Shown piece after piece: positions 1 through 64,000 of a stretch of DNA of 64,000 bases; positions within the stretch are counted from its first letter, which is position 1, and each line of letters starts with the position of its first letter. The translations under genes were made by a program, and so were the position numbers. The notes below the pieces were generated by a model, which had not been told where the DNA came from, ran no database searches, and was given only the letters and a program-made list of their open reading frames with translations. The stretch spans positions 298,019 to 362,018 of IMG/VR virus record IMGVR_UViG_3300042502_001233; one strand, written 5' to 3'.

Positions 1-542
1 ACAGCATCACCAAAATACTCTCTAATCAACTTGTTACTCATATTAACATACAAGTTTTTTAAGTTGTTGGTGCTTAACATGGCGCGTTGTAATGGTGTGG
101 CTACACCACCTTGAATGGTGATATCTCTTTCGACATTCTCTTTACCATATCTACGAGGAACAGATTTCTCTTTCACAACTTTTACAACCTTAACAGCTTT
201 TGGTTTAACCTCAACGATTGGCTCAACTACAGCTTCAATAACTGGTTCAACTACAGTTTCAACGATTGGTTCAGGTTGTATATCCTCACCAGTATTCAAC
301 AATTGATTGTATCTAATAGCGTATTCTTCTTTGGTAGAGATAAGTTCTTCGAAGATACTAGTTATCATTTCTTCGGTTCTTTCAGGTAACTTACCTTCTT
401 TGGTTAAACGATATAAAACACTAAATGGCAATTTAACATCTTCTGTAAAGATTGCATTCAAGTCTTCTATTTTTTCGATTAATCTTAGAGTTGTAAGTCT
501 ATCAAACTTCAACTCAGCTATTTTTGTGAAAAATGATTCCAT
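1..542 (-). CDS. hypothetical protein, 3'-truncated by window edge (MESFFTKIAELKF...)
   Basis: Read manually: ATG at 542 overlaps the TAA of the upstream ORF (TAATG); frame stays open to position 1; contains EP(I/V)(V/I)E repeats. Confidence 0.8.
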   Translation of the reverse strand, partial: MESFFTKIAELKFDRLTTLRLIEKIEDLNAIFTEDVKLPFSVLYRLTKEGKLPERTEEMITSIFEELISTKEEYAIRYNQLLNTGEDIQPEPIVETVVEPVIEAVVEPIVEVKPKAVKVVKVVKEKSVPRRYGKENVERDITIQGGVATPLQRAMLSTNNLKNLYVNMSNKLIREYFGDA

Positions 543-895
543 TATTTTGCAGCTTTGGTTTTTAATTCAGTTAAAATTTTATTGTGTTGTGAAACTTGGT
601 TACCCAACTTGGCTTTCAAATCTTTAACGTGTTTACCAAGACTGTCACATGTTGTTCTATAAACAACAACCTCTAACTTGTTGGCTCTGCGTTTGTCCAA
701 GATATCTTTAACTTCATTGATTAAACGGTGTGACTCTGATACGTGACTAGGTTTGGTCCCTTCTACTTTGTGGTACCATACTGATAGTTCTTTATCTAAA
801 TCAGATTGTGTTTGAAAAGCATTTTGTGCTATTTGCTCAATTGTATCGTAATGCTTTACGAAATCTCTTAATTTTTCTAATGAATCTTTTGACAT
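542..895 (-). CDS. hypothetical protein
   Basis: 117-aa ORF behind a TATCTTTG promoter box at 922-929. Confidence 0.75.
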   Translation of the reverse strand: MSKDSLEKLRDFVKHYDTIEQIAQNAFQTQSDLDKELSVWYHKVEGTKPSHVSESHRLINEVKDILDKRRANKLEVVVYRTTCDSLGKHVKDLKAKLGNQVSQHNKILTELKTKAAK

Positions 896-1009
896 AACTA
901 ATTCGTTTAAATATTAGAGTACAAAGATACGACTATATTTTATATACGCAAATTTTTTTTCACTTTTTTTCAAAAAAAAAATCCTAACTCTCGTTAGGAC
1001 TTGATTTTA

Positions 1010-1459
1010 TTAGTTGTAAGCTTGTGGGTTATCAACAACTTTACCCATTGCAGTTACCTTGCTTAACTTAGGATGCCTTACTTTACCGTCGGCATCTGGC
1101 TTACCAGACATTTCTTTGGTTGTAATTGACCTATCTGATGCGTTGTCAGCGTCACACTTATGGTCACCACACATAGCACCTGATGCATCCATTACTTGAG
1201 ATAGCTTAAGAATTCTATTAGGACCTTGTGTCGCATTTTTAACTTTAGCCGTAAGAGTTTTTACTTTCTTTTTTTCACCAGCATTTAAATCTTCATAATC
1301 TTTTTGACTAGAAGGTTTATCCTCGTTATCATCTGGATAGTCATTGGCTGGGTTTTTCTTGTTTAATGGTTTTTTAGTCTCTTCGCTGTTCTTGCCAGCT
1401 TCTAACATATTACCCAATAAACCTTCTCTAACCAATTGTTGTATTAATATCTTGCTCAT
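1010..1459 (-). CDS. hypothetical protein, possibly late/virion-associated
   Basis: 149 aa; N-terminus KILIQQLVREG; TATTTAT motif upstream (1476-1482); hairpin downstream. Confidence 0.7.
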   Translation of the reverse strand: MSKILIQQLVREGLLGNMLEAGKNSEETKKPLNKKNPANDYPDDNEDKPSSQKDYEDLNAGEKKKVKTLTAKVKNATQGPNRILKLSQVMDASGAMCGDHKCDADNASDRSITTKEMSGKPDADGKVRHPKLSKVTAMGKVVDNPQAYN

Positions 1460-1509
1460 CGTATTTTATTTTATTATAAATATCATGAAACATGATAAAA
1501 ATCAACTAA

Positions 1510-1905
1510 CTACTGCATTTTTTTACCATAACTTTTACTGGTGATAGCTCTTTTAGGTATCGAATAATCATATTGAGTCGAATCAAACACATCATCTGGT
1601 GATTCATACAATATCTTATTCATATCTTCAAGACTCAATTCAACATTATAACCAGTGGCTTCATAAATTTTGTAACGGAAATCAGTGATTCGGTTGTTGA
1701 CCTCAATAGCTTTATTTTCTGACCACTTTTCCCATATTGGGAACAAAGTATCTTCATCAATATTAAAAATGCTCATAATCGTTTGCATCACACTTCTGAG
1801 GCCAACTTCTGAACCATCGAAGTTATCCACTAACTTATACGACACCAAAGTTGATAAGGTGAATATATAGTTGTTTTCTAGATATTTCGTAATCATTTGT
1901 TCCAT
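1510..1905 (-). CDS. hypothetical protein
   Basis: 131-aa ORF coupled to the sigma gene stop. Confidence 0.7.
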   Translation of the reverse strand: MEQMITKYLENNYIFTLSTLVSYKLVDNFDGSEVGLRSVMQTIMSIFNIDEDTLFPIWEKWSENKAIEVNNRITDFRYKIYEATGYNVELSLEDMNKILYESPDDVFDSTQYDYSIPKRAITSKSYGKKMQ

Positions 1906-2783
1906 TACGCAAAGTTTTCGTAGGCAGATTTCATTCTAACACTGTTTTTGAATTTTTTAAGTGTTTTTTCTCTAACTTGACGAACCATTTCACGTGTTAA
2001 GTTAACGTCTTTACCTACTTCTTCAAGTGTTCTAGCTGCATGACCATTTAAACCAAACAAAGATTCCATAATATACTTGTCTCTCGGTTTAAGAGTTTCA
2101 AGAAGCACGTTGATTTCTTCAACAACATCACTATTGTTTAACAAATAGTCTGTTGATTTATCTGTATCATCAGAAATCAAATCACCCAATGTTGAACTGT
2201 TACCTTCATCATTGTTGATTTCTCTATCCAAAGAGTCCACATTAAATGTAGACAAGGAATCTAAGAATTCAAATTCATCAGTAGTCATTTCGTTACCGAA
2301 TGCACTAATAACTTCTTGAATATCGACTCTGTGGTTGTTCTTTTGCTCCAACTCACTAACCAATTTATCCAACTTTGACAAGTTGTTGATTTTATTGGCT
2401 GGAAGTCTAACTATTTTACCGTGTTTAGAAATGTGTTCTAAAATAATTTTTCTAATTGACCATACGGCAAACGATATAAATTTATAACCCATACTTGGTT
2501 GAAACTTCTTCACAGCCAAAATAAGTCCAATGTTACCTTCGTTTACTAAGTCTTCCAATGGAATCTTGTCTGTTGCATATTTTTTAGCCACAGAAATCAC
2601 AAAACGTAAGTTTCTTTCAACCAATTCATCAGCAGCAGCTTTGTCACCATTTAAGACTTTTTCAGTCAACTTAGCTTCTTCATCAGGTGTTAGCATAGGT
2701 ATATCATTAACCTCTCTCAAATATTGTTTGAAAGATGCTATATCTCTGTTAGTAAGTTTGGAGGTAATTTTAAATTTTTTCAT
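1905..2783 (-). CDS. RNA polymerase sigma70-family factor (RpoD-like, short Bacteroidota type lacking region 1.1)
   Basis: YLREV..IPMLT (1.2), LVERNLRFVISVAKKY, DLVNEGNIGL, YKFISFAVWSIR (region 2), TLEEVGKDVNLTREMVRQ (region 4 HTH). Confidence 0.95.
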   Translation of the reverse strand: MKKFKITSKLTNRDIASFKQYLREVNDIPMLTPDEEAKLTEKVLNGDKAAADELVERNLRFVISVAKKYATDKIPLEDLVNEGNIGLILAVKKFQPSMGYKFISFAVWSIRKIILEHISKHGKIVRLPANKINNLSKLDKLVSELEQKNNHRVDIQEVISAFGNEMTTDEFEFLDSLSTFNVDSLDREINNDEGNSSTLGDLISDDTDKSTDYLLNNSDVVEEINVLLETLKPRDKYIMESLFGLNGHAARTLEEVGKDVNLTREMVRQVREKTLKKFKNSVRMKSAYENFA

Positions 2784-2838
2784 CGTATATGTTTATTTGG
2801 GTGTTACTATTATTATTTGCAAATGTAATACAAAGTTT

Positions 2839-3285
2839 TTAATCATTTAAACTTCTTTGTAAATCTTTTTTCAAGTCTCTATCCTTGATTGTTTCTCTCT
2901 TGTCGTGTAGGTTCTTACCTCTGGCTAACCCAATTTCTAGTTTGATTAACCCTTCGTTCGTTAATTTGATTGCTAAAGGTATGATTGTCAGACCCTTCTC
3001 AGAAACCTTTTCTTTCAACTTTAGGATTTCTTTCTTCTTCATTAGAAGTTTTCTATCTCTCAAAGGTTGGTGATTGTTGTATTTGCCACCTTCTTTGTGT
3101 TCGGCCACGTGCATACCTTTGATGTATATTTCATCATCTTGGATGAAACAATACGCTTCCGATATGGAAGTTTTGCCACCTTTGATTGATTTAACCTCGG
3201 AACCTTTAAGCTGAATACCAGCTGTGTGTTTATCGAGTATGTTGTATTCGAAAAAACCTTTCTTATTGCTTACTATTGTTTTCAT
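2839..3285 (-). CDS. smpB: SsrA-binding protein SmpB
   Basis: NKKGFFEY, AGIQLKGSEVKSIK, RDRKLLMKKKEI, GLARGKNLHDKRETIKDRD. Confidence 0.97.
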   Translation of the reverse strand: MKTIVSNKKGFFEYNILDKHTAGIQLKGSEVKSIKGGKTSISEAYCFIQDDEIYIKGMHVAEHKEGGKYNNHQPLRDRKLLMKKKEILKLKEKVSEKGLTIIPLAIKLTNEGLIKLEIGLARGKNLHDKRETIKDRDLKKDLQRSLND

Positions 3286-3739
3286 TTTTATTTATTAGTT
3301 TAGTTGCTAAATAACATAAATCAATCGTTTTGACTTTTACTATAACGTCTTTTCTATTTTCTCTACGATAAAGTTCATACGTATCTTTTGATGTACCTAT
3401 TTCTTTACCTTTGGTTTTATTGGCAATAAATTCTTGTAATATAATTTTGTCAACAATAATCCAATAGTCTTCAGTTTCAAAAGCAAAAAAATCAGCATCA
3501 CCATATAACCAAGATAATTTGCCTCTAACATTTTTAAGTTCGACCCAATGAAAATTTTCATTGTAAAATAAATCTGACCTAGATTCTTTTTTCAAACTTT
3601 TAACATCTATTTTAGCTTCTATTTTCAAATCCCAATGTTCGTACATATCTTCTTCTTTTGTAGAAGGTGTAACATTGGTGAATAACGCAGAAAAATCATC
3701 TTCTTTTAATTTACCGATTATAAATTCTTTATTATTCAT
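3263..3739 (-). CDS. hypothetical protein, possible PD-(D/E)XK fold
   Basis: HWD...IDVKS...WVELKNV; start chosen at MNNKEF overlapping the upstream stop. Confidence 0.55.
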   Translation of the reverse strand: MNNKEFIIGKLKEDDFSALFTNVTPSTKEEDMYEHWDLKIEAKIDVKSLKKESRSDLFYNENFHWVELKNVRGKLSWLYGDADFFAFETEDYWIIVDKIILQEFIANKTKGKEIGTSKDTYELYRRENRKDVIVKVKTIDLCYLATKLINKNENNSKQ

Positions 3740-3983
3740 TTTTCTTCTTTTTAGTTTTCTTTGGCCACATACCTTCACATGGTTCTTGACACCATCTGGC
3801 GGTTCTGGCAACGATTACGTTAATGGTATGGATGTTACAACCATCTTCCAAGTGTTTGGCGTATTCTCTACACGCTGCTCTATCCATTTTATGTTTCACT
3901 GCAAGATGAACAACCCCGCCACATTTTGAACATGTGGCGGCCATTACTTCGACTTTACTTAAGTCTTCTTCTTGTTCTGCCAT
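3732..3983 (-). CDS. small Cys-rich hypothetical protein
   Basis: 83 aa, CSKC and further Cys. Confidence 0.65.
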   Translation of the reverse strand: MAEQEEDLSKVEVMAATCSKCGGVVHLAVKHKMDRAACREYAKHLEDGCNIHTINVIVARTARWCQEPCEGMWPKKTKKKKNE

Positions 3984-4679
3984 TTAAACTTTTGCTGCTG
4001 ATGGTTCCCCATCAATGATTACTAAATATTCACCAGTTGTTCCTATGGTGTCGATACCAATCAAACTATCAGTTATCGTTAGTTCTTCGATTGTGGTGTG
4101 ACCCACAACAAATCGATAACCATCTAACTTGTTTTTTAATAGTGATGGTATTCTAACCCATATTGGGGGTTGTGTAACATCATTACCACTATTACTAAAG
4201 TTATCACCGTAAGTAAACCTAAACGATTCAATGTTTGACATGAACCTTCTGTTTACTGAATCTTCCAACTCGGATAAGTTTATGTCATTATTTTCACACC
4301 ATGTTTTGGTTAACCCAGCGTGTGTGAACACAAAATCTTCATAAACATAACACATCTGTAACAAACCAGTTGATACGGCTGGTTCCAAGACTTCATTAAT
4401 ATCAATAGCTTTAAACTTCTGATACCCAGAATAAGTTTCTTGAGCTCCTTTAAGATAATGAAAGTCGTGATTACCAATAAGCAAAATAACCTTATCCACA
4501 TTTTCTTTTTTAAAATTTAGAATGTCTATAAAGTTCTGTATTTGTTGGTCTACTGAAACATCGTAATGCGTGTCGAAATAATCTCCTATAAAGACTATTT
4601 TATCAGCATCAGTTTCTTTAGCCACGATATTTTTCCAGTGGATGCGACCATGAGTGTCGCCAAGACATACTATTTTCAT
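3984..4679 (-). CDS. calcineurin-like metallophosphoesterase
   Basis: GDTHG, GDYFD, GNHD, THAG, GHT motifs. Confidence 0.92.
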   Translation of the reverse strand: MKIVCLGDTHGRIHWKNIVAKETDADKIVFIGDYFDTHYDVSVDQQIQNFIDILNFKKENVDKVILLIGNHDFHYLKGAQETYSGYQKFKAIDINEVLEPAVSTGLLQMCYVYEDFVFTHAGLTKTWCENNDINLSELEDSVNRRFMSNIESFRFTYGDNFSNSGNDVTQPPIWVRIPSLLKNKLDGYRFVVGHTTIEELTITDSLIGIDTIGTTGEYLVIIDGEPSAAKV

Positions 4680-5278
4680 TTTGTTTTGTTTTGTTTATGT
4701 TCTAGTTTTTTGAAATCTAACGTTTTGTATAACATACTATGATGATATGACTCTTTAAAAAAAGATTCGAATTTAACAACTTCTTTTATTGATGTTAATC
4801 TAATTTGTTTTCTTGACTGTTTAAAATTAATATCGAATTTTGTTTTAAAATAATTTATTATTAATTGTATTTCCTCATCATTAAAATTATCAACAGCTAA
4901 AATTAAATGACAAATATTACCGTTATAATAAAGACAACCATCATCCATATACCATACAGCGATAGCCATAGGTTCTAACATTTCTAAAATTTCTTCTGTG
5001 ATTACTTTTCTATCGTTATAAAATAATTCTCTATATTTAACATAATCATCAATTATAGAATAGCATGTTATTGAATGATAAAATTTATTAGTCCTTTTAT
5101 CAAATCTTTTTCGTTCATAAATTGAATAATTATTTAAAGAATTTTCAGCTTTCCATATAGCATAGTCTTTTTGAGCTAATGAATGTTCCCATCTAACACT
5201 ATAAGATTTTCGTCTATTACATAGTTTAGGTACTATTGCATCACCTAAAATCGTTCCTAATAAAATTTGTTCTTTCAT
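4676..5278 (-). CDS. LAGLIDADG homing endonuclease
   Basis: LLGTILGDA and AIAVWYMDDG motifs. Confidence 0.88.
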   Translation of the reverse strand: MKEQILLGTILGDAIVPKLCNRRKSYSVRWEHSLAQKDYAIWKAENSLNNYSIYERKRFDKRTNKFYHSITCYSIIDDYVKYRELFYNDRKVITEEILEMLEPMAIAVWYMDDGCLYYNGNICHLILAVDNFNDEEIQLIINYFKTKFDINFKQSRKQIRLTSIKEVVKFESFFKESYHHSMLYKTLDFKKLEHKQNKTK

Positions 5279-5419
5279 TTGTATGTTTTATTATAAATAT
5301 ACAAAACCATGATAAAAGACTAACACAAAATAGTAATGCTATTATTTTCATATATACTTTTTAACGTTTACAAATATACTACATAAAACGCTAAAATGCA
5401 AGTTTTTTTTACGTTTTTT

Positions 5420-5578
5420 TTAACAGTAAGACCAATTAGATGGGTCATTGTGGTCATCTAATTCATGTTCTTCGTGGTCATGTTTTTCTTTATTTTTATG
5501 TTTATGACCTTTCATAATATTAGACAATCTTTTTTTAATCTGAGTAGATTTTACTATTATGTTTACAAATTTTTTCAT
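5420..5578 (-). CDS. small His-rich hypothetical protein (52 aa)
   Basis: Read manually: MKKFVNII...GHKHKNKEKHDHEEHELDDHNDPSNWSYC. Confidence 0.45.
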   Translation of the reverse strand: MKKFVNIIVKSTQIKKRLSNIMKGHKHKNKEKHDHEEHELDDHNDPSNWSYC

Positions 5579-5582
5579 AATT

Positions 5583-6611
5583 TTAATTTTTTAATTTTAA
5601 TAACCATTGTAATTTGGCTTTTATGTTATATATTTTTAAACTAAAACTTTGTAACCATGTTATAAAACCTCTATATTTGTACGCTAATTTTAATTTTTTA
5701 ACAATACCCTTATGTTCGGTAGGCGATACCTTCATAATCCATGGCATCCAACTTATATCATCAGAAGCAACTATTGGAACTTTAGCTGTTACGAAATCAG
5801 CTGTAACAATGTTGAACGATTCAGAAAAAGATACTTGCATACCTATATCCATTTTAGATGCCGCTTCCAAAAATTCAGCATGTTTATACCATCTATGTTC
5901 AACCAACTCGTGTCTAGAATGTTCAAACAACGCTTGAATGTTTTTTAACGCATTGTCACCAGATTGTTCAGTTCTGGTTCCGTTGATATGAAATCTTAAA
6001 GTTTTACCTATTTTTTCAGCAAACTCTATCGCAGCCATCGCTTGTTGGTATGTGTTTTTCATTGGTCTAATCGCACCAAAAGAACCAATATCAACAAACT
6101 CTTTGCTTTTCACATGTTTTTTAGGTGTGAATGGTTTCGCTTTATAAATATTTGGTAAAAAGATAAAATTACCTTCTGGGAAACAGTAAGTTAATTGTTC
6201 AGTAAGTTCCGTTGTGTTAGGAGCAATTTCAATTTTTAACTCATCGATAGAAGCATATTGTTTTATCCATCTAGTTGCGATACCTTCGTTGGCCAAAAAT
6301 GGTGCTTTTGAATGTAATCTCACAATCCATCTTCTATTTAGATGTCTTTGGATTTGGAACAATTCTTTGAACTTTGCTGGTGGAACCCAAATAGCTTCAA
6401 TTATAACCACATCTGGGTTAAATTCAGTCACTACTCTATCAATAGAATTTGAGTCAGGTACTGGTGTAATTTTAGCATCAAAGTCGTTTTCATTTAGATA
6501 ATTAACAACAAAACTAGCTGAATTAAATAATCCAGATGTGACACCATAGTAGTCTTTTACTCTGTCGCAAGTTATAAATTGTATACGTTTTTTTGGGGTG
6601 ATTTCGTTCAT
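5583..6611 (-). CDS. GT-B (family 4-like) glycosyltransferase
   Basis: FGAIRPMKN and SESFNIVTADFVTAKVPIVASD donor-binding motif. Confidence 0.8.
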   Translation of the reverse strand: MNEITPKKRIQFITCDRVKDYYGVTSGLFNSASFVVNYLNENDFDAKITPVPDSNSIDRVVTEFNPDVVIIEAIWVPPAKFKELFQIQRHLNRRWIVRLHSKAPFLANEGIATRWIKQYASIDELKIEIAPNTTELTEQLTYCFPEGNFIFLPNIYKAKPFTPKKHVKSKEFVDIGSFGAIRPMKNTYQQAMAAIEFAEKIGKTLRFHINGTRTEQSGDNALKNIQALFEHSRHELVEHRWYKHAEFLEAASKMDIGMQVSFSESFNIVTADFVTAKVPIVASDDISWMPWIMKVSPTEHKGIVKKLKLAYKYRGFITWLQSFSLKIYNIKAKLQWLLKLKN

Positions 6612-6685
6612 TTTGTCGTTTAATAATAAATATAGTAAACGACCTAGAAATAATATTTTTTTTGTGTTAATTTTGTACTATTTTG

Positions 6686-6784
6686 TGCGAGAGGATGGAT
6701 TCGAACCACCGACACCTAGTCCCTAGTTGTTCCCTTGTACTTCGGGCTAAAAACCTTAGCGTTTACCAACTTCGCCACTCTCGC
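6686..6784 (-). ncRNA. tRNA-like RNA with remodelled anticodon/variable region
   Basis: Acceptor GCGAGAG/CTCTCGC, Leu-type D arm, T arm GGTGG-TTCGAAT-CCATC; no canonical 7-nt anticodon loop. Confidence 0.6.
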
Positions 6785-6869
6785 AGTTTCTAGTCTTTCC
6801 CAGTGTCACCCACTTATAAGCCTCTAGGTTTTTGTTCCTGTTAGGGTAAGGCAATTAATCACAATGTAA

Positions 6870-7517
6870 TTATTTTCTTCCTTGAACCCAACCTTCGTTT
6901 AAGTAGGTTTCAAGGTCTTCTTTTTTAATTTTTTTGTTGGTACCATCTTTGGTTATCCAACATGTACCATATTGACTGTTTAATTCGCCAATACCAGTGT
7001 TTTTCATTTTTTCTGATATTAATATCTTAGATTCCTCTGAATGTTTTTTACCATCCCAATCGTGAAAATATTTTTTTTCACGTTTACCTTCTTTATATGC
7101 TCTTTTTAAACCGTTAGAATGATTTTGTTTATAATTTATTTTAAATTCTAAATCATTTTCTCTTTTTTTAGCTAAACCTTTACCACCAGAACTTGAACAT
7201 TTAATCATATGTTCTTCACTTGAAAACCCACCTTGACCACCTTCCTTAAGGTTCATACATTTACCATCAGAAATTAATTCTTTGGTAACTAACTCAATCT
7301 CTCTAAGAACTAATTCTTCTCTTGTCGGTAAGAACTCAAGTATTTCTTTGGTATGGTTTTCTACACCATATTTTCTAATTGAATATCTGAGTATTTTACC
7401 ACTCCCCATATAACCATCATCTAGGTTACTTGTGCTATGCATCCCTACATACCATCGTCCAGTTACATTACATGTTGTTTTATATATGTAATGTATGTTT
7501 CTTTCTTTTCTTGCCAT
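6870..7517 (-). CDS. GIY-YIG (Seg-like) homing endonuclease
   Basis: HYIYKTT...WYVGMH...YMGSG; NUMOD3-like GKKHSEESKILIS. Confidence 0.92.
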   Translation of the reverse strand: MARKERNIHYIYKTTCNVTGRWYVGMHSTSNLDDGYMGSGKILRYSIRKYGVENHTKEILEFLPTREELVLREIELVTKELISDGKCMNLKEGGQGGFSSEEHMIKCSSSGGKGLAKKRENDLEFKINYKQNHSNGLKRAYKEGKREKKYFHDWDGKKHSEESKILISEKMKNTGIGELNSQYGTCWITKDGTNKKIKKEDLETYLNEGWVQGRK

Positions 7518-7574
7518 TTTACTTCTTTCTAAATAAATATCTAGAAATTATAAAAAGTACAAAAAAGTTTAAGG

Positions 7575-7648
7575 TGGAAGTAACGGGACTCGAACCCGTG
7601 TTCTCGCAACATCAGCCGCTTTATACTATCCTATTGTACTATACTCCC
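7575..7648 (-). ncRNA. tRNA-like RNA with Ala-type acceptor (G3:U70) and 4-nt anticodon loop
   Basis: GGGAGTA/TACTTCC-A acceptor, D and T arms intact; central hairpin GCGGC-TGAT-GTTGC. Confidence 0.6.
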
Positions 7649-7877
7649 ATTTGATTACTGTAGGCAATGAATAACACTTATCTATCATTTATTAGCATCA
7701 GATAGAACGATTCTTCTTGTTACCCAACTATCGGTGTCGCTAACGCCTCATGCACTCACACAGTAATCATTTTCTAGTCTTTCCCAGTGTTTTCAACCAT
7801 TGCAGTAAGTGCTCTAGAACACTTGCCAATTACCTAACATATAAATCTTGTTAGGGGCTTAACCGTTGGATTTCTTG

Positions 7878-7970
7878 TGGAGAAGAAAGGGTTCGAACCT
7901 TTACAAGCCGCTAAGCTGCCATCCATGACCTTCCTCTGGACTCGAACCAGACTTCTTCCAAAGCTTCTCC
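7878..7970 (-). ncRNA. tRNA-like RNA with two T-arm hairpins
   Basis: GGAGAAG/CTTCTCC closing stem; TCTGG-TTCGAGT-CCAGA and AAAGG-TTCGAAC-CCTTT. Confidence 0.5.
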
Positions 7971-8318
7971 ATTTTGAGAGGATTAGGTATGGCTCACCCC
8001 TCTATAACTGACGTCCTACCTTGACAGTCTTTTTGTTTTTGGTTAAGAATAGGGTTCACACCTAAAAAGAGACTCATGTTCTCGGAAACCACTTGAGTTT
8101 CCACCACCTTTTGCGGCTTGTTAACCGATTTGTCGATGCTCTGGCCACTGCCACCAGTTCTCCCCTTGAAACGAAGTGTTTTCTGTTAAACTACGCACCA
8201 TAAGACCTTGCAAGGAATCGCTACTAAGTCGTCGACTACTTTTTGCTAAACTATTCTGATACATTTGCAACCCTAACACCGCTACTGCGAGGCTAGGAAA
8301 TGTACCTTAACAATTTTG

Positions 8319-8482
8319 TAGACAAGGCTGAGTTCGAATCAGCATACCCAAACTAGCCACGCTTGGAAAAGGTTTTTAATGAGCTTTCCCCTTTGCTCCG
8401 AGCCGAATGTGTCTATCAATTTAATGTTCACCTAGAACAACCACCCCCAATGAGGTCAGCTTGACTTTTCCACCACTTGTCT
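8319..8482 (-). ncRNA. expanded tRNA-like RNA (about 165 nt)
   Basis: AGACAAG/CTTGTCT acceptor, T arm GCTGA-TTCGAAC-TCAGC, Leu-like D-arm halves TGGTGGAA...TAGACAC split by an insertion. Confidence 0.45.
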
Positions 8483-8743
8483 CCTATCTGTACCCTACAT
8501 AGATTGGGTAAGCGACCTCTGTCACTTCCTATCAACAATGCCATCCATGTTTGGCTATAGTGTATAGACATACCAAGTCTAATTGGTTTTGATTACATCT
8601 CCTAGCCGCTAAGCCTGATGTCGCGTGCCAGACCTTACTGGCATAAATGGTGGTTACACTACTGTTGAATCAGAACAGATTTTTTTTTACATTGCAAATA
8701 TACTACTTAGTTTTTATACTTGCAAATTTTTTTTAAACTTTTT

Positions 8744-8998
8744 TTATTCACACCAACAATTATTTCTATCATACCCACAACTAGGGCATTTGTTGGCGCT
8801 TTCTCTTTCGTGTTCTTTACGTCTGGTTTCAGCGTCTGGAACCCATTCACCGATTTCTTCATTGTACTCCATTCCTTCATAAAAACCACCTTTGGTATTT
8901 GATGAAAAGAATTCTCTGTTGGTCATTAAACCTTGTTTTCTGTGATGGTCATCCCAAAACGTGTCATCTTCGTTATACGCTGGATATTTGTTGCTCAT
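8744..8998 (-). CDS. hypothetical protein with C-terminal Cys cluster
   Basis: 84 aa, CPSC...CWC. Confidence 0.6.
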   Translation of the reverse strand: MSNKYPAYNEDDTFWDDHHRKQGLMTNREFFSSNTKGGFYEGMEYNEEIGEWVPDAETRRKEHERESANKCPSCGYDRNNCWCE

Positions 8999-9002
8999 AG
9001 TA

Positions 9003-9668
9003 CTATTTTTTTATTTCTACCACAATTGGTTTGTTTTGCACTTGGTAGTTGAAGTTAAGTATTGATGCGTTTACAAACACCCCACCATCTGGAAACTCAA
9101 ACTTACCGTATGCTTCGTGGATATGACCACACACAAATAGCTTTAGGTTGGTCATTTCAGCAGACTTCTCCAATAAATAAGGACAGCCAGTAGATACACC
9201 TCTAGTTGTCATATCCAAGAAACCTTTCATTGGACCATGTGTTATAAGCACATCGGTATCCAACGGTATCATATCCCAATGTTGACATATATCAGTACCC
9301 ATTCTATTAAACGCCCAATCATAAAACCATGGGGTGACTCCACTACCATGAAATTTTAACCCTTCAATTTCTACATTAGTATCATGTAAATAAATTATTG
9401 TTGGGTATTTTTCTTGTAACATTTCGTTGACAGCAAAAGTACTAACTTTTTCAAACCAAAAATCATGATTACCTGGAATAAAAATTTTGTATTTATAATT
9501 TAAAGCATTATACCAACTTAAGAAATCTTCAACCTCTCTTAGACTTCCTCTTCCAGATATATCACCAGCGTGTATTATCATGTCAATAGAACCATCTTTA
9601 TTATCTAACCAATCTGGCGGTATGCGGTGATGTATTGAATGGGTGTCACTTATACATGTAATAGTCAT
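9003..9668 (-). CDS. metallophosphoesterase (MPPED/239FB-like)
   Basis: ISDTH, IHAGD, GNHD, THGP, GHIHE. Confidence 0.92.
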   Translation of the reverse strand: MTITCISDTHSIHHRIPPDWLDNKDGSIDMIIHAGDISGRGSLREVEDFLSWYNALNYKYKIFIPGNHDFWFEKVSTFAVNEMLQEKYPTIIYLHDTNVEIEGLKFHGSGVTPWFYDWAFNRMGTDICQHWDMIPLDTDVLITHGPMKGFLDMTTRGVSTGCPYLLEKSAEMTNLKLFVCGHIHEAYGKFEFPDGGVFVNASILNFNYQVQNKPIVVEIKK

Positions 9669-10525
9669 ATTTCATTTATTTTTTCTAAACATGTGATACT
9701 TAAACATTCACTCCATCCTTCAAATGGTAATTTAGGCATCACTTTATAATTTTTATATTCTTTAATTAATCTTTTCTCCATATCATAAATTTTAGATGGG
9801 TTATCCTCGATTAATTTTATTATTTCAAACTGGTAATTTTTTAAACTTCTATAACGTTCTTTTACAGTATTAGATGTAATACCAAATTTTATAAATTCTT
9901 CGTTTTTATTAAAAACCCTTAAAATATAAAAAAAAGCTGTTTTACCTTTGGTTTTTTTTAACCATGATTCTTTACTAAAACCAACACTTCCACATTTTTT
10001 ACAACCATGACCACATAAATGTGATTCAATTAATTGGTCAAATTCACCATGTATTGGACAATTAATTTTTATTTTAACCTTACCATTAGTATAATCAAAA
10101 GTTTTATAAGAATAAAAATTATTATGTACTTTATTAGCTTTAAATACGAACAGTTTATATTTTTCAGTACACGTCTCAATACTTATTTTAGAACCTTTAA
10201 GTAAATCGTAACATTGTGGTGTATATTTAAAACCGTTTACGTCTTCAACTAATAAAGATTCTTTCATTCCATTATAGTCTAACAATTTTAATGTTGGGTG
10301 TAACAATTTTATCTTTGATTCGATGTATTTTTCTTTATCAACAACTGATTGAATATTAAAAGATGATTTTAATAAATTATAACCATTACTTTTTCGATAA
10401 AGCCAACCATCACTATCTTCAACTATTATTTCAGAGGTAACATTAGTAAATTTTACTATTTTAAAATTTGGGAATTTTTCATTAAATTTATTAATAAAAG
10501 ATTCATTTGCTTCTTTATGTTTCAT
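9665..10525 (-). CDS. putative homing endonuclease (Zn-finger repeat plus C-terminal GIY-YIG-like domain)
   Basis: CPIHGEF...HLCGHGCKKC; FYIL...KFGIT...KERY...E. Confidence 0.75.
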   Translation of the reverse strand: MKHKEANESFINKFNEKFPNFKIVKFTNVTSEIIVEDSDGWLYRKSNGYNLLKSSFNIQSVVDKEKYIESKIKLLHPTLKLLDYNGMKESLLVEDVNGFKYTPQCYDLLKGSKISIETCTEKYKLFVFKANKVHNNFYSYKTFDYTNGKVKIKINCPIHGEFDQLIESHLCGHGCKKCGSVGFSKESWLKKTKGKTAFFYILRVFNKNEEFIKFGITSNTVKERYRSLKNYQFEIIKLIEDNPSKIYDMEKRLIKEYKNYKVMPKLPFEGWSECLSITCLEKINEI

Positions 10526-10554
10526 ACTAATAAATATCTAAAAATATTTAAAAG

Positions 10555-10596
10555 TCAAATTTTATTGTGTGTATCACTTATGCATGTTATTTTCAT
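10555..10596 (-). pseudogene. orphaned original 5' end of the 9003-9668 phosphoesterase (MKITCISDTHNKI*)
   Basis: Matches MTITCISDTHSIH at the start of 9003-9668; ATG overlaps the upstream stop. Confidence 0.8.
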
Positions 10597-11816
10597 TATG
10601 AAAAATTTTCATTATCATTTTCAAATGAACCACCAGCTCCAGAGCCTGAGAAGTCTCCACCCCCAAATCCTCCTTCGAATGATTCATTATTATTATTCAT
10701 TGATTCACCGATAATACCACCAATCAAATTACCACCAACAACAGTTCCGATTAACGCTGAATCGGTTATATAACCAATCATCGCTGATTCAACAAAAGAA
10801 TTATCATTATCAACAGTAACGTTTGTTGTTTTGGTTTGACCAGTATTTTCTCTATGTTTAAAATAATTTTTAACATAGGTGTCGTCTTTGGTTATATATA
10901 AACCATTTTTGTCTTTTTTATTAATGGTTTTTGCGATTGGTGTGAATTCAGTAATTCGTTTTAAGTATTGTCTACTTTCTAAAGACCCATGCCAAATGTG
11001 ATACAAATCACCTTTAACATAACCTAATTTACCTTTTGTTTTCTTAAAGAATTTTTTAGACCATTTGGTTACAGCATCAATATCTTCTGTAAACGATTTA
11101 GCGATACACTTATGACAAATATGACCAGCAGCAGCATGTGCCATAATATGGTCAGCACCACCTACCAAAGCTTTGTCATACAAAGGTATTTTATCTAAAA
11201 GACTTCTTTGAGCACCCCATGCAAAACCAACGTGACCGTGTTTATCATAGTTGTGGTCATCTGAATAATCAGTTGTAACATAGTTGGCAGCGAAGCTTCT
11301 CCACAATCTAGGATGTCTAACTGGTGGTTCACATCTCATATGGTCTTTAGCTTCATGTAAGTTAAAGTCTGGTTCGTATTGGTCTTTTTCCAAATGAACA
11401 CAATATTCAAACAATTGAACAATTTGTTTTTTCTGTAATTCGTCAACGGCATCTACCAACCAATTTTTGTTTGTGAATAACACATCAGCATCAACCCACA
11501 TAACATATTTAAAAGAATAAGGTAATTTTTTAATCAAACCGTTCAATAGCGTTTCTTTGTGCCAAAGAGTTGTTTGTGTGTGTACCAAGCTAAAATTTAA
11601 GTTGTCATGGTTTAATTCTGGTTTTGAATCACCAATAACACATTCCACAATTCTATGGTTTAAATGTTTTATTGATTCGTAAAATTTGTTGAAAGCGATT
11701 AACCTATAAGGGTTATTCTCAGGGTTAAAATAACAAGCGATGATTACCGCTTCTGGGTGGTTCACATATCCTGTGTTTGTTTCCCCGAATAAAAATTTTT
11801 TGAAAAAATTATGCAA
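10596..11816 (-). CDS. GT-A-like glycosyltransferase with Gly-rich C-terminal tail
   Basis: LWHKETLLN, WVDAD (DxD), GGADH, HIWHG; tail GGFGGGDFSGSGAGGSF. Confidence 0.7.
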   Translation of the reverse strand: MHNFFKKFLFGETNTGYVNHPEAVIIACYFNPENNPYRLIAFNKFYESIKHLNHRIVECVIGDSKPELNHDNLNFSLVHTQTTLWHKETLLNGLIKKLPYSFKYVMWVDADVLFTNKNWLVDAVDELQKKQIVQLFEYCVHLEKDQYEPDFNLHEAKDHMRCEPPVRHPRLWRSFAANYVTTDYSDDHNYDKHGHVGFAWGAQRSLLDKIPLYDKALVGGADHIMAHAAAGHICHKCIAKSFTEDIDAVTKWSKKFFKKTKGKLGYVKGDLYHIWHGSLESRQYLKRITEFTPIAKTINKKDKNGLYITKDDTYVKNYFKHRENTGQTKTTNVTVDNDNSFVESAMIGYITDSALIGTVVGGNLIGGIIGESMNNNNESFEGGFGGGDFSGSGAGGSFENDNENFS

Positions 11817-11875
11817 GTTATTTTCATTATCTTTTATTTTTTACAAATATACTAAAACTTTTATTAATCTGCAAC

Positions 11876-12673
11876 TTAAAGACCGCTATTTTTACTAATA
11901 TAACGTTCAGAAGCCGCAACCACAGCTTCTGAATACCAATCATCATAAGCTTTTTCTATGAATTCATATATAATTTCAGTCTCACCAATAAAATAATTTT
12001 GCATTTTTTCTTTGGTCAAAGGTCCTCGGCCAATCCATGTTACAACCCAATTCCTTGTCCCCATAGTTATAACCAACTCTTGGAAAAATTCTTGTATTTT
12101 GTTTTGTATTACGTTCTTGCTATACCACTCATACAATAAAGTTTTGGCGTGTTCAACTTGTTTATATGTATCCAAAGATAACTGAGTATCAAATTTTTCA
12201 GAAAGCTCTTTATATTTAACACCAGATTGATAATTTTTGATATACCTTTCAACTCTAGGTCTAATTATGTATTCGTTATAATATGAATGAAAATAAGCTG
12301 TGATAAAATCTGGGCTGTATTCTTTCTTTCTATTAAAATGTTTTAACATAACTTGTAACCCATTAGTCGCACCGTATTTATCACCAACACTATTTAGATA
12401 ATCGTACAAATCTTGAGTTAGTTTTTCTTTAAATTTTAAATACCACCCTTTTACTATGTCAAAAGATGAAGTTTTATCATCTATGTAATAGTTGCCAATT
12501 ATTACATTGAAACGATGTGTGATAAAATAATCAAATTTTATTTTTTGTTTGGTATCTTTCTCAACTACCATAACATCTATGTTGTCTAGCATTACGGTAT
12601 AGTTTCTATTTAAGAATTTTACTATAAACTTTTCGTCTGTCATTTTTATAATCTTTTGACTTAAATATAACAA
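11876..12673 (-). CDS. hypothetical protein
   Basis: 265-aa ORF (ATG start probably slightly downstream). Confidence 0.7.
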   Translation of the reverse strand: MLYLSQKIIKMTDEKFIVKFLNRNYTVMLDNIDVMVVEKDTKQKIKFDYFITHRFNVIIGNYYIDDKTSSFDIVKGWYLKFKEKLTQDLYDYLNSVGDKYGATNGLQVMLKHFNRKKEYSPDFITAYFHSYYNEYIIRPRVERYIKNYQSGVKYKELSEKFDTQLSLDTYKQVEHAKTLLYEWYSKNVIQNKIQEFFQELVITMGTRNWVVTWIGRGPLTKEKMQNYFIGETEIIYEFIEKAYDDWYSEAVVAASERYISKNSGL

Positions 12674-12695
12674 AAAACCTTGATAAAATCAAGGT

Positions 12696-14687
12696 TTAAA
12701 GATTAATTAACGACAAATTTATGTTCTTTTTCTCAACATCTACACTGGATACAATCACATGAACCATGTCCCCAAGTCTAATCTTGTGACCTGTGTTATA
12801 ACCTTTTACGCAATGATTGTTGGTATCAGCTTGATAAGTATCACCGTTGATGTCTGATAGTTTTATGAACCCATCACATTTGTTCTCTAGTATCTCTACA
12901 AACAAACCGTAATCAGTTACAGAACTCACAATACCTTTGAATACTTTGCCAATGTTTTCACTCATATAAACACATTGCATGTATTTGATTGAATCACGTT
13001 CTGCTTTCTGCGCCTTCTTCTCTCTTTCAGATAAATGTTGGCATCTGGTTTCAAGCTTCTCAATTTTAGGTAGCGTTGGTTTGTTCTCCAAGTACAACCC
13101 TAACAGTCTGTGTGTTATAACGTCTGGATAACGTCTAATCGGACTGGTGAAGTGGCTGTAGTCTTTAAAACCAAGACCATAGTGACCAATGTTTTTAGTT
13201 GTGTAGTTTGCTTTCTGCATTGTTCTCACAACCAAGTTGTTAATCATATCTTCCTCAGCAGTACCTCTAACATCCAACAACAACTGGTTAAGAGTTCTTG
13301 TGGTTTCCTCTGGTGTGTCAATACGAATCTCATAACCAAACTGTGAAATAAATTCCTTTAAGTTATTTAATTTATCATCGTTAGGTTTATCATGTGCTCT
13401 GTTTACATTAGGCAACTCTCGTTTGTTTATGTATTGAGCAACATGTCTGTTTGCCAACAACATAAATTCCTCAATCAACTTGTTTGAGTCTTTGGCTACC
13501 TTGAAGTGGATACCAATTGGCTTGTTGTTTTCATCCAACTTGAATTTAACCTCTTGTTTATCAAAGGATATTGAACCTTTCTTTGAACGAGTCTTACGCA
13601 TTCTCTGTGCTATCTTATTTAACAATCTAACTGCATCAAACATTTTCTTTACTTCCGTAGCGTATCTCATGCTACTGTCAATATTCATGTTTTTCATAAA
13701 TTCAAAATCAGATATGTCGGTTTCTCCTTTACCTTCTGATTCAATAATTATTTGTGCTTCTTCATATGTAAGTCTACAATCAGAGTTAATCACAGTTCTA
13801 CCGAACCATTCTTCAAGCACATGACCGTTTTGGTCAATCTTAAACACCGCTGAGAAACACAATTTGTCCTCGTTAGGTCTAAGACTACACAATCCGTTAG
13901 ACAAGTTCTCAGGAAGCATTGGAACACATCTGTCAACTAGATACACACTGGTACCTCTGGCAAACGCTTCTTTATCCAATTGTGTGTCTGGACGCAAATA
14001 GTGTGATACGTCAGCAATGTGAATACCAACAAACAACTCACCATCAACCCATTCAACACTCAACGCATCATCAAAATCTTTGGCATCCGCTGGGTCAATG
14101 GTGAACGTCAATACGTCACGCATATCTCTACGTTTGTCAATCTCTGATTGTGGTATGTCTATTGGGATTGCTCTAGCTTCTGCCAACACATCTTCGTCGA
14201 AGTCGTATGGTAAACCATATTCTTCAAGGATACTGTGTATCTCAGTTTCATGTTCACCAGCATCACCTAAAACTCTAAGGACTTTCCCGTTAGGGTTTTT
14301 AGCGTTGTCTCTCCATTCAGTTAGCTTCACAATAACCTTTTGTCCATCTGTAGCTCCACAGAGCTTGTCTGATGGAATATAAAAGTCAATTGGTAGTTTG
14401 TTACTATCTGGAATAAAGAACGCGAATTTTGGGCTTATTTGTATTGTACCAACAAACTCCGTTCTGAATCGTTCTACGATTTCAACTACATGTCCTTCCA
14501 TTGAGCGGCCAATACCTTCGACCACTTTAACTTTGACTTTATCCAAATGCAACGCTTGGTTAGTGTTGCTCTTGTGGATGTAAATGTCTTTTGGTAGGTT
14601 TGGGTCAGTCAAATACGCTGAGCCACTAGCATTCATGCTTAGTCTACCTTCTAATATATCATCAATTTTTATTTTTTCTTCTCTCAT
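12696..14687 (-). CDS. rnr: ribonuclease R
   Basis: TIDPADAKDFDDA, HIADVSHY, RGTSVY, IEEFMLLAN, HFTSPIRRYPD, C-terminal S1. Confidence 0.97.
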   Translation of the reverse strand: MREEKIKIDDILEGRLSMNASGSAYLTDPNLPKDIYIHKSNTNQALHLDKVKVKVVEGIGRSMEGHVVEIVERFRTEFVGTIQISPKFAFFIPDSNKLPIDFYIPSDKLCGATDGQKVIVKLTEWRDNAKNPNGKVLRVLGDAGEHETEIHSILEEYGLPYDFDEDVLAEARAIPIDIPQSEIDKRRDMRDVLTFTIDPADAKDFDDALSVEWVDGELFVGIHIADVSHYLRPDTQLDKEAFARGTSVYLVDRCVPMLPENLSNGLCSLRPNEDKLCFSAVFKIDQNGHVLEEWFGRTVINSDCRLTYEEAQIIIESEGKGETDISDFEFMKNMNIDSSMRYATEVKKMFDAVRLLNKIAQRMRKTRSKKGSISFDKQEVKFKLDENNKPIGIHFKVAKDSNKLIEEFMLLANRHVAQYINKRELPNVNRAHDKPNDDKLNNLKEFISQFGYEIRIDTPEETTRTLNQLLLDVRGTAEEDMINNLVVRTMQKANYTTKNIGHYGLGFKDYSHFTSPIRRYPDVITHRLLGLYLENKPTLPKIEKLETRCQHLSEREKKAQKAERDSIKYMQCVYMSENIGKVFKGIVSSVTDYGLFVEILENKCDGFIKLSDINGDTYQADTNNHCVKGYNTGHKIRLGDMVHVIVSSVDVEKKNINLSLINL

Positions 14688-14789
14688 AATGCAAATATAC
14701 TATTTTTTTTATAAATACGAAACTATTTTCATAAAAAAAAATTGATTTTAAAATTTTTCAACATATTTATATATAGAAACTATATAGAA

Positions 14790-14948
14790 ATGAAAAAACA
14801 AGATAAACGAATTCTTTTAAATATTGATGAAGAGTTAAAAACGTTGTTCACAAAAAAATGTGATGATAACCATATGAAAATATCAGCTAGAATAAAATAT
14901 CTAATAAAAATGGATATTGAAAATAAAATAACAATTAACAATGGATGA
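14790..14948 (+). CDS. small ribbon-helix-helix-like protein
   Basis: KRILLNIDEELKTLFTKKC...ISARIKYLI; TATTTAT motif upstream. Confidence 0.55.
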   Translation: MKKQDKRILLNIDEELKTLFTKKCDDNHMKISARIKYLIKMDIENKITINNG

Positions 14949-15558
14949 TAAACGTAAAAAATATAGAGAAGATAATAAAGAAAAAATAAAACAATATCGC
15001 AAAGCTTATTACCTTAAAAATAGAGAAAAAGAATTAGAGTATCAAAAAAATTTAACAAAACCTTCTTTAACTGATGATGAAAAAGAACGAAACAAATTAT
15101 ACGCTATAGAATATCGAAAAAATAACAATGAAAAAGTAAAAGAATCTAGGAAAAAATGGAAAAACAAAAATAAGTCACATATAAATAATTATAACAAAGA
15201 AAAAAGAATAAACGACCCTATGTTTAAATTAATCTCTAACTATAGAAGTATGTTATATTATAGACTAAAAAACAATGGTTTTGTTAAAAATAATAAATCT
15301 GAAATAATATTAGGTTGCACTTTTGATGAATTCAGAACCTATATAGAATCACTTTGGGAATCTTGGATGACTTGGGATAACTACGGTAATCCAAAAGATG
15401 GGGTTTATGAACCTAATAAGACTTGGGATATTGACCATATGATACCGACAGATTCGGCAACGACTGAAGAAGAACTAATTAAACTTAACCACCATACAAA
15501 TCTTCAACCAATGTGTAGTTATCATAATAGGTTCATAAAATCAAATAAATTTATTTAA
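14941..15558 (+). CDS. HNH endonuclease with Lys/Glu-rich N-terminus
   Basis: WMTWDNYG...WDIDHMIP...LNHHTNLQPMC...N. Confidence 0.85.
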   Translation: MDDKRKKYREDNKEKIKQYRKAYYLKNREKELEYQKNLTKPSLTDDEKERNKLYAIEYRKNNNEKVKESRKKWKNKNKSHINNYNKEKRINDPMFKLISNYRSMLYYRLKNNGFVKNNKSEIILGCTFDEFRTYIESLWESWMTWDNYGNPKDGVYEPNKTWDIDHMIPTDSATTEEELIKLNHHTNLQPMCSYHNRFIKSNKFI

Positions 15559-16079
15559 TCATCTTTTCCTATGAACTTTATTATAAGTTCGTTATATTTG
15601 TTAATATCATTTTGTATTTCACCAAAGTACAATCTTGCCATTGGTGCATAATCTTCTTGTTTATGTTTTTGGTCCAACTGTTGTGTTTGATACCATGGGT
15701 AAATTACTTTGTTAAAATTATAGAACATCAAACATGCATATCTATCAGCTAGGATTTCTTCTATAAAAATGTGTTTTGTAAACTCTCCAAAATCTTCTAA
15801 CGACAAATTGTGTAAAATCCAATCACCCCCAAATTTGGTGATTCGTTTCATGTGGCATGTTTCGTGCAAAATTATGAAATAAACCAACTTGTCATTATAG
15901 TAATCAACTTTGTCAACATCAACGTAAACACCTTCAATGGTTGCTATTGCTATTGGTGCACCATTAATTTTCCTAGCTTTGTAGACGAATCCAGTACATT
16001 GAATAAACTCAATAAGTTTATTGAAATCGTATTTACCGTGTTTTTTTCTTAAAAACTCTATTATCTTTTGGTCTATCAT
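15555..16079 (-). CDS. HExxH zinc metallopeptidase-like protein (IrrE/ImmA-like)
   Basis: FIILHETCH and downstream EEILADRYA. Confidence 0.7.
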   Translation of the reverse strand: MIDQKIIEFLRKKHGKYDFNKLIEFIQCTGFVYKARKINGAPIAIATIEGVYVDVDKVDYYNDKLVYFIILHETCHMKRITKFGGDWILHNLSLEDFGEFTKHIFIEEILADRYACLMFYNFNKVIYPWYQTQQLDQKHKQEDYAPMARLYFGEIQNDINKYNELIIKFIGKDD

Positions 16080-16363
16080 ATTACCTCAGTCACTTTTCCG
16101 AACACGCTTTTGGTCCAACCGTTGATGTGTCCTTTGTTGTTTCCTATTTGACAACCTTTCTTTTCGTTCTTGGCTTTGACCAGATGTGTGTAGAAATTAC
16201 CTTTCACTTTGCAATATACTATATCACCAACCTCTACATTCTCCCACGTTGCTGGTTCAAGTTTGTGTTTCTGACCAGACTTGATAAGTGGGACCATTGA
16301 GTTCCCTTTTTCACTGGTTATGAAGCTTTCCCCTTTATCCAACTTTTCTACTTTAAAATTCAT
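16076..16363 (-). CDS. peptidase S24/S26-like domain protein
   Basis: GNSMVPLIKSG, VGDIVYCKV, HLVKA. Confidence 0.7.
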   Translation of the reverse strand: MNFKVEKLDKGESFITSEKGNSMVPLIKSGQKHKLEPATWENVEVGDIVYCKVKGNFYTHLVKAKNEKKGCQIGNNKGHINGWTKSVFGKVTEVI

Positions 16364-16469
16364 AATGCAAATATACTATTATTTTTATAAATATCAAAAT
16401 AATTTTAATAAAAATGTTCTTATCGGTCGTACTTTTAAATTTTTTTAAATATTTATATATAAAAAGATT

Positions 16470-17111
16470 ATGACAACAGAAGAAAAAAAAGAAAAAAAGA
16501 GATTATATGATATAGAATATCGTAAAAAAAATAAAGAAAAACTTTGTAATCAAAAAAAAGAATGGGTTGAAAACAACAAAGAAAAAATATCAAGTTACAA
16601 ACAAAAACATAAAGAAAATAAAAAAATATCAGATAAAAAATATGCTGAAAAAAATAAAACAAAATTAAACATAAAAAAAACAAATTGGGCTAAAGCTAAC
16701 ATAGATAAAGTTAGACAAGCAAAATTAAAATATGAAAAAAATAGATTAGCTACTGATTATTTATATAAATTAAAACATAACATTAGTTGTGCAATAAGAC
16801 AGTCATTAAAAAAGAATGGTTTTAGTAAAAAATCTAAAACACATGAAATACTTGGTTGTACTTATGAAAAATTTAAAGAACACGTTGAGTCACAATGGGA
16901 ATCATGGATGTCTTGGAATAATTATGGTAAATATAATGGTGAATTAAACTATGGGTGGGATATAGACCATATAATTCCAACTTCATCAGCAATAACAGAA
17001 GAAGATGTTATTAAATTAAACCATTACACAAATCTTAAACCATTATGTAGCAAAGTTAATAGAGATATTAAAAAACATTATACCAATGTAGGTATACCAT
17101 TTATTACATGA
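16470..17111 (+). CDS. HNH endonuclease, paralog of 14941-15558
   Basis: WMSWNNYG...WDIDHIIP...LNHYTNLKPLC...N. Confidence 0.85.
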   Translation: MTTEEKKEKKRLYDIEYRKKNKEKLCNQKKEWVENNKEKISSYKQKHKENKKISDKKYAEKNKTKLNIKKTNWAKANIDKVRQAKLKYEKNRLATDYLYKLKHNISCAIRQSLKKNGFSKKSKTHEILGCTYEKFKEHVESQWESWMSWNNYGKYNGELNYGWDIDHIIPTSSAITEEDVIKLNHYTNLKPLCSKVNRDIKKHYTNVGIPFIT

Positions 17112-17605
17112 AATATTTTGAAACTTTGTAACCTACCAGTTTCAACTTGATTTTCACACCATTTTTTAAATATATCTATGTGTTCAGACCTATCATCATA
17201 TATAGAAATTTCTCTAATGGTGTTTACTCTACGTAGAATATCTTCCATGGTTTTAATCTTGGCTGTATCGGTAGAACCACCTCTGTTGAAATGATACTCG
17301 TCAAACGTCAAGTGTTTATCAGCAAGTATCTTCCTAACCAAGTCACCTAGTTTGACCATACGACCAGTAAGCATTACTGTCATGGTACTTGGGTCAGTTT
17401 TTTCTTTTTCATAATCAGCTATCACTGATGGTACTGTTGGCATATCAAACACACTCATATCTAACGAGAGTGGTTGTCCCCACCAACCAGCATGTGGCCA
17501 ATCTTTACCAGTCTTTTCTTTATATATTTTTTTACCTTCTTCTGGTAACGGTGTGTCTACAAGAGTTCCGTCAAAATCCCAGATTGTCAATTTTTTTATT
17601 TCCAT
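17078..17605 (-). CDS. HAD phosphatase, Swiss-Army-knife RNA-repair-like
   Basis: DFDGTL, WWGQP, MLTGR, IYDDRSEH. Confidence 0.8.
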   Translation of the reverse strand: MEIKKLTIWDFDGTLVDTPLPEEGKKIYKEKTGKDWPHAGWWGQPLSLDMSVFDMPTVPSVIADYEKEKTDPSTMTVMLTGRMVKLGDLVRKILADKHLTFDEYHFNRGGSTDTAKIKTMEDILRRVNTIREISIYDDRSEHIDIFKKWCENQVETGRLQSFKIFHVINGIPTLV

Positions 17606-17607
17606 TT

Positions 17608-18450
17608 TTATTCTTCTGTTTCTAAACGTCTTACAACGTCTTTAATGTTAATGTATGATGTTAATATTGTTGGCAAACCCAATAACGCGTTACAAAAATC
17701 AAACATATATCTATATGTTGAAAATACACTACCTACGGTTACTTTGTTATACATAACGTAATATGTTAACAAAGCTGTAACACTACCGTAAACAATTGTT
17801 TGAATCCATAGCGAGAATTTAGCGTCAATTGATGATAACTTTAAAGATAATTTTTGACTTCGCCTTAATAAATTATTAATTGATGATATATTTCTTGTCC
17901 CAACAATATCTGTTTGTTCTTCAGACAAGTCATTATAATGACTAGTGATTTTAGCAATTTTAGGTGAATAATATACCGTAACACCCAAGATTAAAATTGT
18001 GGTGATGATTAAAAACCCAACAATCGGTAAACTAACCAACGCTAAGAAATAAATAGCACCAACAATTCCGATAATTGTTTGTAAAACCACTAACATATCT
18101 CTTTCAAAGAAACTAACAATGTAATGCATCAAAGTTAACCTACCATTAATTTTAGTAGTTTCAACATTATTATAAATTTGGTTTTGTGTTTCTTTTGATG
18201 CAAATCGTCTATAAATACTAGAGAAAACTTTGGTATCGTAAATTCTACTAAGATAACCAAAAACCATTATATATACAAACGTAAATATTAAATACCAAAT
18301 GTATGAATAATCTTTTGCGATTAAGTGGTCAATAGAATTACCCAAAACTTTAGGGTATATTACCATCAATGTCGCGTTGATTGCAAATAAAGAATAAGAA
18401 AACAATATTGATTTCCAATTCATCTGAAACATTACTTTTAATTTATCCAT
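17608..18450 (-). CDS. ABC-type six-transmembrane domain protein without ATPase
   Basis: YPKVLGNSIDHL, RIYDTKVFSSIY, VSFFERDM; about 6 hydrophobic segments. Confidence 0.7.
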   Translation of the reverse strand: MDKLKVMFQMNWKSILFSYSLFAINATLMVIYPKVLGNSIDHLIAKDYSYIWYLIFTFVYIMVFGYLSRIYDTKVFSSIYRRFASKETQNQIYNNVETTKINGRLTLMHYIVSFFERDMLVVLQTIIGIVGAIYFLALVSLPIVGFLIITTILILGVTVYYSPKIAKITSHYNDLSEEQTDIVGTRNISSINNLLRRSQKLSLKLSSIDAKFSLWIQTIVYGSVTALLTYYVMYNKVTVGSVFSTYRYMFDFCNALLGLPTILTSYINIKDVVRRLETEE

Positions 18451-18785
18451 TTAGTAAAAAACTTCTTTAATTTGATTATAAAACTTTCTTTTTTCTCGTT
18501 ACTTAATAACGCACCATAAATTCTTTTGGTTGCGCTTCCAATGAAATCACTTGTAATCGGCCCGTGTGCGTGTATTGTTTGTTTTAGTGCACCACTGATT
18601 CTTTTGGTCTCATTTATTTTCTCTTTCTTCAACTTTTCAATTGCGTCCAGATTATTTTGTTCGTAATCGCTTACTACATCTAAGATGAAATCAATATCCT
18701 TTTGTGTTATTGTTTTGTTGAGCAATTGGTTCACCAATTTTTGTCTCAATCTACCATTTCTGGTCTTTAATATGTTAAACTTCAT
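18438..18785 (-). CDS. hypothetical protein
   Basis: 115-aa ORF behind a TATATTTG box. Confidence 0.7.
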   Translation of the reverse strand: MKFNILKTRNGRLRQKLVNQLLNKTITQKDIDFILDVVSDYEQNNLDAIEKLKKEKINETKRISGALKQTIHAHGPITSDFIGSATKRIYGALLSNEKKESFIIKLKKFFTKWIN

Positions 18786-18940
18786 CTTAAATTCTTTGCA
18801 AATATAATACTTAATTTGGAGCTACCAAACTCTTTTAATAAATATTTTAATTATTCTAAAAATTGTCTAGCTTGGCTTTCATACAACGCGGCTAGACTTT
18901 GTTTACTACCGTCATAAGAATCTAACAACCCACTGGGTTG

Positions 18941-19393
18941 TTAGATTCTTATGATTTCGTTTCTATCTGGATTTCTAGGTTTTGGGACACCTATTTCATA
19001 ATCTGGTGTTGGATGGTCTAATTGACCATATTGATAGTCCATGTAAAACAATTGACCAGTTGGCGCGCTCATAGATTCAATTGAAATTAAATCTCCACCA
19101 ATCAACGATGATGATATACTTCTAGCTATTGGGAAATCAATAGTATATCTATTTCTCCAATAATTTGATAAATCAACATGTGGGATAATAGTATTAGCCC
19201 AAGAATTGATAGCCCATTTGGTTCTGGTGTATCCATACCCAAAAATTTCAACTAGTTCTTTGACTAGCTTTTCATCGTCATATTTAACTAACCCGTCACC
19301 TTCATATTTGAATATAACGTAATTACCTCTACCATTTTTACCTAAAACATAAAAAGCGCTTAAGTATTTGTACAATAATTTCTTCATGTACAA
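18941..19393 (-). CDS. hypothetical protein with a T4 gp23-like capsid segment
   Basis: FPIARSISSSLIGGDLISIESMSAPTGQLFYMDYQYG. Confidence 0.55.
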   Translation of the reverse strand: MYMKKLLYKYLSAFYVLGKNGRGNYVIFKYEGDGLVKYDDEKLVKELVEIFGYGYTRTKWAINSWANTIIPHVDLSNYWRNRYTIDFPIARSISSSLIGGDLISIESMSAPTGQLFYMDYQYGQLDHPTPDYEIGVPKPRNPDRNEIIRI

Positions 19394-19423
19394 TTATACT
19401 CAAAACGCTACATTATGTAAACC

Positions 19424-19930
19424 TTATTTTTTAGTTTTAGGTTTTAAAGTACACATCATTTTTTTACCTTCAAGTTTAGGTAATCCTTCACTAGTACCAA
19501 ATTTATCTAAATCTAATATAAATTTAAGGATAACTTCCATACCTTTATCGGTAAACAACATTTCACGCCCTCTAAATTGCATTGAAAGTTTTATCTTATG
19601 CCCAACCTTAAGAAAATTTTCAGCATGTTTAAGTCGATAATCTAAATCATTCTGCCCAATATTATAAGAAAGTTTGATTTCCTTAATATCTAGTGATTTT
19701 TGTTTTGTCGCTTTATTTTGGTTGTAAACATATTTTTCATAATTTATTATCTTACAAACTGGTGGTTGTGCATTTTCATTAATTAAAACTAAATCTAACT
19801 CTTGTTTGTTAGCTAAATCTTGTGCTTCTTTTAACGTTATAATACCATACTCTGCAACACGAACACTTGGGTGTTTAATTTCAAAATTTAGTTTGTGTTG
19901 TCTTTCTTTTTGCTTATTTTTTTTGTTCAT
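19424..19930 (-). CDS. infC: translation initiation factor IF-3
   Basis: LDLVLINENAQPPVCKIINY, KEIKLSYNIGQND, FRGRE, PKLEGK. Confidence 0.95.
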   Translation of the reverse strand: MNKKNKQKERQHKLNFEIKHPSVRVAEYGIITLKEAQDLANKQELDLVLINENAQPPVCKIINYEKYVYNQNKATKQKSLDIKEIKLSYNIGQNDLDYRLKHAENFLKVGHKIKLSMQFRGREMLFTDKGMEVILKFILDLDKFGTSEGLPKLEGKKMMCTLKPKTKK

Positions 19931-21099
19931 TTATATAAATTATGTATTAAACTTATCGGTAAATTAAATCTCTTCATGAGTCTATGCGGGTGTTCAAATT
20001 TGCATAATTCTTTAAAATTAGAGTAATTACATGATTTGAGATATTCTTCATATTCAGTATAAGTTTTAAACGATTTATTTTTAGGTAAATCATTTATCAA
20101 CCCTAATTCATCGTTTTGAAAAAGTTTATATTTTTTAATTTTCTTAAATAAATCTGGGTATTTTTTTATTTCTGTCATTTTTTTACCCACAACAAGTAAT
20201 TTTTCATCTGGTGTTAACAAATTAGGGAAAACTATTTTAGGTAAATAATTTAAAATATCTTCTTTGGTTATACTTAAACCAGTTATTAAATTCACTTTTT
20301 CTATTTGTAAAATCAGTTGGTTTTTAATGTTTTTTTCATAATCTCTATAGTTATCAGTAAATTCATGTACAGTAAACAACTCGACACCAACTTTAGAACA
20401 TAATTCTTTTTTATTCTTATCATCAACTGAATTATGAAAATATCTTCCATCGTATTCCCAACCTATTTTCCATTTATCAAAATAACAATCTATTTCAAGT
20501 GGTTTAATTACAGTTCTATTTTCATAATCACATTTTTCTTTTAAAATAAACTCTAAAATATCTTTTAATATTAATTGTGGTATACTAAAACCACCGCTAA
20601 TCATATGACCACAAATTGAGTCTAACCAACCCATTTTAACAGCTTTTGAGTAAGCACCTTTATCTTTAAGATAAAACTCGTGTCTAGTTACGTATTTTTT
20701 AGCAATAGCTTCAACCAATTCGTATTTCAAATCACGTCCATTTATTTTGGAAATTTTAGCTGTGACAAAATCTTTTTCAGTTTTAGTTCTATACAAATTT
20801 AATTCTTTTAGTTTCTTACCAACAATTTTTTTTGTCTTATTGAATAAAACAGATAGTTCGTTATTGGTGTTAATTTTATATAGTTCGATTAATCTTTTAA
20901 CTTCATCGTCAGACCAATAATTTTTTGAATTATTTTTTTTACGCATTTCGCTTATATATGAAATACTTTTTTTAAACCCTAAACTATTAGCTTTTCTAAT
21001 TAAAGCACCTTTTTTAACTTGTAATTTTTCTGAAATAATAACATTATCAGTTTCTGGGTATAAGCTAACCAACATTTCTAACTTTTCTTTTGTCCACAT
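19927..21099 (-). CDS. putative homing endonuclease (HTH repeats plus Vsr/PD-(D/E)XK-like domain)
   Basis: WT..E...L repeats; LEIDCY...WEYDGRYFH; own TATTTAT motif. Confidence 0.7.
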   Translation of the reverse strand: MWTKEKLEMLVSLYPETDNVIISEKLQVKKGALIRKANSLGFKKSISYISEMRKKNNSKNYWSDDEVKRLIELYKINTNNELSVLFNKTKKIVGKKLKELNLYRTKTEKDFVTAKISKINGRDLKYELVEAIAKKYVTRHEFYLKDKGAYSKAVKMGWLDSICGHMISGGFSIPQLILKDILEFILKEKCDYENRTVIKPLEIDCYFDKWKIGWEYDGRYFHNSVDDKNKKELCSKVGVELFTVHEFTDNYRDYEKNIKNQLILQIEKVNLITGLSITKEDILNYLPKIVFPNLLTPDEKLLVVGKKMTEIKKYPDLFKKIKKYKLFQNDELGLINDLPKNKSFKTYTEYEEYLKSCNYSNFKELCKFEHPHRLMKRFNLPISLIHNLYK

Positions 21100-21138
21100 A
21101 ATTTTCTTTTATTATAAATATAACAAAATTGCCAAAAG

Positions 21139-21240
21139 TTAAAAAATATTTTCGATACTTCCAGCCAAGAATACATTTAGGTAGTCTTGGTCTATTGTAA
21201 CTTCATTAGGCGCTTGTACTTCAATTGCTTTTTGTTGCAT
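21139..21240 (-). pseudogene. truncated nucleoside 2-deoxyribosyltransferase-like gene (MQQKAIEVQAP...VFLAGSIE*)
   Basis: 33-codon fragment ending just after the FLAG motif at the endonuclease cassette boundary; compare IFLAGP in 41726-42742. Confidence 0.55.
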
Positions 21241-21249
21241 AAAAACTTT

Positions 21250-21459
21250 TTAATTCAAACTAATATTGTAGTCATCAAAACCTTCGATATCTATATCATC
21301 ATCATCATCTTTGTCATCATCAATGACGTTTGTAATAATAATTGTTTCAATTACATCTTGTAATTCATCCAATACTGACACTTCAATTGCGCCAGTTTCA
21401 TTATCGTATTCTATTTTTACGATATACTCGCCCAAATCAACGGTTTTTTTGATTAACAT
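21250..21459 (-). CDS. acidic hypothetical protein
   Basis: MLIKKTVDLG...DDDKDDDDDID; start chosen after the upstream stop. Confidence 0.6.
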   Translation of the reverse strand: MLIKKTVDLGEYIVKIEYDNETGAIEVSVLDELQDVIETIIITNVIDDDKDDDDDIDIEGFDDYNISLN

Positions 21460-21461
21460 TT

Positions 21462-21701
21462 TTAATAGTTCATTGTGTTCGGTGTTATTTTTCCAGAAAT
21501 AATATCTGGTATTACCTTTTCTTGGTAATCGTTCAACAATTTTTCCCTTGTTACACTCCAACCTTCTGGCGGTAAACCATAATCTTCAAAGTATGTATAA
21601 CGTATCATCCCACAGATGTTTGGACCAGCGTCTTTGGCGGTTCCATCATCCATAATAACTTCGAACTTTCCCTCGTTAATGTGTTTAATTTCGTTATACA
21701 T
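21462..21701 (-). CDS. hypothetical protein
   Basis: 79-aa ORF. Confidence 0.6.
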   Translation of the reverse strand: MYNEIKHINEGKFEVIMDDGTAKDAGPNICGMIRYTYFEDYGLPPEGWSVTREKLLNDYQEKVIPDIISGKITPNTMNY

Positions 21702-21800
21702 ACTTATATTAGACTATTTTTCTTTTTTAACTACCTGACAACTCACCAGTTGATTCATTTGACGATAAATACCCAACTTTAAAATCTGGCATATCGTAAG

Positions 21801-23015
21801 CTATTGGTTCCTAACAATACTTTTTGACTGTAACTTAACCTCAGCAGTGTCTTCACATTCATCATCACCATATTCATCTCGATTAATCTGTTTGATGATG
21901 TTTTTAGCGAAATCAGACATTTCTTTAGAGCTTTTCTTCATACCACCAGTACCAAAACCTACTCCGAAATCATCGTCATAAGCATAAGTATAGTTGATAG
22001 TGTCAGCGTCTTCAACTTTAATTAAAATTGGCTCGTCAAAACCTAATTTTTTACCTTTGTCACCTTCAAAAGGTTCAACCTCAATAGTTGAGAAATTGAT
22101 AACTCTTGAAACATGACCAATAGTTTGATTATCAATTTCAAAACGATAACCAACACGACTTTCGTTGTACATTGGTTTTGGATAAACTTTTACGTTACTT
22201 GCCAATTCCACAAGTCTACCGTCTTCGTCTCTCATTTTAATGTTGAACTTACCTTTGATTTTCTTAACGTTGAAAATTGCTTCGAACTCACTTGGTGCTT
22301 CTTGGTGAATGTTAACCTCCGCTAAGATTGCTTTTACGATGTCAACTGTAATTGTTTCCAAGTTACAGATGAAGTCAATACAAGCTTGTTTGAACTCTGG
22401 GTATTCTAACACGTCGTCGATGATTTCTTCAACCACTGCTGGTTTAAGGTCTTCAAATTTCTTCATGTAACGAATCCTACCAGGTCTCTGGATAAGGTTT
22501 TGGTCAACATACAAGTTGTTCGTAGTAAACAAGAACACTCTTCTAAACGTTGAATTTGACGCTCCATCCATGATTGTCAACATCTCTGATGACTCACCAA
22601 ATACTTTCTCATACTCATCAATAAATATCGTGATATTTTGCGGAATTGAGTTTAAAAATTGATGAATTCCATCTAATCTTTGTTCAACCAAAATAATCGG
22701 CTGATTTAGGCTGTTAGCCATGATTTTTGAACTAACAGTTTTTCCAGTTCCTTTCAAACCATTCAACAATACACCCAAATTTCCATGTGGTGTTGCGTTG
22801 TATGTTTTGATTACTCTGTTTACAAGTGATGTCTCAAGACCGTATAACTTGTAATCAAACGTAAACTTGTCGCTATTTTTAGATAGATACAAACGACCAA
22901 ATGGGTCTACACCTACTTTATAAATTGCGTTTTCGAGTTTTTCAAACTCTTCTGACGGGTACCCTAAGTATAACTTATTACCCTCGGCATTCCAGACTTT
23001 TTTCACTTCTGCCAT
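21801..23015 (-). CDS. AAA+ ATPase
   Basis: GLKGTGKT, IFIDEYEK, TTN, RPGR. Confidence 0.92.
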   Translation of the reverse strand: MAEVKKVWNAEGNKLYLGYPSEEFEKLENAIYKVGVDPFGRLYLSKNSDKFTFDYKLYGLETSLVNRVIKTYNATPHGNLGVLLNGLKGTGKTVSSKIMANSLNQPIILVEQRLDGIHQFLNSIPQNITIFIDEYEKVFGESSEMLTIMDGASNSTFRRVFLFTTNNLYVDQNLIQRPGRIRYMKKFEDLKPAVVEEIIDDVLEYPEFKQACIDFICNLETITVDIVKAILAEVNIHQEAPSEFEAIFNVKKIKGKFNIKMRDEDGRLVELASNVKVYPKPMYNESRVGYRFEIDNQTIGHVSRVINFSTIEVEPFEGDKGKKLGFDEPILIKVEDADTINYTYAYDDDFGVGFGTGGMKKSSKEMSDFAKNIIKQINRDEYGDDECEDTAEVKLQSKSIVRNQ

Positions 23016-23024
23016 ATATTAATT

Positions 23025-23249
23025 TTAAATTGTTACGAAATCAACGGTCATACAGCCGCCTAAATTAAAGAAATTACAAGGTTCCAAACCATAGTCCATT
23101 AGTATATTTTTGACTATGGTTTTCATTTCGGTTGAATTACCCGTTATAATTTCTGCTTGTGGGATTTCAAGTTTTATACAATCCCAAATGAACGAATCTA
23201 ATACGTCCTGAACTTCTTTGTGTCTAACACCATGTAAATCTAATCTCAT
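23025..23249 (-). CDS. Smr-domain protein
   Basis: LDLHG...IITG. Confidence 0.75.
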   Translation of the reverse strand: MRLDLHGVRHKEVQDVLDSFIWDCIKLEIPQAEIITGNSTEMKTIVKNILMDYGLEPCNFFNLGGCMTVDFVTI

Positions 23250-23701
23250 CCTTCAATAATCTCTTTAATCTTATCAATACACGCAACTTGTGTATCATGT
23301 AAAACCTTAGAAGCTTCATCAAGACTAACCCATTTGTAACCATCCATTTCTGGAAAACCACCACGGTCCTCTGGAACGTTTGAGTTACACTTAAATTCAA
23401 CACTATCCCAATCAAATGAAGACTTCTTATTCTCTAAATATAAGAAAGGGTATAAGATTTTCTTCTTGTGTTTGTAGTTAACAGCTTTCAACGGATATAT
23501 TGTGAAGTCTGTTGTGTTGGACAAATCCAAATTGGTTTCCTCGTAGGTTTCACGTATTGCAGCTTCTAAGAAAATTTCATCATCTTCTACTTTACCCTTT
23601 GGGATGCTGTAAAAGTTTGCTGGATGATTTGTCGGGTGACAAATCAAAACTTTCTTGTCCTTTCTGACAATAAATAAACCTGATGCAATTGTTTTAGCCA
23701 T
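23246..23701 (-). CDS. Nudix hydrolase
   Basis: PKGKVEDDE...AAIRETYEET Nudix box; FPEMD. Confidence 0.92.
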   Translation of the reverse strand: MAKTIASGLFIVRKDKKVLICHPTNHPANFYSIPKGKVEDDEIFLEAAIRETYEETNLDLSNTTDFTIYPLKAVNYKHKKKILYPFLYLENKKSSFDWDSVEFKCNSNVPEDRGGFPEMDGYKWVSLDEASKVLHDTQVACIDKIKEIIEG

Positions 23702-23703
23702 AA

Positions 23704-24057
23704 TTACAATAGTTTTGTTCCGATACTCATGTAGTCTAACCCAACTTCCATTTGACCTTGTAAATTGGTACCAACTACTATCATAGCTTCACTGGTAATA
23801 CCCATCATCTTTGACGGTTTAAGGTTTACAATAAACGGCATTGTTAAACCAATCAATGATTCTGGAACTATGGTTGCACCGATATTCGTAACCACAGTTA
23901 GCAGTTGCTCTGACTCAAAATCAAATTTAACTGATAACTTCAAAAGTTTATCACTTTTAGGTACACGCTCAGCGGCTAATACTTGACCTATACGAATATC
24001 TAATTTTTTCTCTATTTCTAAGAATTCTGTAAATTCTATTTGTTCTTTAGTTACCAT
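23704..24057 (-). CDS. tRNA-binding OB-fold protein (CsaA/Trbp111/MetRS C-terminal-like)
   Basis: LDIRIGQV...SDKLLKL...VNLKP..MMGITSEAM. Confidence 0.85.
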   Translation of the reverse strand: MVTKEQIEFTEFLEIEKKLDIRIGQVLAAERVPKSDKLLKLSVKFDFESEQLLTVVTNIGATIVPESLIGLTMPFIVNLKPSKMMGITSEAMIVVGTNLQGQMEVGLDYMSIGTKLL

Positions 24058-24222
24058 TGAAACTATAATTAACATTTATAATTTGTATTTGTTTATCATT
24101 TTCTCTTATAGCTTCTTGTATCGCTAGAGAATCATCTCGTTCAGCTAGTTTTTTTAAAACCGCATTTGATTTTTCTAGAGAGTTTAACAACCCTTCTAAA
24201 ACGTGTAAAGGTACTTTGTACA

Positions 24223-24633
24223 TTATATTAAATTATTTACGTTTAACATCATTTCTAAATGAAACCAATCAACAAATGGTCTTGGTGATAGTTCTTTATC
24301 AATTTTTAAAGGAACACCTATCGCTATATCATCAATCATAAGTTGACCATAAGCTTTTGGGCTATCTGTCCATTCATGTTGTGTTGGGTTTGTATTTACC
24401 CCATACAACGGAATATCATTTTCAGCGAACCAATCAATCGCTTCTTGAAGACAATCTCTTGTTTTACCATCTGGATGAATGTAAGGTCTGTGACTACGCA
24501 TTGTAAACAATATAAGTTTATGTCCTTTTTGAACCAATTTCTTTAATACAAAAACTGAACCTATATCTTTTCCAACAAACGGAAAATCATGCGTCACACA
24601 CGTGCCATCAAAATCTACTAATATTTCTTTCAT
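24223..24633 (-). CDS. HAD-superfamily hydrolase
   Basis: VDFDGT, LFTMR, SPKAY, IDD. Confidence 0.8.
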   Translation of the reverse strand: MKEILVDFDGTCVTHDFPFVGKDIGSVFVLKKLVQKGHKLILFTMRSHRPYIHPDGKTRDCLQEAIDWFAENDIPLYGVNTNPTQHEWTDSPKAYGQLMIDDIAIGVPLKIDKELSPRPFVDWFHLEMMLNVNNLI

Positions 24634-24742
24634 AATACAAAGATACTACTATTATTTTAATTTTGCAAGTTATTTTAAAAATTATTCCTATATGGATGAA
24701 ATATAAATACAAACAAATATAAAACATTTGTATGACATCCCT

Positions 24743-26705
24743 TTTGTGATTCCTTAAAAGATTGAATATAAGATAATAAGCAAAAGCAGTTCTGTCTGAC
24801 TAAGCAGTTTTGATTCCTAAATAGAATTAATATATGTAAATTGTACAGGATGCTGGAGTAACCACCTTGTATCTTGCGATTCCCATAAGTTTATGTATAT
24901 GTAAAATAAAACAAGAATAACAATAACGCATCAACTGTTTCGATTCCCTTACTGAATAAGTATAAGTATAAGTATGATAGTAACCGTACTAGGAAATGTG
25001 GCTTTGTGATTCTAATATATAATTGGTATAGGTTTTTTTTTATAACACGCTTGCATAGGTGCAACAAGGTTTGTGATTCCATTACAGAATAAGTTTAAAT
25101 ATAATTTATTACAATACTGAGCAGTATTCTTGATAGTTGTGATTCCTTTACAGATTAGGTATTAGTGTTATTGTTTACAACAGTGCGCAACAAAATATTG
25201 TTGTTTTGATTCTTGTACAGAATATGTGTAAGTACATCCATCGAACCATATAAACGCCTCATCAATATTGTGATTCCCTACAGAATTATTAAAAGTATTA
25301 TTAAGTCACCTTGCAAAGCCGCAGCCCGAATTGTGATTCCTTATGGGTTAATTATAAGTACAATAAGTAAAGCAATTGGATTAGCAATGACTGTTTTTCG
25401 ATTCCTCACAGATTAATTATATATACGATGTTGTCAATTTGATACAATAAGTACAAGATTGTGATTCACTACAGAATAAATATAAGTACGTTAGGTATTC
25501 TTAACACTAATGGTTGCTCAATCTTGTGATTCCCTACAGAATGGGTATAAGAACAATATGTTTTTCAACTGTAGCCTTGGCAACACCGTTGTGATTCCAT
25601 ACAGAATGAATATAAGTACAGTACACCTACTTCCATAAACATTATATTACGTTGTGATTCCCTTACAGGATAAGTATAAATGTAAAAAGGGTGTTTTGGA
25701 TTGATATAACGTTATGATTCCTTTTTGGATTAAGTATAAATATATTTTATAATGGGTTTAGCCTAAATCACCAAGAATTTTGATTCCCACACAGAATGGA
25801 TATAAGTATAATATCACCAGAAGGTACCTTGGTATTAGACAATTGTGATTCCATTACAGAATGAGTATAAGTACAGTAGATTATGATTTTGAATTTAGCG
25901 GTTGTGATTCCCATACAGAATGGGTATAAGTACAGTTTTAATGATTTTCATCGCTTTGTTTAGCGTGTTGTGATTCCCGTACAGAATGGGTATAAGTACA
26001 GTGGTGTAATCATTCTTCTGTAGTTTCTGTATGTTGTGATTCCCCTACAGAATGGGTGTAAGTACAATAATCCATATTTTTACTGCACTGGCAGAACAGT
26101 TTTGATTCCCTACAGAATTTCAATGAACGTAATTCCCTTACGGATGTTAGTTAAGTTCGTCAAGTCTACTACTTTTGATTCTTATACAGAATGAGTATAA
26201 GTACAGCTCCCACCGTCACGAATATACTTGTCACTACCGTTTTGATTCCCTAAAGATTATGTATAGGTACAATCAAAACCTTCAAAATGAATGCAACCTA
26301 GCGTTGTGATTCCAGAGTAACGGGCCGAATGCTAATTGCATTGTGATTCCGTTATAGAATAGGTATAAGTACAGTTAATATAAAAAAACAAGGCAAATTG
26401 TCAAGGTTGTGATTCCCCTACAGAATGGGTACAAGTACTGTACTGGGAGCTACCCAGTTGGAACCTGATACGTTGTGATTCACCTACAGAATGGGTATAA
26501 GTACAATAGGATTCGGAGATACCCTTTTTACTTTATTGTTGTGATTCCCCTACAGAATGGGTATAAGTACAATATTAACACCAGGTTTTGTTAAATGTTT
26601 CACGTTGTGATTCCCCTACAGAATGGGTATAAGTACAATGCACTTTTACTAGTTGGGTGTATACATATAGTTGTGATTCCCCTACAGAATGGGTATAAGT
26701 ACAAT
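24743..26705 (-). CRISPR. CRISPR array, about 31 repeats; plus-strand consensus GTTGTGATTCCCCTACAGAATGGGTATAAGTACAAT (36 bp); spacers mostly 29-31 bp; leader at the cas6 end
   Basis: Exact copies at 26670, 26604, 26538; near-exact at 26472, 26406, 26033, 25967, 25901; 66-bp period; progressively degenerate to 24743 (possible remnant near 24680); partial repeats at 26303 and 26099. Strand inferred from cas genes and decay polarity. Confidence 0.97.
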
Positions 26706-26803
26706 AGACCCTTTGTAAAGACTTGTAAACAAAGGGTTTTTTGCACTTTTCATAATAAAAAATGGTTTAAAATTACCATATAATCCATAAATAACCCCAT
26801 TTT
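26706..26803 (-). promoter_or_regulatory. CRISPR leader with repeat-adjacent inverted repeat ACCCTTTGT...ACAAAGGGT
   Basis: AT-rich 98 bp between cas6 stop and the best-conserved repeat. Confidence 0.65.
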
Positions 26804-27502
26804 TTAATTGTAAATCTTATGATTCTCTGTTTTATATATTGTACCAAACCCACTTCCAGTTGACTGACCGATACCTATTGTGTATAACAATTTAGCAACT
26901 TTCTTACTGCAATTGATATTCAACTGACAATGATTGGCTTTGTTGGCAACATTCTTAACCATTATTGTTTTAACTTTGTTAAATGGTCTATTTTCAACAA
27001 CAACATCAAAATCTTTCAAATCCAAAGTAGAATCAATCTTGCTTAATTTATTAACTAAATAGGTTTTCAATTTTGAATTGAATTCGACATCATTTAACGT
27101 TAAATACTGATAGGTTTTCATATCCGTATATTCTTTAACTATAAACGGTGACAACGTAATAAAATAGTTCCAACCATTATGGAACGTTTCTTCGACGTAA
27201 TCCACCCCAGAAAAACGCATACCAAAAAAAAGTTCTGGATTGGTTAACACACCCATTAACAATTTTTGAATAAATTCATTATCATTAGATGTTACCGTAA
27301 AATAAGCTCCTTTTTCAAAATTAAGCGTTTTATCTTCTAAGTTTATTCTACCACCTTGCAAAATAGAAATAGAGTAATCTGATTTGGTATCGTGATATTT
27401 GTTATCTTTCCCTAAACACTTATGAACGTAACCATTTAATAATGATTGGTTGTTCACTGGGACTGGCGTTGTATTCTTGCTAAAATTAAATTTTACTCTC
27501 AT
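26804..27502 (-). CDS. cas6: CRISPR endoribonuclease Cas6
   Basis: C-terminal G-loop GIGQSTGSGFG; TLSP motif; adjacent to array. Confidence 0.92.
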   Translation of the reverse strand: MRVKFNFSKNTTPVPVNNQSLLNGYVHKCLGKDNKYHDTKSDYSISILQGGRINLEDKTLNFEKGAYFTVTSNDNEFIQKLLMGVLTNPELFFGMRFSGVDYVEETFHNGWNYFITLSPFIVKEYTDMKTYQYLTLNDVEFNSKLKTYLVNKLSKIDSTLDLKDFDVVVENRPFNKVKTIMVKNVANKANHCQLNINCSKKVAKLLYTIGIGQSTGSGFGTIYKTENHKIYN

Positions 27503-27504
27503 AA

Positions 27505-28335
27505 TTATTGTTTTTCTAAACTTATTTCACCAACCAAAACATGGTTGTCATTAATTTCAATTTGGTTTGCTGTTAAGACTTTATTAATAAAAACTAAACC
27601 ACCATCTAACAGCTTTGCAAACCCTTTATTTTTTTTTATTTTTTCAATATCATCTTCTGATACTGGGACATATATCTCACCGTTCAAACGATGAATATTA
27701 TCAAGACCTTTAAAAACTGTTAAAACCGTTCTATTGTTTTTATTAATATTAGTTAATTCTGAATCAACACCATATATAGAGTCATACAGCGGTTTTTTAG
27801 CTTTTTTGTTTAACTCAATAAATATGTTTTTAATTCTTTCATCTTTTGAATTTAACACCATTTTTTTAAACTCATTGAATGAGATTGATAAACAATCGAT
27901 GTTAAATATTTTATTCATGTTTGCAATGAACTCATTGAACAAGTCAATTTCCAATAGTCTTGATACACGCTCCCAATTAACATAAGCAACTGGATTCCAA
28001 CCATTATGAACAGCTTTTTTTAATTGTATCTTTTCACCAATGAGTTTTCCGTTTTTATCTTTTAAACTGGTAATGTTCAAATAAGATTCTTTGGCTTTTT
28101 TTACTAGGTATTGATTTTGTTCATAAAAAACAGTGCGATTCATTGGTACTGGTCTTTCACCAAATAAAACATGGAGCATATTTGAAATTTGTTGAGCCGT
28201 TATTGGCTCAACAAACTCAGGGATATCTGTTCTTTTAATACGTTCACCATCATTAAAACTGATGTCTTTTGTTTTTCTATTTTTTCTAAACAAACCCGCA
28301 TTTCTGAACTCTAGAATTAGATATTTATTCAACAT
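27505..28335 (-). CDS. cas5: Cas5, I-F2 (Cas5fv)-like with central helical insert
   Basis: N-terminal strand YLILEF, helix ITAQQISNMLHVLFGER, C-terminal LNGEIYV...LDGGLVFI; located between cas7 and cas6. Confidence 0.7.
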   Translation of the reverse strand: MLNKYLILEFRNAGLFRKNRKTKDISFNDGERIKRTDIPEFVEPITAQQISNMLHVLFGERPVPMNRTVFYEQNQYLVKKAKESYLNITSLKDKNGKLIGEKIQLKKAVHNGWNPVAYVNWERVSRLLEIDLFNEFIANMNKIFNIDCLSISFNEFKKMVLNSKDERIKNIFIELNKKAKKPLYDSIYGVDSELTNINKNNRTVLTVFKGLDNIHRLNGEIYVPVSEDDIEKIKKNKGFAKLLDGGLVFINKVLTANQIEINDNHVLVGEISLEKQ

Positions 28336-29401
28336 CTTCTTCTACTTTTTTAATTTTTTTAGATTTAGAAACCTCGGCTTTTTTAGCTTTTTTAGCTAAT
28401 TTAACGGCCTCATAATTGTCAATTAATGATTGACGAGTTTTTTCAGATTCTTCTTTATCTTCAAGTTGGTAATACGTTTCAGCTTCAAAATTAATTGCTT
28501 CCACGTCTGATAATGTTTTGATTGAAACCCAATTATCCTCTGAATACATTGTGTCTTCAATAGGGTCCATAACCAATTTATATTCCAAAACACCCATATT
28601 GGCAAAAGCATTCTTTTTGTGAATGTCTAAAGTTAGTAACTTTTTAAACAAATCTTTAACAATAAACAAAACATTTTCGTTTGTCAACGTAAATCCATAT
28701 TCTGGAATTTTAACGTCTGAACCAATTTGTTGGTAATACCCTAATTCTGAATTAAAATTAGGTAATTTAGAACTCATCAATTGTTTGTAGAATGGGAATA
28801 AATCTGAATTAAACGCATAACGGTCAAATATTTGGTCACATGACACAAATTGTAACTGCATTAAATCAATCACACCGCTGGTTTGATAAGTAATATCACC
28901 AATAACTTCTTTTTTGTAGAAAGAGTTATCCGAACCTTCTTTATCAACATCTGTGTTTTTGGCACCACTTCTACTAAATGTCTCTAATGTAGATACTGAA
29001 TCATTGATTTGAACTGCATCAGTTATTGATAACGCACCAGAACGTTTTAACGTCTCATCTTTGGCGAATAAATACCCTCTAAGCAAAGATGTTGGTGATG
29101 CGATAAAAGAATACAACAACGCTTCGTTATGGATTAAATTAGGTGATTGTGTTTGCGATTCTTTGATGAAAATGTTATGACGCAAACAATCTGAACTAAT
29201 TACAATTTTATAGTTAGCATCATTTCCAGCACCAAAAAATCTTTTTTTAGCATAAGACACGTTGTCATGTCTTGTTTTCATGTGGTTAAAATTTTCGGTA
29301 GGTAAATTATTGAACACCCATTTTTGTTCGCTGCTGTCATAATTTACGATACCATTACCGTTTAGTTTCATTCTAAAAAGAATGTTTTTTACTTTACTCA
29401 T
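28325..29401 (-). CDS. cas7: Cas7 backbone subunit, I-F2 (Cas7fv)-like
   Basis: GNGIVNYD, ISSDCLRHNIF, ASPTSLLRGY, LKRSGAL, SFYKKEVIGDITY, QLQFVSCDQIFDR. Confidence 0.85.
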   Translation of the reverse strand: MSKVKNILFRMKLNGNGIVNYDSSEQKWVFNNLPTENFNHMKTRHDNVSYAKKRFFGAGNDANYKIVISSDCLRHNIFIKESQTQSPNLIHNEALLYSFIASPTSLLRGYLFAKDETLKRSGALSITDAVQINDSVSTLETFSRSGAKNTDVDKEGSDNSFYKKEVIGDITYQTSGVIDLMQLQFVSCDQIFDRYAFNSDLFPFYKQLMSSKLPNFNSELGYYQQIGSDVKIPEYGFTLTNENVLFIVKDLFKKLLTLDIHKKNAFANMGVLEYKLVMDPIEDTMYSEDNWVSIKTLSDVEAINFEAETYYQLEDKEESEKTRQSLIDNYEAVKLAKKAKKAEVSKSKKIKKVEEDVE

Positions 29402-29436
29402 TTTTTTTTATTTTAAATAATTGTTATTTTATGATA

Positions 29437-29474
29437 CAAGTATACTTAATTAATTTTAATTTGTCAAGTATACT
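29437..29474 (-). promoter_or_regulatory. host-type promoter for cas7-cas5-cas6 with two AGTATACT palindromes
   Basis: TATACTTG (-7-like, 29437-29444) and TTGACA upstream; CAAGTATACT occurs at 29437 and 29465. Confidence 0.55.
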
Positions 29475-29494
29475 ATGAAATATTTTTTCAAATT

Positions 29495-31777
29495 TTATAT
29501 AAGCACTTCTAAATCAGATTTTTTTATTAAACCAAAACTAGGGTGATAAACTTTATCAAACCTAATATACGGTGTTTCTATTTTTCTAGCATTAACATAA
29601 ACACCTTCTTCGGATAAGTATTTTTTAGAATTAATCATATCATTATAATCAAATCTACCATCATTGTTATTACGCAATAATTCCCAAGTTTGTTTTACCT
29701 TTTTAAACGTGTTAGAGTTTTCATCAAATTCTTCACTAAAAGTTTTTCTTATTGTAACAGAAAAAGTGTCAGTAAAATTATTTGGGTCATCGTGATATTG
29801 TGCTATAACAAATACACTGTTACCATTAGACCTTAATTTGTTACCACCAGCTGTTATTGTTTTTGTTTTTGATTTAGAAAAATACATAACAGGATAGATT
29901 TTAGTTAAACAATCCAAACTCTTAGCCAAGGTTTCTCTTAACTCTCTAACCAATATTTTTTCATACATCGCTTGAAATTCATTATAGATAACATAAAATC
30001 TATCAATAGATAAATTTTCACCACTATATTGTTTTAAATGTGCAAACCAAGAATTAGATAAATTGTTAGTATACAAAATTTCTCTCATTTTGGTTTCACT
30101 TCTATTATCAAATAGCATAACATAAACCTCTGGGCTCAAATAATAACCCCATCTGTTACATCTACCAATACGTTGTAAAGTTGTTTCTGGTGATAACACT
30201 GATTCATATAATTTATTGAATGATATGTCTAAACTAGACTGTATTATAGGTGTACCCATAACATTTGGTTTAGTTAAACTTCTATCGGAAGTTTTACCAT
30301 AGTCTTCATATAATTTAGCAAAATTTTTCTCCCTATCTGATTTTACAAAATCAGAATGGAACAGAGAAGCACATGAAAATTTGTTTTTGTTTAACTGCGA
30401 TGTTTTTATCGCGTTCATAACTACCAAAGAAGATGAATTTGGTTCTACGATTGCTTCTCCATCTATCGTATTGAACAAAAATTCAACACTATGTGGTGCA
30501 TTGAAATGTCTGTGTTTTTCTGGTAAAATCAAAGTTTTAGCACCTATAGAATCCCATAACGCGCACATGTTTGTTGGTGTTGCTGATAGTAAAAGAGTGT
30601 TAGCTCTGGTGAAACGGTTTCTAGTTGTCATTATGTTTATAAAACTTGAAAACAAAGCAGTTTCTTTACCAATTAATTCATGAAATTCATCAAATATAAC
30701 ATCAGAGTTTATAATGGTGTATAACCTAGATGCTACGTTATTGTTGATACTAGGTGTTAGATAATTATCTATATTAGTTACTATTATATTTGAATCGAAC
30801 CCCTTTGAATTATGTGTACTTTTTTTAACTTCGCTAGAGTAAAACAACTCAACTGAAATATTATTATCCCCAAACAATTTTAACTCTTCGTTTATTGTTT
30901 TATATACAGATTGAGCAATTACGTTAGTTGGGCAAACCCAAATAACTCTTTTATTCCTTGTTATTGCAAACAACATCCCTAACAAAGTTTTACCGAAACC
31001 AGCTGGTGCGTTAATTTGTGTTGTTTTTTCTGTTGATTCAACAATTGAAAGTTGGTTAGTAAAACGTTCATTACCAAAAAATTTATGTTTTTTAATGTCG
31101 ATACCATATTCTACAGTATTGTAGTTTGAAATCAAATCTTTAATTTCTTCATCAGTTGCCGTTTCATATTTTGAGGCTAACCTATCAGCAGAAATCACAC
31201 AAGACCTAATTAAAAGATTTTCAGCATTTTTTTGATAACAATCATCACCAACCATATAAAACATTGGAGTATTTTTAGGGACGTAGTCTTTTTCCTCAAA
31301 ATAAATTCTATCGTTAGAAACGTTTTTCTTTATGATATCATTAGCAAAACCCATCATAATTTTAAACTCTTCTTCTGTAATATTTTTCTCAATATCCGTG
31401 TCTTTATATTTACCAAATTCATTACTAATACCGTGATGCCAATAAATAACGTTTAGAATTTTTTCTAATGTTTCTTTATTTATACCGTTTAAATATCTAC
31501 TTAAAAAAGCCCAACCTATTTCATTATGCCTAAACTTTTTGTCGGTAGGTAATTTTTCTTCAATTTGGTCCTCAGATAAACCTTTATTTAACTTTTTTTG
31601 AAAGAATTCAGTGCATTTACCGATATCGTGCAACAGTGATGAAACTTTTATTACTAATAACGTTTCGTCATTAATTTCTAAAATCGTTTGTCTCGCAATT
31701 TCTTCTGCAAACTTTGAAACCAAAATAGAGTGGTCTTCCAAACTTTGACCAGAACTTTTTGCTAAAATGATACTCAT
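29495..31777 (-). CDS. cas3: Cas3 HD nuclease-helicase (no Cas2 fusion)
   Basis: LAKS..SLEDH, LLHDIGK, RHNE, HHG, SADRLAS; APAGFGKT, FDEFH, SAT, SLDISF, QRIGRCNR. Confidence 0.96.
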   Translation of the reverse strand: MSIILAKSSGQSLEDHSILVSKFAEEIARQTILEINDETLLVIKVSSLLHDIGKCTEFFQKKLNKGLSEDQIEEKLPTDKKFRHNEIGWAFLSRYLNGINKETLEKILNVIYWHHGISNEFGKYKDTDIEKNITEEEFKIMMGFANDIIKKNVSNDRIYFEEKDYVPKNTPMFYMVGDDCYQKNAENLLIRSCVISADRLASKYETATDEEIKDLISNYNTVEYGIDIKKHKFFGNERFTNQLSIVESTEKTTQINAPAGFGKTLLGMLFAITRNKRVIWVCPTNVIAQSVYKTINEELKLFGDNNISVELFYSSEVKKSTHNSKGFDSNIIVTNIDNYLTPSINNNVASRLYTIINSDVIFDEFHELIGKETALFSSFINIMTTRNRFTRANTLLLSATPTNMCALWDSIGAKTLILPEKHRHFNAPHSVEFLFNTIDGEAIVEPNSSSLVVMNAIKTSQLNKNKFSCASLFHSDFVKSDREKNFAKLYEDYGKTSDRSLTKPNVMGTPIIQSSLDISFNKLYESVLSPETTLQRIGRCNRWGYYLSPEVYVMLFDNRSETKMREILYTNNLSNSWFAHLKQYSGENLSIDRFYVIYNEFQAMYEKILVRELRETLAKSLDCLTKIYPVMYFSKSKTKTITAGGNKLRSNGNSVFVIAQYHDDPNNFTDTFSVTIRKTFSEEFDENSNTFKKVKQTWELLRNNNDGRFDYNDMINSKKYLSEEGVYVNARKIETPYIRFDKVYHPSFGLIKKSDLEVLI

Positions 31778-31818
31778 ATTTATTTTTATTATATAAACTT
31801 ATTATTTTTAATACTAGA

Positions 31819-31848
31819 AAATAAAAGGTGCTTTCACACCTTTTATTT
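31819..31848. terminator. intrinsic terminator upstream of cas3
   Basis: AAATAAAAGGTG-CTTTCA-CACCTTTTATTT. Confidence 0.7.
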
Positions 31849-33449
31849 TAAATTTCAAACGTTGTAAACTCACCATCGATAAAGTTCAAATGCTGAGCCC
31901 TACCATCGTTATGGATAATAACATGTGATTGTAACCATGAACTTGGTCCTTGATTATATCCAACTCGTAGTCTAGTTGTTGTACCAACCGCCACAGCACC
32001 ATCTTTTCTTCCAGGACTATGGTAATGTCCCACGACAATCTTAGTGTTCAATTTTCTAAACTGTAGCAAAGAACCTCTACTACCGTTAGAACCTATATCA
32101 CCATGTTGTCCTAACTCCCAACCTTTAACTTTGTAAGATGCTGCTCTTCCAAGTGTTTTAAATTTAGGGAATTTTTCATTGATAAGACTAGGGATAACAC
32201 CTTTAACGTTGTAAGGGTCTTTACCGTACTGTTCTAACAAAATGTCAGAATACTTCATGTACAATCTAGAGTTCTTATACGTAGGTTGTTTCTTCCAATC
32301 TTCATTCTTTAACCATCTATCCAAGAAATCATCGTGATTACTTCTTACGATTACCACATTTTTAAATTTCTCAAAAGACTCAAGACCAGCCATCATAGCA
32401 TTAACTTCTTTTTCCAAGTCGTTAGTACCAGTCATCTCTTTACCGTATTGGATAAACGGGTCTTTCATCTGGTGATGACTAATTGAATCACCATCAAACA
32501 CATCATGTAACACAACATGTTCTGGTTTTATTTTGTCCAAAAATGATAGCGTTGTGTCTAACACTTCTTGGTCATGGTGACCGTAGTGAATGTCACCCAA
32601 TACAGCAGCAGCTATTGAGTTTATTTGACTTATACCACCATCTTCAACACGATAGATTAAATCGGTAAAATTACCTGATTTATCATCGGACGTTACTTGT
32701 CTAACAAAAAATGTTTCATCATCTTTAATTTCGACAATTGCAAATCCAAAAGTATGGTGAAACTCTCCTACTTTACCAGCTTTAGCATCAGTGTAGTTCT
32801 TCATAGTAACAGCACCAGTGGTAAGCATGATTTTAGGTTTGTTTCCTTCCAACACAGGAATCATCTCTAGTTGTACCTTCGGACTACCAAAGATACATGA
32901 GTTAACCCCGCTAAGGGCTTGCATACCAGTCATTGGGTTTACAGCTGTTGGTTGTACTTTGATGTCTGACAAAATAGAAACATACTTGTGTATGTCATGT
33001 CTGTTTGCATCTAAGTAAGGTTCAACCTCTTTTTTCCAATGTTCTTCATTTTTATTGTTGTTGGTCCAGATACTCGTAGGGTTTTTGTAACGCCCAGCGA
33101 TTACCAAGATTTCAGCATCAATAAATTCAGCATAAGCTTCCATGTTTCGCAACAGTTTCTTATGGACTGGTGTGTTGTTTTGTGCCCAACTAATAATGAA
33201 TCTTTTTTTCTCATCACTATGTTGTTTGGTCTTGGCTTTGATGTACTGCTCTGGTTCAACTTCTTGTTTTTCTTTGAACCCAAGTTTTTTAAACCATTTT
33301 CTTACTGTTCTTTCTGAAAGATTAAATTCATCACCTAATTTTATAGCTAATCGCTCAACTGTTAAATTATTATCTAACCTATTATCATATTCTGATTTAA
33401 AACGTGTAATTATTTCATCAGTTAAATCTTTAAATTTAATTTTGTTCAT
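31848..33449 (-). CDS. HTH plus calcineurin-like phosphoesterase/nuclease, T5 A1-like
   Basis: SERTVRKW HTH; AQNNTPVH; GDIH, HDVFDG, SNHD, HGD, GHYH. Confidence 0.75.
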   Translation of the reverse strand: MNKIKFKDLTDEIITRFKSEYDNRLDNNLTVERLAIKLGDEFNLSERTVRKWFKKLGFKEKQEVEPEQYIKAKTKQHSDEKKRFIISWAQNNTPVHKKLLRNMEAYAEFIDAEILVIAGRYKNPTSIWTNNNKNEEHWKKEVEPYLDANRHDIHKYVSILSDIKVQPTAVNPMTGMQALSGVNSCIFGSPKVQLEMIPVLEGNKPKIMLTTGAVTMKNYTDAKAGKVGEFHHTFGFAIVEIKDDETFFVRQVTSDDKSGNFTDLIYRVEDGGISQINSIAAAVLGDIHYGHHDQEVLDTTLSFLDKIKPEHVVLHDVFDGDSISHHQMKDPFIQYGKEMTGTNDLEKEVNAMMAGLESFEKFKNVVIVRSNHDDFLDRWLKNEDWKKQPTYKNSRLYMKYSDILLEQYGKDPYNVKGVIPSLINEKFPKFKTLGRAASYKVKGWELGQHGDIGSNGSRGSLLQFRKLNTKIVVGHYHSPGRKDGAVAVGTTTRLRVGYNQGPSSWLQSHVIIHNDGRAQHLNFIDGEFTTFEI

Positions 33450-34341
33450 TCATTTTTAATTTTAATATCTTTGTTATTTTATTCACATTTTCATTATATT
33501 TTATTACTATTAATTTAATTTTATTTTTTTCACAATAATCTTTTTTTATAGCATCAGTTTTTTGTTGCTCCTTAAAACGTTTTTCACCACCAAAATAATC
33601 GATAGGTTTATAATGTTGTATACCATTAAATTCAATACATGTATTATATTCTGGTAGATAGAAATCAAAAGGTAAAACATTTTTATTTTTACATTCATCA
33701 AACTTATGTTGTGGGATAAATTTAATCGAAAATTTATCTAGTAATTCTCTAATCTTATTTTCACCTTTAGATTCTTTACAAAAAGGACATCCTTGTCCTT
33801 TTAAGTGATTTTGTGGTGTTTGCTCGAAGTTACCATGATTTGAACAAATCATTTTTACTTTTTCACCAAAACCTAAATATTCAACCAACGAATAATCATA
33901 TTTATCATTATGAACTAATTTTGCTTTTTCAATAAATTTTAAAACTTTAGTTTTTCTTTTGATAAAACTACACAGTTCACAATCTCTACCCTTTAAATGA
34001 TTAGATGGTGTTTGTTCAAATTCACCATGTATCGGACAAATTATTTTTACTTTAGTATCATAATTAATGTATTCAACATTAGAGTAATTAAACTTGTCAC
34101 CATGTATTGATTTGCTTTTCCCAATAAAATCATCTATGGATATTTTTTGTTTATCTTGTGAGCATTTAGAACACCCATAACCACTTAAATGACCACTAGC
34201 TCTTTGTTCAAACTCACCATGAATTGGACAGATTATTTTTACTTTAAACTTACTTTCAGTATATTCAACTAATGAATAATCAAACTTATCACCATGAATT
34301 AACTTAGCTTTCTCAATAAATTTTAAATTTTTATCTATCAT
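33436..34341 (-). CDS. putative homing endonuclease (three CPIHG Zn repeats plus Vsr-like domain)
   Basis: ICPIHGEFEQ repeats; LPFDFYLP...IEFNGIQHY. Confidence 0.85.
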   Translation of the reverse strand: MIDKNLKFIEKAKLIHGDKFDYSLVEYTESKFKVKIICPIHGEFEQRASGHLSGYGCSKCSQDKQKISIDDFIGKSKSIHGDKFNYSNVEYINYDTKVKIICPIHGEFEQTPSNHLKGRDCELCSFIKRKTKVLKFIEKAKLVHNDKYDYSLVEYLGFGEKVKMICSNHGNFEQTPQNHLKGQGCPFCKESKGENKIRELLDKFSIKFIPQHKFDECKNKNVLPFDFYLPEYNTCIEFNGIQHYKPIDYFGGEKRFKEQQKTDAIKKDYCEKNKIKLIVIKYNENVNKITKILKLKMNEQN

Positions 34342-34363
34342 AATATTCTTTTATAATAAATAT

Positions 34364-34531
34364 CTAAATAAAACCAAAAAGACAAAGTTTAAACCATTTT
34401 CTGACAGTACGTTCAGACTTACCGAAAAGGTTTACTAACATTTTCATTCGGTCATCCCAAGACATGTCTTTGTTTAAGTAGATTTCTCTAGCTTCTTGAA
34501 TACGTTCATCCGTTAATTCATTAAATTTCAT
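34364..34531 (-). pseudogene. orphaned original 5' end of the A1-like gene (55 codons)
   Basis: MKFNELTDE...SERTVRKWFK versus KFKDLTDE...SERTVRKWFK in 31848-33449. Confidence 0.8.
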
Positions 34532-34586
34532 TTAAACTTATTTATCTCTTGTTATGTTTTTAACAAATATACATAAAAAAAATGAA

Positions 34587-35411
34587 TTATGCAATATTAT
34601 CCTCAGCTATTTGAATAGTCGGAATAAGTTTATACAAGTATTCTTTTTCTTGCGTAAAAATTGGTATGTTGTAGTCTGGCAACCATTTGCTTCTTTGAAC
34701 TGGCTCACCATTTTGACCGTCAACCCAAATGGTTTGTTTTTTTACAACAACACCTCTTTTGTATTTAACTTTGTAATCATTCCAATTTACACCTTTCTCT
34801 TTGAAAAGCATTTCTTGTTTTTCTTCACCAGACTTATTCATAGTAGCTGAGTGACCTAACAAAGCGTGAGCGGCCATACTAATACTGTTTCTAGTGCAGT
34901 CTTGTTGTCTCCATATAATATAGTTAGCTACCTCTCTAATATCTGGTATCACAAATACTCTAGAATCAAAAACAGCATCAATTTCTGGAAATTCACCACT
35001 AATGATTTTTTCCATTAAATTAAATTCCTCTGGTTTAAATGCAGCAAGCATTCTTAGCATGGTTTTATTAAACGCAGCTGTCATCTTTGAAGCTGAAATG
35101 CTACATAATTTTTGTAGTTTTCCATCAAATGGTAATTCAGCATCAATGTTGTCGATTGTTGAAAAAACAAGACTAACTTCATCTGATTGCGTATAAGCAA
35201 ACAACGGATTCAAATATTTGCATAGTTCAATAGTAGCGGCATCCATCACATTGGATAGAATGTCGTCAAATGGTTTCTCAAACATTTTTGTATATTTGCT
35301 AAACCCCTTACCATCAAGTCTTATGATAACATAAGACCTATTAGGTATTTTAAAATTATAGCAACTTTCGTATTCCTTCATACGGTCGCTAAAGCTTGTG
35401 TTTTTTCCCAT
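34587..35411 (-). CDS. tRNA(His) guanylyltransferase Thg1-like protein
   Basis: RLDGKGFSKYT, YTQSDEVSL, FDSR, WRQQDCTRNS. Confidence 0.95.
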   Translation of the reverse strand: MGKNTSFSDRMKEYESCYNFKIPNRSYVIIRLDGKGFSKYTKMFEKPFDDILSNVMDAATIELCKYLNPLFAYTQSDEVSLVFSTIDNIDAELPFDGKLQKLCSISASKMTAAFNKTMLRMLAAFKPEEFNLMEKIISGEFPEIDAVFDSRVFVIPDIREVANYIIWRQQDCTRNSISMAAHALLGHSATMNKSGEEKQEMLFKEKGVNWNDYKVKYKRGVVVKKQTIWVDGQNGEPVQRSKWLPDYNIPIFTQEKEYLYKLIPTIQIAEDNIA

Positions 35412-35453
35412 TGTTTTAAATTTGTTTTTCCTATTTTATTTTTTATATTTTGA

Positions 35454-36437
35454 TTAAAAACGTGCTTTTTTAAGACCTTCATAACTTGATTGACTGTTGA
35501 TTGCAATAACCGCGTAAGCTATTTGCGTTGCAACTGAGATTGATTTGATTTTAGTTACACCAAAACCAATTGGACCAGCACCCTTATCCAAGGAATCACT
35601 TATAATCAATTCTTTAAGGACCGATTTTTCAATACGACCTAACGCTGGACCAGACAACACACCATGGCTAATAATCGCTCTTACACTGTTAGCACCAGCT
35701 TCCATGATAACTTCAGCTGCTTTGCATAGTGTACCAGCGGTATCAACCATATCATCTAAGATAATAACGTCTTTACCAGTTACATCACCAATGATAATCA
35801 TTTCATCAATGACATTGGCTTGGCTACGAGTCTTATCCAACATAACATAGTTAATGGCAATGTTGTGATATTTAGCTAATTGGTCTTTCATACGTTTAAC
35901 TCTTTTTCCAGAGCCAGCGTCAGGTCCGCACAATATTGTGTTCTCGTTATAGATACTAGCGATGTATTCACTAAACACGTTTTTACCTTCCAAGTGTGTT
36001 ACTGGAATATTGAAAAAACCTTGAATTTGGTCTGCATGTAAATCAAATGTGATTACACCAGTCGCTCCACGATTTTCAATCATTTCAACCATCACTTTGG
36101 CACCAATTGGTCCGCGTGATTGGTCTTTCTTGTCACTTCTCTGATAAGGAAAAAATGGTAAAATAGGGATGATTTCTTTAGCAGCAGCACGTTTGGCCGC
36201 ATCTATCGCTAAATTTAGCTTGATAATCTCGTCGGAGTTGTTAGGGCTTGTCAAAAGATAAACTCGTTTACCTCTAATAGAATTACAGAAATCCACACAT
36301 AATTCTCCGTCTGAGAACTTTTGTGAATTAACCTTATCAACAACGATAGGGTCTTTGGATATTTTTTTGATTGCTTTGATAACACCATTGGTCAAATCTT
36401 CTCGACCATCAATTGATATAAGGACTGATTCTAACAT
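35454..36437 (-). CDS. prs: ribose-phosphate pyrophosphokinase family protein
   Basis: FSDGE, PYQRSDKK, DLHADQIQGFF, PDAG, DDMVDTAGTL. Confidence 0.92.
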   Translation of the reverse strand: MLESVLISIDGREDLTNGVIKAIKKISKDPIVVDKVNSQKFSDGELCVDFCNSIRGKRVYLLTSPNNSDEIIKLNLAIDAAKRAAAKEIIPILPFFPYQRSDKKDQSRGPIGAKVMVEMIENRGATGVITFDLHADQIQGFFNIPVTHLEGKNVFSEYIASIYNENTILCGPDAGSGKRVKRMKDQLAKYHNIAINYVMLDKTRSQANVIDEMIIIGDVTGKDVIILDDMVDTAGTLCKAAEVIMEAGANSVRAIISHGVLSGPALGRIEKSVLKELIISDSLDKGAGPIGFGVTKIKSISVATQIAYAVIAINSQSSYEGLKKARF

Positions 36438-36671
36438 AAGTTATAATTTTTAGCAAAGATACTAAATAAAAAATGAATAACCAAACGGTTATTCATTTTT
36501 TTTAGTGTTTTTTGCGATTAAAAATATAACCCACGATATAACTCCTGCTATCGCTAAGTATTTAACCAAGTAGGCAAATACCATTATCCCAATCCAAACA
36601 GATTTAAGGATAATTATTACTAGCAAAACAGCTAGGAATATCAAAAGAAATTTTATTCTTCTCATTTTTTA

Positions 36672-37121
36672 TTAATTTATAATTATTGAACCAGTTCCAG
36701 CATTGGTGATGATTTTGTTATCACCAACATCTTTTACGTTAAGGATGAATTCTCCTTTTGGTGGGTAAATAAATTTACAACTCGACCCACCCAAAGATTC
36801 ATAAATTGTACTTGATTTAACTGAAAAAGAATACACAAATTCAGAACCACCTTCATAACTTCTTCCAGATATCGTGTAAAATGGTTTAGACACAATTTGT
36901 TTTTTACCATTAACCTCCATCGTTACTATAGCGTCTCTAAAAATTTCAATTTCTTTTTTGAAATTAGGGTCTTCGCTGGTTACTAACGATTCTGGTACCG
37001 TTAGCGTCATAGTGTCTGTGTTTTTATCGTATGATAATGTTACACCTTTTACAGTTACCGTTTGAGCAACCATAGATATTGTTGCGAAAAACAACAATAA
37101 ACTTACTTTAATTTTTTCCAT
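36672..37121 (-). CDS. secreted hypothetical protein
   Basis: Signal-peptide-like N-terminus ending VAQ. Confidence 0.65.
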   Translation of the reverse strand: MEKIKVSLLLFFATISMVAQTVTVKGVTLSYDKNTDTMTLTVPESLVTSEDPNFKKEIEIFRDAIVTMEVNGKKQIVSKPFYTISGRSYEGGSEFVYSFSVKSSTIYESLGGSSCKFIYPPKGEFILNVKDVGDNKIITNAGTGSIIIN

Positions 37122-37465
37122 TCTCTTATGTTGTATTTGGTTTTATATTTTCCTAATTCGTAACTACCGTTATACAACACAATGTCTATGGCTGTTGGTA
37201 ATTCATCGTACAATTTATCCCACTCTGCTTTTTGTTCGTCAGAGTATGTTTTAGGACCTTCAACAGCAAAAGGGTCCATGTCTTTATCAAAACCATTTAG
37301 AATTAAATCTATAGCTTCGTATAAATCATCCTCACCAAACGGTGGAAGGTTCTCTACCCCATCATGACCTAACGCCACAATTTGATTTTCGCTGTTAAAA
37401 GACCAACGCAACTGTTTAATCAATTTAACGTGTTCTTCTTTTAACTCAAATTTTAATACGCTCAT
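37103..37465 (-). CDS. hypothetical protein
   Basis: 120-aa ORF in operon. Confidence 0.7.
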   Translation of the reverse strand: MSVLKFELKEEHVKLIKQLRWSFNSENQIVALGHDGVENLPPFGEDDLYEAIDLILNGFDKDMDPFAVEGPKTYSDEQKAEWDKLYDELPTAIDIVLYNGSYELGKYKTKYNIREWKKLK

Positions 37466-38220
37466 TATTTGTCGTTTTTATCGTCTCCAACAGCCTGAAC
37501 CATTAGATTATTTACTAGTTCTGACACACCTTCCACAGCACCTTTCTCAATGTATGTGATGTCTAATTCTGGATACTCCAACCCCAATGATTTGGTAGGT
37601 GCTGGGTCCACGAAATAGATTGGTACATCACGTTTACATTTTTCAAAGAAATTGTATGTGTAACCTATGTTCATGCTAGTACCAACAACAATGATAATAT
37701 CTGCTTCAATAAACGCTTCTAACGCTTCATAGAAGAAGAAAGGATATTCACCAAACCAAACAATATGTGGTCTTAATTGTGCATTATATTCTTCATCTTT
37801 ATCACCCATGTTTATATCACAATAACCGATGTCATAAACCTTTTGTGTCGCAACAAGTGTTTGGTTGTTCATTCCAAAACAAGTTCTAGCTTTGGTCAAT
37901 TCACCATGCAAGTGAATTATATTGGTAGAACCACCTCTTTCATGCAAATCATCAACATTTTGTGTTACGATTGTAACCTCGTGCTTAGATTCTAACGCAG
38001 CCAACGCTGTATGGGCATTGTTTGGTTCTACTGTAGGTAATTGTTTACGTCTAGCATTGTAAAAATCCAACACTTTAGAACGGTCTTTAGCCCAACCTTC
38101 TGGTGTGGCAACCTCATCAATCTTAAAATTTTCCCACAAACCATCCTTGGAATCTCTAAAGGTTTCAATTCCAGATTCTTTGCTGATACCAGCACCAGTA
38201 AAAACTACTATTTTACCCAT
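37465..38220 (-). CDS. cobB: Sir2-family NAD-dependent deacylase
   Basis: GAGISKESGIETFR, TQNVDDLHERGG, HLHG, RPHIVWFGE, VGTS. Confidence 0.93.
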   Translation of the reverse strand: MGKIVVFTGAGISKESGIETFRDSKDGLWENFKIDEVATPEGWAKDRSKVLDFYNARRKQLPTVEPNNAHTALAALESKHEVTIVTQNVDDLHERGGSTNIIHLHGELTKARTCFGMNNQTLVATQKVYDIGYCDINMGDKDEEYNAQLRPHIVWFGEYPFFFYEALEAFIEADIIIVVGTSMNIGYTYNFFEKCKRDVPIYFVDPAPTKSLGLEYPELDITYIEKGAVEGVSELVNNLMVQAVGDDKNDK

Positions 38221-38513
38221 TATCGATTAAAGATTAATCTAAATAGCGCACCTAGGACTCTAATTGTGATGAAAAACCCACCAACAAAACCAAAATCGTA
38301 CCAAGCACCGTTATTATGTACAGCATACACAGCAACATCGTCCCAGATAAGACTACCAATAAAAGATGGCATCATAATCATACCATGCCATGTTCCACCC
38401 CAGAAACCATATATGTGTTCGTTAGGATTTGGAAATTGAACTTGTGCAACATCTGCACATGATGTAGCGAACATTAACAACGCTAACGCCACAAAGATAA
38501 ACATTTTTTTCAT
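38220..38513 (-). CDS. small membrane lipoprotein
   Basis: Lipobox-like ATSC; GFWGGTWHG...WYDFGF. Confidence 0.7.
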   Translation of the reverse strand: MKKMFIFVALALLMFATSCADVAQVQFPNPNEHIYGFWGGTWHGMIMMPSFIGSLIWDDVAVYAVHNNGAWYDFGFVGGFFITIRVLGALFRLIFNR

Positions 38514-38914
38514 TCTAATAATTTTTTTATTTGTTTTATTTTTTCGTTAACTCTTTGGTTAACTCTTTCTTCTACCACTCTACTCAACACAGATTCAATA
38601 ATAGTTTCAGTTATCTTATCTATTTTATCATCAATGTGTCGTTTCAATGATGTTTCAAATTCGGCTAACCGTTTATCAATTTCTCTCTTAAGATATTCTC
38701 TCTTTCGTTCTATATCTTCTTGTGTTTGTGATAGTAATTCTTGGTCGATAAACTTATGTAATTCTTCCCTTAATTCTTTAGGTGTAATCACCATATCATC
38801 CCCATAACTGTTTGTGAATTTAACAAAATCATTATCTGAAATTTGTATCGAACCACTTAATGAGTCAAGCCTTCTAAAATCGTTATATGCGTTTAAATCA
38901 CTTATTCTCGCCAT
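38510..38914 (-). CDS. coiled-coil hypothetical protein
   Basis: 134-aa charged helical ORF. Confidence 0.65.
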   Translation of the reverse strand: MARISDLNAYNDFRRLDSLSGSIQISDNDFVKFTNSYGDDMVITPKELREELHKFIDQELLSQTQEDIERKREYLKREIDKRLAEFETSLKRHIDDKIDKITETIIESVLSRVVEERVNQRVNEKIKQIKKLLE

Positions 38915-39335
38915 AATGGTTCAACATTAACTCGTAAACCTCTTGCCAATCCGTTTCTGGGCTGAAACCTGCTTTGTCCTCAAACAAAACATTCATATAA
39001 GGTTTTTTATCGTAATTCCCATAACCTTTAGGGTCAGTAGGAATCTCTGGGTTCTCATTCACGTATTTAAAATGAATATCGTTCTCAAGGAACAATCTTT
39101 GATATTCAATTACTTCATGTGGGTGAGAACACGTATACAAGAACATAACCACTTCTGGTATTGTACTTAACAATTTAAGTGTTTCTTTAGCCATTGGGTA
39201 AAACTCATCAGGTGTGTTACCATATTGATAGTTAGGTTTAAGGATTGTCCCGTGAATATCAAAGGCGAAATAACCTTTATCCCATCCTCTTTTTTCTTTA
39301 TTTCTAAAAAAATTTTTAATTGCTGTACTTACCAT
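38898..39335 (-). CDS. HAD-like hydrolase
   Basis: FDIHGT, LYTCS, KPY...EDKAGF. Confidence 0.75.
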   Translation of the reverse strand: MVSTAIKNFFRNKEKRGWDKGYFAFDIHGTILKPNYQYGNTPDEFYPMAKETLKLLSTIPEVVMFLYTCSHPHEVIEYQRLFLENDIHFKYVNENPEIPTDPKGYGNYDKKPYMNVLFEDKAGFSPETDWQEVYELMLNHYGENK

Positions 39336-40125
39336 AACTTTCTTTTATTTGTTTGTATTTAATTAATTTTCGTGATAACCCAAAATTATCACCTTTGTAA
39401 ATGTATTCACCTAATTTTATTATATTTTTACCCAAAATACGTAAAACAGAACTTTTGTTTTCTTTGTTTGTTTTTTTATTTAAATTAATAACACGTCTAA
39501 CTTTATATTTAATTTCTAATTCATCACATAAATCTTCAAAATAAGACCAATCCTGTTCATAAGATGAAGTTATCGCAAATTGTCTACCATTATTTTTATA
39601 ATAAAAAGACCCATCACCATCTATTAATCCTCTAAAAAAATAATGTTTTAATTCATCAGGTATTTTAGATAATATTTTATCAGCTGATTTATATGATTTT
39701 TTATCATAATCATTTTCAATTAAAAAATTATTTATATTTCTATTTGAACCTATTAAATATACAGCCGTTTTCCAACCATTTTTACTTCTATCTTGGATTG
39801 ATTTACCCCAATTACCTAATTTGAAAAATAATGATTCTATTTCATCAATATCTTTTTTCACACCACCAACATTAAAATGTCTACCATCAGCCCTTACATG
39901 ACCATCAGCCCATATAAAACCTAAAACATATGCTGTATATGAATTCGTGATTTCTTCAAATTCTGAAAATTTTAAACTTTTTTCTTTTTTTAAGTTTAAA
40001 ACTCTTATTTTATAAACCACTTGTTCAACTGGTATACCTAAAACATCAGAACAATGAAATCTATCAGTTAAAGGGTATTCTTTAATTAAAAAATTTATTT
40101 CGTTTTCACTCCATTTGTGTTTCAT
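39316..40125 (-). CDS. LAGLIDADG homing endonuclease
   Basis: YVLGFIWADG and FFRGLIDGDG. Confidence 0.92.
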   Translation of the reverse strand: MKHKWSENEINFLIKEYPLTDRFHCSDVLGIPVEQVVYKIRVLNLKKEKSLKFSEFEEITNSYTAYVLGFIWADGHVRADGRHFNVGGVKKDIDEIESLFFKLGNWGKSIQDRSKNGWKTAVYLIGSNRNINNFLIENDYDKKSYKSADKILSKIPDELKHYFFRGLIDGDGSFYYKNNGRQFAITSSYEQDWSYFEDLCDELEIKYKVRRVINLNKKTNKENKSSVLRILGKNIIKLGEYIYKGDNFGLSRKLIKYKQIKESYGKYSN

Positions 40126-40187
40126 ATTTTTGTTTTATTATAAATATAATAAAAAACACAAAAAGATAAAGTTATTCACGTAAAATT

Positions 40188-40268
40188 CTAAAACCAAAAC
40201 GTTCTATCCCAATTTCTTTTTTCTTTAAGTTCGAAATGATTTATTTCTATCGCTCTTGTTATACTCAT
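40188..40268 (-). pseudogene. orphaned original 5' end of the 38898-39335 HAD gene
   Basis: MSITRAIEINHFELKEKRNWDRTFWF* versus MVSTAIKNFFRNKEKRGWDKGYFAF. Confidence 0.7.
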
Positions 40269-40447
40269 GGTATATATAATTTTTTAAAGTCAACTGTTTT
40301 CATTGAATAATACATATCCCCTTGTTTAAAGAAAACTGTATCACCAAATTGATTTACGTTTGACGGTTTCCATTCCGTTAATAAACTAACTGGTAAGTTT
40401 AACTCACCTTCGTTGGCAACACCAACTTTGATTAATTCTTCTGCCAT
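40265..40447 (-). CDS. hypothetical protein
   Basis: 60-aa ORF in operon. Confidence 0.55.
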   Translation of the reverse strand: MAEELIKVGVANEGELNLPVSLLTEWKPSNVNQFGDTVFFKQGDMYYSMKTVDFKKLYIP

Positions 40448-40448
40448 T

Positions 40449-41015
40449 CTAACTATTTAAAAAGCTTATTATTTTTTCTTTAACACCAGACTGTTTGATA
40501 CCTTCATATAGTCTTGGTGTGTGAACAAAATTCGTTAAACCACCGTTTGTTTCACCGTCTATGTTTATGTATTCACCTAGTTGCATGTCATCAACAGCTA
40601 CCCACGTATCAACTGGGTTACTCTTTAACCAATGGTTAATTTCAAGTATTCTAGCACGTTCATACCATCCTTTGTAGTGGAATAAAGCCTCACTATATTC
40701 GTCAAAATCTTTAAGGTTTGGCGTAAGAGCTATTGGTTTTTTTATGATACCTTGCAACTCATAAAACTCACCTAATTCTTCCAAATTTGCCCATCTTTTC
40801 CAATCAGACGAAACAACAATTTCAGCACCAGTTTCTTCAAGTATTTGGTTCAATACATTGATTGCTTTTTTGTTGAAATTGTCGAATCGTTCTATAACTG
40901 GGATAGACCCGTCGGCTATTGTTTGTCCAACACTTCTGTTTTGTTTCTTGAATCTGCTTCCAAATTCACTACCCAAACAAATAACCCCATCATGGTCTAA
41001 GAATATTATTTTCAT
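40449..41015 (-). CDS. HAD domain protein, Swiss-Army-knife RNA-repair-like
   Basis: IFLDHDGV, IVVSSDWK, WVAVDD. Confidence 0.82.
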   Translation of the reverse strand: MKIIFLDHDGVICLGSEFGSRFKKQNRSVGQTIADGSIPVIERFDNFNKKAINVLNQILEETGAEIVVSSDWKRWANLEELGEFYELQGIIKKPIALTPNLKDFDEYSEALFHYKGWYERARILEINHWLKSNPVDTWVAVDDMQLGEYINIDGETNGGLTNFVHTPRLYEGIKQSGVKEKIISFLNS

Positions 41016-41052
41016 ATTGCAAAGATACGAATTATTTTCGAAAAATCAAATA

Positions 41053-41724
41053 TTATGGAACATATTTTACAACGGTTACGTCTTCACCGTTTAATTCTTC
41101 TTGGATAATGCCTTCGATGATATCCCACGACCCCCCAGCTAAACCGCTGCCAATCATTGGTAAACCAAATGTCTTGCCTGAAAACTTCTCTTTCATAGCT
41201 CTCAACGCCAAACGCAATGCAGAGTAATCCAAATCCATTCTACCATGTTGTCTACCTTTATAGTCAAATTGACCATACAAGTTAACAATGATAGGTGTTG
41301 TGGTTTCAGTGTAAGTTATTGTACCCAATTTTGATTGGTCCCCAGATGTAGTTTCGCAATCAGCAGCATACGCTTCTGGAAACTTGTGTTTAATCTGTGG
41401 GGCTATACCTGCACCCATAGTGCAGAAACAATTGCAACAATGTGCAATTACGTCATAATTATCGGCATCCCTAACTAGGTCGCCATCAATGTATTTTATC
41501 ATAGTTAATATTGGTGTTGTAAATTTACGATACAAGAATACAGTTTCAACGTTGTATCTTCTTCTACCATTTATAATTGTTGGATTTAAAACCGTGTCGA
41601 TTGTTTTCAATCGATGTTTTCCGATTTTAAGAATGTGTTTTACTATTCCGCTTCTAAGCGTTTTGAATTTCCCAGTCTTTTTGATTAGGAAATCATTTTT
41701 TTGGTAATTGTCTTTTAATGCCAT
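41053..41724 (-). CDS. macro domain (ADP-ribose processing) protein; true start may be internal MIKYIDGDL
   Basis: GDL...IAHCCNC..TMGAGIA...PMIGSGLAGGSW. Confidence 0.9.
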   Translation of the reverse strand: MALKDNYQKNDFLIKKTGKFKTLRSGIVKHILKIGKHRLKTIDTVLNPTIINGRRRYNVETVFLYRKFTTPILTMIKYIDGDLVRDADNYDVIAHCCNCFCTMGAGIAPQIKHKFPEAYAADCETTSGDQSKLGTITYTETTTPIIVNLYGQFDYKGRQHGRMDLDYSALRLALRAMKEKFSGKTFGLPMIGSGLAGGSWDIIEGIIQEELNGEDVTVVKYVP

Positions 41725-41725
41725 T

Positions 41726-42742
41726 TTACTCGTTGTCGTTTTCGTTAAACCTTTTGTTTGCTAGTTTGATAGAAGCAGCTACTGTGTCTTCTAACGTGTT
41801 ATATATGTTAGCTTCGTAGTTCAATGTTTCTTCAAATACTTCACCCCACATGATGTCTAAGTAACTCATACGATAAGCATCATCTGGTCTACCATAAACC
41901 ATTTTTTGTGGTTCTCTACCTTGCCAATACCCAAATTCCATGTTGGTTGTCAACGCAATCAACTCTTTGGTTCTTGGAATCCAGAACATAATACAATCAG
42001 CGGCTTTTAAGCCATTGTATTCCCATCTAGGAACCCATGCTTTGTTTTGGTCAGATTCTGTCTTAGACGTGAACTCTGGTACTATTATATCACCATTGAA
42101 ACCTTGACGTTTAAACTCTTCTATAGCTTCATAACGCCATGATGTTAAATGTGGTTGGTGACCTCTAACCGTTGGACCAGCCAAAAATATTGATGGTTTT
42201 TCAATCAACCTGATAACTTCTTGAGGTGTATGATAACGGTGAACCGTTACATTGTGTTTGGTTAGAGCTTCTTTATCAAACTCATCTCTAACACGCATAA
42301 TAGCTTCACCTAACCAATTGGTACCTTTCCATTTTGTTTTGTCGTTGATGTCTGGGTGAGATTCATGCATCCCTATACCCCAAATAGTGTCTTCTGGACT
42401 GGCTTCAACAATTTCCAACTTGCCAGTTCTCATTAACTCTGATTTCATCACAGAATTTTGACTAAACTTAGCGTAATTAGCTTCATATACGATTTCACGA
42501 CATACAGCTTCCCATTTGTCTTTGTTAAAGTTTTTAACTTTGCGACCAATAGCTTTTTGCTCTTTAGGTCCCTTAGCCATCATAATTTCAGCCCATGATG
42601 TATAGTCTTTGAACAGTATGGCTTTTTTAGCCATCATGTATTGCTCAGCCGTTACATATTTTACTCCGTCAATTTCAAACTCACTAGGAGCCCACTGGGA
42701 AAACGTCCCACCCCAAAAGAATATGTATTTATCAGTTTTCAT
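41726..42742 (-). CDS. NADAR domain fused to a nucleoside 2-deoxyribosyltransferase-like domain
   Basis: FSQW, TAEQYMMAKKA, KFSQN, EASPEDTIWGIG, GTNWLG; IFLAGP, SWR, TTNMEFG. Confidence 0.9.
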   Translation of the reverse strand: MKTDKYIFFWGGTFSQWAPSEFEIDGVKYVTAEQYMMAKKAILFKDYTSWAEIMMAKGPKEQKAIGRKVKNFNKDKWEAVCREIVYEANYAKFSQNSVMKSELMRTGKLEIVEASPEDTIWGIGMHESHPDINDKTKWKGTNWLGEAIMRVRDEFDKEALTKHNVTVHRYHTPQEVIRLIEKPSIFLAGPTVRGHQPHLTSWRYEAIEEFKRQGFNGDIIVPEFTSKTESDQNKAWVPRWEYNGLKAADCIMFWIPRTKELIALTTNMEFGYWQGREPQKMVYGRPDDAYRMSYLDIMWGEVFEETLNYEANIYNTLEDTVAASIKLANKRFNENDNE

Positions 42743-42744
42743 AA

Positions 42745-43356
42745 TTAAACTAAATCTTTTGCATGTTGCATGCTTATTTTGTCATAGACACCTGAACAAA
42801 GGCTATAAACGTATAACCAAAGTCTTCTAAATGGGTTATTCAATAACGTTGCTACCAAAGATAGCGGCCAATATGAAATCCAAGCTATAATTGAAGATTT
42901 GTTATCAGTACCGTTAGGCATAATCTTAACAACAACATCTTTCATATTGTTAACATCACTACCGTATAACTTGAAACCAAACTGTCTTAAAAAATCACAT
43001 AACCCACGCAAGTGTATTTGGTCTTTTTCATCAAACTTTTTGTTTTGTTCTAAGTATTCTGCTCGTTTTGTTTTGAACAAATTGACTTTTTTCTTAACAA
43101 ATTCATTCCATTTAAGTATAGACCAACCCATACCTAATATAATATAACCTAGTGAAAAATAAATGGTTGTAGCGATGTTTGTCGATACAAAAGCCCATAA
43201 ATCTTTTCCATAGTTCCACAATAAAAGTGCCAACACAAATGATATTATACCACTTGCCCAACCTTCTTCTTCATTTTCTAGCGATACCATTACCGCTATT
43301 GCCCCTACAATACTAACTCCTAGTATAACGTAGATGTTACTTAAAAATTCTAACAT
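42745..43356 (-). CDS. membrane protein
   Basis: Several hydrophobic segments; IIAWISYWP. Confidence 0.75.
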   Translation of the reverse strand: MLEFLSNIYVILGVSIVGAIAVMVSLENEEEGWASGIISFVLALLLWNYGKDLWAFVSTNIATTIYFSLGYIILGMGWSILKWNEFVKKKVNLFKTKRAEYLEQNKKFDEKDQIHLRGLCDFLRQFGFKLYGSDVNNMKDVVVKIMPNGTDNKSSIIAWISYWPLSLVATLLNNPFRRLWLYVYSLCSGVYDKISMQHAKDLV

Positions 43357-43368
43357 AATTTCTTTTTT

Positions 43369-44496
43369 TTAGTTTGTTACTTTTGCTCTTTCTCTAATTT
43401 CTTCGAATGTGTATTCCACAAGGATTTCACCCATTCTAAACACTTCAACCAACTCGTCTTTAACAGTGTCAAAATCAGCATCCATTGATGTAACGGTTCT
43501 GTATGTACCATCATCATTTTTAACCAATTTAAGTTTACCTTGTTTTGATTTTTTAAATGATTTGGTGATGTTACCATCAGCGTCCATTTCAGTTGGTGAT
43601 TTAACCACGTTTCTTTCTTCTCCGTCAACTACGGCAAAGCATGCTTTCGTGGCAAAGTTCAAAGTATCTCGATTACAGTCTTGAAGTAATTTACCACCCA
43701 TACCCAACGCTAAATTCTCTGGAGATATTTTTTCATCTTCTAACATTGCGTAGATTTCTTTAATTGACTCCAAGTTAACACCGTCACCTTGGATAACACG
43801 AACTTGTGGTGGCAACACTTTGTAACCTTTATCGTTCACAGTGTATCCAAATTTATCGAACAATATGTGGAAAATTTCTCGTAATGAGTTGATTACGTGA
43901 CCAGAATCTGGACGGATTACAAGCTGATTTCCTGGCTCTGCTGGACGTGATAAGATAAGGTCTATAAGGTCTTGACCCCAATATTGTGCACACGCTCTGA
44001 AAATGTTGTAAGAGTCAGATACACATGCTACCAAACCAGTAGGGAACATAGTCAATACTCTTCTCATCATTTCTAACTCACCTTCTTCACCGTTAAGGGT
44101 CATGATAGAGTGTTCAGTAGCTGGAATAGACAATCCGTAGATAGTTTCTGTGTTGTAAAGGTCTCTAATCATTTTAGAAGCAATTACAGTATCAGAACCT
44201 TTGAAGTTAACCAAATGCGCTGAACCACCAATTTTAGCTGATTGTACACTTGATACACCACGGAAACCGAAGTCATTCAATACAAAATCCACAAGGAACT
44301 CTCGTAACGCTGGGTCGTAAGATGTACATTTTTGGAATGCGGCATCTACAATTTTTCTTACTTCTCTAGAAAGAGTAGCAACAGTGATTGGGTACCATAC
44401 TTGAAGCAAAATTGATTCTAAGAAGTTTGTCAACCAAGCACATTCTGGGTCGAGACTTTCAATCGTGAATAGCACGTTCTTGGTGTTTACAACGGA
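43369..44496 (-). CDS. nadV: nicotinamide phosphoribosyltransferase (NAMPT) family, exon 2
   Basis: SVVNTKNVLFTIE, DFGFRG, PATEHS, VSDSY, IRPDSG, IQGDG, SKQG. Confidence 0.93.
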   Translation of the reverse strand, partial: SVVNTKNVLFTIESLDPECAWLTNFLESILLQVWYPITVATLSREVRKIVDAAFQKCTSYDPALREFLVDFVLNDFGFRGVSSVQSAKIGGSAHLVNFKGSDTVIASKMIRDLYNTETIYGLSIPATEHSIMTLNGEEGELEMMRRVLTMFPTGLVACVSDSYNIFRACAQYWGQDLIDLILSRPAEPGNQLVIRPDSGHVINSLREIFHILFDKFGYTVNDKGYKVLPPQVRVIQGDGVNLESIKEIYAMLEDEKISPENLALGMGGKLLQDCNRDTLNFATKACFAVVDGEERNVVKSPTEMDADGNITKSFKKSKQGKLKLVKNDDGTYRTVTSMDADFDTVKDELVEVFRMGEILVEYTFEEIRERAKVTN

Positions 44497-45466
44497 CGTT
44501 TATATTCCACTCAACTCGCAACAGTTGAATGCGTTCTCTAAGGAACTGCTTTATCTCTCGATAAAGACTAGACTATATCAAAACCCTATTTACTAGGGTC
44601 AAAACCATTTCCAGAACCATTAGCTTGTTCTGTACTCCCTTGCGGGATAGTCGTTGAACGTTTTTCTAAATTTAAGTATATTTTATTAACAAGGTTTAAA
44701 AAATCATCATGGTCTAAACACATTTTAGCTCTATTACATGTTTCACAACAAGTAACAACATTTTCGTTGGTGTATCCAATTTCATTATTCAATCTATCAA
44801 TTCCGTTTCTTTTAAACTCTAAACCACTTCGATTATATCTTTCCTCACCTTTATTTACTTTTGGTTCCTCACCGCAATAATAACAATTTGAAAAAATTAA
44901 TTCTTTTACCTTTTCATCGGTAAGTAAGAATTCATAACCTCTATTTTTTGCACCACTTTTATATTGTTTTAAAACTCTACTAAGTAATGCGCCATTTTCT
45001 GGTTTTATTCTAGTTTTGGAAATTTCTTTGATTGAACATTGTTTACATTGTGTTCTTTTTCCATTATTTAATTCATTTGGTCTTACTTTTGCTTCTCCAC
45101 CACATTCACACTCACAAACCCAAAGGTATTGTTCATATTTTTTAGTTTCATCTAAAATGTAATCTTTAGCAATTAACTTACCAAACTTCTCACCAGTTAA
45201 ATCTTTAAACAATGGTGATTCTTTTCCTTTTTTATACTCTCTCATAATTAATGCGTTTATTAATAAATATCACGAACTTTTAAAAACGCACTAATAAAAT
45301 GAAAATAAATTTAGAAACTTCGCTGCTGATTTCCCAATCCTATATCTTTTCAAACATTCACGCTTAATATTACTATTTACGTTGTAGTGTTATAGGCTCT
45401 AAGGGGTTCCCAGCAATTAGATTTCTTTAGACATACTATTACTAGTATGAATGGCTACTTTTGTTA
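44497..45466 (-). mobile_element. group I intron in NAMPT, carrying an HNH-type endonuclease ORF
   Basis: 5' splice site after GGU with P1 partner GUAGCC; core P AATTGCTGGGAA, Q AATCAGCAG, R TTCAACGACTA, S GATATAGTCT; terminal G at 44497; splicing restores AVPEG|SVV in frame. Confidence 0.93.
44586..45245 (-). CDS. intron-encoded HNH/His-Cys-type endonuclease
   Basis: DLTGEKFGKL, WVCECECG, CYYCG, NGIDRLNN..GY...NVVTCCETCN. Confidence 0.88.
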   Translation of the reverse strand: MREYKKGKESPLFKDLTGEKFGKLIAKDYILDETKKYEQYLWVCECECGGEAKVRPNELNNGKRTQCKQCSIKEISKTRIKPENGALLSRVLKQYKSGAKNRGYEFLLTDEKVKELIFSNCYYCGEEPKVNKGEERYNRSGLEFKRNGIDRLNNEIGYTNENVVTCCETCNRAKMCLDHDDFLNLVNKIYLNLEKRSTTIPQGSTEQANGSGNGFDPSK

Positions 45467-45901
45467 ACCCTCTGGAACCGCTTTGATACTTATTGGTAGT
45501 TTACCATCGTATTTATCAACGATATAGTCAAATTTGCTTCTATCGAAGACATCATCACGACCAAAGACACCTAACTTGGTACCTAAGTATTCGTAAGCTT
45601 CATCAACTTCTTCTTTAACGATTGCAATACCTTCAAGGTATTGTTTAAGGATAATTTGTAGACCGTAGAACAATGTGGTATCAAATTTACCACCTCTAGA
45701 TTCCAAATAAGAAATCATTTTGGTCATTTCAACACCGTAGAATCTGTGGTGTGAATATTTGTAAGCGTCGCTACACAAGATAAGGTTATCTGGTTTAACA
45801 AGCACTTTTGATAATACTTTTTGGATTGATTTAATATCATCCAAATCAGCGTTGGCTAACGCTCTCTCTAGTCGTCTGACTAAATTTCTTTGTATGCTCA
45901 T
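45467..45901 (-). CDS. nadV: NAMPT family, exon 1 (spliced product about 520 aa)
   Basis: SDAYKYSH, YLESRGG, FYGLQ, LPISIKAVPEG. Confidence 0.93.
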
Positions 45902-45959
45902 AATTTTTAAACATTTAGTTGTGCAAATATACTACTATTTTATTATATCTGCAATTATT

Positions 45960-47465
45960 TTAGTAATTTTTTAGTTTGCCATTTTCGTCTCTGTGCATGA
46001 TGTGCTCAGACGTTAATTGAGTAACATCTGTCAAGCCCATAGCGCCCAATACTTCTCTCACTTCATGTATCACAGCTTTATGGTAGTTATACACACGTAC
46101 TTTCTTTTCTGCTGGGTTTAACGCGCCAATAAGTGTTTTGTTTTGCGTGGCAATTCCAACTGGACAAGTGTTCATGTTGCACTCTCTAGCTTGAATACAC
46201 CCAAGACTTAACATAAATGCTCTAGCTGCGTTCACAGTATCAGCACCCATAGCCAATAGTTTGATAATATCGAATGAAGTACTAGCTTTACCTGATGCAA
46301 TTACTTTAATATCATCTTTTAACCCAGCTTTATTCAAGTTATGGTTAACAATTTTCAAAGCATCCATAAGGGGCATACCAATACTGTTAGTGAACACCAA
46401 AGGAGCCGCACCAGTACCACCCTCACCACCATCAACAGTTATAAAGTCTGGGTAGTTTTTGTTTTCTTTCATCGTTTGACATAACTCTTGGAACTCCAAA
46501 TCATCACCAATACATAATTTAATGCCGATTGGTAATCCACCAGACAACTTTCTAAGTTTAGCCACGAACTTTAATAACCCAACAGAATCAGAAAATGCTG
46601 AATGATATGGTGGACTCATCACATCTATATTGGCCTCAACACCACGTATAGCGGCTATTTCAGGTGTGTTTTTAGAAGCTGGTAAAATTCCACCATGACC
46701 AGGTTTTGCCCCTTGAGACAACTTGATTTCAATCATCTTGATGTTCCCACTTTTCAAAGTTTTTACAAATTCCATATCAGAAAAATGACGTTTACCAGCT
46801 ATGGTTTTACCCGCACCAAAATAACCAGTACCTATTTGGAAACACAAATCACCACCATTCTCTGTATGATATGGACTTACACCACCTTCACCAGTGTTGT
46901 GATAAAAGTTACCCAACTTAGCACCACCATTTAACGAACGCACAGCAGCATTTGACAACGCACCGTAGCTCATAGCACTAATGTTAAGAATACTTGCAGA
47001 ATAAGGTTTCTTGCAGAATTTTGAACCAATGGTAACACGAGGTTCTTTAACTAGTGACAAATCTTTTGGGTACATCGAATGTTTCAGAAATTCATATCCT
47101 TTTGCATATACATCATCTTGTGTACCAAATGGTGTCGTGTTAACCTCACCTTTGGATTTTTGGTACACGTCAGAACGTTTTTCACGATTATAAGGTGTTC
47201 CGTTAGTGTTATCCTCGATAAAATATTGTTGAATTTTTGAACGCTCGTGTTCAAACACCCATCTAAGTCTACCGATTAGAGGATAATTTCTTAACAACGC
47301 ATGTTTGGTTTGGTTGATGTCTTTAATAACTGTAACTAAACAAACCACACTGGTCAAAGCCAATAGTGTTAACAATAGACTAGGAAACAACGAAGCAAAT
47401 AACGTAAGAATTATTGCCAAGCATGTAAATATCAATAAAATTTTGTCTCTAGTTAAATTACTCAT
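45960..47465 (-). CDS. FMN-binding glutamate synthase family protein
   Basis: SAMSYGALS, NTGEGG, EIKLSQGAKPGHGG, VDGGEGGTGAAP, GCIQARECNMNTCPVGIATQ. Confidence 0.93.
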   Translation of the reverse strand: MSNLTRDKILLIFTCLAIILTLFASLFPSLLLTLLALTSVVCLVTVIKDINQTKHALLRNYPLIGRLRWVFEHERSKIQQYFIEDNTNGTPYNREKRSDVYQKSKGEVNTTPFGTQDDVYAKGYEFLKHSMYPKDLSLVKEPRVTIGSKFCKKPYSASILNISAMSYGALSNAAVRSLNGGAKLGNFYHNTGEGGVSPYHTENGGDLCFQIGTGYFGAGKTIAGKRHFSDMEFVKTLKSGNIKMIEIKLSQGAKPGHGGILPASKNTPEIAAIRGVEANIDVMSPPYHSAFSDSVGLLKFVAKLRKLSGGLPIGIKLCIGDDLEFQELCQTMKENKNYPDFITVDGGEGGTGAAPLVFTNSIGMPLMDALKIVNHNLNKAGLKDDIKVIASGKASTSFDIIKLLAMGADTVNAARAFMLSLGCIQARECNMNTCPVGIATQNKTLIGALNPAEKKVRVYNYHKAVIHEVREVLGAMGLTDVTQLTSEHIMHRDENGKLKNY

Positions 47466-47467
47466 GA

Positions 47468-48466
47468 TTATTTTAATGTAATTAAGTTTTCTTCTACTAC
47501 TTTTTTGATGAATGTTTCCATCAATTTAATGTGTTCTGGGACAATTTTATCCTCTATATCGAACATATAGTTTTTATTCTGGGTGTGACCACTACCTTGA
47601 CTTGGGTCTGTTATCACACTAAACAAATCTTTGATGTTAAACCATTTTACTTCCGCGATATCGTCAGAAGCTTCTGGTCTACCCATTTGGTCCCAAGCGT
47701 GTGTCATGAACAAAGTTGTCATAATACCGTTTTCTTCTCTAGCATAACGCCAATCTTCTACAGCTTGACTGCACACATAATGCATTTTCAACGCAGATAG
47801 TTTTGTTTCTTCGTAAAGTTCTCTACGAGCAGCCATTTCCCAATTTTCATCAGTACGGTCAACAAACCCACCAACAAATCTAAAAAGCGTTTCAGATGGT
47901 TTTCTAGCCAATAGGATTTTATCACCATCAACAACCACAACATCAACTGTTGGGTATGTTACTGGTCTTTGTCTGTGAATACCATAGATAACACCACTTC
48001 TAAATTCATCTGAATCCAACGGTGTATTAGCAGCTTCTGCTCTAAGGTCAGTAGCGTTGTGTGAATCGACTTGTGGGTATTCTTCTGTAGAATGATTTCC
48101 ATGATAATGAGGAATGAATGAATCGCGACTACCATATAATACCGCATCGGTTTCTGGGAACATACTTCTAATAGCGTTGTCAATCTGTGTTGACCATTTA
48201 TGGTCACTTCTGTTGTCGTCTAACGGCAATAAAATGACATTTGGATAAACGTTTTGAACCATTTTACATCTGGTTGCAAAATCCAAAGGATTTCTTTTTG
48301 AGTTTTGTATTCTAGGGATACCTAAAAACACAACAACATTTCTATGGTTTTCAGTTACATAGTCCAACAGACCTGTGTGACCTTCATGTAATTCAGGTGT
48401 TTGGAATCTTCCAATAACTACACCTACAGTGTTTAAATTTTTCATTTTCTTGATTTTATGTTGCAA
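47468..48466 (-). CDS. nadM: bifunctional NMN adenylyltransferase / Nudix ADP-ribose pyrophosphatase
   Basis: IGRFQ..LHEGH, NPL, NATDLR; GGFVD...AARRELYEET, ASDDIAEVKW. Confidence 0.9.
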   Translation of the reverse strand: MQHKIKKMKNLNTVGVVIGRFQTPELHEGHTGLLDYVTENHRNVVVFLGIPRIQNSKRNPLDFATRCKMVQNVYPNVILLPLDDNRSDHKWSTQIDNAIRSMFPETDAVLYGSRDSFIPHYHGNHSTEEYPQVDSHNATDLRAEAANTPLDSDEFRSGVIYGIHRQRPVTYPTVDVVVVDGDKILLARKPSETLFRFVGGFVDRTDENWEMAARRELYEETKLSALKMHYVCSQAVEDWRYAREENGIMTTLFMTHAWDQMGRPEASDDIAEVKWFNIKDLFSVITDPSQGSGHTQNKNYMFDIEDKIVPEHIKLMETFIKKVVEENLITLK

Positions 48467-48513
48467 AGATACATAAAAATCCCAACTAACAAATTAATTG
48501 GGACTTTTTTATT

Positions 48514-49911
48514 TTATTTTAAATGAAACCCCATTGAGGTTTTTTCTTTCTCTACTTGGCTAGCGTAGAAACCTTTGTATGACTCAGTTATAAGACTTAC
48601 AGTATCAGTTACTGACCATTCTGGGTCATCTTCTGACATCTCTACAATGTTATCAGCCAAATTCGCAATAAATGCACCAGTAATGTTAGCTTTTTTACCG
48701 TTAATTGTTCCAGTAAGCGCATCGTACACTTCTTGAATTTGCCATTTCTCTGGTAAGTGAATTTGACAAACTCTGATGATTTGGTCATCGTTCAAGAATG
48801 TATAATCCAACGTAAAGTTAAAACGTCCAGGTCTCTCAGCCGCCTTATCCACCAAACCTTTATCGTTCGTAGAGGCTAATAAACTTATTTTACGTTTCTT
48901 AACACCGTCAAAGAACGATAAGAACTGACCTAACAATTTGGTATAGCTACCGTTATCACGTGAACCCAAGAACAAGTCGATGTCGTCCATGATAATAACT
49001 GCGTTATCAAAAATCTCGCAAGCTTCCATGATTGTTGTTAAATCCGAAGTATATTCAAACTCTGGGATGATGAATGTAACGTTTGGTACTAATTTACGAC
49101 AAATCTCACGAATACTTTCGGTTTTACCAGTTCCTGGTTCTCCGTTAAGAAGATACCTTGCGCTACCACCTCTGGAAATACGAGAAATGATATGTTGGAT
49201 GTGTCTGTTTTGAAGGTCATTTAATATAAGCTCGTTACCAGCTTCTTCAATATCTACCTTTTCGATTCCTCTGAATCTACCTTCTTTCATTTTAACCTTG
49301 ATTACTTTACCTTTGTACTCAGAGTGGTTAAAGGATAGTTCTTTGATTTTCTTAACAAAGGTGTTAAATTTATCATTAACTAATCTTTCTTTTGAACTTA
49401 AGTGTAATTGAATACACAAGTCACCTCTTTGGTCCAAGAACATTTTGGTTTGAACGATGTAATCGTTATTGTTGTCTGGTAACTTACAATTAAATACGTA
49501 TGAACCAGTGATTTCAAATTCACCTCCAAAGTTAACTCTACCCAATTGGTCAACATTACAATAAGAGCTTACTGTTACGTAAGTTTCATCTTTACGTTTG
49601 TATTGGTCGAATAGGAAGCCGTTTATGATTGCAAATTCTACGAAACTGATTTCGATAGTATAACCGTTGGAACCATATTCTCCGATATCATTATCCTCAT
49701 CTTCACCAAAATCACTTGGGAAATCGTATGGATGTTCTTCACCCATCATATCATTAAATTCCTCAGAACTTATGGATATAGTTTTAATCATTGGTCCATT
49801 ATCACCACCCACTTCTCTCATTAGTCTTTTAAGATTATCTGGTAGATGATTTTCAGCGTTTAGACTGTTTTCTGTGTTTTTTTCTGTTTTCTTTTTAGCC
49901 ATGGTGGTCAA
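48514..49911 (-). CDS. AAA+ ATPase
   Basis: GEPGTGKT, IIMDDID, STN, RPGRF. Confidence 0.9.
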   Translation of the reverse strand: MTTMAKKKTEKNTENSLNAENHLPDNLKRLMREVGGDNGPMIKTISISSEEFNDMMGEEHPYDFPSDFGEDEDNDIGEYGSNGYTIEISFVEFAIINGFLFDQYKRKDETYVTVSSYCNVDQLGRVNFGGEFEITGSYVFNCKLPDNNNDYIVQTKMFLDQRGDLCIQLHLSSKERLVNDKFNTFVKKIKELSFNHSEYKGKVIKVKMKEGRFRGIEKVDIEEAGNELILNDLQNRHIQHIISRISRGGSARYLLNGEPGTGKTESIREICRKLVPNVTFIIPEFEYTSDLTTIMEACEIFDNAVIIMDDIDLFLGSRDNGSYTKLLGQFLSFFDGVKKRKISLLASTNDKGLVDKAAERPGRFNFTLDYTFLNDDQIIRVCQIHLPEKWQIQEVYDALTGTINGKKANITGAFIANLADNIVEMSEDDPEWSVTDTVSLITESYKGFYASQVEKEKTSMGFHLK

Positions 49912-50488
49912 TTAATTCGATTACTTTACTGTTCATTATGCTTTTAATTTCATTGTAACTTATGGGAGCATAACCCCAACCATTACATCCTAAATCCAAT
50001 ACTTTACGTTTATAGTAATCTGGAAGCAGCGTTACTAGACTCTGGTGACAGTGTCCATGTAACATATATTCACCGTGGTGGTGTTTATCCCAAGATAGTA
50101 TTGGATAGTGCATCATTACGATACCTTGTTTTTTTCTTGGGTTATCATGGTCCGTTACTGAAAGACTTACATAGTCGCTTATTGTTTCAAAGCGTTTTAA
50201 ACTACGAATGTCTTTCTCACGGTCATGGTTGCCTAGAATAAAATGTATCTTACCTTTTAGTTGGTCAACAATGTGTTGTGTTGTTACACCGTTTTTCTCA
50301 AAGGATAAATCCCCAAGATAAAACACAACATCATCATCGCCAACCACTTCATTCCAATTGTCGATTAATGTTTGATTCATTTCCTCGACATTGTTAAACG
50401 GACGGCCATCATATTTTATCACGTTCGCATGACAAAAGTGATAATCTGATGCAAACCAAATCCGTTGGTGGTCAATGTTAATCCTCAT
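49895..50488 (-). CDS. calcineurin-like phosphoesterase
   Basis: SDYHFCH, LGD, GNHD, HYP, HGHCH. Confidence 0.92.
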   Translation of the reverse strand: MRINIDHQRIWFASDYHFCHANVIKYDGRPFNNVEEMNQTLIDNWNEVVGDDDVVFYLGDLSFEKNGVTTQHIVDQLKGKIHFILGNHDREKDIRSLKRFETISDYVSLSVTDHDNPRKKQGIVMMHYPILSWDKHHHGEYMLHGHCHQSLVTLLPDYYKRKVLDLGCNGWGYAPISYNEIKSIMNSKVIELIDHHG

Positions 50489-51074
50489 TCTTTTCTAATT
50501 GTTCTTTTAGTTTCAACAGAGCACTGCTGGCATCACCTAACGTGTATGTCGCTTGTTTCTTTAAAGCTGGCGCCATTTTGTTAACTTGTTTTTGCACGTC
50601 TGAGTCGTTGATAGACTTAGCTCTGTTTACAAAAACATCACGTCTAAGACTAGACAATAGCCAATTAATGTGTTTGTCACCTTTTAATGACTTGGTAATA
50701 ACCCAATCATAAAAGTGTTGGAAGTTTTCGTAAGACATATAGGTTGTTGTCCCTTCCCCAGAAACACCCATTTTTTTATCACCAAACAATTTTGCAACTG
50801 CTGATGTTTTGTCTGTACTTTCGTCAAAAGCTATTTTCAAGCTTTCCATAAAATTCTTTTTAAAGTCTTCGGATTGGATACCTTCTAAGATATCTTGCGT
50901 AGACAATAAAGATTCTCTGGTGATAACACATTTGAAATCACCTTTTGGTCTGTCCCAAACTTTCTGAACTTTTGTGAAAGGCACATAAGACCTAACCAAA
51001 TGGTTTAAAAAGTTTTTACTCTTTGGGTTCGCAAGCATTTCATCTAAACTTGCAAAAATTTGTTCTTGACTCAT
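50478..51074 (-). CDS. hypothetical protein
   Basis: 198-aa ORF. Confidence 0.75.
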   Translation of the reverse strand: MSQEQIFASLDEMLANPKSKNFLNHLVRSYVPFTKVQKVWDRPKGDFKCVITRESLLSTQDILEGIQSEDFKKNFMESLKIAFDESTDKTSAVAKLFGDKKMGVSGEGTTTYMSYENFQHFYDWVITKSLKGDKHINWLLSSLRRDVFVNRAKSINDSDVQKQVNKMAPALKKQATYTLGDASSALLKLKEQLEKNED

Positions 51075-51098
51075 ATTTTAATTTTGTAAAATTACATA

Positions 51099-51494
51099 TT
51101 ATCCTAAAGCTTCTTTAGCCAAACGTGATACTATCGAATTGTCAGCTTGACCAACATAGGTCTTGTTAAAAGTACCCATAATCAAACCAATGTTGTTTGC
51201 ACCACCAGCAACTAAGTCTTTTATTACAGTAGCAATTTGCTCTTCTGTCATCATGGTTGGTAAGTATGGTCCCAAGAAACCTAATTCAGTTAAAGCTTCT
51301 TCTGAATTTGTCAATTTCAAAGATTTTTCCATTTTCTTTAAGATTGACATAACAACAGCATCTGTCGCTACAGTTCCTCTACCTTCTTCATTTTGGATTT
51401 CTCCTTTTAAAATACCTAAAAAGTTCTTTCTAACCATGTCTTTGGTTTTAAAAGCTTCCATGAAATCTGTGTGAATTCTTTCTTTAAGTGTCAT
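51099..51494 (-). CDS. GatB/YqeY domain protein
   Basis: LKERI..D...AFK, YLPTMMTEEQI, IGLIMG, GQAD. Confidence 0.85.
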   Translation of the reverse strand: MTLKERIHTDFMEAFKTKDMVRKNFLGILKGEIQNEEGRGTVATDAVVMSILKKMEKSLKLTNSEEALTELGFLGPYLPTMMTEEQIATVIKDLVAGGANNIGLIMGTFNKTYVGQADNSIVSRLAKEALG

Positions 51495-51502
51495 TTTTAT
51501 AA

Positions 51503-51781
51503 TTAATTTTTGTTTACAATGTAATAATGATAACCTTTATCATTATCTATAGCGTAATACGCTAACGTTATTTCACCTTTTTCTACTCTACTACTAAATT
51601 GTTTTCTTTCATCCATACTAGCATCTTGAGCGATTCTAATATATTTGTCAACACGTTTGGGTTTAGTTTCTTTTGGTGTCTCTTTAACCTTAACCACTGG
51701 TTCAATAACTGGAAGTGGTATAGGCACTTCTCTTTTCTTGGGTTCTAGTTTGGTTCCACTTGGTTTTATTCTCTCAGCCAT
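51503..51781 (-). CDS. hypothetical protein
   Basis: 92-aa ORF. Confidence 0.65.
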   Translation of the reverse strand: MAERIKPSGTKLEPKKREVPIPLPVIEPVVKVKETPKETKPKRVDKYIRIAQDASMDERKQFSSRVEKGEITLAYYAIDNDKGYHYYIVNKN

Positions 51782-51807
51782 TTTTACAAATATACTAATT
51801 TAATTTA

Positions 51808-52314
51808 TTAGATGCAATCTTTATTGTTGTTTTTTTTATATAATTCAAACCTAAACTTATATCCGTTTTCTTCGTGTATCTCACTACCTTCAATCAAACA
51901 CCAATCTTTATGGTCTAAACCTTCCAAATATATATCACCTTCAACCTCACTATAAATCTGTGTTAAATACAATCTATGAGCGTATTTAAAAGCTTCCTTG
52001 TACAAACCAGCACCACCGATGATAAAAACTTCTTTATCACTATTTTCATGTACCTTTAAAAGGTTTTCTAAATCAAAAGTAACAGAAGCACCATTAGCTA
52101 CGTAGTTTTTATCTCGACTCATAACGATATTCGTTCTGTTAAGTAATGGTCTATATTTCTCTGGTATACTTTCCCAACACTTTCTACCCATCACCACAAC
52201 GTGACCTTTGGTTGTGTCTTTGAAATATTTCATGTCGGTTGGCAAATGCCAAGGCAAGTCGTTATCTTTACCGATAACTAAATTAGTTGATGTTGCTACT
52301 ATTATGTTTATCAT
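51808..52314 (-). CDS. folA: dihydrofolate reductase
   Basis: VIGKDNDLPWHLPTDMKYFK, VMGRKCWESI, RPL..R, IIGGA. Confidence 0.97.
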   Translation of the reverse strand: MINIIVATSTNLVIGKDNDLPWHLPTDMKYFKDTTKGHVVVMGRKCWESIPEKYRPLLNRTNIVMSRDKNYVANGASVTFDLENLLKVHENSDKEVFIIGGAGLYKEAFKYAHRLYLTQIYSEVEGDIYLEGLDHKDWCLIEGSEIHEENGYKFRFELYKKNNNKDCI

Positions 52315-52492
52315 CTTTTTGTTGTTTTAAAGTTTCTTCTGTTATTGATACTAAAGTATGTTTGTCGTATGTCATTACATCAAATACCACTGACCTATTT
52401 TGGTCTAACCAACGCTTAAATATTAGTTCACCTTGTCCGTTGAACAAATACAACTCATTTCCGTGTATTTCTTTTCTAAAAGTTCCTTCCAT
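52283..52492 (-). CDS. hypothetical protein
   Basis: 69-aa ORF. Confidence 0.6.
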   Translation of the reverse strand: MEGTFRKEIHGNELYLFNGQGELIFKRWLDQNRSVVFDVMTYDKHTLVSITEETLKQQKDDKHNSSNIN

Positions 52493-52494
52493 AA

Positions 52495-53328
52495 TTAATT
52501 TTTTAAAGATTCCAACATTGTCTTAAATAATTTGTGTGTTGGTAAATCGTTAGGGTCACCAGCAAAAGGATTTTCAATTTCACTACTAATAATTTCAACA
52601 CCAGCAATTATATAATAAATTAACATCACTAAAGGTACTGACCATATATCTAAGTCATGAAACATACCAAATGGCAATGTCAACAAATAAATCATCATAC
52701 TAATTTTTATATGGAATACGTAGGATAACGGTATTGGTGTATTTTTGATACGTTCCAATTGATTTGAATATTCCATCATTTTCAAAAAGGAACCGTTTAA
52801 CATTGATTTAACGTTATCATCTTGTTTAAGGTATGAAACGCTTTTGAACATTTCCCTAAGGTATTGTGTTTGTGTTAAATGAAAAACACTTGATGGTTCA
52901 TTGTCTTGCCCTTTAGTCAGATAATTTCTAAGTGAGGTTAAAAAAGTAGTTAAATTCTGTTTGATAGCTGTTTCGTAATTAGTATCAAATCTGTCAAACT
53001 GTGATTTATTTAAACTATCTAACCTAGCCGTAACTATCGAAACTTCGCTGGATAAACTAGCAATAATCTTTCTACCATCCCACCAGCGGTCATAAGCAGT
53101 GTTGGTTCTAAAAACTAGTAATAAACCAATAACAATACCGATTAGACTATGTGTCGATGATGGTATAGTAAATGATGTTATTTCAAAGAATTTTATTGAA
53201 AACCAGATTAAAAAAGTAAATAACCCCATCCCTATTGTTCTGTATAACAAAACTTTTAAATAAAGGTTTGGTTTTGAAAATAATAAATAAAAAATATTGT
53301 TTTTTATTTGTTTGGTAACATTATCCAT
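52495..53328 (-). CDS. bestrophin-family channel (YneE-like)
   Basis: LLLVFRTNTAYDRWWDGRK, ERIKNTPIP, EIENPF..DPNDLP. Confidence 0.93.
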   Translation of the reverse strand: MDNVTKQIKNNIFYLLFSKPNLYLKVLLYRTIGMGLFTFLIWFSIKFFEITSFTIPSSTHSLIGIVIGLLLVFRTNTAYDRWWDGRKIIASLSSEVSIVTARLDSLNKSQFDRFDTNYETAIKQNLTTFLTSLRNYLTKGQDNEPSSVFHLTQTQYLREMFKSVSYLKQDDNVKSMLNGSFLKMMEYSNQLERIKNTPIPLSYVFHIKISMMIYLLTLPFGMFHDLDIWSVPLVMLIYYIIAGVEIISSEIENPFAGDPNDLPTHKLFKTMLESLKN

Positions 53329-53756
53329 TATATTTCTTCTTCTTTTTTAATTAATAGTTTTTCAAAACTTAAACCATGTGGGTGTGGTTTTTTATTCTTC
53401 ATTGATACAAACGTAAAATTTGCCGCACATATATCTTCTATATCACCTTTTTGACTCTCTCTAGACACACTAATCTTAATTTGTAAAGAAGAGCGCCCTA
53501 TTGCCTTTATTTCAGCTGTCATAGTAATCAAATCACCCAAGAAAGCTGGTTTCTTGAAATCAATCTTATCAACACTGGCAGTAACTGCCCCATCACAATC
53601 TGTACCGTACAATGCACGTCTTACCACCTTAACACCAGCAACATCCATATGGCTCATAACACAACCACCAAACAACGTGTCGGCATAGTTAAGGTCTTGT
53701 GGGAATACTGTAAATGAATGTGTGGCTTTAAGTCTGTCACCAACAAATTTTTCCAT
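53328..53756 (-). CDS. hotdog-fold acyl-CoA thioesterase
   Basis: VFPQDLN..TLFGG..MSHMD, VTASVD, GRSS. Confidence 0.9.
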   Translation of the reverse strand: MEKFVGDRLKATHSFTVFPQDLNYADTLFGGCVMSHMDVAGVKVVRRALYGTDCDGAVTASVDKIDFKKPAFLGDLITMTAEIKAIGRSSLQIKISVSRESQKGDIEDICAANFTFVSMKNKKPHPHGLSFEKLLIKKEEEI

Positions 53757-53758
53757 GA

Positions 53759-54007
53759 TTAGTCTTTTAATGTTTTGTTTAAACGAATTACTGAATGATT
53801 AACCAAATCATTTCTATCAGCATAACCATTATCATGTGCTGCATCAATCATAAAACACAACGCTTCTTGTAAACAAAGTATATCTTTGTTTATCATAGCT
53901 TTAGCTTCTTCTGGATTGGTTGGTGCTGGTTCTGTATCAGCTGGCTTTGTTATGTAAATTGGAATTTGATTATCGGTATCTACCGTTATAATTAATGAAG
54001 TTTTCAT
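53759..54007 (-). CDS. hypothetical protein
   Basis: 82-aa ORF. Confidence 0.6.
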   Translation of the reverse strand: MKTSLIITVDTDNQIPIYITKPADTEPAPTNPEEAKAMINKDILCLQEALCFMIDAAHDNGYADRNDLVNHSVIRLNKTLKD

Positions 54008-54080
54008 TTTGTATAATTTTTTTACAAATATACTCCAATAAATCTAATTTTACAAGTATTTATAATAAAATTTTTTAACT

Positions 54081-54233
54081 ATGGCAAAAACACAAACAAA
54101 ATCAGCAAGTGTTTCCGTAAGAATCGAGAAACCTAAAAAGAAAAGACCAGGTGTTCACTCTAAATGCAAATCTTCAAAATTGAAGAAATCAAAGAATTAT
54201 TTGAAAAAGAAAGTTGGACAAGGAGCTAGGTAA
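54081..54233 (+). CDS. small basic protein (50 aa, MAKTQTKS...KNYLKKKVGQGAR)
   Basis: Read manually; TATTTAT motif at 54057-54063 upstream and bidirectional terminator downstream. Confidence 0.7.
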   Translation: MAKTQTKSASVSVRIEKPKKKRPGVHSKCKSSKLKKSKNYLKKKVGQGAR

Positions 54234-54237
54234 AATA

Positions 54238-54263
54238 AAAAGAGGGGTATCACCCCTCTTTTT
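54238..54263. terminator. bidirectional intrinsic terminator
   Basis: AAAAGAGGGG-TATCA-CCCCTCTTTT between convergent genes. Confidence 0.85.
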
Positions 54264-55744
54264 TAATATGTAAATTTATGCCAAGTATCATAATTTTTAT
54301 CTAAAGCATCCATAGCCAGTTCAACTTCTTTTAAACATTCGTTGATACCACCACCAACTAGCACCACGTTGTTATAAGAACCCAAAAAGTCCATTAAGTC
54401 TGGAATATTAATACAATCCTCAGAATCTTCCATCAATTCTCTGATGTTTTTAGAACCGTATTGTTTAACAAATGCTTTCCAGAATTTTTTATCCAATTCT
54501 CTAGAATCGTTTATATCGTTATCTCGCATAAACTTAACCAGATTTACCAATTCTTCATCATCCCCACCACGGTCCATACAGTTTCTAAAGAACGCGTAAC
54601 CTTTGTCGTATAATCTAGCACCATAAGCTATATCTTCATCCAACCCGTTTTCTACCAACCAATCTCTATATTCATGTTCTGAAACCATACCCATAGTGTC
54701 TTCACCATTGTATAAAAACGTTAAATCAGATAATTCGTGTATATGCGTGTTGATGTATTCGAATAATTCAGTTTGTATACCACCCATCCATGAAGCGTAT
54801 TCTGGTTGAACGTCAACAACTATCAAATGTCTACCGACAGCATTTTCCGTTATCAAAGGCGTATCTTCATTGATTTCACCACTAGACAATTTTTTGTTGT
54901 GTTCAATAACTCTATCTAATATTTGATGATAAGCTTGAGATAACCTTCTCATAAGTCTTTTTTTGAAGTTTGGTGTCATTTTCTCATAGGCACCAAAGTT
55001 ATTCTCAAATTGAGTTTTAATACTACTAAAAGGAACTGGTGTTAAAAAACCATTAGGTTTGTTTTTATCCATTCCGTTGTTAGTAATATAGAACTGAATT
55101 TCTTTTATAGCTTGGGTAAACCTAGCGTTAATTTCGTATTCAAGTTTATCGTAGTCATCGCGTTGTTTTTGTGTGATAGGTGTACCTTTTGGTAAGTTAC
55201 CGTATTCTTTGTCGTAGTCATAACCTCTTTTGCTGGCCATGAACATACCTTGACTTCTCCAAGAGTCATAAGCATGTTGTAATTCGTGTAAAATTGTTGA
55301 TAGAACTTTTCTATCATACAAACGACCATGTACTTGGTTGCACATCTGGTTGTATATTTCTTGGTTGATTTGTTTACCTGATTTTAATATAGGGAAAACT
55401 ATATCTTCTATGGATTTTTGTAGTTTAGACAATTCATACCTAACAATGATATCACCACTAATTTCATTATGTGCGACAAAATCACCCAAAGAACTCAAAC
55501 TACCACTATATCTAAAACCTAAATCATATTCGTTGACAAAATCACTTAAATTTAAGTATTTGTTTCTGTTTATTTTGCTAAACATATCTTGAATTCTATC
55601 AAGGATATTTAATGTAGATTTTTTATCAATCGTTTCACTTACAAAATACCTAATACTAGTCATAAATACACTATCAGCCAAATTTTGCAATTCGACGTGT
55701 GTATTCATATCTTCTCTAAGTAGATGTTTGATTAACCTTTTCAT
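54263..55744 (-). CDS. two-domain protein: HExxH metallopeptidase-like plus cysteine-hydrolase (isochorismatase/nicotinamidase)-like
   Basis: ILHELQHAYD...EINAR; LIVVDVQ...DKGY...LVGGGINECL. Confidence 0.65.
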   Translation of the reverse strand: MKRLIKHLLREDMNTHVELQNLADSVFMTSIRYFVSETIDKKSTLNILDRIQDMFSKINRNKYLNLSDFVNEYDLGFRYSGSLSSLGDFVAHNEISGDIIVRYELSKLQKSIEDIVFPILKSGKQINQEIYNQMCNQVHGRLYDRKVLSTILHELQHAYDSWRSQGMFMASKRGYDYDKEYGNLPKGTPITQKQRDDYDKLEYEINARFTQAIKEIQFYITNNGMDKNKPNGFLTPVPFSSIKTQFENNFGAYEKMTPNFKKRLMRRLSQAYHQILDRVIEHNKKLSSGEINEDTPLITENAVGRHLIVVDVQPEYASWMGGIQTELFEYINTHIHELSDLTFLYNGEDTMGMVSEHEYRDWLVENGLDEDIAYGARLYDKGYAFFRNCMDRGGDDEELVNLVKFMRDNDINDSRELDKKFWKAFVKQYGSKNIRELMEDSEDCINIPDLMDFLGSYNNVVLVGGGINECLKEVELAMDALDKNYDTWHKFTY

Positions 55745-55750
55745 ATAAGT

Positions 55751-55864
55751 TTATGCGTTCTTTAATCTGTTGATGATTTCTTCGTTTTGTTTAACCAAAT
55801 TTCTTCTTTTAACCACATTACCTCTGTTAGGTTTAGCCGCTGGTCTTTTTGTTGCTCTCGCCAT
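55751..55864 (-). CDS. small basic protein (37 aa, MARATKRPAAK...)
   Basis: Read manually; directly behind a TATTTAT motif. Confidence 0.55.
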   Translation of the reverse strand: MARATKRPAAKPNRGNVVKRRNLVKQNEEIINRLKNA

Positions 55865-55931
55865 AATATTTAATTTTATTATAAATATCCAGTTAAAAAT
55901 AAAAAAACCTATACATTGTATAGGTTTTCAT

Positions 55932-56189
55932 AACAAAGTGAGCTTAGCCGCGATTCTGTTTTAATCCATAATTTATCTTTGCCACTACCCGTCTATCGTC
56001 ACAATCCAAGTTCCCTTGCTAAGACTGTATGTGTTGCATCCCGTGTTGCGGTAGTAGTAACGAATGTTCAGATGTTAACTAAAGTATTTAAACTTAGGTG
56101 CCAGCCATCTGCTGCTTACTAATTCTTCTACCTCTTGGAGAGATGTCGCGAACTTCCTCTGTTGCCAGCTATGGATTCTCTGCTTTGTT
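55932..56189 (-). ncRNA. rnpB: compact RNase P RNA
   Basis: CR-I GAGGAAGTTCGCGA pairs with CR-V ACAGAATCGCGGCTA (P4); CR-IV AGATAAAT; P1 ACAAAG/CTTTGT, P2 ATCCATA/TATGGAT, P3 CTG-GCAA-CAG; terminator hairpin near 55905-55928. Confidence 0.85.
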
Positions 56190-56192
56190 TTG

Positions 56193-56308
56193 TGGGGCGG
56201 CTGGAATTGCACCAACGTTTTTCAAATTTACAGTTTGGTTTTGTGAATTAAATTGCTGCAAACATTCTTCATAAACAGAATGTGTTGTTCTAACATTTTA
56301 ACACCCCC
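56193..56308 (-). ncRNA. degenerate tRNA-Tyr(GTA)-like RNA with inserted CAGCAA stem
   Basis: CAAA-CTGTAAA-TTTG anticodon arm; insert ACATTCT/AGAATGT-TTGCAGCAA between D region and anticodon arm. Confidence 0.55.
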
Positions 56309-56333
56309 ATATTAGTCACAAAAAAGTGACCAG

Positions 56334-56407
56334 TGCAGTAGACGAGACTCGAACTCGCAACCCTTGACTTGGCAAGCCAATACTCTAACCAATTGAGCTA
56401 CTACTGC
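56334..56407 (-). tRNA. tRNA-Gly(GCC)
   Basis: Full cloverleaf; TTGGC-TTGCCAA-GTCAA. Confidence 0.93.
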
Positions 56408-56546
56408 ATTTATGCCTCTCTCTGCATCCGTCACACCCCATTTGTATTCTGTTAATCTCCTAAGACTGTTTGCTACGCTTGACATAAAGTCTCAGCCCTT
56501 AAAAGGATTTTCCTAACGGTAAATCGGTGTCAAAAACCAGTATTTC

Positions 56547-57359
56547 TTAATACCACCACCATTTAGCTTGGTTTCTGTTTTGGTAATGAAACTCTTGGAA
56601 GTCTTGACTCCAAGCGCTAGCACTGGTCCAATCAGTCCAATCACTATCGGTGATAAACTCTCTTTCAGTCATTTCGTTACCTTGTTCTTTGTGCCACTCA
56701 TGAGAGTCGTTAATGAACATGGTGTTGAGGTTCTTTCTAAGAGCCATTTTGTCTTTGCGTCTGTTTCTTTTTGAGACACTTTTTAAGAACCAAGAATAAC
56801 CACCCTCATTGTAAGGATTCATAATAGTTCTAAGATGCCAAAGTTGGTCTCTTACAAATCTTAATTCTCGTTCTAACTCACCATCAACCACTTTACGGTG
56901 AGTGATGTAACTGTTTCTGATTTTCATAACAAAATAAAAATCTGGAACGTAAGACGCTGAGTAATATTTAGCTATAGTACCGTTCCAACGTGGTTTATCA
57001 TCTAAATGATTGTGTCGGAAATACTTTGCCACTTGTGGCGGCAATTTTAAATATTGTTCCTCAGACATTAATTTTATCTTAGGTTTTCTATCAATCACAT
57101 AACCTCTCTTTTTTTCGTAGAACACAGTCGTTGGAGACCATGTTAACGTAGAGCAATTATCAATGATGTATTGGAATACCCAAGCATCTTGTCTTCTAGA
57201 AATGTCTTCTCTTAATTCCAAATAAGCTTCATAGCCTTTGTGTATTGGTTTTTCAAGTTCAACATAACCTAAATTTTTGATGGCCATTTCAAGCTCATCT
57301 TCTTTTTCCATTAACGCTAAATAGCGTTTGTAATCTTTGTGTTTTGTGTTTTTACTCAT
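56547..57359 (-). CDS. hypothetical protein within tRNA cluster
   Basis: 270-aa ORF. Confidence 0.75.
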   Translation of the reverse strand: MSKNTKHKDYKRYLALMEKEDELEMAIKNLGYVELEKPIHKGYEAYLELREDISRRQDAWVFQYIIDNCSTLTWSPTTVFYEKKRGYVIDRKPKIKLMSEEQYLKLPPQVAKYFRHNHLDDKPRWNGTIAKYYSASYVPDFYFVMKIRNSYITHRKVVDGELERELRFVRDQLWHLRTIMNPYNEGGYSWFLKSVSKRNRRKDKMALRKNLNTMFINDSHEWHKEQGNEMTEREFITDSDWTDWTSASAWSQDFQEFHYQNRNQAKWWWY

Positions 57360-57488
57360 TTGTTCTCGGTATAGGGATTTGACCCTTAGTACCTCGAACC
57401 TTTTAAAATTGCAATCATAGTTTTCCTTTTTTATTAATTAGTATTTTATTAGAGTACAAATATACGAACTCTTTTTATAAATAGCAAG

Positions 57489-57758
57489 TTATTTGTTATA
57501 ATTTTTTAAATTATGTTCTACACACATAACCGCTTCTGCGATAGCCACTTTGGCATCTTCAACGTCTTTTGCCCAAGTAACCACACCCAAATTAGGTATC
57601 GTTACCTTGATGAAACCGTCTGGTCTTCTTTCAATGACGCTATTTCTGGTATCTTCTACCAACTTCTCAATTCTTTCTCTGTGCTTTCTAGAGCGTTCTG
57701 CTAACCTAGCTTTACTTTCCTCTGAAAGCTTTCCACCTAAGTATACAAAACTTTCCAT
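57489..57758 (-). CDS. hypothetical protein with HicB-like C-terminal segment
   Basis: VTIPNLGVVTWAKDVEDAKVAIAEAV. Confidence 0.55.
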   Translation of the reverse strand: MESFVYLGGKLSEESKARLAERSRKHRERIEKLVEDTRNSVIERRPDGFIKVTIPNLGVVTWAKDVEDAKVAIAEAVMCVEHNLKNYNK

Positions 57759-57773
57759 AATTAATATTTTTAG

Positions 57774-57853
57774 AGCCGATGGAGGGACTCGAACCCCCGA
57801 TGTTTGTATACCGCTTTACAAAAGCGGTGCTGTCGCCACTGAGCCACATCGGC
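57774..57853 (-). tRNA. tRNA-Thr(TGT), enlarged variable loop
   Basis: GCCGATG acceptor; CCGCT-TTTGTAA-AGCGG. Confidence 0.85.
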
Positions 57854-57956
57854 ATTTAATAGCTATCAAATCGTGGATATCATTGATTTGAAATAAACTT
57901 ATTATCCTTTCTGCAAGGAATGACAACCATCTCTGAAGTTTACTTATCACTATTTG

Positions 57957-58030
57957 AGCCTCAGACAGGAGTCGAACCTGCGACCTGCTGATTACAAATC
58001 AGCTGCTCTGGCCATCTGAGCTACTGAGGC
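57957..58030 (-). tRNA. tRNA-Thr(TGT)
   Basis: GCTGA-TTTGTAA-TCAGC. Confidence 0.95.
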
Positions 58031-58038
58031 ATATATTG

Positions 58039-58122
58039 TGGGCAAGGAGGGATTCGAACCCCCGAAGTCGAATGACAGATGTTTTACAGACACCGCGCTT
58101 TGAGCCGCTTGCATACTTACCC
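58039..58122 (-). tRNA. tRNA-Tyr(GTA)
   Basis: GGTGT-CTGTAAA-ACATC, long variable arm. Confidence 0.93.
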
Positions 58123-58186
58123 ATAACGGCCTATAACGTTTGCCACTCGATGGGTATTTCTTTCTCGCAGTACCATTTCTGCCGTG

Positions 58187-58265
58187 TGGGCCTAGAGGGA
58201 ATCGAACCTACAAGAATTAACACGATTTTACAGACCGCTGAGCTCACCACCTGCTCAATAGACCC
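58187..58265 (-). tRNA. tRNA-Tyr(GTA), imperfect T stem
   Basis: GCGGT-CTGTAAA-ATCGT. Confidence 0.75.
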
Positions 58266-58271
58266 AATTTC

Positions 58272-58330
58272 AGGGTGGTGTATCGGTTTCAAATTAAAAG
58301 TTTGATGATAAAGATTGCTGAAACCACCCT
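58272..58330 (-). ncRNA. mini RNA: CAGCAA stem carrying an isolated Lys(TTT) anticodon stem-loop
   Basis: AGGGTGG-TTTCAGCAA...TCAAA-CTTTTAA-TTTGA...CCACCCT. Confidence 0.6.
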
Positions 58331-58334
58331 TTAG

Positions 58335-58406
58335 TTGGAATGTAGGGACTCGAACCCTAAAAATGACGGTCAAAGTGTCATATGTTGCCAATTACATCAC
58401 ATTCCA
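58335..58406 (-). tRNA. tRNA-Gln(TTG)
   Basis: TGGAATG acceptor; loop CTTTGAC. Confidence 0.85.
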
Positions 58407-58417
58407 GTATAATATTG

Positions 58418-58488
58418 TTGTCCTACAAGGATTCGAACCTTGAATGACTGGCTCAAAACCAGTAGTGTTACCGTTACACTATAGGACA
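58418..58488 (-). tRNA. tRNA-Gln(TTG)
   Basis: ACTGG-TTTTGAG-CCAGT. Confidence 0.92.
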
Positions 58489-58661
58489 ATAACTCTAATT
58501 CTATGCTCGTCCTCACGCAACTCTATAAATTAGTAACAGTCTTATCTACAACGTCAGTAGGACTTAAAAGGAACCACTCATTTATATCCTTTCTATCAAC
58601 GGGGAATCACTCCCATGCTTGGCGTAATCCATACATCACTGCATGTCTATCCTACTTATTG

Positions 58662-58735
58662 AGCGATTATTCGGATTCGAACCGAAACCAGAGACTTGGA
58701 AGGCCCCTGTGCTAGCCGTTAAACACCATAATCGC
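58662..58735 (-). tRNA. tRNA-Gly(TCC)
   Basis: GGGGC-CTTCCAA-GTCTC. Confidence 0.92.
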
Positions 58736-58786
58736 AATTTTCTAATTTATTTATTTCATCTAAAACATAGTTTATATATTATTTTG

Positions 58787-58859
58787 TGCTCCCGAAGGGC
58801 CTCGAACCCTTTACCCCTCCGTTAAAAGCGGAGTGCCCGTCCACATGAGCTTCGAAAGC
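58787..58859 (-). tRNA. tRNA-Lys(TTT)
   Basis: CTCCG-CTTTTAA-CGGAG. Confidence 0.85.
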
Positions 58860-58883
58860 AATTATCCATTTCTGGATTTTTAG

Positions 58884-58957
58884 TACCCCCGAAGAGACTC
58901 GAACTCTTGACTCCCCGCTTAAAAGGCGGGTGCTCTAACCAACTGAGCTACGAGGGT
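58884..58957 (-). tRNA. tRNA-Lys(TTT)
   Basis: CCCGC-CTTTTAA-GCGGG. Confidence 0.95.
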
Positions 58958-59045
58958 ATATTACACTCATAACCAATTGGTCTGAGTGACTTAACGTTTA
59001 CGCTTTATGTTCTTTATATTTTTCATTTGTTTTATTGTTGTTTTT

Positions 59046-59121
59046 GGCCTCCCAGAAGGATTCGAACCTTCCATCCATAAGCCCCCAATGGGCTGCGCTT
59101 TTCCTACTAAGCTATGGGACG
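59046..59121 (-). tRNA. atypical tRNA/pseudo-tRNA, anticodon ambiguous (TGG or TTG)
   Basis: D and T arms intact; AGCCC-ATTGG-GGGCT anticodon arm is non-canonical. Confidence 0.5.
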
Positions 59122-59127
59122 CATATT

Positions 59128-59475
59128 TTATTTTTGTCTTTCTTTTAATTCTTCAACCGTTAAATTATAACGATGTAATATTCTATGATGATTCGCACAA
59201 AGGCAAACACATTTTTCAATTTCATTTATAATTTTAACATTAGACCATTTATGGTTACATACAGCGGCTATTGTAAATTCTTTATCATCTTTGTCTATGT
59301 GATGAAAATCTATACAAGCTTTATCCGCTTCCCCACAAACTAAACAAGGTTTTTTTAAGGTTTCTACTAAATCTCTAATTTCTTGTCTTCTTTGTCTTTG
59401 TTTTAAATTATGAATTTCTTTATTGTTTTTAAATTCATTTTGTTTCCATTCTTTTTGTTTTTCTGTCTGTGCCAT
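59128..59475 (-). CDS. small HNH endonuclease
   Basis: CLVCG...DFHH...KCVCLCANHHR. Confidence 0.88.
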   Translation of the reverse strand: MAQTEKQKEWKQNEFKNNKEIHNLKQRQRRQEIRDLVETLKKPCLVCGEADKACIDFHHIDKDDKEFTIAAVCNHKWSNVKIINEIEKCVCLCANHHRILHRYNLTVEELKERQK

Positions 59476-59598
59476 ATTTTCTTTTTATTATAAATATGTT
59501 CAAGTCATACAAAAAGACTAGAATTTATCAAATTATTAGCCATTATTTTCATAATGTTTCCAGTAACCGCTGCGTGGAAGCTATTTGATATGGTTACT

Positions 59599-59687
59599 TC
59601 TAAGTGATGGGACTCGAACCCACATGATGCTTTTTACACAATTCTCGTTTCCAAAACGAGTCGGCTTCCAATTGCCTTCACACCTAG
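59599..59687 (-). tRNA. tRNA-Pro(TGG) with long variable arm
   Basis: CTAGGTG/CACTTAG acceptor; CTCGT-TTTGGAA-ACGAG; T arm GTGGG-TTCGAGT-CCCAT. Confidence 0.7.
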
Positions 59688-59701
59688 TTATTTTGTTGCA
59701 T

Positions 59702-59737
59702 AAAAAAACCCAGTTTAGATTGCTCTGAACTGGGTCT
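59702..59737 (-). terminator. intrinsic terminator (candidate attenuator) in front of the tRNA cluster
   Basis: ACCCAGTTCAGA-GCAA-TCTAAACTGGGT followed by a T run. Confidence 0.9.
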
Positions 59738-59760
59738 ATAATCTGTACTTACGTACTTTA

Positions 59761-59862
59761 TTATATTGTTGTCAAATCTAACAACTTGACATACCCAGTC
59801 ACCTTGAACGGTTTCCCGCCTTTAGGTTGATATTGCGTTTGATATGTGGTTGTTGTTGTCAT
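59761..59862 (-). CDS. candidate attenuator leader peptide MTTTTTYQTQYQPKGGKPFKVTGYVKLLDLTTI
   Basis: Read manually; A-rich initiation region; lies between promoter and terminator; codons 2-18 only Thr/Tyr/Gln/Pro/Lys/Gly. Confidence 0.8.
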   Translation of the reverse strand: MTTTTTYQTQYQPKGGKPFKVTGYVKLLDLTTI

Positions 59863-59926
59863 TGTTTTTTATTTAATTTGTTTGTTTGTTTTCTTGTGGA
59901 TTTCTCCGTTGATTAATAAATATGTG

Positions 59927-59958
59927 CAAATATACGAAAAGATATTATACTAGTCAAG
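59927..59958 (-). promoter_or_regulatory. Bacteroidota-type promoter of the tRNA operon
   Basis: TATATTTG (-7 box, 59927-59934) with CTTGAC about 20 bp upstream. Confidence 0.7.
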
Positions 59959-59992
59959 TTTTTTTGCAACTTTTTTTAAATTATTTTCTAAC

Positions 59993-60496
59993 TTATTGAT
60001 TTTCAGAGCTTTCGTCTCTACGTTTTATTTCGTCTCTTAGAGTTGCCGCTAGTTCATAGTCTTCTTTTGTCACAGCTTCTTCTAATAATTCTTCTAATGG
60101 TCTGCTTACTTTTGGTTTATTAAACAATTCATTAATCCTATCCGAACGTTTAGTATTTTTTATTTTATCAAGTTCTTCTTTGAAAAACTTTGGTTCATCG
60201 TGTTCATCTCTAAATGGAACATCAGACATTACTTTTTTAACTACTCTACCCATTTTGGTAATCCAAATTTGTTTTTTGTAGAAGAAACCATCTTCTTCAT
60301 AATAATCCACAAAATCTGGTTCACCAAGAGTGTTATCAATATTTTTGATAGACTCAATATCTGGGTTGTTAGATTTTGATTGTGATAAAATGTTCAATAA
60401 TCTAGTCATTTTATCAGCATCGCTATTTTTTTTAGGTTTTTCATTAGAACCTTCTTCAAAAAACTCGTTGAATAGGTCATTAAATTTGTTACTCAT
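59993..60496 (-). CDS. hypothetical protein with C-terminal UVR (UvrB/C) motif
   Basis: LEELLEEAVTKEDYELAATLRDEIK. Confidence 0.78.
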   Translation of the reverse strand: MSNKFNDLFNEFFEEGSNEKPKKNSDADKMTRLLNILSQSKSNNPDIESIKNIDNTLGEPDFVDYYEEDGFFYKKQIWITKMGRVVKKVMSDVPFRDEHDEPKFFKEELDKIKNTKRSDRINELFNKPKVSRPLEELLEEAVTKEDYELAATLRDEIKRRDESSENQ

Positions 60497-60497
60497 A

Positions 60498-60932
60498 TTA
60501 CTTTAATTTTTTTGCTATTTTATGTTTTGTTTTTTTGGTATGGTGTATAATTAATCTAATAAATGGTATATCAGAGAAATAAACATACATACCAAAAAAT
60601 GTTGTCGCTAACCCGTACATAATACACATGGTAAACCAATAGTCATTAGTTATTTGTAATACCCCATATACTATCCAATCGTATCCTAACGGGTTAAAAA
60701 ATAACCCTAACGTTACCAAAAGATTTCCTAACCCTATTTTACCGTTTTTAAAGAAAAAGTAAGACAAAGATAACAATAGGAACGCCAACCCATATAGAAC
60801 GTACATTGTACTCCAATAGTCGTTGGTTAATTGTGTCAGCTTGAACACCAAAATATCGAACCCAAACGGGTTTAGAAAAGTGCCGATGGCTAAACAAACT
60901 GTCGCTATCTTCTTCCTTGTTATCTGAATCAC
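60498..60932 (-). CDS. membrane protein with internal duplication
   Basis: GTFLNPFGFD..LTNDYW / GLFFNPLGYD..ITNDYW. Confidence 0.75.
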   Translation of the reverse strand: MIQITRKKIATVCLAIGTFLNPFGFDILVFKLTQLTNDYWSTMYVLYGLAFLLLSLSYFFFKNGKIGLGNLLVTLGLFFNPLGYDWIVYGVLQITNDYWFTMCIMYGLATTFFGMYVYFSDIPFIRLIIHHTKKTKHKIAKKLK

Positions 60933-61380
60933 TATTTCCCATATTTAAAATTAATAAACATTATTTATTAATAAATATCATTAAAAATTTATTATTTTAC
61001 ACAAATATACTGATTTCAGTATATTTGTCAAGTTATTAAACAACACCATTTAGGTGTTATCATATTTTTAAATACGAAAATAGGTGTTTTCGTGTTTATC
61101 CTTGTCTAGTGTTTTCCAAAAACCTATTTTGTATAAGAATACATGATAGAGAAAATAAAATAGTAAAACCGACAATTCTCTATCTAATGTGGACAAAAAG
61201 TCAAATATTTTTTCTAACATTACCATTATTTATTAAAATCAATTACTATACCATTTCGATTATTTTTTTGGGCTACTGGTTTATTCTCAGAACTTTCATC
61301 ACTGACAATAAATAAATCTTTTAATCCCATTTTGTTATAAAGTTTTTAATGTTGGTACAAAGGTATGAATAAAATTTCAA

Positions 61381-61872
61381 TTATGCAAATTTTTCTGGTA
61401 TTTTTTCTATGTGTCTTGTTAAAATAATGTAAGAACACCATGCAAGGTCTATTGTTTGCTCAAAGAACCCTTCATCAATTCTGTAGTGTGACCTATCACA
61501 ATCCCACAACGCATCTTTTATACCTTGAGTAAATTGTTTCATGTTGGTAGGTACAACTCTAGGTACTGGCACTTTGATAGTTTCTGGAAGATACTTCTCT
61601 TCTAATTTATGGTACCATTTACGGTTTTCATAAAAAATCTTAGTTCTAGCTTCTTCTTTAGCTACTCTATCTGGGTCTTTACTACTTATATATAAAGGAC
61701 CATATTTACTATTTAATTCATTCCACTCAGCTGTTTCTTCTGGTGAAACATCAATTATAGTTCTAGTCAACAACATATCAGTACTCAACGTTGGTAAATG
61801 ACATGCAACTATGTATTCACCGACATACATGCCTAACTGATAATTCAAAGGAAGTCTTTTTCTTTTTCTCAT
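61381..61872 (-). CDS. hypothetical protein
   Basis: Start chosen at MRKRKRL behind a TACCTTTG box. Confidence 0.65.
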   Translation of the reverse strand: MRKRKRLPLNYQLGMYVGEYIVACHLPTLSTDMLLTRTIIDVSPEETAEWNELNSKYGPLYISSKDPDRVAKEEARTKIFYENRKWYHKLEEKYLPETIKVPVPRVVPTNMKQFTQGIKDALWDCDRSHYRIDEGFFEQTIDLAWCSYIILTRHIEKIPEKFA

Positions 61873-62214
61873 ATGACAAAGGTACAAATAAAAAATGACA
61901 CTACCAAATGATAATGCCATTTTTTTTGAAGGAAGCACTGCTTTACGGTAAATTACCAACCTAATTTTTGGGTCGACTGGAGTTAACAATCGGACTGTCC
62001 ACCAGCTTATTTTTTATAAAACAAGCAAAAACCTAGAAGAACAGTGACTCAAGGGAATACTCATACCTCGGCTCTAGAAACCTTTCATTTAGTTTCGCCC
62101 CCTGTATAGATAGTTTATACTCTATCAGATACCCGTGGTCAGCCACAGCTCTTTTTCTACATATCCCAATTGTGGGAAAGGGAGCCACCTCTAAACTACT
62201 TGAGTTTGTTCTCG

Positions 62215-62400
62215 TATGGTGAGTAGGATTCGAACCTACTAGGTAAGGGTTCCTTCATTGGCTGTTAAGCACCTTCATGAGGCTCAGTTTCGCCACCCTC
62301 TGCACAAACCACGACTTACTTTCCCATTTACCTTAACTGATGTTGAGACGTGCGTTCGTTTACCTTATTGTCTTTTAGCGTTCCCAGACGCATTCACCAT
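62215..62400 (-). ncRNA. expanded tRNA-like RNA (about 185 nt)
   Basis: ATGGTGA/TCACCAT closing stem next to T arm GTAGG-TTCGAAT-CCTAC. Confidence 0.45.
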
Positions 62401-62411
62401 ATGTGAGTGAC

Positions 62412-62538
62412 AAGATTGCGTTTTAATAGTGCTACCCATTACACCACACGCCCAACACCTCTATTAGGACATGCTGGGACTCGAACCCAGACCTTCTCGA
62501 TTTCAAAGCGAATTGTACAAATTTGCTGAAACAATCTT
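62412..62538 (-). ncRNA. circularly permuted tRNA-like RNA with CAGCAA stem (Y-RNA-like)
   Basis: AAGATTG-TTTCAGCAA, anticodon arm, T arm, CATGTCC-loop-GGGCGTG, D arm, CAATCTT. Confidence 0.75.
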
Positions 62539-62731
62539 TTTTCACTCTATTAAGGCTAGAGGAACCTTTTATTTTTGGCTTTCACCATAATGTCATGATA
62601 ATGTTGGAAAACCCATCCTTCTTCCAATCCTTGGTGCTTCTTAAGTTTTACGTAGCCACGGCACGGGTGTTACACTGCGAGTCCGCTGTTGAAATTGTCG
62701 ACATCTCAACAGTAAGTGTCATTATCATTAG

Positions 62732-62846
62732 TACAAGAGATTGGATTCGAACCAATGCCACTCCCACGTCTCGCATCCAATCTAAAAGGGAATCGAACCC
62801 TACGCACGGTTACAGGGGGAGTGCTCTTCCGCTAAGCTACTCTTAT
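62732..62846 (-). ncRNA. tRNA-like RNA with about 45-nt insert, including a second T arm, in the anticodon loop
   Basis: ATAAGAG/CTCTTGT acceptor, D arm, ACTCCC/GGGAGT stem, insert AGGG-TTCGATT-CCCT. Confidence 0.6.
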
Positions 62847-62998
62847 ATTTGAGGCTGAGGCCTCTGTGTTGTAGTGACTACAAAGTCTATCCACTCTTCT
62901 ACCTACATCTCTACTACCACTCCGATATAGGGTGGGATGGTTCGGTCTCCTTATTTAGCATTCCTTTCTCAAGGGAACAACACAATATTTTAGACAAC

Positions 62999-63126
62999 AA
63001 GATTACTTTTTTTCTTTTACGTGCTCTAACCAACTGAGCTACCGACCCACTAGGAGCCGAGTGGGACTCGAACCCACGACCACGAGCTTAACAGGCTATA
63101 GATAGTTTTGTTGCTGAAATAATCTT
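62999..63126 (-). ncRNA. circularly permuted tRNA-Asn(GTT)-like RNA with CAGCAA stem (Y-RNA-like)
   Basis: AAGATTA-TTTCAGCAA, AGC-CTGTTAA-GCT, T arm, TCGGCTC-CTAGT-GGGTCGG, GCTC-AGTTGGTTA-GAGC, TAATCTT. Confidence 0.8.
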
Positions 63127-63216
63127 TCTATGTCTAGTAATAACTCACGCAATTTCTCACGTGAATTATCGACCCCTTTTGTTATACTCTTGAGGGCACT
63201 CTGAGTTAGTTGGTGA

Positions 63217-63849
63217 TTACTTTCCTTGACCAGAAACGTTAATCGAACCTACAGAACCAGCTTTAGCTCTTTCGATACCAGCTGCTCTTTCAGCATCCAA
63301 CTGTAAGTACAATTTCGTAACTTGTTCTTCTAAGAACTTGTTTTGTGTCGCTAATGTACCAATTTTTGCTGCATTTTCCGCTGCGATAGCTTTGTTTTCT
63401 GAGTGAATCAACTTGATTTCGTTCTCGTATTGAGATTTCAATGTTGATGCAACAGTAGCAACTTCACGTTTTACTTGAGCCTCAGTGTTAGTTCTAGCTT
63501 CTTCTAAGTCACTTTTCAATGCGCTTAACTCGCTAGCAGAAACTGCTACTTTGTTTACGCTTGATAAGTACTCGTTAACTACACGGTCAGTGTTAGCTTT
63601 GAAGCTTAAGTCTAAATCAACTTTTAATTGACGTTCTTTTTCAGTGAACTCTACTTCCAAAGCTTTGATAGCTTCTTCTTTGTTCGCTACAAGTAACGTT
63701 AATTCTTCTGCTTTAGAAGTTAATTGATTTACACTTGCAGTTGCGTTGTTTAACTCAGCTACTGCTTTCGTGATTTGTTGTGCGGCTTGTCCTAAGACGA
63801 TTTCAGTGCTCACACTTGCTTTCTTTGCGGTTGTTGTTTTTCCAGCCAT
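63217..63849 (-). CDS. coiled-coil hypothetical protein
   Basis: 210 aa, Ala/Glu/Lys-rich heptad pattern. Confidence 0.8.
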   Translation of the reverse strand: MAGKTTTAKKASVSTEIVLGQAAQQITKAVAELNNATASVNQLTSKAEELTLLVANKEEAIKALEVEFTEKERQLKVDLDLSFKANTDRVVNEYLSSVNKVAVSASELSALKSDLEEARTNTEAQVKREVATVASTLKSQYENEIKLIHSENKAIAAENAAKIGTLATQNKFLEEQVTKLYLQLDAERAAGIERAKAGSVGSINVSGQGK

Positions 63850-64000
63850 TTGATTGTTTTTGTTTGTTTGTTATGTTATGTTATGATAATTAATCCATTT
63901 TTATAATACAAAGATACTAACTTTTAAGTCAAAAGTCAAGTAAAAATTCGTATTTTTAACAACTTTTTTTGCTGTATAAACAACTGATTGTCAATAAGTT

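Follow-up and report, generated by a model that had tools for sequence, protein, structure and literature searches.

In a giant phage of lake water, a putative homing endonuclease gene (HEG) was found to be inserted 11 codons into a metallophosphoesterase (MPE) gene, accompanied by its own rewritten copy of the first 14 codons of that gene, such that the MPE reading frame remains complete without any need for splicing. The locus lies on the minus strand of a 64,000-nt stretch of the metagenome-assembled virus record IMGVR_UViG_3300042502_001233 (positions 298,019 to 362,018; this whole stretch is hereafter the window). The arrangement had first been described by a sequence-only reading, in which an old start was said to be stranded upstream of the endonuclease while the functional gene restarts downstream with synonymous changes, overlapping the endonuclease stop, and in which the pattern was said to recur in the window. 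Everything described in that reading was confirmed to be present. Its interpretation, a splicing-free invasion of a conserved active-site motif by a cassette of promoter, endonuclease and immune N-terminus, is supported by comparison with relatives, albeit with reservations over the words "immune" and "promoter" that are set out below.

All genes of the locus are on the minus strand. A 406-aa gene of unknown function (10596..11816) ends with a TAA that overlaps an ATG at 10596..10594 (TAATG), and orthologues of this gene lie directly before the uninterrupted MPE gene in the relatives L003, L004 and L061. The ATG opens a 13-codon mini-ORF, MKITCISDTHNKI, at 10555..10596, of which codons 1-11 (10596..10564, MKITCISDTHN) are the stranded old 5' end of the MPE gene, running on into cassette sequence and reaching a stop after two more codons. 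A 38-nt leader (10526..10563) follows, with the left border of the insert between 10564 and 10563, and then the 286-aa HEG (9665..10525), whose TGA overlaps the ATG of the 221-aa MPE gene (9003..9668) in the form ATGA. The cassette-borne codons 1-14 of the MPE gene (9627..9668) read MTITCISDTHSIHH, and the right border of the insert is at about 9626/9625. The old and new copies agree at 9 of the first 10 residues and differ at 7 of the first 30 nucleotides, with five of the seven changes being synonymous. The MPE gene is intact, matching PF00149 from residue 1 (E 3e-15; 57.5 bits against a cut-off of 21.5; residues 1-185 on profile positions 1-190 of 191) as well as PHROG 1649, and it is 91% identical in nucleotides to the HEG-less allele L002 from 9623 onward. 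Metal-binding motif I (Asp8-x-His10) is encoded by the rewritten segment, and both D8 and H10 are kept in every new start seen. A megablast search of the locus against GenBank phages returned only a 35-nt match in crAss-like phage MPE genes, so there is no close isolate, and the phage is known only from lake metagenomes. ARAGORN gave one odd tRNA-like call in 5000-9000.

The HEG product has N-terminal modules, a DUF723/CapR-type zinc finger (about residues 150-180) and a C-terminal region (about 190-286) resembling the T5orf172 nuclease domain of the GIY-YIG clan. It matches PHROG 681 "endonuclease" (E 4.9e-33), and its relatives include an annotated Hef-like HEG. DUF723 (PF05265) scores 21.9 bits against a cut-off of 20.9 and is annotated on nearly all of the 110 listed relatives, and an alignment revealed 28 invariant residues that include the Cys/His ligands C156, H159, C175 and C178. 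The evidence for the nuclease family is only moderate: T5orf172 (PF10544) scores 18.3 bits, below its cut-off of 20, and a six-frame search of the genome with that profile returned no hit. The structural model (pLDDT 91) gave no match in PDB at E 0.001 or better when searched at full length with Foldseek, while an exhaustive aligner placed residues 190-286 closest to GIY-YIG nucleases (HIGLE, Slx1, UvrC, and I-TevI) at Z of only 3.4-4.4.

The resemblance between the stranded and the new start is not due to chance. A genome-wide scan for an M-initiated copy of a gene's first 11 residues, at 8 or more identities and 150-3000 nt upstream on the same strand, found three cases in 362 kb, of which this is one. 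Two looser scans were run with controls: a 10-residue scan of the window gave no hit in its control regions, and a 30-residue local-alignment scan of the genome scored this case 50 against a maximum of 44 in reverse-strand controls. Tandem HNH genes at 14941-15558 and 16470-17111 also scored as duplicated ends but are full-length paralogues that do not fit the pattern, and a C-terminal duplicate at 57359/54386 scored at noise level and was dropped.

The most direct evidence for insertion comes from a related phage pair, L068 (filled) and L003 (empty), which differ by a single 937-nt insert comprising leader, HEG and rewritten codons 1-14. The left flank is 90.9% identical and stops at codon 11, whereas the right flank is 98.7% identical over 2320 nt and resumes at codon 15; the first 45 nt of the gene differ at 20 positions. 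The same junction, immediately after CAYAAT (His10-Asn11), was found in the six HEG lineages with DNA, namely the window, L064, L065, L066/67, L068/69 and L111, although the upstream genes differ between them. In addition, all eight HEG relatives examined (48-94% identity, including the HEG beside P0207) lie directly 5' of an MPE gene with stop and start overlapping, the overlap with the HEG being 4 to 32 nt depending on the lineage.

The two copies of the gene start were shown to have different origins. The uninterrupted alleles L003, L004 and L005 begin MKITCISDTHNQ, and the stranded copy of the window matches L005 at 33 of 33 nt and at 97.3% over 75 nt including the end of the upstream gene, while the stranded copy of L068 is identical to L003. 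A match of the uninterrupted alleles to the new start instead of the stranded one, which had been named beforehand as grounds for rejecting the interpretation, was therefore not observed. Lake-metagenome contigs match the stranded copy and then diverge at 10561-10564. The new start, by contrast, travels with the HEG. A 64-nt run spanning the HEG end and codons 1-14 is identical in the window and in L062, whose MPE protein is only 65% identical, with divergence following, and the same start is present in L063; it sits on three unrelated MPE gene bodies, and occurs on MPE types of 217, 221 and 226 aa. The HEGs of the window and L064 are 95.6% identical in nucleotides with a dN/dS of 0.15, whereas the flanking RNB-domain (RNase II/R-like) gene is 74% identical, as expected of horizontal transfer and selection.

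Signs of decay and loss were also observed. The contig L001 is otherwise identical to the window but lacks a 14-nt stretch inside the HEG (10182..10195), which shifts the HEG frame and is the only difference across 6.3 kb of alignment. In L063 the 5' two-thirds of the HEG are deleted, and the stranded copy in L065 has lost its ATG and carries a Thr-to-Ile change in the motif. HEG-less alleles carrying cassette-type codons were found, and L061 is an old/new hybrid, although HEG-less alleles with SIHH or SKHE could be natural variants that predate the cassette and not footprints of HEG loss.

The proposed promoter is supported only indirectly. The leader carries ATATTTA at 10537..10531, 5 nt from the HEG ATG, and this is the most enriched upstream motif of the genome, occurring within 45 nt upstream of 72 of 312 ORFs against 6.5 expected, with a 5-nt spacing class among them. 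A sigma-70 consensus scan, on the other hand, found 10 promoter-like sites, fewer than the mean of 19 in shuffled sequence, and its one good hit (10624..10595) lies upstream of the old start and outside the cassette.

The claim of recurrence also held. At 38898..40268 on the minus strand, a stranded start of 26 codons (40268..40188) is followed by a LAGLIDADG HEG of 269 aa (40125..39316; PF14528, E 1.8e-9) and a restarted 145-aa gene (39335..38898), whose conserved FDIHGT motif follows directly after the insertion point. The HEG-less allele L076 matches this stranded copy at 25 of 26 residues, and L078 has the same layout of stranded start, HEG and new start. The design is found again just outside the window with a third HEG, of phrog_3339.

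Taken together, the feature is explained with good confidence as a mobile cassette of about 938 nt (10563 to about 9626), consisting of a short leader with a promoter-like phage motif, a putative homing endonuclease gene of DUF723 and probable T5orf172 (Hef-like) type, and a rewritten copy of MPE codons 1-14 with its own ATG. In this view, the resident first 11 codons are left upstream as a dead mini-ORF and the protein is made whole from the start codon of the cassette, with no intron, intein or split protein being required. The endonuclease would cut HEG-less alleles at or near this site, and repair would copy the cassette from a co-infecting donor, the homology arms being the upstream gene plus old codons 1-11 on the left and the gene body from codon 15 on the right. 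The inserted copy interrupts the original site, and its rewritten codons plausibly prevent re-cleavage and also reduce recombination between the two short repeats. Whereas the anatomy, the insertion polymorphism, the horizontal spread and the decay are established by the comparisons, which rest on metagenome contigs alone, cleavage, the exact cut site, biased inheritance, expression and immunity are inferred. Immunity by recoding is not general in any case, since in L111 and L066 the new copy keeps the same 12-18 nt around the junction as the presumed target, so that any protection there must come from the changed codons 3-7 or from the interruption alone. The synonymous differences could also simply reflect a start segment taken from a distant allele, with no selection for recoding.

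Of the alternatives, the least improbable, though still unlikely, is an ordinary intergenic free-standing HEG between the 406-aa gene and the MPE gene, the 11-codon fragment being an accidental scar of a single sloppy recombination. Most phage free-standing HEGs are indeed intergenic and cut a neighbouring gene of HEG-less relatives (PMC2988022), and this HEG has its own start and stop. However, the shared junction in six lineages with different upstream genes, the filled/empty pair in which the insert carries codons 1-14 and replaces codons 12-14 of the target, and the match of each stranded copy to the local HEG-less allele all speak against it. Even less likely is a self-splicing intron or ribosomal bypass joining the old start, as a true first exon, to the gene body. 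Short N-terminal exons missed by annotation are documented in the terminase and tape-measure genes of phage ICP1 (PMC10448857), and the sequencing data are silent on the matter: of 24 listed runs, the six guessed as RNA contain only small shares of the sequence and may be DNA, and the four compared with the locus were contigs, which carry no information on transcripts or splicing, while one joint that skips 1074 nt (9767 to 10842) has only 22 nt on its shorter side. Nevertheless, an Rfam search at E up to 1 found no group I or II intron in 6500-12000, only 38 nt of the insert lie outside the HEG and MPE reading frames, the downstream copy re-encodes the whole N-terminus with a conserved ATG in every lineage, and the stranded copy is decaying in L065. 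An intein is likewise not indicated, as the HEG has its own ATG and stop, a stop codon separates it from the old start, and no Hint domain was hit. An assembly artefact, conceivable for a metagenome-assembled virus, can be all but dismissed because the structure was assembled independently in L001 and in a lake-water contig spanning 9619-11000 with no differences, nine listed runs (each from a different study, one possibly the source of the window itself) contain at least half of the sampled 31-mers, and the same architecture appears in relatives from NCBI, ENA, JGI and Logan assemblies.

Homing endonucleases are thought to need an intron, an intein or an intergenic position to avoid killing the genes they target, the known exceptions splitting the protein or needing ribosomal bypass. 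The present case offers a simpler solution with clean comparative evidence, in which the element can sit inside active-site codons while the enzyme would stay a single normal polypeptide. Gene callers will see a complete gene plus an unexplained mini-ORF, the N-terminal codons have a different history from the rest of the gene, which matters for phylogenetics, and the HEG-less alleles with cassette-type codons may bear on how resistance to selfish nucleases spreads in natural phage populations. A natural design for nuclease-driven gene replacement is also offered. More tentatively, and with slightly less than even likelihood, such terminus-replacing cassettes may be a general third route, beside introns and inteins, by which homing endonucleases colonise catalytic-motif codons. 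On this reading, any nuclease family could use the route provided the target lies near the 5' end of a gene, with at least three families doing so in this one jumbo-phage lineage; the rewritten segment would be under selection both to escape the element's own nuclease and to keep the two short repeats from recombining the element out, and the HEG-less alleles with cassette-type codons would be footprints that immunise phage populations.

Among described systems, the T5orf172-family phage HEGs with CapR/DUF723 zinc-finger DNA-binding modules of ICP1 and relatives (PMC10448857), together with the annotated Hef-like HEG of Pseudomonas phage PA5oct, share the zinc-finger module and, as far as the weak match to the nuclease domain goes, the domain architecture, as well as the position next to conserved genes and the location at boundaries of genetic exchange, although the text searched in that paper describes free-standing or intron-associated HEGs without mention of a cassette-borne gene start. 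In the genes-in-pieces created by HEG insertion, such as Aeh1 nrdA/mobE and gene 43 of phage 25 (PMC2988022), an intron-less HEG likewise sits within a functionally critical region of a conserved enzyme gene, but both halves are expressed and reassemble and nothing is duplicated, whereas here the upstream piece is taken to be non-functional and a duplicate replaces it. Closer parallels are the fungal mitochondrial HEG insertions carrying a replacement gene end (Allomyces atp6, Ophiostoma rps3, and Phlebia atp6/cox2; summarised in PMC4019555), in which a splicing-free insertion into a coding region brings a foreign copy of the displaced terminus fused in frame while the original terminus remains as a remnant. 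Those cases, with GIY-YIG or LAGLIDADG nucleases and in organelles instead of phages, replace the 3' end, whereas replacement of the 5' end requires the cassette to supply a start codon and translation-initiation context as well. The other closest parallel is the T4 MobA/gene 60 mobile cassette (bioRxiv 10.1101/2022.08.31.505936; PMC2988022), in which a free-standing HEG inserts inside an ORF of the topoisomerase gene at one conserved position in several phage clades, deletes a few target codons, supplies its own diverged homologous replacement (reported at 67-81% DNA identity) with a downstream N-terminal extension overlapping the HEG ORF, and shows HEG decay and "hit and run" footprints. MobA, an HNH enzyme and not of the DUF723 and probable T5orf172 type seen here, splits the protein into two functional subunits and needs a 50-nt translational bypass, whereas the insertion described here is so close to the 5' end that the upstream 11 codons are discarded, the cassette re-encodes the whole N-terminus with a start codon, and one normal polypeptide would result.

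The window comprises the last 64 kb of a 362-kb virus record with 31% G+C, from a phage known only from lake and freshwater metagenomes and without a close isolate among GenBank phages. Twenty of the 24 sequencing runs listed contain part of the 2.1-kb stretch, and nine of them, each from a different study and one possibly the source of the window itself, contain at least half of its sampled 31-mers. Unless stated otherwise, all genes discussed here are on the minus strand. A 406-aa gene (11816..10596) ends in a TAA that overlaps an ATG at 10596, and this ATG opens MKITCISDTHN, followed by two more codons and a stop (10596..10555). After a 38-nt leader comes a 286-aa ORF (10525..9665), which was found to match PHROG 681 ‘endonuclease’ (E 4.9e-33), Pfam DUF723 just above its cut-off and T5orf172 just below it. 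The TGA of this putative homing endonuclease gene (HEG) overlaps the ATG of a 221-aa calcineurin-like metallophosphoesterase (MPE) gene (9668..9003; PF00149, 57.5 bits, matched from residue 1), which starts MTITCISDTHSIHH. The two starts share 9 of their first 10 residues and differ at 7 of the first 30 nt, five of these changes being synonymous. A strict genome-wide scan for such M-initiated upstream copies of a gene start found three cases in 362 kb, and a looser scan of the window found none in its control regions. The sequence-only reading, which described an old start stranded upstream of an endonuclease gene and a restarted gene downstream with synonymous changes, is therefore exact.

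In related viral contigs without the HEG, the stop of the 406-aa gene overlaps the MPE start directly, and the MPE begins MKITCISDTHNQH in two of them (L003 and L004), while a third HEG-less allele (L005) matches the stranded fragment at 33 of 33 nt and at 97.3% over 75 nt. Among 120 MPE relatives, roughly 100 begin with this type of start. The stranded copy is therefore the old resident allele, and the outcome named beforehand as a refutation, namely that uninterrupted alleles would match the new rather than the stranded start, does not hold.

The decisive comparison came from L003 and a near-isogenic contig with the HEG, L068. The left flank is 90.9% identical and ends exactly after codon 11, whereas the right flank is 98.7% identical over 2320 nt and resumes at codon 15. 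Between them, L068 carries 937 extra nucleotides, consisting of a 38-nt leader, an 876-nt HEG and a foreign version of codons 1-14, whose first 20 nt overlap the 3' end of the HEG. The first 45 nt of the gene differ from L003 at 20 positions, against 1.3% in the 2320 nt of restored homology. The HEG and the new gene start are therefore one inserted unit.

HEG relatives at 48-94% identity were further examined on their contigs, and all eight contexts show the HEG directly 5' of an MPE gene with overlapping stop and start, on backbones that share nothing else. In all six lineages with DNA available, a stranded MPE start precedes the HEG and ends at the same place, just after the His10-Asn11 codons (CAYAAT). 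Stranded copies follow the local backbone, that of L068 being identical to L003 and that of the window to L005, whereas the new start follows the HEG. The window and two further contigs, L062 and L063, share the new start on MPE bodies of three types (221, 226 and 217 aa), and although the MPE protein of L062 is only 65% identical to that of the window, the two share 64 identical nucleotides across the HEG end and codons 1-14. The HEGs of the window and of another HEG-bearing lineage, L064, are 95.6% identical in nucleotides (dN/dS 0.15), while the neighbouring RNB-domain (RNase II/R-like) gene is 74% identical. Together these results indicate horizontal movement and purifying selection on the nuclease.

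Several stages of a HEG life cycle were also recognised. A contig from another sample, L001, is identical to the window over 6.3 kb except for a 14-nt deletion (10182-10195) that frameshifts the HEG, which is either natural decay of the endonuclease or an assembly variant. L063 has lost the 5' two-thirds of the HEG, the stranded start and the 406-aa gene, and keeps only the last 84 HEG codons plus the new start. L061 and L107 have no HEG but carry cassette-type codons (THSIHH, THSKHE). L061 is old-type at codons 2, 3, 8 and 9 and new-type at codons 10-14, which is the product expected if the two short repeats recombined and removed the HEG, although a pre-existing variant is not excluded. In L065, another lineage with the HEG, the stranded copy has lost its ATG and has Ile in place of the motif Thr, as expected for a dead remnant.

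The evidence for the nuclease family is moderate. An alignment of 20 relatives has 28 invariant residues, including a Cys/His zinc-finger set and conserved Tyr, Lys-x-Gly, Arg and Glu positions in the C-terminal domain. The AlphaFold model is confident (pLDDT 91). A Foldseek search of the full-length model against PDB found nothing at E 0.001 or better, and an exhaustive structural aligner placed GIY-YIG nucleases (HIGLE, Slx1, UvrC, I-TevI) among the best matches to residues 190-286 only at Z 3.4-4.4. The T5orf172-plus-DUF723 architecture is that described for phage HEGs (PMC10448857). The phage is unusually rich in HEG-like genes, the genome holding many GIY-YIG and HNH genes. A 304-aa open frame at about 33770-34335 in the window (genome 331790-332353) contains three tandem DUF723-type zinc-finger repeats, and several similar multi-repeat ORFs occur elsewhere in the genome. 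Two full-length paralogous HNH-like genes of 205 and 213 aa lie in tandem on the plus strand (14941-15558 and 16470-17111), about 900 nt apart. A GIY-YIG (SegE-like, phrog_314) HEG at 6870-7517 abuts an ORF-free stretch (7514-8140) that includes conserved blocks, a tRNA-like element (7573-7648) and sub-threshold Rfam tmRNA hits, and since related contigs encode SmpB nearby, a phage tmRNA gene, possibly disturbed by the HEG, may lie here. A short translated motif (VVIPLQNG) recurs three times on the plus strand (26024, 26397 and 26595) at spacings of about 200-370 nt and may represent a repeated non-coding element or small paralogous ORFs.

The sequence-only reading also proposed that the cassette carries a promoter. 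A sigma-70 scan was uninformative in this respect. However, ATATTTA is one of the two most enriched 7-mers within 45 nt upstream of ORFs in this genome, being present before 72 of 312 ORFs against 6.5 expected, usually 13-18 nt before the ATG, with a minor class 5 nt before the ATG to which the HEG leader belongs (10537..10531). All six HEG leaders with DNA end in a similar A+T-rich run just before the ATG, and five carry ATATTTATTA, whereas the LAGLIDADG HEG elsewhere in the window has the common form. Carrying a promoter is therefore plausible but unproven. The same 19-nt leader that precedes the ATG of the Hef-like HEG also precedes another HEG-like ORF (MEINTNVKRCSKCQ...), placed right after a tRNA gene at genome position 37522 outside the window, which suggests a shared expression signal among HEGs. 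Across the whole genome (for example, window 10531-10537 and 40135-40155), two upstream motif classes are enriched before ORFs, namely ATATTTAT(A/T)A, usually 13-18 nt before the ATG, and TAnnTTTG-like words (TATTTGC, ATCTTTG), with no G-rich Shine-Dalgarno signal. This resembles Bacteroidota-type expression signals and hints at the host.

With regard to immunity, the new copy in the window and in L068 differs heavily from the target around the junction, at 14 of 27 nt in codons 7-15. In two other lineages, L111 and L066, the bases around the junction are essentially the same as in the presumed target, and the differences lie in codons 3-7. The interpretation of the sequence-only reading, a splicing-free invasion by a cassette of promoter, endonuclease and immune N-terminus, is supported, although its parts do not stand on equal footing: interruption of the site by the insert is certain, whereas cleavage itself and the protection of the new copy by recoding remain inferences. 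As for the alternative of an intron or intein, Rfam finds no ribozyme at E up to 1, only 38 nt of the insert lie outside the HEG and MPE reading frames, and the HEG has its own start and stop, such that splicing is excluded, albeit by anatomy only.

The claim that the pattern recurs in the window also held. A 26-codon stranded start (40268..40188) is followed by a LAGLIDADG HEG (40125..39316; PF14528) and a restarted 145-aa gene (39335..38898; phrog_1238-like), the break falling just before the conserved FDIHGT motif. HEG-less relatives match the stranded copy, one of them (L076) at 25 of 26 residues, and a further contig, L078, shows the same layout. Just outside the window, 4.8-6.4 kb before its start, the design is repeated with a different nuclease at genome 293259..291648 (locus L110:649-2260), where a 29-residue stranded start, MNIFVLDTNTKKCAQ..., precedes a 322-aa HEG (phrog_3339 ‘homing endonuclease’) and a restarted phrog_624 gene that begins MNIFVLDLDVKKCAK....

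Full-text literature searches found no description of a cassette that replaces the 5' end of a gene together with its start codon, and it is therefore in this respect that the present element is regarded as new, whereas HEG insertions bringing a replacement for part of the target gene are already known. Fungal mitochondrial HEG insertions replace C-termini (PMC4019555), and other in-gene phage HEGs create two-piece enzymes (PMC2988022). The nearest phage precedent is the MobA/gene 60 element, the insert of which encodes a diverged homologous replacement of the deleted target segment and overlaps the HEG ORF, but which splits the protein and needs bypass (10.1101/2022.08.31.505936).

What the first reader, a model, noticed from the sequence alone, without database searches (positions are those of the whole stretch)
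26804..31777. Compact chimeric type I system: I-F2-like Cas7/Cas5 without Cas8, stand-alone Cas3 and non-Csy4 Cas6
Seen: only four cas genes (cas3, cas7, cas5, cas6), with no room for cas8, cas11, cas1, cas2 or cas4; flanks are the array and an unrelated phosphoesterase. Cas7 motifs (G.GIVNY, IS..CLRH.IF, AS.T.LLRGY, KR, GD..Y, QLQF.S.D..FDR) follow, from my recollection, Shewanella Cas7fv. The 276-aa Cas5 has the Cas5fv layout with a central helical insert, which replaces Cas8 for PAM reading in I-F2. Unlike canonical I-F2, Cas3 has no N-terminal Cas2, Cas6 (232 aa, GIGQSTGSGFG) looks like an I-A/I-B-type enzyme rather than Cas6f, and the repeat is not the 28-nt I-F repeat. All catalytic HD and helicase motifs are intact, so this may be a roughly 5-kb phage-borne interference system.
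Basis: partly seen in the sequence, partly recalled or inferred. Interest (0 to 1): 0.9.

Follow-up and report, generated by a model that had tools for sequence, protein, structure and literature searches.

The report
Four-gene Cas8-less CRISPR system in phage
A huge phage carries a complete-looking, very small DNA-targeting CRISPR system (Cas3, Cas7, Cas5-like, Cas6 and about 30 spacers) that is related to the minimal type I-F2 system but uses a different RNA-processing enzyme and repeat, and belongs to a large phage-borne family I could not find described.

Summary
On the minus strand, 26804-31777 encodes cas3, cas7, a cas5-like gene and cas6, followed by a CRISPR array of 31 repeats (24743-26705).

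- **Related to I-F2:** Cas7 (hhalign E 1e-30; Foldseek E 5e-19, TM about 0.7) and Cas3, which lacks the Cas2 domain.
- **Not I-F:** Cas6 is a classical Cas6/Cas6b enzyme, and the repeat is 36 nt with 30-nt spacers.
- **Less certain:** the 276-aa protein folds as a RAMP core with a helical insert and best matches Cas5 structures. It has no detectable similarity to Cas5fv.
- **Missing genes:** no cas1, cas2, cas4, cas8 or cas11 among the window's ORFs of 100 aa or more.

The same layout recurs in more than 20 phage-like loci, and the Cas7 family has over 200 clusters at 50% identity. All four genes are under purifying selection.

New findings:
- One spacer exactly matches another phage.
- Close relatives share old spacers but carry different leader-end spacers, so arrays turn over without local adaptation genes.
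- A conserved degenerate unit inside the array matches the promoter of cas7 (CreR-like autorepression).

Verdict: a new variant of a known kind, of moderate to high interest.

The parts
29495..31777 (-). cas3: stand-alone HD nuclease plus SF2 helicase, 760 aa, no Cas2 domain
   Evidence: Pfam Cas3_HD, DEAD and Cas3-like_C_2. PADLOC Cas3fv 1.6e-65, model positions 108-871 of 951. 27% identity over 750 aa to Acinetobacter Cas2-3fv, starting at its residue 113. PDB best match 9g44_A, I-F2 Cas2-3, 3.7e-38. HD residues H50 D51, H83, H114 H115 and D198 and helicase motifs I, II (DEFH), III (SAT) and VI are present.
29439..29467 (-). Sigma-70-like promoter TTGACA-17-TATACT in the cas3-cas7 intergenic region; presumed promoter of cas7-cas5-cas6 and the array
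   Evidence: Best promoter-like site in 26650-32000, 11 of 12 matches. The region is conserved in L020, L022 and L023. Its function is inferred.
29460..29475 (-). Target of the psi-spacer. It overlaps the -35 hexamer and has the 5' flank TTTCA
   Evidence: 14 of 16 positions match the first 16 nt of the psi-spacer, with mismatches at positions 6 and 14. It is the only match outside the array in the window; 0.02 are expected by chance. The same pairing occurs in L020, L022 and L023.
28325..29401 (-). cas7, Cas7fv-like backbone subunit, 358 aa, with an extra C-terminal lysine/glutamate-rich helix (about 316-357)
   Evidence: NCBIfam Cas7fv 3e-24, 85.9 bits, below the 200-bit cut-off. hhalign against Cas7fv: 99.85% probability, E 1.2e-30. 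AF2 pLDDT 92.5. Foldseek 5o6u, 5o7h and 9g44 Cas7 at E 5e-19 to 7e-15, TM 0.68-0.76 normalised to the target.
27505..28335 (-). cas5-like RAMP protein, 276 aa, with a helical insert at residues 121-198. Presumed 5'-handle cap and PAM reader
   Evidence: AF2 pLDDT 89.9. Foldseek best match is Cas5e 4tvx_H (E 8e-3, probability 0.95), followed by Cas5 of I-B CAST, Cas5d and Cas5a, with low TM of about 0.3. Sits between cas7 and cas6, as cas5fv does in I-Fv loci. More than 84 homologues, all in this gene context. No hit in Pfam, NCBIfam, PADLOC or PDB sequences.
26804..27502 (-). cas6, classical Cas6/Cas6b-type endoribonuclease, 232 aa
   Evidence: TIGR01877 at 74.9 bits, above its 58.65 cut-off. 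PADLOC Cas6b 1e-47. No similarity to Cas6f. PDB Pyrococcus Cas6. Y36, H37 and the glycine-rich loop are invariant across the family.
26706..26803 (-). Leader, 98 nt: T-rich then A-rich tract, then an inverted repeat (about 26708-26736) abutting repeat 1
   Evidence: Read from the sequence. Compared across nine loci; several lineages have a hairpin of different sequence at this place. Its role is inferred.
24743..26705 (-). CRISPR array: 31 repeat units of 36 nt ending in AATCACAAC, spacers of about 30 nt. Repeats are perfect next to cas6 and decay distally
   Evidence: The same 36+30 geometry and repeat 3' end occur across the family.
26574..26603 (-). Spacer 2, which targets another phage
   Evidence: 30 of 30 nt match IMGVR_UViG_3300020049_013468 (L028 6025-6054). 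There are no repeats around the match, and it lies inside an ORF of a head/portal module.
26099..26207 (-). Conserved degenerate unit: psi-repeat, 37-nt psi-spacer (26135-26171), psi-repeat. Candidate CreR-like regulatory crRNA
   Evidence: Conserved in L020, L022 and, in diverged form, L023, while neighbouring spacers differ. Its seed matches the cas7 promoter.

Best explanation
This is a working, self-contained DNA-interference module of a huge phage, derived from the Cas8-less type I-F2 lineage.

Proposed mechanism:
1. The array is transcribed from the cas6 side.
2. Cas6, of the classical Cas6/Cas6b family, cuts each 36-nt repeat 8 nt before the spacer. This yields crRNAs with a 5' handle AUCACAAC and a 30-nt guide.
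3. About five Cas7fv-like subunits coat the guide. The Cas5-like protein caps the 5' handle, and its helical insert reads a short 5' PAM in place of Cas8. The three available sites suggest TC-N.
4. Once an R-loop forms, the stand-alone HD-helicase Cas3 is recruited, as in I-F2, through Cas7, Cas5 and the displaced strand, and degrades the target.
5. The targets are competing phages in the same host.
6. A degenerate crRNA inside the array pairs for only about 16 nt with the -35 region of the cas7 promoter. It probably directs Cascade to repress its own operon without cleavage.
7. New spacers enter at the cas6-proximal end using Cas1-Cas2 supplied from elsewhere, either another part of the phage genome or the host.

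Shown here: gene identities, Cas7 and Cas3 ancestry, absence of the other cas genes in the window's ORFs of 100 aa or more, a phage target, array turnover, purifying selection, and the seed-promoter match. Inferred: cleavage sites, stoichiometry, the PAM, repression, and the source of adaptation.
For: Gene identities.

Cas7 is specifically I-F2-like.

The gene order cas3-cas7-cas5-cas6 equals canonical I-Fv (cas1f-cas2/3-cas7fv-cas5fv-cas6f).

The Cas5-like fold best matches Cas5 proteins.

The four-gene layout plus array is conserved down to about 30% identity in more than 20 loci with phage-like neighbours, and none has cas1, cas2, cas4 or cas8 within about 10 kb.

The family is large: 207 Cas7 clusters at E <= 1e-30.

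dN/dS is 0.04-0.13 for all four genes.

Spacer 2 matches another viral contig exactly. A spacer of relative L020 hits the same contig with two mismatches, and both protospacers carry the 5' flank CATCT.

Array turnover: window and L022 share 13 collinear old spacers but have 3 versus 10 private leader-end spacers. L021 equals L020 minus its two first spacers.

The psi-spacer seed matches the -35 of the strongest promoter-like site, 0.02 matches being expected by chance, and this is conserved in four phages.

Published precedent: I-F2 works without Cas8, with Cas5 reading the PAM and Cas7 recruiting Cas3 (PMC12956352). CreR autorepression is described in bioRxiv 10.1101/2023.03.10.532045.
Against: - The Cas5-like protein has no sequence or profile similarity to Cas5fv or any Cas5 model.
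- Its structural matches are weak (E 8e-3, TM about 0.3), and Cas5fv is not in the top 50.
- Only one exact and one near-exact protospacer were found. Six other window spacers had no target in IMG/VR, and none was found in isolate phages.
- The PAM rests on three sites.
- No Cas1-Cas2 source was found.
- Nothing here shows expression, crRNA processing or cleavage.
- Most of the array (about repeats 6-10 and 14-31) is decayed and may be non-functional.
Confidence: 0.75

Rival explanations
1. The module is incomplete by itself. It needs a large subunit or another factor encoded elsewhere in the 362-kb phage genome or by the host, or the upstream 533-aa protein acts as a Cas8 surrogate.
For: The Cas5-like protein (276 aa, helical insert of about 78 aa) is smaller than Cas5fv (337 aa), and its PAM-reading role is unproven. 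Only 64 kb of the contig could be read. The 533-aa gene sits directly upstream of cas3 in the window, L020, L022 and L023.
Against: The 533-aa gene is absent upstream of cas3 in divergent members (L008, L011, L014, L029), and its only domain match is a phosphoesterase. No Cas8 or Cas11 model matches any of 62 other window ORFs. I-F2 shows that a Cas8-less Cascade is sufficient (PMC12956352). The four genes stay tightly linked across the whole family.
Confidence: 0.1
2. The system no longer destroys DNA. It acts mainly as an RNA-guided binder or repressor (gene silencing of host or rival phage, or self-regulation only), or it is a decaying remnant.
For: Much of the array is degenerate. A partial-match regulatory unit exists. 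One lineage (L011-L013) has replaced the HD catalytic residues of Cas3, so nuclease-independent use occurs in the family. Few spacers have findable targets.
Against: In the window, all HD and helicase motifs are intact. dN/dS of cas3 is about 0.11-0.13. The leader-proximal repeats are perfect, with fresh full-length spacers, one matching a phage 30 of 30. Array turnover is polarised.
Confidence: 0.1
3. The locus is a bacterial (Bacteroidota) CRISPR system on a misclassified cellular contig, not a phage system.
For: The only two hits among 185,579 species genomes are Bacteroidota MAG bins. One homologue is labelled 'Bacteroidia bacterium'.
Against: The contig is a 362-kb IMG/VR viral genome. 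Nearly all window genes run on one strand, and the window has 13 tRNA genes, IF3, SmpB, a sigma factor and homing endonucleases. Relatives carry a Gp23 capsid domain nearby. The MAG contigs are short and have the same phage-like neighbours.
Confidence: 0.05

Closest known systems
Type I-F2 (I-Fv) CRISPR-Cas of Shewanella putrefaciens, Acinetobacter and Legionella plasmids (PDB 5O6U, 5O7H, 9G44)
   Same: No Cas8 and no Cas11. Gene order cas3-cas7-cas5-cas6-array. Cas7 is homologous (hhalign E 1.2e-30; Foldseek TM about 0.7). Cas3 is closest to Cas2-3 of I-F2. A Cas5 position protein carries a helical insert where Cas5fv has its PAM-reading AH domain.
   Different: No Cas2 domain on Cas3 and no cas1. 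Cas6 is of the Cas6/Cas6b family, not Cas6f. Repeat is 36 nt with 30-nt spacers, against 27-28 and 32 nt. The Cas5-like protein is 60 aa shorter with no detectable sequence similarity. Cas7 scores below the NCBIfam Cas7fv cut-off and has an extra C-terminal helix. The candidate PAM flank is TC-N, not the CC/GG of I-F. Found in phages rather than plasmids or genomic islands. Total size is 1,626 aa.
Phage-encoded CRISPR-Cas systems without adaptation genes in huge phages (Al-Shayeb et al. 2020, PMC7162821)
   Same: Huge-phage context. Cas1, Cas2 and Cas4 are absent. Spacers are aimed at other phages.
   Different: That paper describes a I-C variant with Cas5d and a non-Cas3 helicase, plus class 2 systems, and reports a median of six repeats per array. 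Here the system is I-F2-derived with a true Cas3 and about 30 repeats. No phage record in the GenBank-derived collection encodes this Cas7.
CreR / CreA crRNA-like regulators (bioRxiv 10.1101/2023.03.10.532045)
   Same: Degenerate repeat, psi-spacer, degenerate repeat. Partial (seed-only) complementarity to a site at the -35 of the effector cas promoter, with a PAM-like flank.
   Different: The unit lies inside the array, not in a cas intergenic region. It is in a phage-borne system of an unlisted variant. No toxin partner is evident. Untested.
In-trans spacer acquisition by systems lacking Cas1-Cas2 (Flavobacterium columnare VI-B using II-C machinery, PMC8092290)
   Same: The array turns over without local adaptation genes. 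It has 36-bp repeats with 30-bp spacers, GTTGT at the leader-distal repeat end, and poly(T)/poly(A) tracts in the leader.
   Different: No donor system was identified here. Every array found with this repeat core lies beside this family's own cas6. The link is an analogy only.

Membership tests
Type I CRISPR-Cas | Cas3 with an HD nuclease and an SF2 helicase | tested here: met
   cas3_HD above its cut-off, and all motifs present.
Type I-F2 (I-Fv) | Cas7fv backbone protein | tested here: met
   hhalign E 1.2e-30. Foldseek top six matches are all I-Fv/I-F2 Cas7. However, it scores 85.9 bits against the 200-bit NCBIfam equivalog cut-off, so it is a distant relative rather than an equivalog.
Type I-F2 (I-Fv) | Cas5fv with a PAM-reading alpha-helical (AH) domain | tested here: inconclusive
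   RAMP core plus helical insert 121-198. Best structural matches are Cas5 proteins of I-E, I-B, I-C and I-A, and they are weak. No sequence or profile similarity to Cas5fv.
Type I-F2 (I-Fv) | No large (Cas8) and no small (Cas11) subunit | tested here: met
   No space inside the locus. No Cas8 or Cas11 match in 62 other window ORFs or in related loci.
Type I-F2 (I-Fv) | Cas2-Cas3 fusion with an adjacent cas1f | tested here: not met
   Cas3 aligns from residue 113 of Cas2-3fv (model positions 108-871). No cas1.
Type I-F2 (I-Fv) | Cas6f (Csy4) and the 27-28-nt I-F repeat with 32-nt spacers | tested here: not met
   Cas6 is Cas6/Cas6b type with no similarity to Cas6f. Repeat 36 nt, spacers 30 nt.
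Type I-F2 (I-Fv) | GG PAM (CC on the strand identical to the spacer) | tested here: inconclusive
   Two protospacers have the 5' flank CATCT and the regulatory site has TTTCA. That is three sites only.
Type I-B | Cas8b large subunit with Cas7b, Cas5b and Cas6b | tested here: not met
   Only Cas6 resembles I-B. Cas7 and Cas3 are I-F2-like, and there is no Cas8b.
CreR-type crRNA-like regulator | Degenerate mini-CRISPR whose psi-spacer partly matches the cas promoter next to a PAM | tested here: met
   conserved in four phages.
CreR-type crRNA-like regulator | Cascade-dependent repression of the cas promoter | not testable with these tools
   Needs a reporter assay.

The most novel reading that the evidence does not exclude
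This is an unclassified, phage-specific branch of type I, derived from I-F2 and smaller than it. It exchanged Cas6 and its repeat for a 36-bp-repeat, 30-bp-spacer format so that the adaptation machinery of its Bacteroidota hosts (for example type II-C Cas1-Cas2) loads spacers into the phage array in trans. The phage thereby gains adaptive anti-phage immunity without carrying adaptation genes, under CreR-like self-control.
Probability: 0.25. Interest if true: 0.8.

Novelty: new variant of a known kind. Interest (0 to 1): 0.62.

Why it matters
Type I-F2 is presented in the literature as the most compact type I system. This family performs the same job with four proteins totalling 1,626 aa in under 5 kb, and it is abundant and diverse in phage metagenomes. 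That has three consequences:

1. It offers a second, independent solution to Cas8-free PAM reading and Cas3 recruitment, useful both for mechanism studies and for compact Cas3-based editors.
2. It shows Cas6 and repeat modules being swapped under an otherwise conserved Cascade.
3. It gives a tractable case of phages holding long, actively renewed arrays without Cas1-Cas2. This bears on how adaptation is shared between hosts and their viruses.

The array-embedded regulatory unit extends CreR-type control to a phage-borne system.

Tried and rejected
- **Known phages:** blastn of the locus and tblastn of Cas7 against 50,697 phage records found nothing.
- **Rfam:** no family on the array.
- **Cas5-like protein:** sequence searches of the protein or its 46-member profile against Pfam, NCBIfam, PADLOC and PDB sequences gave nothing meaningful. 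Profile comparison with Cas5fv was also negative.
- **BFVD fold search:** returned only one uncharacterised phage protein.
- **Spacer targets:** spacers 1, 3, 4, 5, 11 and 12 had no target in IMG/VR. There are no self-targets in the window at up to 5 mismatches, and no significant hit in isolate phages.
- **Host array with the same repeat beside cas1, cas2, cas9 or cas13:** the metagenome scan found 22 loci, and all informative ones lie beside this family's own cas6.
- **Upstream 533-aa gene as a Cas8 substitute:** rejected, because it is not conserved outside the close lineage.
- **CreR-like units in distant family members:** the search gave only ambiguous single-mismatch seeds.
- **Cas13b repeat:** my recollection that the repeat resembles Bacteroidota Cas13b repeats could not be checked. 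The text search for repeat strings returned only primers, so I do not use it as evidence.
- **Al-Shayeb et al. 2022 (Cell):** the survey of virus-encoded CRISPR-Cas is not held in the library, so prior description there cannot be excluded.

Full report
**1. What is there**

The window is AT-rich (about 32% GC), nearly all genes run on the minus strand, and it holds 13 tRNA genes. It is part of IMGVR_UViG_3300042502_001233, a 362-kb viral contig. Other window genes include IF3, SmpB, a sigma factor, RNase II/R, NAD-salvage enzymes and homing endonucleases, a typical huge-phage repertoire.

Four minus-strand ORFs occupy the reported interval: 29495-31777, 28325-29401, 27505-28335 and 26804-27502. 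They are separated by 93 nt, an 11-nt overlap and 2 nt. A CRISPR array follows 98 nt after the last stop codon. It has 31 repeat units of 36 nt with spacers of about 30 nt, running from 26705 down to 24743. The repeats next to cas6 are identical; the distal ones decay progressively.

**2. Gene identities**

Cas3 (760 aa) has Cas3_HD, DEAD and Cas3 C-terminal domains.
- Its best PADLOC model is Cas3fv (1.6e-65, against 1.8e-39 for Cas3b), aligned to model positions 108-871 of 951.
- It aligns at 27% identity over 750 residues with an Acinetobacter I-Fv Cas2-3, beginning at that protein's residue 113.
- Its best solved relative is the I-F2 Cas2-3 of 9G44 (3.7e-38), against 1e-6 for a I-C Cas3.
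- So it is an I-F2-type Cas3 without the Cas2 domain.
- The HD residues (H50 D51, H83, H114 H115, D198) and helicase motifs I, II (DEFH), III (SAT) and VI are present.

Cas7 (358 aa) is Cas7fv-like.
- It matches NCBIfam Cas7fv at 3e-24, but at 85.9 bits against a 200-bit cut-off.
- It matches PDB 5O6U Cas7fv at 2e-13.
- A 63-sequence family profile matches a Cas7fv profile with 99.85% probability, E 1.2e-30, over 258 columns.
- The AlphaFold model (pLDDT 92.5) has the six I-Fv/I-F2 Cas7 chains as its best PDB matches (E 5e-19 to 7e-15, TM 0.68-0.76 on the target). The next type, I-B CAST Cas7, follows at 7e-8 and TM about 0.4.
- The family adds a confidently predicted C-terminal lysine/glutamate-rich helix (about 316-357) that canonical Cas7fv lacks.

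Cas6 (232 aa) passes the TIGR01877 Cas6 cut-off and matches a PADLOC Cas6b model at 1e-47. It shows no similarity to Cas6f, and its closest solved relatives are Pyrococcus Cas6 proteins. Y36, H37 and the glycine-rich loop are invariant in the family.

**3. The 276-aa protein**

No family library, PDB sequence search or 46-sequence profile gives a match. Profile comparison with Cas5fv from three plasmids is negative.

Its AlphaFold model is confident (pLDDT 89.9). It shows a beta-alpha RAMP-like core, a five-helix insert at 121-198, a long beta-hairpin at 206-225 and a C-terminal strand after an invariant glycine motif.

Foldseek's best PDB match is E. coli Cas5e (E 8e-3, probability 0.95). Further matches are Cas5 of I-B CAST, Cas5d and Cas5a, and almost the whole list consists of CRISPR RAMP proteins. 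TM-scores are low (about 0.3), and Cas5fv is not among the 50 listed.

The gene sits where cas5fv sits in canonical loci, whose order is cas1f-cas2/3-cas7fv-cas5fv-cas6f.

I therefore call it a Cas5-like RAMP with a helical insert. Its equivalence to Cas5fv is plausible but unproven.

**4. A family, not a one-off**

- The Cas5-like protein has more than 84 homologues down to 32% identity.
- Cas7 finds 468 clusters at 50% identity in 1.84 billion representatives: 391 at E <= 1e-10 and 207 at E <= 1e-30.
- Every locus with enough sequence shows stand-alone cas3, cas7, cas5-like, cas6 and an array with 36-nt repeats and a 66-nt period. The neighbours are phage-like (many small ORFs, IF3, SmpB, sigma factors, a Gp23 domain), and no cas1, cas2, cas4 or cas8 lies within about 10 kb.
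- In one lineage cas3 lies after the array.
- Among 185,579 species genomes the pattern-limited scan found only two loci, both Bacteroidota MAG bins. That points to the likely host phylum.
- dN/dS against three relatives is 0.04-0.13 for all four genes.

**5. What it does**

Spacer 2 matches 30 of 30 nt inside an ORF of another viral contig, L028, which has a head/portal module and 28% GC. There are no repeats around the match. A spacer of the related 344-kb phage (L020) hits the same contig with two mismatches, and a spacer of the L008 lineage hits it with four.

L028 shares a homing endonuclease (72% nucleotide identity) with the window. This is consistent with the two phages meeting in the same host.

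The two good protospacers both have CATCT immediately 5' on the strand identical to the spacer, which is the position of a type I PAM. This fits inter-phage warfare, as reported for other huge phages (PMC7162821).

**6. The arrays are alive**

The window and L022 (Cas5-like protein 95% identical) share 13 old spacers in the same order. The window has 3 private spacers and L022 has 10 private spacers on the cas6 side of the first shared one. L021 is identical to L020 except that it lacks L020's two first spacers. L020's array also mixes two repeat variants, which suggests recombination between arrays.

So spacers are gained at the leader end, even though no adaptation gene lies in the window or near any family member. 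A metagenome scan for the repeat core found 22 loci, and every informative array lies beside this family's own cas6. None lies beside cas1, cas2, cas9 or cas13.

The source of integration is therefore open. Acquisition in trans has been demonstrated elsewhere (PMC8092290). The 36-bp/30-bp geometry, the GTTGT leader-distal repeat end and the poly(T)/poly(A) leader described there are also seen here. That is analogy, not evidence.

**7. An embedded regulator**

One unit in the middle of the array is conserved in the window, L020, L022 and, in diverged form, L023, while the spacers around it differ. It consists of a 37-nt psi-spacer (26135-26171) between two degenerate repeats.

Its first 16 nt match 29460-29475 (14 of 16, with mismatches at positions 6 and 14). 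This is the only other match in the window, with 0.02 expected by chance.

The site lies in the 93-nt cas3-cas7 gap. It overlaps the -35 of the best promoter-like element of the locus, TTGACA-17-TATACT, and has the 5' flank TTTCA. Complementarity ends after about 16-17 nt.

The same pairing holds in all four phages. In L023 the psi-spacer has changed so that its first 12 nt are identical to the target.

This is the signature of CreR-type autorepression (bioRxiv 10.1101/2023.03.10.532045). It also implies that a functional Cascade reads a TC-N-like flank.

**8. Comparison and novelty**

The system works like I-F2 (PMC12956352) and shares its Cas7, Cas3, gene order and lack of Cas8 and Cas11. 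It fails four defining features: the Cas2-3 fusion, cas1f, Cas6f, and the I-F repeat. One more, Cas5fv, is unresolved.

The 2025 classification update lists I-F1 to I-F4 and an I-F1/I-F2 intermediate, but nothing with this combination (PMC12669027). A Pfam family named 'Cas7fv-like' (PF28157) already tags these Cas7 proteins in the precomputed annotations. So the Cas7 has been noticed by curators, although I found no description of the system.

I rate it a new variant of a known kind.

Noticed in passing
window 26099-26207 and 29439-29475 (minus strand); L020 8862 and 12581; L022 12453; L023 8857 and 11998: A conserved degenerate repeat / 37-nt psi-spacer / repeat unit inside the array. Its seed matches the -35 region of the cas7 promoter, with the flank TTTCA. 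This is a candidate CreR-like autoregulator of a phage-borne Cascade.
   Followed up: yes
window 24743-26705 compared with L020 11633-13566, L021 5996-6154 and L022 11633-13558: Near-identical phages share old distal spacers but have different leader-end spacers, and L021 equals L020 minus two spacers. Acquisition is therefore polarised and ongoing, although no cas1 or cas2 is nearby. L020's array mixes two repeat variants, which suggests recombination between arrays.
   Followed up: yes
window 29495-31777 compared with L020 6560-8842 and L022 6561-8843: Between the window and L020/L022, Cas3 is only 78-79% identical (dS about 1.0), whereas Cas7, the Cas5-like protein and Cas6 are 93-96% identical (dS 0.23-0.72). 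cas3 seems to have been exchanged or to evolve separately from the Cascade genes.
   Followed up: partly
L011 6299-8800, also L012 and L013: In this groundwater lineage the Cas3 HD catalytic residues are replaced (H to L, H to Y, HH to NN, D to E), while the helicase motifs remain. An N-terminal extension of about 70 aa is also present. This may be a nuclease-dead variant.
   Followed up: partly
window 28325-28450 (Cas7 residues about 316-357): Family-wide C-terminal lysine/glutamate-rich single helix on Cas7, predicted with high confidence and absent from canonical Cas7fv. It might help hold the displaced strand, which would be a Cas11-like role.
   Followed up: partly
window 26708-26736 (minus strand); leaders of L010, L014, L020, L022, L023 and L025: An inverted repeat directly upstream of the first repeat. 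Several lineages have a hairpin of different sequence at the same place, preceded by T-rich and A-rich tracts.
   Followed up: partly
L025 9301-14977 and L047: Alternative gene order, cas7-cas5-cas6-array-cas3, in the two Bacteroidota MAG contigs.
   Followed up: no
L040 6631-8938: An array with the same repeat core on a 42% GC contig, next to a 436-aa protein of which only the last 60 or so residues match Cas6. No cas3, cas7 or cas5 was detected in the 9.8 kb.
   Followed up: no
window 6870-7517 and L028 6924-7617: A homing endonuclease gene is shared at 72% nucleotide identity between this phage and the phage targeted by spacer 2. An odd tRNA-like gene (7573-7648, two-base anticodon call) lies beside it in the window.
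   Followed up: partly
window 26376-26405 (spacer 5) and 29453-29468: Spacer 5 also begins with CTTGACAA, matching the same promoter -35 region for 8 nt plus 2 more. It lacks a TC flank and is not conserved in relatives, so this is probably chance.
   Followed up: no
window 26303-26338: A truncated repeat unit only 1 nt after repeat 6, marking a deletion or recombination scar in the array. Repeats 11-13 are again nearly perfect, so the array looks composite.
   Followed up: no
window 56333-59687: A cluster of 12 tRNA genes with duplicated Thr, Tyr, Gln and Lys species. Elsewhere in the window are SmpB, IF3, RNase II/R, DHFR, NAMPT, Sir2, NADAR, Thg1 and a glutamate-synthase domain protein.
   Followed up: no

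What the first reader, a model, noticed from the sequence alone, without database searches (positions are those of the whole stretch)
35454..48466. Complete NAD+ rebuilding loop from NADase products
Seen: Prs-like, NAMPT and NMNAT-Nudix genes within 13 kb. Known chemistry: Nudix converts ADP-ribose to ribose-5-P, Prs makes PRPP, NAMPT makes NMN from nicotinamide, and NMNAT makes NAD+. Phage NARP1 (Prs-like plus NAMPT-like) and NARP2 (NAMPT plus NMNAT) counter NAD-depleting defences such as Thoeris and DSR. Inference: either a NARP2 extended to recycle ADP-ribose itself, or NARP1/NARP2 hybrid chemistry.
Basis: partly seen in the sequence, partly recalled or inferred. Interest (0 to 1): 0.62.

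Follow-up and report, generated by a model that had tools for sequence, protein, structure and literature searches.

The report
Phage NAD salvage island with Prs
A 362-kb lake-water jumbo phage keeps a true PRPP synthetase, an intron-split NAMPT, an NMNAT-Nudix enzyme and several ADP-ribose-handling genes in one 13-kb island; this is the known NARP2 way of rebuilding NAD+ with its own PRPP supply added, not new chemistry.

Summary
Prs (35454-36437), NAMPT (43369-45901) and NMNAT-Nudix (47468-48466) are all on the minus strand. Each is the only copy in a 362-kb virus genome. Three single-copy genes would fall this close by chance about 0.4% of the time.

New detail: NAMPT is split by a 970-nt group I intron that carries an HNH endonuclease. 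A near-identical relative has the intron-less allele. One RNA run holds the intron alone, as a 969-nt circle.

The NARP1/NARP2 hybrid reading is rejected.
- The Prs is a canonical class I PRPP synthetase. It has all catalytic motifs and the C-terminal module that Adps lacks, and a 100/100 branch separates it from Adps.
- The NAMPT groups with KVP40 NadV and lacks the aromatic clamp residues of Namat.
- The third protein belongs to the NadM-Nudix family (NMNAT/ADP-ribose pyrophosphatase) by sequence profile and by predicted fold.

Best reading: a NARP2-type salvage pair made self-sufficient in PRPP. Its Nudix domain, and a Macro protein like the one inside a NARP1 operon, could feed ADP-ribose back in through ribose-5-phosphate. 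Gene content, and the persistence of the island in relatives despite gene turnover, support this. The flux itself is inferred. It is a new variant of a known kind, of moderate interest.

The parts
35454..36437 (-). Canonical class I ribose-phosphate diphosphokinase (Prs, PRPP synthetase), 327 aa
   Evidence: Pfam PF13793, PF14572 and PF00156. TIGR01251 scores 261 bits against a cut-off of 113. Best solved structure is B. subtilis Prs 1dkr, E = 6e-60. It falls on the canonical side of a 100/100 branch away from six Adps. The motifs FSDGE, DLHADQIQGFF, DKTR and DDMVDTAGT and the C-terminal helices are present.
37465..38220 (-). Sirtuin (Sir2/CobB-like NAD+-dependent deacylase or ADP-ribosyltransferase), 251 aa
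   Evidence: Pfam SIR2, E = 3.9e-41. NCBIfam Sir2/CobB models score 176-182 bits, below their equivalog cut-offs. It is present in relatives L003, L005 and L023 and absent in L022.
39316..40125 (-). LAGLIDADG homing endonuclease ORF, an insertion relative to close relatives
   Evidence: Pfam LAGLIDADG_3, E = 1.8e-9. No such gene lies at this position in L022 or L023.
40449..41015 (-). HAD phosphatase of the 'Swiss Army Knife' RNA-repair type
   Evidence: Pfam HAD_SAK_2, E = 3.3e-20. It is conserved in L022 and L023. The sirtuin plus SAK-HAD association in phages is described in PMC9503650.
41053..41724 (-). Macro-domain protein, homologue of the Macro gene embedded in a NARP1 operon (Adpp-like candidate ADPR-1''-phosphate phosphatase)
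   Evidence: Pfam Macro, E = 3.6e-8. It is the only Macro in the genome. It is 41% identical (E = 2e-30) to the gene between Adps and Namat of Vibrio phage phi 3, which is itself a Macro protein. The family is widespread in phages, with 2551 records.
41726..42742 (-). NADAR domain fused to a nucleoside 2-deoxyribosyltransferase-like domain
   Evidence: Pfam NADAR, E = 3.3e-50, and Nuc_deoxyri_tr2, E = 8.4e-9. TIGR02464 scores 159 bits. The two domains occur apart or together in relatives.
42745..43356 (-). Small membrane protein of unknown function, conserved next to NAMPT
   Evidence: It has hydrophobic segments in the translation and no family hit. An ORF of the same size lies in the same place in L022 and L023.
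43369..44496 (-). NAMPT exon 2 (375 codons plus stop; catalytic domain)
   Evidence: NF006629 positions 107-463, 415 bits. Human and rat NAMPT structures match at E = 4e-87. It is 58.8% identical to the huge-phage LR756504 NAMPT from residue 156, and 40.5% to KVP40 NadV from residue 108. It lies outside the Namat clade. It carries the Nampt-type GMGGKLLQD motif.
44497..45466 (-). Group I intron, 970 nt, splitting NAMPT between codons ...AVPEG and SVVNTKN...
   Evidence: The exon ends in U and the intron ends in G. Rfam Intron_gpI scores 33.9 bits, E = 1e-6, below the gathering score. An intron-less allele exists in relative L022, with the exons contiguous. One RNA-run contig joins 44497 to 45465, giving a 969-nt circle, with no exon cover in that run. 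DNA runs span both borders.
44586..45245 (-). HNH homing endonuclease ORF inside the intron, 219 aa
   Evidence: PHROGs endonuclease VII and HNH families, E = 4e-20 to 4e-10. A CxxC...CETCNRAK motif is in the translation.
45467..45901 (-). NAMPT exon 1 (145 codons; N-terminal domain)
   Evidence: NF006629 positions 5-106. It is 47.9% identical to LR756504 NAMPT, ending at residue 155, and 33.9% to KVP40 NadV, ending at residue 107. These ends abut the exon 2 matches.
45960..47465 (-). Membrane-anchored FMN-binding glutamate-synthase-like protein of unknown role, between NAMPT and NMNAT-Nudix
   Evidence: Pfam Glu_synthase, E = 5.4e-84. The N-terminus is hydrophobic. It lies in the same place in L022 and is absent in L005.
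47468..48466 (-). Bifunctional NMN adenylyltransferase / Nudix (ADP-ribose pyrophosphatase-type) protein of the NadM-Nudix family. The start is uncertain: TTG at 48466 or ATG at 48445.
   Evidence: NUDIX, E = 5.5e-16. GRFQ..HEGH, NATDLR and RELYEET motifs are in the translation. The family profile hits 2qjt at 2.9e-24 and 2qjo at 9.8e-18 over both domains. The top six Foldseek hits are NadM-Nudix structures, E = 1e-16 to 6e-15.
34587..35411 (-). Thg1-like 3'-5' nucleotidyltransferase (tRNA repair type), conserved flank of the island
   Evidence: Pfam Thg1, E = 2.1e-30. It lies in the same relative position in L003, L005, L022 and L023.

Best explanation
The region is a NAD+/ADP-ribose metabolic island that recurs, with gene turnover, in a clade of roughly 340-376-kb freshwater jumbo phages.

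Core (shown by homology): a NARP2-type salvage pair. NAMPT makes NMN from nicotinamide and PRPP. The NMNAT domain of a NadM-Nudix protein adenylates NMN to NAD+.

Addition (shown by homology): a canonical class I PRPP synthetase.

Inferred working:
- The phage makes its own PRPP from ribose-5-phosphate and ATP, so NAD+ rebuilding does not depend on the host PRPP pool or compete with it.
- The Nudix domain splits ADP-ribose, the product of host NADases, into AMP and ribose-5-phosphate. That closes an ADPR to R5P to PRPP to NMN to NAD+ loop.
- The Adpp-like Macro protein may first convert ADPR-1''-phosphate or acyl-ADPR to ADPR.

NAMPT must first be spliced. It is interrupted by a mobile group I intron with an HNH endonuclease.
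For: Identity of parts
- Prs is canonical.
- NAMPT is Nampt-type.
- The third protein is NadM-Nudix by profile and fold.

Coupling of Prs to NAMPT
- Prs is the only PF00156 match in the 362-kb genome. No apt, hpt, upp, pyrE or purF type gene was found.
- NAMPT is the only NAPRTase-family gene. It is therefore the only phage-encoded PRPP consumer detected.
- The three genes lie within 13 kb, P about 0.004 by chance.
- The grouping Nudix, NAMPT, NDT/NADAR, Macro, Sir2, Prs, Thg1 persists through much gene turnover in relatives with 71-98% Prs identity.
- Of six other distinct phage genomes with a canonical Prs, five carry a NAPRTase-family gene and three carry a full NadM-Nudix.

Other support
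- The Macro is homologous to a NARP1-operon Macro. Such a Macro (Adpp) converts ADPR-1P to ADPR (bioRxiv 10.64898/2026.01.28.702374).
- NARP2 is known to be costly because it draws on PRPP (PMC13464706).
- Intron.
Against: - No enzyme activity, flux or defence phenotype was tested here.
- Prs and NAMPT are 7 kb apart with about ten unrelated or unknown genes between them, so this is an island and not an operon.
- In the huge phages the same three genes are 50-400 kb apart.
- Microcystis phage MaAM05 has a canonical Prs with neither partner.
- In relative L023 NAMPT is not within 10 kb of Prs.
- The substrate of this divergent Nudix domain is unknown. PMC9503650 instead reads the NadM Nudix domain as a regulator that cleaves NAD+.
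- The one RNA run that holds this locus covers only the intron, not the exons. Expression of NAMPT itself is not shown.
Confidence: 0.6

Rival explanations
1. NARP1/NARP2 hybrid. The Prs-like enzyme pyrophosphorylates ADP-ribose as Adps does, and the NAMPT joins ADPR-PP to nicotinamide as Namat does. NMNAT-Nudix would be a second route.
For: Adps and Namat are homologues of Prs and Nampt and are routinely annotated as such. KVP40 Nampt can use ADPR-PP weakly in vitro.
Against: - The window Prs sits with bacterial Prs, split from six Adps by a 100/100 branch.
- It keeps the C-terminal alpha11-alpha12 module, whose loss defines Adps, and the DDMVDTAGT loop where Adps has DDICDGG (PMC13586617).
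- tblastn identity to Adps genes is only about 25%.
- The NAMPT is outside the Namat clade and lacks the clamp aromatics. It has GMGGKLLQD where Namat has GVGS[YF]xYx[YFH] (PMC12774641).
- The two genes are not adjacent, whereas 97% of Adps have a Namat next door.
Confidence: 0.04
2. Prs is a general nucleotide-supply gene for replicating a very large genome. Its place near the NAD genes reflects a shared 'metabolic' neighbourhood, not a coupled pathway.
For: PRPP feeds all purine and pyrimidine synthesis and salvage (established biochemistry). Other nucleotide genes are nearby, such as DHFR at 51808-52314. MaAM05 has Prs without NAMPT or NadM-Nudix. The three genes are unlinked in huge phages.
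Against: The phage encodes no other PRPP-using phosphoribosyltransferase. Linkage to the NAD/ADPR genes persists through heavy gene turnover among relatives. Five of six other phages with a canonical Prs also carry a NAPRTase-family gene.
Confidence: 0.2
3. The island mainly serves the phage's own NAD+-consuming reactions, not counter-defence. A sirtuin acts with the SAK-type HAD phosphatase, Macro, NADAR, Thg1 and a calcineurin-like phosphoesterase in RNA-end repair or ADP-ribosyl processing. The salvage genes replace the NAD+ so spent and clear ADPR by-products.
For: Sir2, HAD_SAK_2, Macro, NADAR, Thg1 and Metallophos genes are interleaved with the salvage genes. Sirtuin plus SAK-HAD neighbourhoods in phages were predicted to act like KptA in RNA repair, with Nudix, HAD and calcineurin enzymes processing the ADPR products (PMC9503650).
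Against: The closest relative (L022, 98% Prs identity) lacks Sir2 but keeps the salvage genes. No RNA ligase, KptA or NAD+-dependent DNA ligase was found in the genome. KVP40 NARP2 genes alone counter Thoeris and DSR2. This rival is not exclusive of the best explanation.
Confidence: 0.25

Closest known systems
NARP2 of Vibrio phage KVP40 (NadV Nampt plus NatV NMNAT-Nudix; bioRxiv 10.1101/2024.02.11.579819)
   Same: It has a Nampt-clade enzyme, 40.5% identical to NadV over exon 2, plus an NMNAT-Nudix fusion in the same phage. The chemistry is the same: nicotinamide plus PRPP gives NMN, then NAD+.
   Different: - A phage-encoded canonical Prs is added, together with Macro, NADAR and Sir2 in one island.
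- The NMNAT-Nudix is so diverged that tblastn at E <= 1e-3 does not list KVP40.
- NAMPT is split by a group I intron.
NARP1 and NARP1-AP (Adps + Namat, with or without the Macro phosphatase Adpp; bioRxiv 10.64898/2026.01.28.702374)
   Same: The proposed net result is the same: NAD+ rebuilt from ADPR (or ADPR-1''P) plus nicotinamide. The enzymes are homologous folds. [quoted passage not shown]
   Different: Neither Adps nor Namat is present. ADPR would have to be broken to R5P and rebuilt through PRPP and NMN. By stoichiometry that means four activities instead of two, and one more ATP.
NadM-Nudix of Synechocystis (2qjo) and Francisella tularensis (2qjt)
   Same: The two-domain architecture is the same, with HxGH and Nudix-box motifs and a conserved C-terminal E-H helix. 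These are the best sequence-profile and fold matches.
   Different: Identity is about 20%. The interdomain linker is long and of low confidence (residues 137-170). The substrate is untested.
[quoted passage not shown]
   Same: They are freshwater jumbo phages with a roughly 10-kb conserved cluster holding NAMPT and an NMNAT-Nudix fusion. The window phage is also from lake water and has about 32% GC.
   Different: I could not see the gene list of those islands because the supplement is not held. Whether they include Prs, Macro or Sir2 is unknown. No sequence comparison was possible.
Huge uncultured phages LR756504, LR756502 and LR745206 (595-735 kb records in GenBank)
   Same: They hold the closest NAMPT (58.6% identity by tblastn; 58.8% by BLASTP), NMNAT-Nudix (35-42%) and canonical Prs (42-45%) among deposited phages.
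   Different: There NAMPT and NMNAT-Nudix are adjacent but Prs lies 50-400 kb away. Those records carry no annotation.

Membership tests
NARP2 (Nampt + Nmnat NAD+ reconstitution pathway 2) | A phosphoribosyltransferase of the Nampt clade, distinct from NARP1 Namat | tested here: met
   The tree places exon 2 with LR756504 NAMPT and KVP40 NadV, with the Namat clade split off at 100/100. It carries the Nampt-type SCH-equivalent motif. NF006629 scores 415 bits.
NARP2 (Nampt + Nmnat NAD+ reconstitution pathway 2) | An Nmnat homologue encoded in the same phage genome | tested here: met
   It lies 1.6 kb upstream. NadM-type NMNAT is found by profile (2qjt, 2qjo and archaeal NMNAT 1f9a) and by fold. 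HEGH and NATDLR motifs are present.
NARP2 (Nampt + Nmnat NAD+ reconstitution pathway 2) | Makes NAD+ from PRPP, nicotinamide and ATP, and rescues phage from NAD+-depleting defence | not testable with these tools
   Needs enzyme assays and infection assays.
NARP1 (Adps + Namat) | Adps: membership of the phage Adps clade, loss of the C-terminal alpha11-alpha12 module and a remodelled PP loop (PMC13586617) | tested here: not met
   The window Prs is on the canonical side of a 100/100 branch. The C-terminal module is present. It has DDMVDTAGT, not DDICDGG, and DLHA, not DPHS.
NARP1 (Adps + Namat) | Namat: the Namat clade, aromatic selectivity-clamp helix, and adjacency to Adps | tested here: not met
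   It is outside the Namat clade. It has GMGGKLLQD without the two aromatics. It lies 7 kb from Prs.
Class I ribose-phosphate diphosphokinase (Prs) | Family model above cut-off, with catalytic flexible-loop Lys/Arg, the R5P-binding loop and the ATP-site His | tested here: met
   TIGR01251 scores 261 bits against 113. 1dkr matches at 6e-60. DKTR, DDMVDTAGT and DLHADQIQGFF are aligned with bacterial Prs.
Class I ribose-phosphate diphosphokinase (Prs) | Forms PRPP from ribose-5-phosphate and ATP | not testable with these tools
   Needs an enzyme assay with R5P against ADPR.
NadM-Nudix bifunctional NMNAT / ADP-ribose pyrophosphatase | N-terminal HIGH-type NMNAT fused to a C-terminal Nudix domain with an intact REx2EE box | tested here: met
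   Both domains align to 2qjt and 2qjo. The top six fold matches are NadM-Nudix. RELYEET is present. R215, E216, E219 and E220 are invariant in 19 relatives.
NadM-Nudix bifunctional NMNAT / ADP-ribose pyrophosphatase | Nudix domain hydrolyses ADP-ribose to AMP plus ribose-5-phosphate | not testable with these tools
   Inferred from family only. Identity to solved members is about 20%.
Group I self-splicing intron with homing endonuclease | 5' exon ends in U, the intron ends in G, and the reading frame is restored exactly | tested here: met
   The borders read GGT|TAAC...AACG|TCC. The exons abut at residues 155/156 of LR756504 NAMPT and 107/108 of KVP40 NadV.
Group I self-splicing intron with homing endonuclease | Match to the group I catalytic core model | tested here: inconclusive
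   RF00028 scores 33.9 bits, E = 1e-6, with P7, P8 and P9 aligned, but this is below the gathering score of 50. There was no hit in the wider 22-kb search.
Group I self-splicing intron with homing endonuclease | Intron-less allele at the same site, and excised intron RNA | tested here: met
   The uninterrupted 521-aa gene in L022 aligns on both sides of the insertion. One contig of an RNA run joins the intron's last G (44497) to its second base (45465), with cover of the intron only. This is a single contig in a single run.
Adpp (NARP1-AP Macro ADPR-1''-phosphate phosphatase) | Homology to the Macro gene embedded in NARP1 operons | tested here: met
   It is 41% identical, E = 2e-30, to Vibrio phage phi 3 SBVP3_0029, which lies between Adps and Namat and is a Pfam Macro protein. 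It was not compared with the assayed phage Gary protein.
Adpp (NARP1-AP Macro ADPR-1''-phosphate phosphatase) | Dephosphorylates ADPR-1''-phosphate to ADPR | not testable with these tools
   Needs an enzyme assay.

The most novel reading that the evidence does not exclude
The island is a self-contained, phage-encoded five-step cycle: an Adpp-like Macro, then the Nudix ADPRase, then Prs, then NAMPT, then NMNAT. It would rebuild NAD+ from nicotinamide plus either ADP-ribose or ADPR-1''-phosphate. That would give NARP2 the substrate economy and breadth of NARP1-AP by convergent means. It would also remove NARP2's known weakness, the drain on the host's PRPP.
Probability: 0.3. Interest if true: 0.65.

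Novelty: new variant of a known kind. Interest (0 to 1): 0.45.

Why it matters
NARP2 is considered costly and somewhat toxic because it consumes PRPP. A phage that brings a true PRPP synthetase, and can in principle regenerate its substrate from the NADase product ADP-ribose, would show how large phages escape that cost.

It would also be a second, convergent way to rebuild NAD+ from its cleavage products, beside NARP1.

It gives a practical rule for annotation. 'Prs' genes in phages are of two kinds, Adps in about 1300 records and canonical Prs in a handful. They can be told apart by the C-terminal module and the PP-loop motif.

The intron shows that counter-defence or metabolic genes of jumbo phages are targets of homing elements.

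Tried and rejected
- Near-identity DNA search of the whole 13 kb against deposited phages found only 36-56-bp matches. No close relative is deposited.
- Rfam over 22 kb at E <= 0.1 gave nothing. The group I match appeared only when the intron was searched alone, and it is below the gathering score.
- The Lee et al. 2017 KVP40 paper (PMC5388814) is not held. What it showed is cited second-hand.
- The supplement listing the genes of the Flavobacterium jumbophage islands is not held.
- tblastn with the NMNAT-Nudix did not list KVP40 NatV at E <= 1e-3. I therefore did not align it with NatV and relied on NadM-Nudix structures.
- Cluster look-up of relatives gave no organism names.
- An exact search of the CRISPR repeat in 185,579 species genomes found nothing, so there is no host clue.
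- No NAD+-dependent DNA ligase or KptA/Tpt1 was found in the genome. These would have supported the 'own NAD+ consumers' rival.
- Literature searches found no paper describing a canonical Prs as a partner of NARP2. The library is partial, so this is weak evidence of novelty.
- I did not build or search a joined (spliced) NAMPT. All searches, trees and alignments used the two exons separately, by reference.
- Complex prediction, the large representative search and the protein atlas were not used, because the family scans settled the identities.

Full report
**Context.** The window is the last 64 kb of a 362,018-bp IMG/VR virus record that CheckV rates complete. GC is about 32%, and the ORFs of 120 aa or more lie almost all on the minus strand. 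No close relative is among deposited phages. Public lake-water metagenomes from at least seven studies hold 88% or more of the sampled words of the NAMPT locus. Metagenomic contigs of 300-376 kb carry Prs proteins 71-98% identical to this one. It therefore belongs to a widespread clade of freshwater jumbo phages.

**The observation.**
- ORF 35454-36437 (-) has the three Prs Pfam domains and passes TIGR01251 at 261 bits against a cut-off of 113.
- ORF 47468-48466 (-) has a clear NUDIX domain and a sub-threshold cytidylyltransferase-like N-terminus.
- NAMPT is present, but not as one ORF. A 145-codon ORF (45901-45467) ends in ...ISIKAVPEG. After 970 nt, a frame opening at 44496 reads SVVNTKNVLFTIESLDPEC....
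- The two pieces match positions 5-106 and 107-463 of NCBIfam NF006629.
- They also match residues up to 155 and from 156 of the huge-phage LR756504 NAMPT, and up to 107 and from 108 of KVP40 NadV.
- Each of the three genes is the only one of its kind in the genome. The chance that three single-copy genes fall within 13 kb of 362 kb is 0.0037.

**The intron.**
- The intervening 970 nt (45466-44497, minus strand) follow an exon-terminal U and end in G.
- They hold a 219-aa HNH endonuclease ORF.
- They match the Rfam group I model over P7, P8 and P9 at 33.9 bits, E = 1e-6, which is below the gathering score.
- A relative with 98% identical Prs (L022) has an uninterrupted 521-aa NAMPT. Its DNA aligns to window 45901-45468 (nt 1-434, 96%) and 44493-43369 (nt 439-1566, 92%). 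This is an empty site.
- DNA runs hold contigs that cross both intron borders.
- In one freshwater-sediment RNA run, contigs tile only the intron. One contig joins 44497, the terminal G, to 45465, the second intron base. That is what a circularised excised group I intron lacking its first nucleotide would give. It is one contig in one run, and the tool warns that gaps in cover prove nothing.
- A 5' piece of the intron is about 90% identical to non-coding stretches of two Bacillus jumbo phages.
- I never joined the exons. Every search, alignment and tree used them separately, by reference.

**Is the Prs an Adps?** No.
- PMC13586617 defines Adps by loss of the C-terminal alpha11-alpha12 module, a remodelled PP loop and degenerate allosteric sites.
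- I aligned six Adps from NARP1 operons (Felixounavirus HK3, Pseudomonas Psxphi15, Vibrio phi 3, Mycobacterium DirkDirk, Bacillus MrBubbles, Staphylococcus SaGU1) with four bacterial-type Prs and one huge-phage Prs.
- The window protein shares FSDGE, DLHADQIQGFF, the DKTR catalytic loop, DDMVDTAGT and the C-terminal IAYAVIAINSQSSYEGL helices with the canonical enzymes. Adps have FPxGE, DPHS and DDICDGG, and stop short.
- In the tree the Adps clade is split from everything else at 100/100, and the window clade lies on the canonical side.
- The best solved structure is B. subtilis Prs at 6e-60. tblastn identity to Adps genes is about 25%.
- Adps-type genes occur in about 1300 phage records. Canonical Prs occur in a handful.

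**Is the NAMPT a Namat?** No.
- Exon 2 is 58.8% identical to LR756504 NAMPT and 40.5% to KVP40 NadV. It is 30-36% identical to five Namat.
- The Namat clade is split off at 100/100.
- At the selectivity-clamp helix, which PMC12774641 shows to carry two extra aromatic residues in Namat, the window has GMGGKLLQD. KVP40 has the similar GMGGGLLQQ, whereas Namat has GVGS[YF]xYx[YFH].
- The motifs SDAYKYSH, NDFGFRGVSS, SIPATEHS and IRPDSG are present and align with the same blocks in KVP40 NadV. I equate them with the catalytic residues of human NAMPT from my own knowledge.

**The third enzyme.**
- A profile of 19 relatives hits Francisella and Synechocystis NadM-Nudix over both domains (2.9e-24 and 9.8e-18), and archaeal NMNATs over the N-terminal domain.
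- The AlphaFold model has mean pLDDT 75.5 with a disordered linker at 137-170. Its six best Foldseek matches are those same bifunctional NMNAT/ADP-ribose pyrophosphatases.
- The GRFQ..HEGH and NATDLR motifs and the RELYEET Nudix glutamates are present. The Nudix residues R215, E216, E219 and E220, H27 and H30 of the HEGH motif, and R142 of NATDLR are invariant in the family.

**Surroundings.** Between Prs and NAMPT lie the following:
- a CobB-like sirtuin;
- a LAGLIDADG endonuclease, which is an insertion relative to the relatives;
- a SAK-type HAD phosphatase;
- a Macro protein;
- a NADAR domain fused to a nucleoside-deoxyribosyltransferase-like domain;
- a small membrane protein.

A membrane-anchored Glu_synthase-like FMN protein lies between NAMPT and NMNAT-Nudix. 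Thg1-like and calcineurin-like genes lie downstream of Prs.

The Macro protein is 41% identical (E = 2e-30) to the Macro gene that sits between Adps and Namat in Vibrio phage phi 3. That arrangement is the one bioRxiv 10.64898/2026.01.28.702374 names NARP1-AP, whose Macro (Adpp) dephosphorylates ADPR-1''-phosphate to ADPR. The same Macro family is common in phages outside NARP operons.

**Conservation.**
- Relatives with 71-75% identical Prs keep the order Nudix(-NMNAT), NAMPT, NDT-like, Macro, Sir2, Prs, Thg1, with many different small genes between.
- The 98% relative keeps AAA, NMNAT-Nudix, Glu_synthase, NAMPT, membrane protein, NADAR, Macro, HAD, then Prs and Thg1. It lacks Sir2.
- In the 88% relative NAMPT is not within 10 kb of Prs.

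This is a variable island, not an operon.

Outside the clade there are six distinct phage genomes with a canonical Prs. Five carry a NAPRTase-family gene and three carry a full NadM-Nudix. In the three where I have coordinates for the partner genes (LR756504, LR756502, LR745206), Prs lies 50-450 kb from them. Microcystis phage MaAM05 has Prs alone.

**Mechanism.**
- Shown by homology: the three enzymes are a canonical Prs, a Nampt and a NadM-Nudix.
- Shown by search: Prs is the only PF00156 match in the genome, and NAMPT is the only NAPRTase-family gene. The only phage-encoded consumer of PRPP found is therefore NAMPT.
- Established chemistry: ADPR gives AMP plus R5P (NadM-Nudix). R5P plus ATP gives PRPP (Prs). 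PRPP plus nicotinamide gives NMN (Nampt). NMN plus ATP gives NAD+ (NMNAT).
- Prior work: KVP40 enzymes were reported to make NAD+ from R5P, nicotinamide and ATP, and NARP2 counters Thoeris and DSR2. NARP2 is costly because it draws on PRPP.
- Inferred: here Prs removes that dependence, and the Nudix domain (with Macro upstream of it) lets the NADase product re-enter.
- Rivals: Prs may be a general nucleotide-supply gene. The island may mainly service a sirtuin-centred RNA-repair or ADP-ribosyl system as predicted in PMC9503650. Neither is excluded, and the second is compatible with the main reading.

**Novelty.**
- NARP2, NadM-Nudix, phage NAD gene neighbourhoods with NADAR and 'NAD-salvage islands' of freshwater Flavobacterium jumbophages are all published.
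- I found no paper that describes a canonical Prs as part of such a system, in a partial library.
- I rate it a new variant of a known kind. It is moderately interesting, and clear bench tests are available.

Noticed in passing
window 25843-26706, 26804-27502, 27505-29401, 29495-31777: The phage carries a CRISPR array with a 66-nt period (repeat about 33 nt, GTTGTGATTCCC[C/A]TACAGAATGGGTATAAGTAC). Next to it are Cas6 and an HD-helicase Cas3, with two unassigned ORFs between them that could be Cas5 and Cas7. The repeat has no exact match in 185,579 species genomes.
   Followed up: partly
window 44497-45466 (RNA run X14): In a freshwater-sediment metatranscriptome only the intron is covered. One contig joins its last G to its second base, giving a 969-nt circle. 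This fits a stable circular group I intron RNA.
   Followed up: partly
window 44489-45369 (RNA run X21): A wastewater metatranscriptome contig holds a 95.6%-identical copy of the intron, with flanks that differ from the window's. The same intron therefore sits in a diverged context elsewhere.
   Followed up: no
window 45402-45457; L028 2501-2556: The 5' part of the intron is 89-90% identical to non-coding stretches of Bacillus jumbo phages Goe21 and BpSp. In Goe21 the stretch lies between ORFs beside an RNA polymerase beta-subunit fragment. This suggests related introns in distant phages.
   Followed up: partly
L005 1828-3471; LR745206 84610-85344: Relatives with 75% identical Prs carry, in NAMPT's place, a 547-aa NAMPT-like protein so diverged that Pfam finds only the N-terminal domain. 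It still hits NAMPT structures at about 1e-21 to 1e-27. A similar weak NAPRTase match lies beside the NMNAT-Nudix of huge phage LR745206. This may be a distinct subfamily.
   Followed up: partly
window 45960-47465: A 501-aa Glu_synthase-domain FMN protein with a hydrophobic N-terminus sits between NAMPT and NMNAT-Nudix. It is also there in the closest relative. Its role is unknown.
   Followed up: no
window 39316-40125 and 33436-34341: There are more homing-endonuclease-like genes: a LAGLIDADG ORF that is absent at this site in relatives, and a DUF723/DUF4379 zinc-finger ORF. The island is heavily colonised by mobile endonucleases.
   Followed up: partly
window 56333-59687 and 7573-7648: A cluster of 12 tRNA genes includes duplicated Thr, Tyr, Gln and Lys. 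One further odd tRNA-like gene was called with a two-base anticodon.
   Followed up: no
window 12696-14687, 23246-23701, 51808-52314, 52495-53328: Other auxiliary genes are present: an RNase R/II-like exoribonuclease (RNB, E = 2e-109), a second stand-alone Nudix hydrolase, dihydrofolate reductase and a bestrophin-type channel.
   Followed up: no
window 35454-36437: The Prs of this phage clade has an unusual N-terminal 30 residues and a 6-residue insertion (AKYHNI). Its regulatory loop reads YQRSDKKDQS where bacterial Prs have YARQDRK. Allosteric control may differ from bacterial Prs.
   Followed up: no
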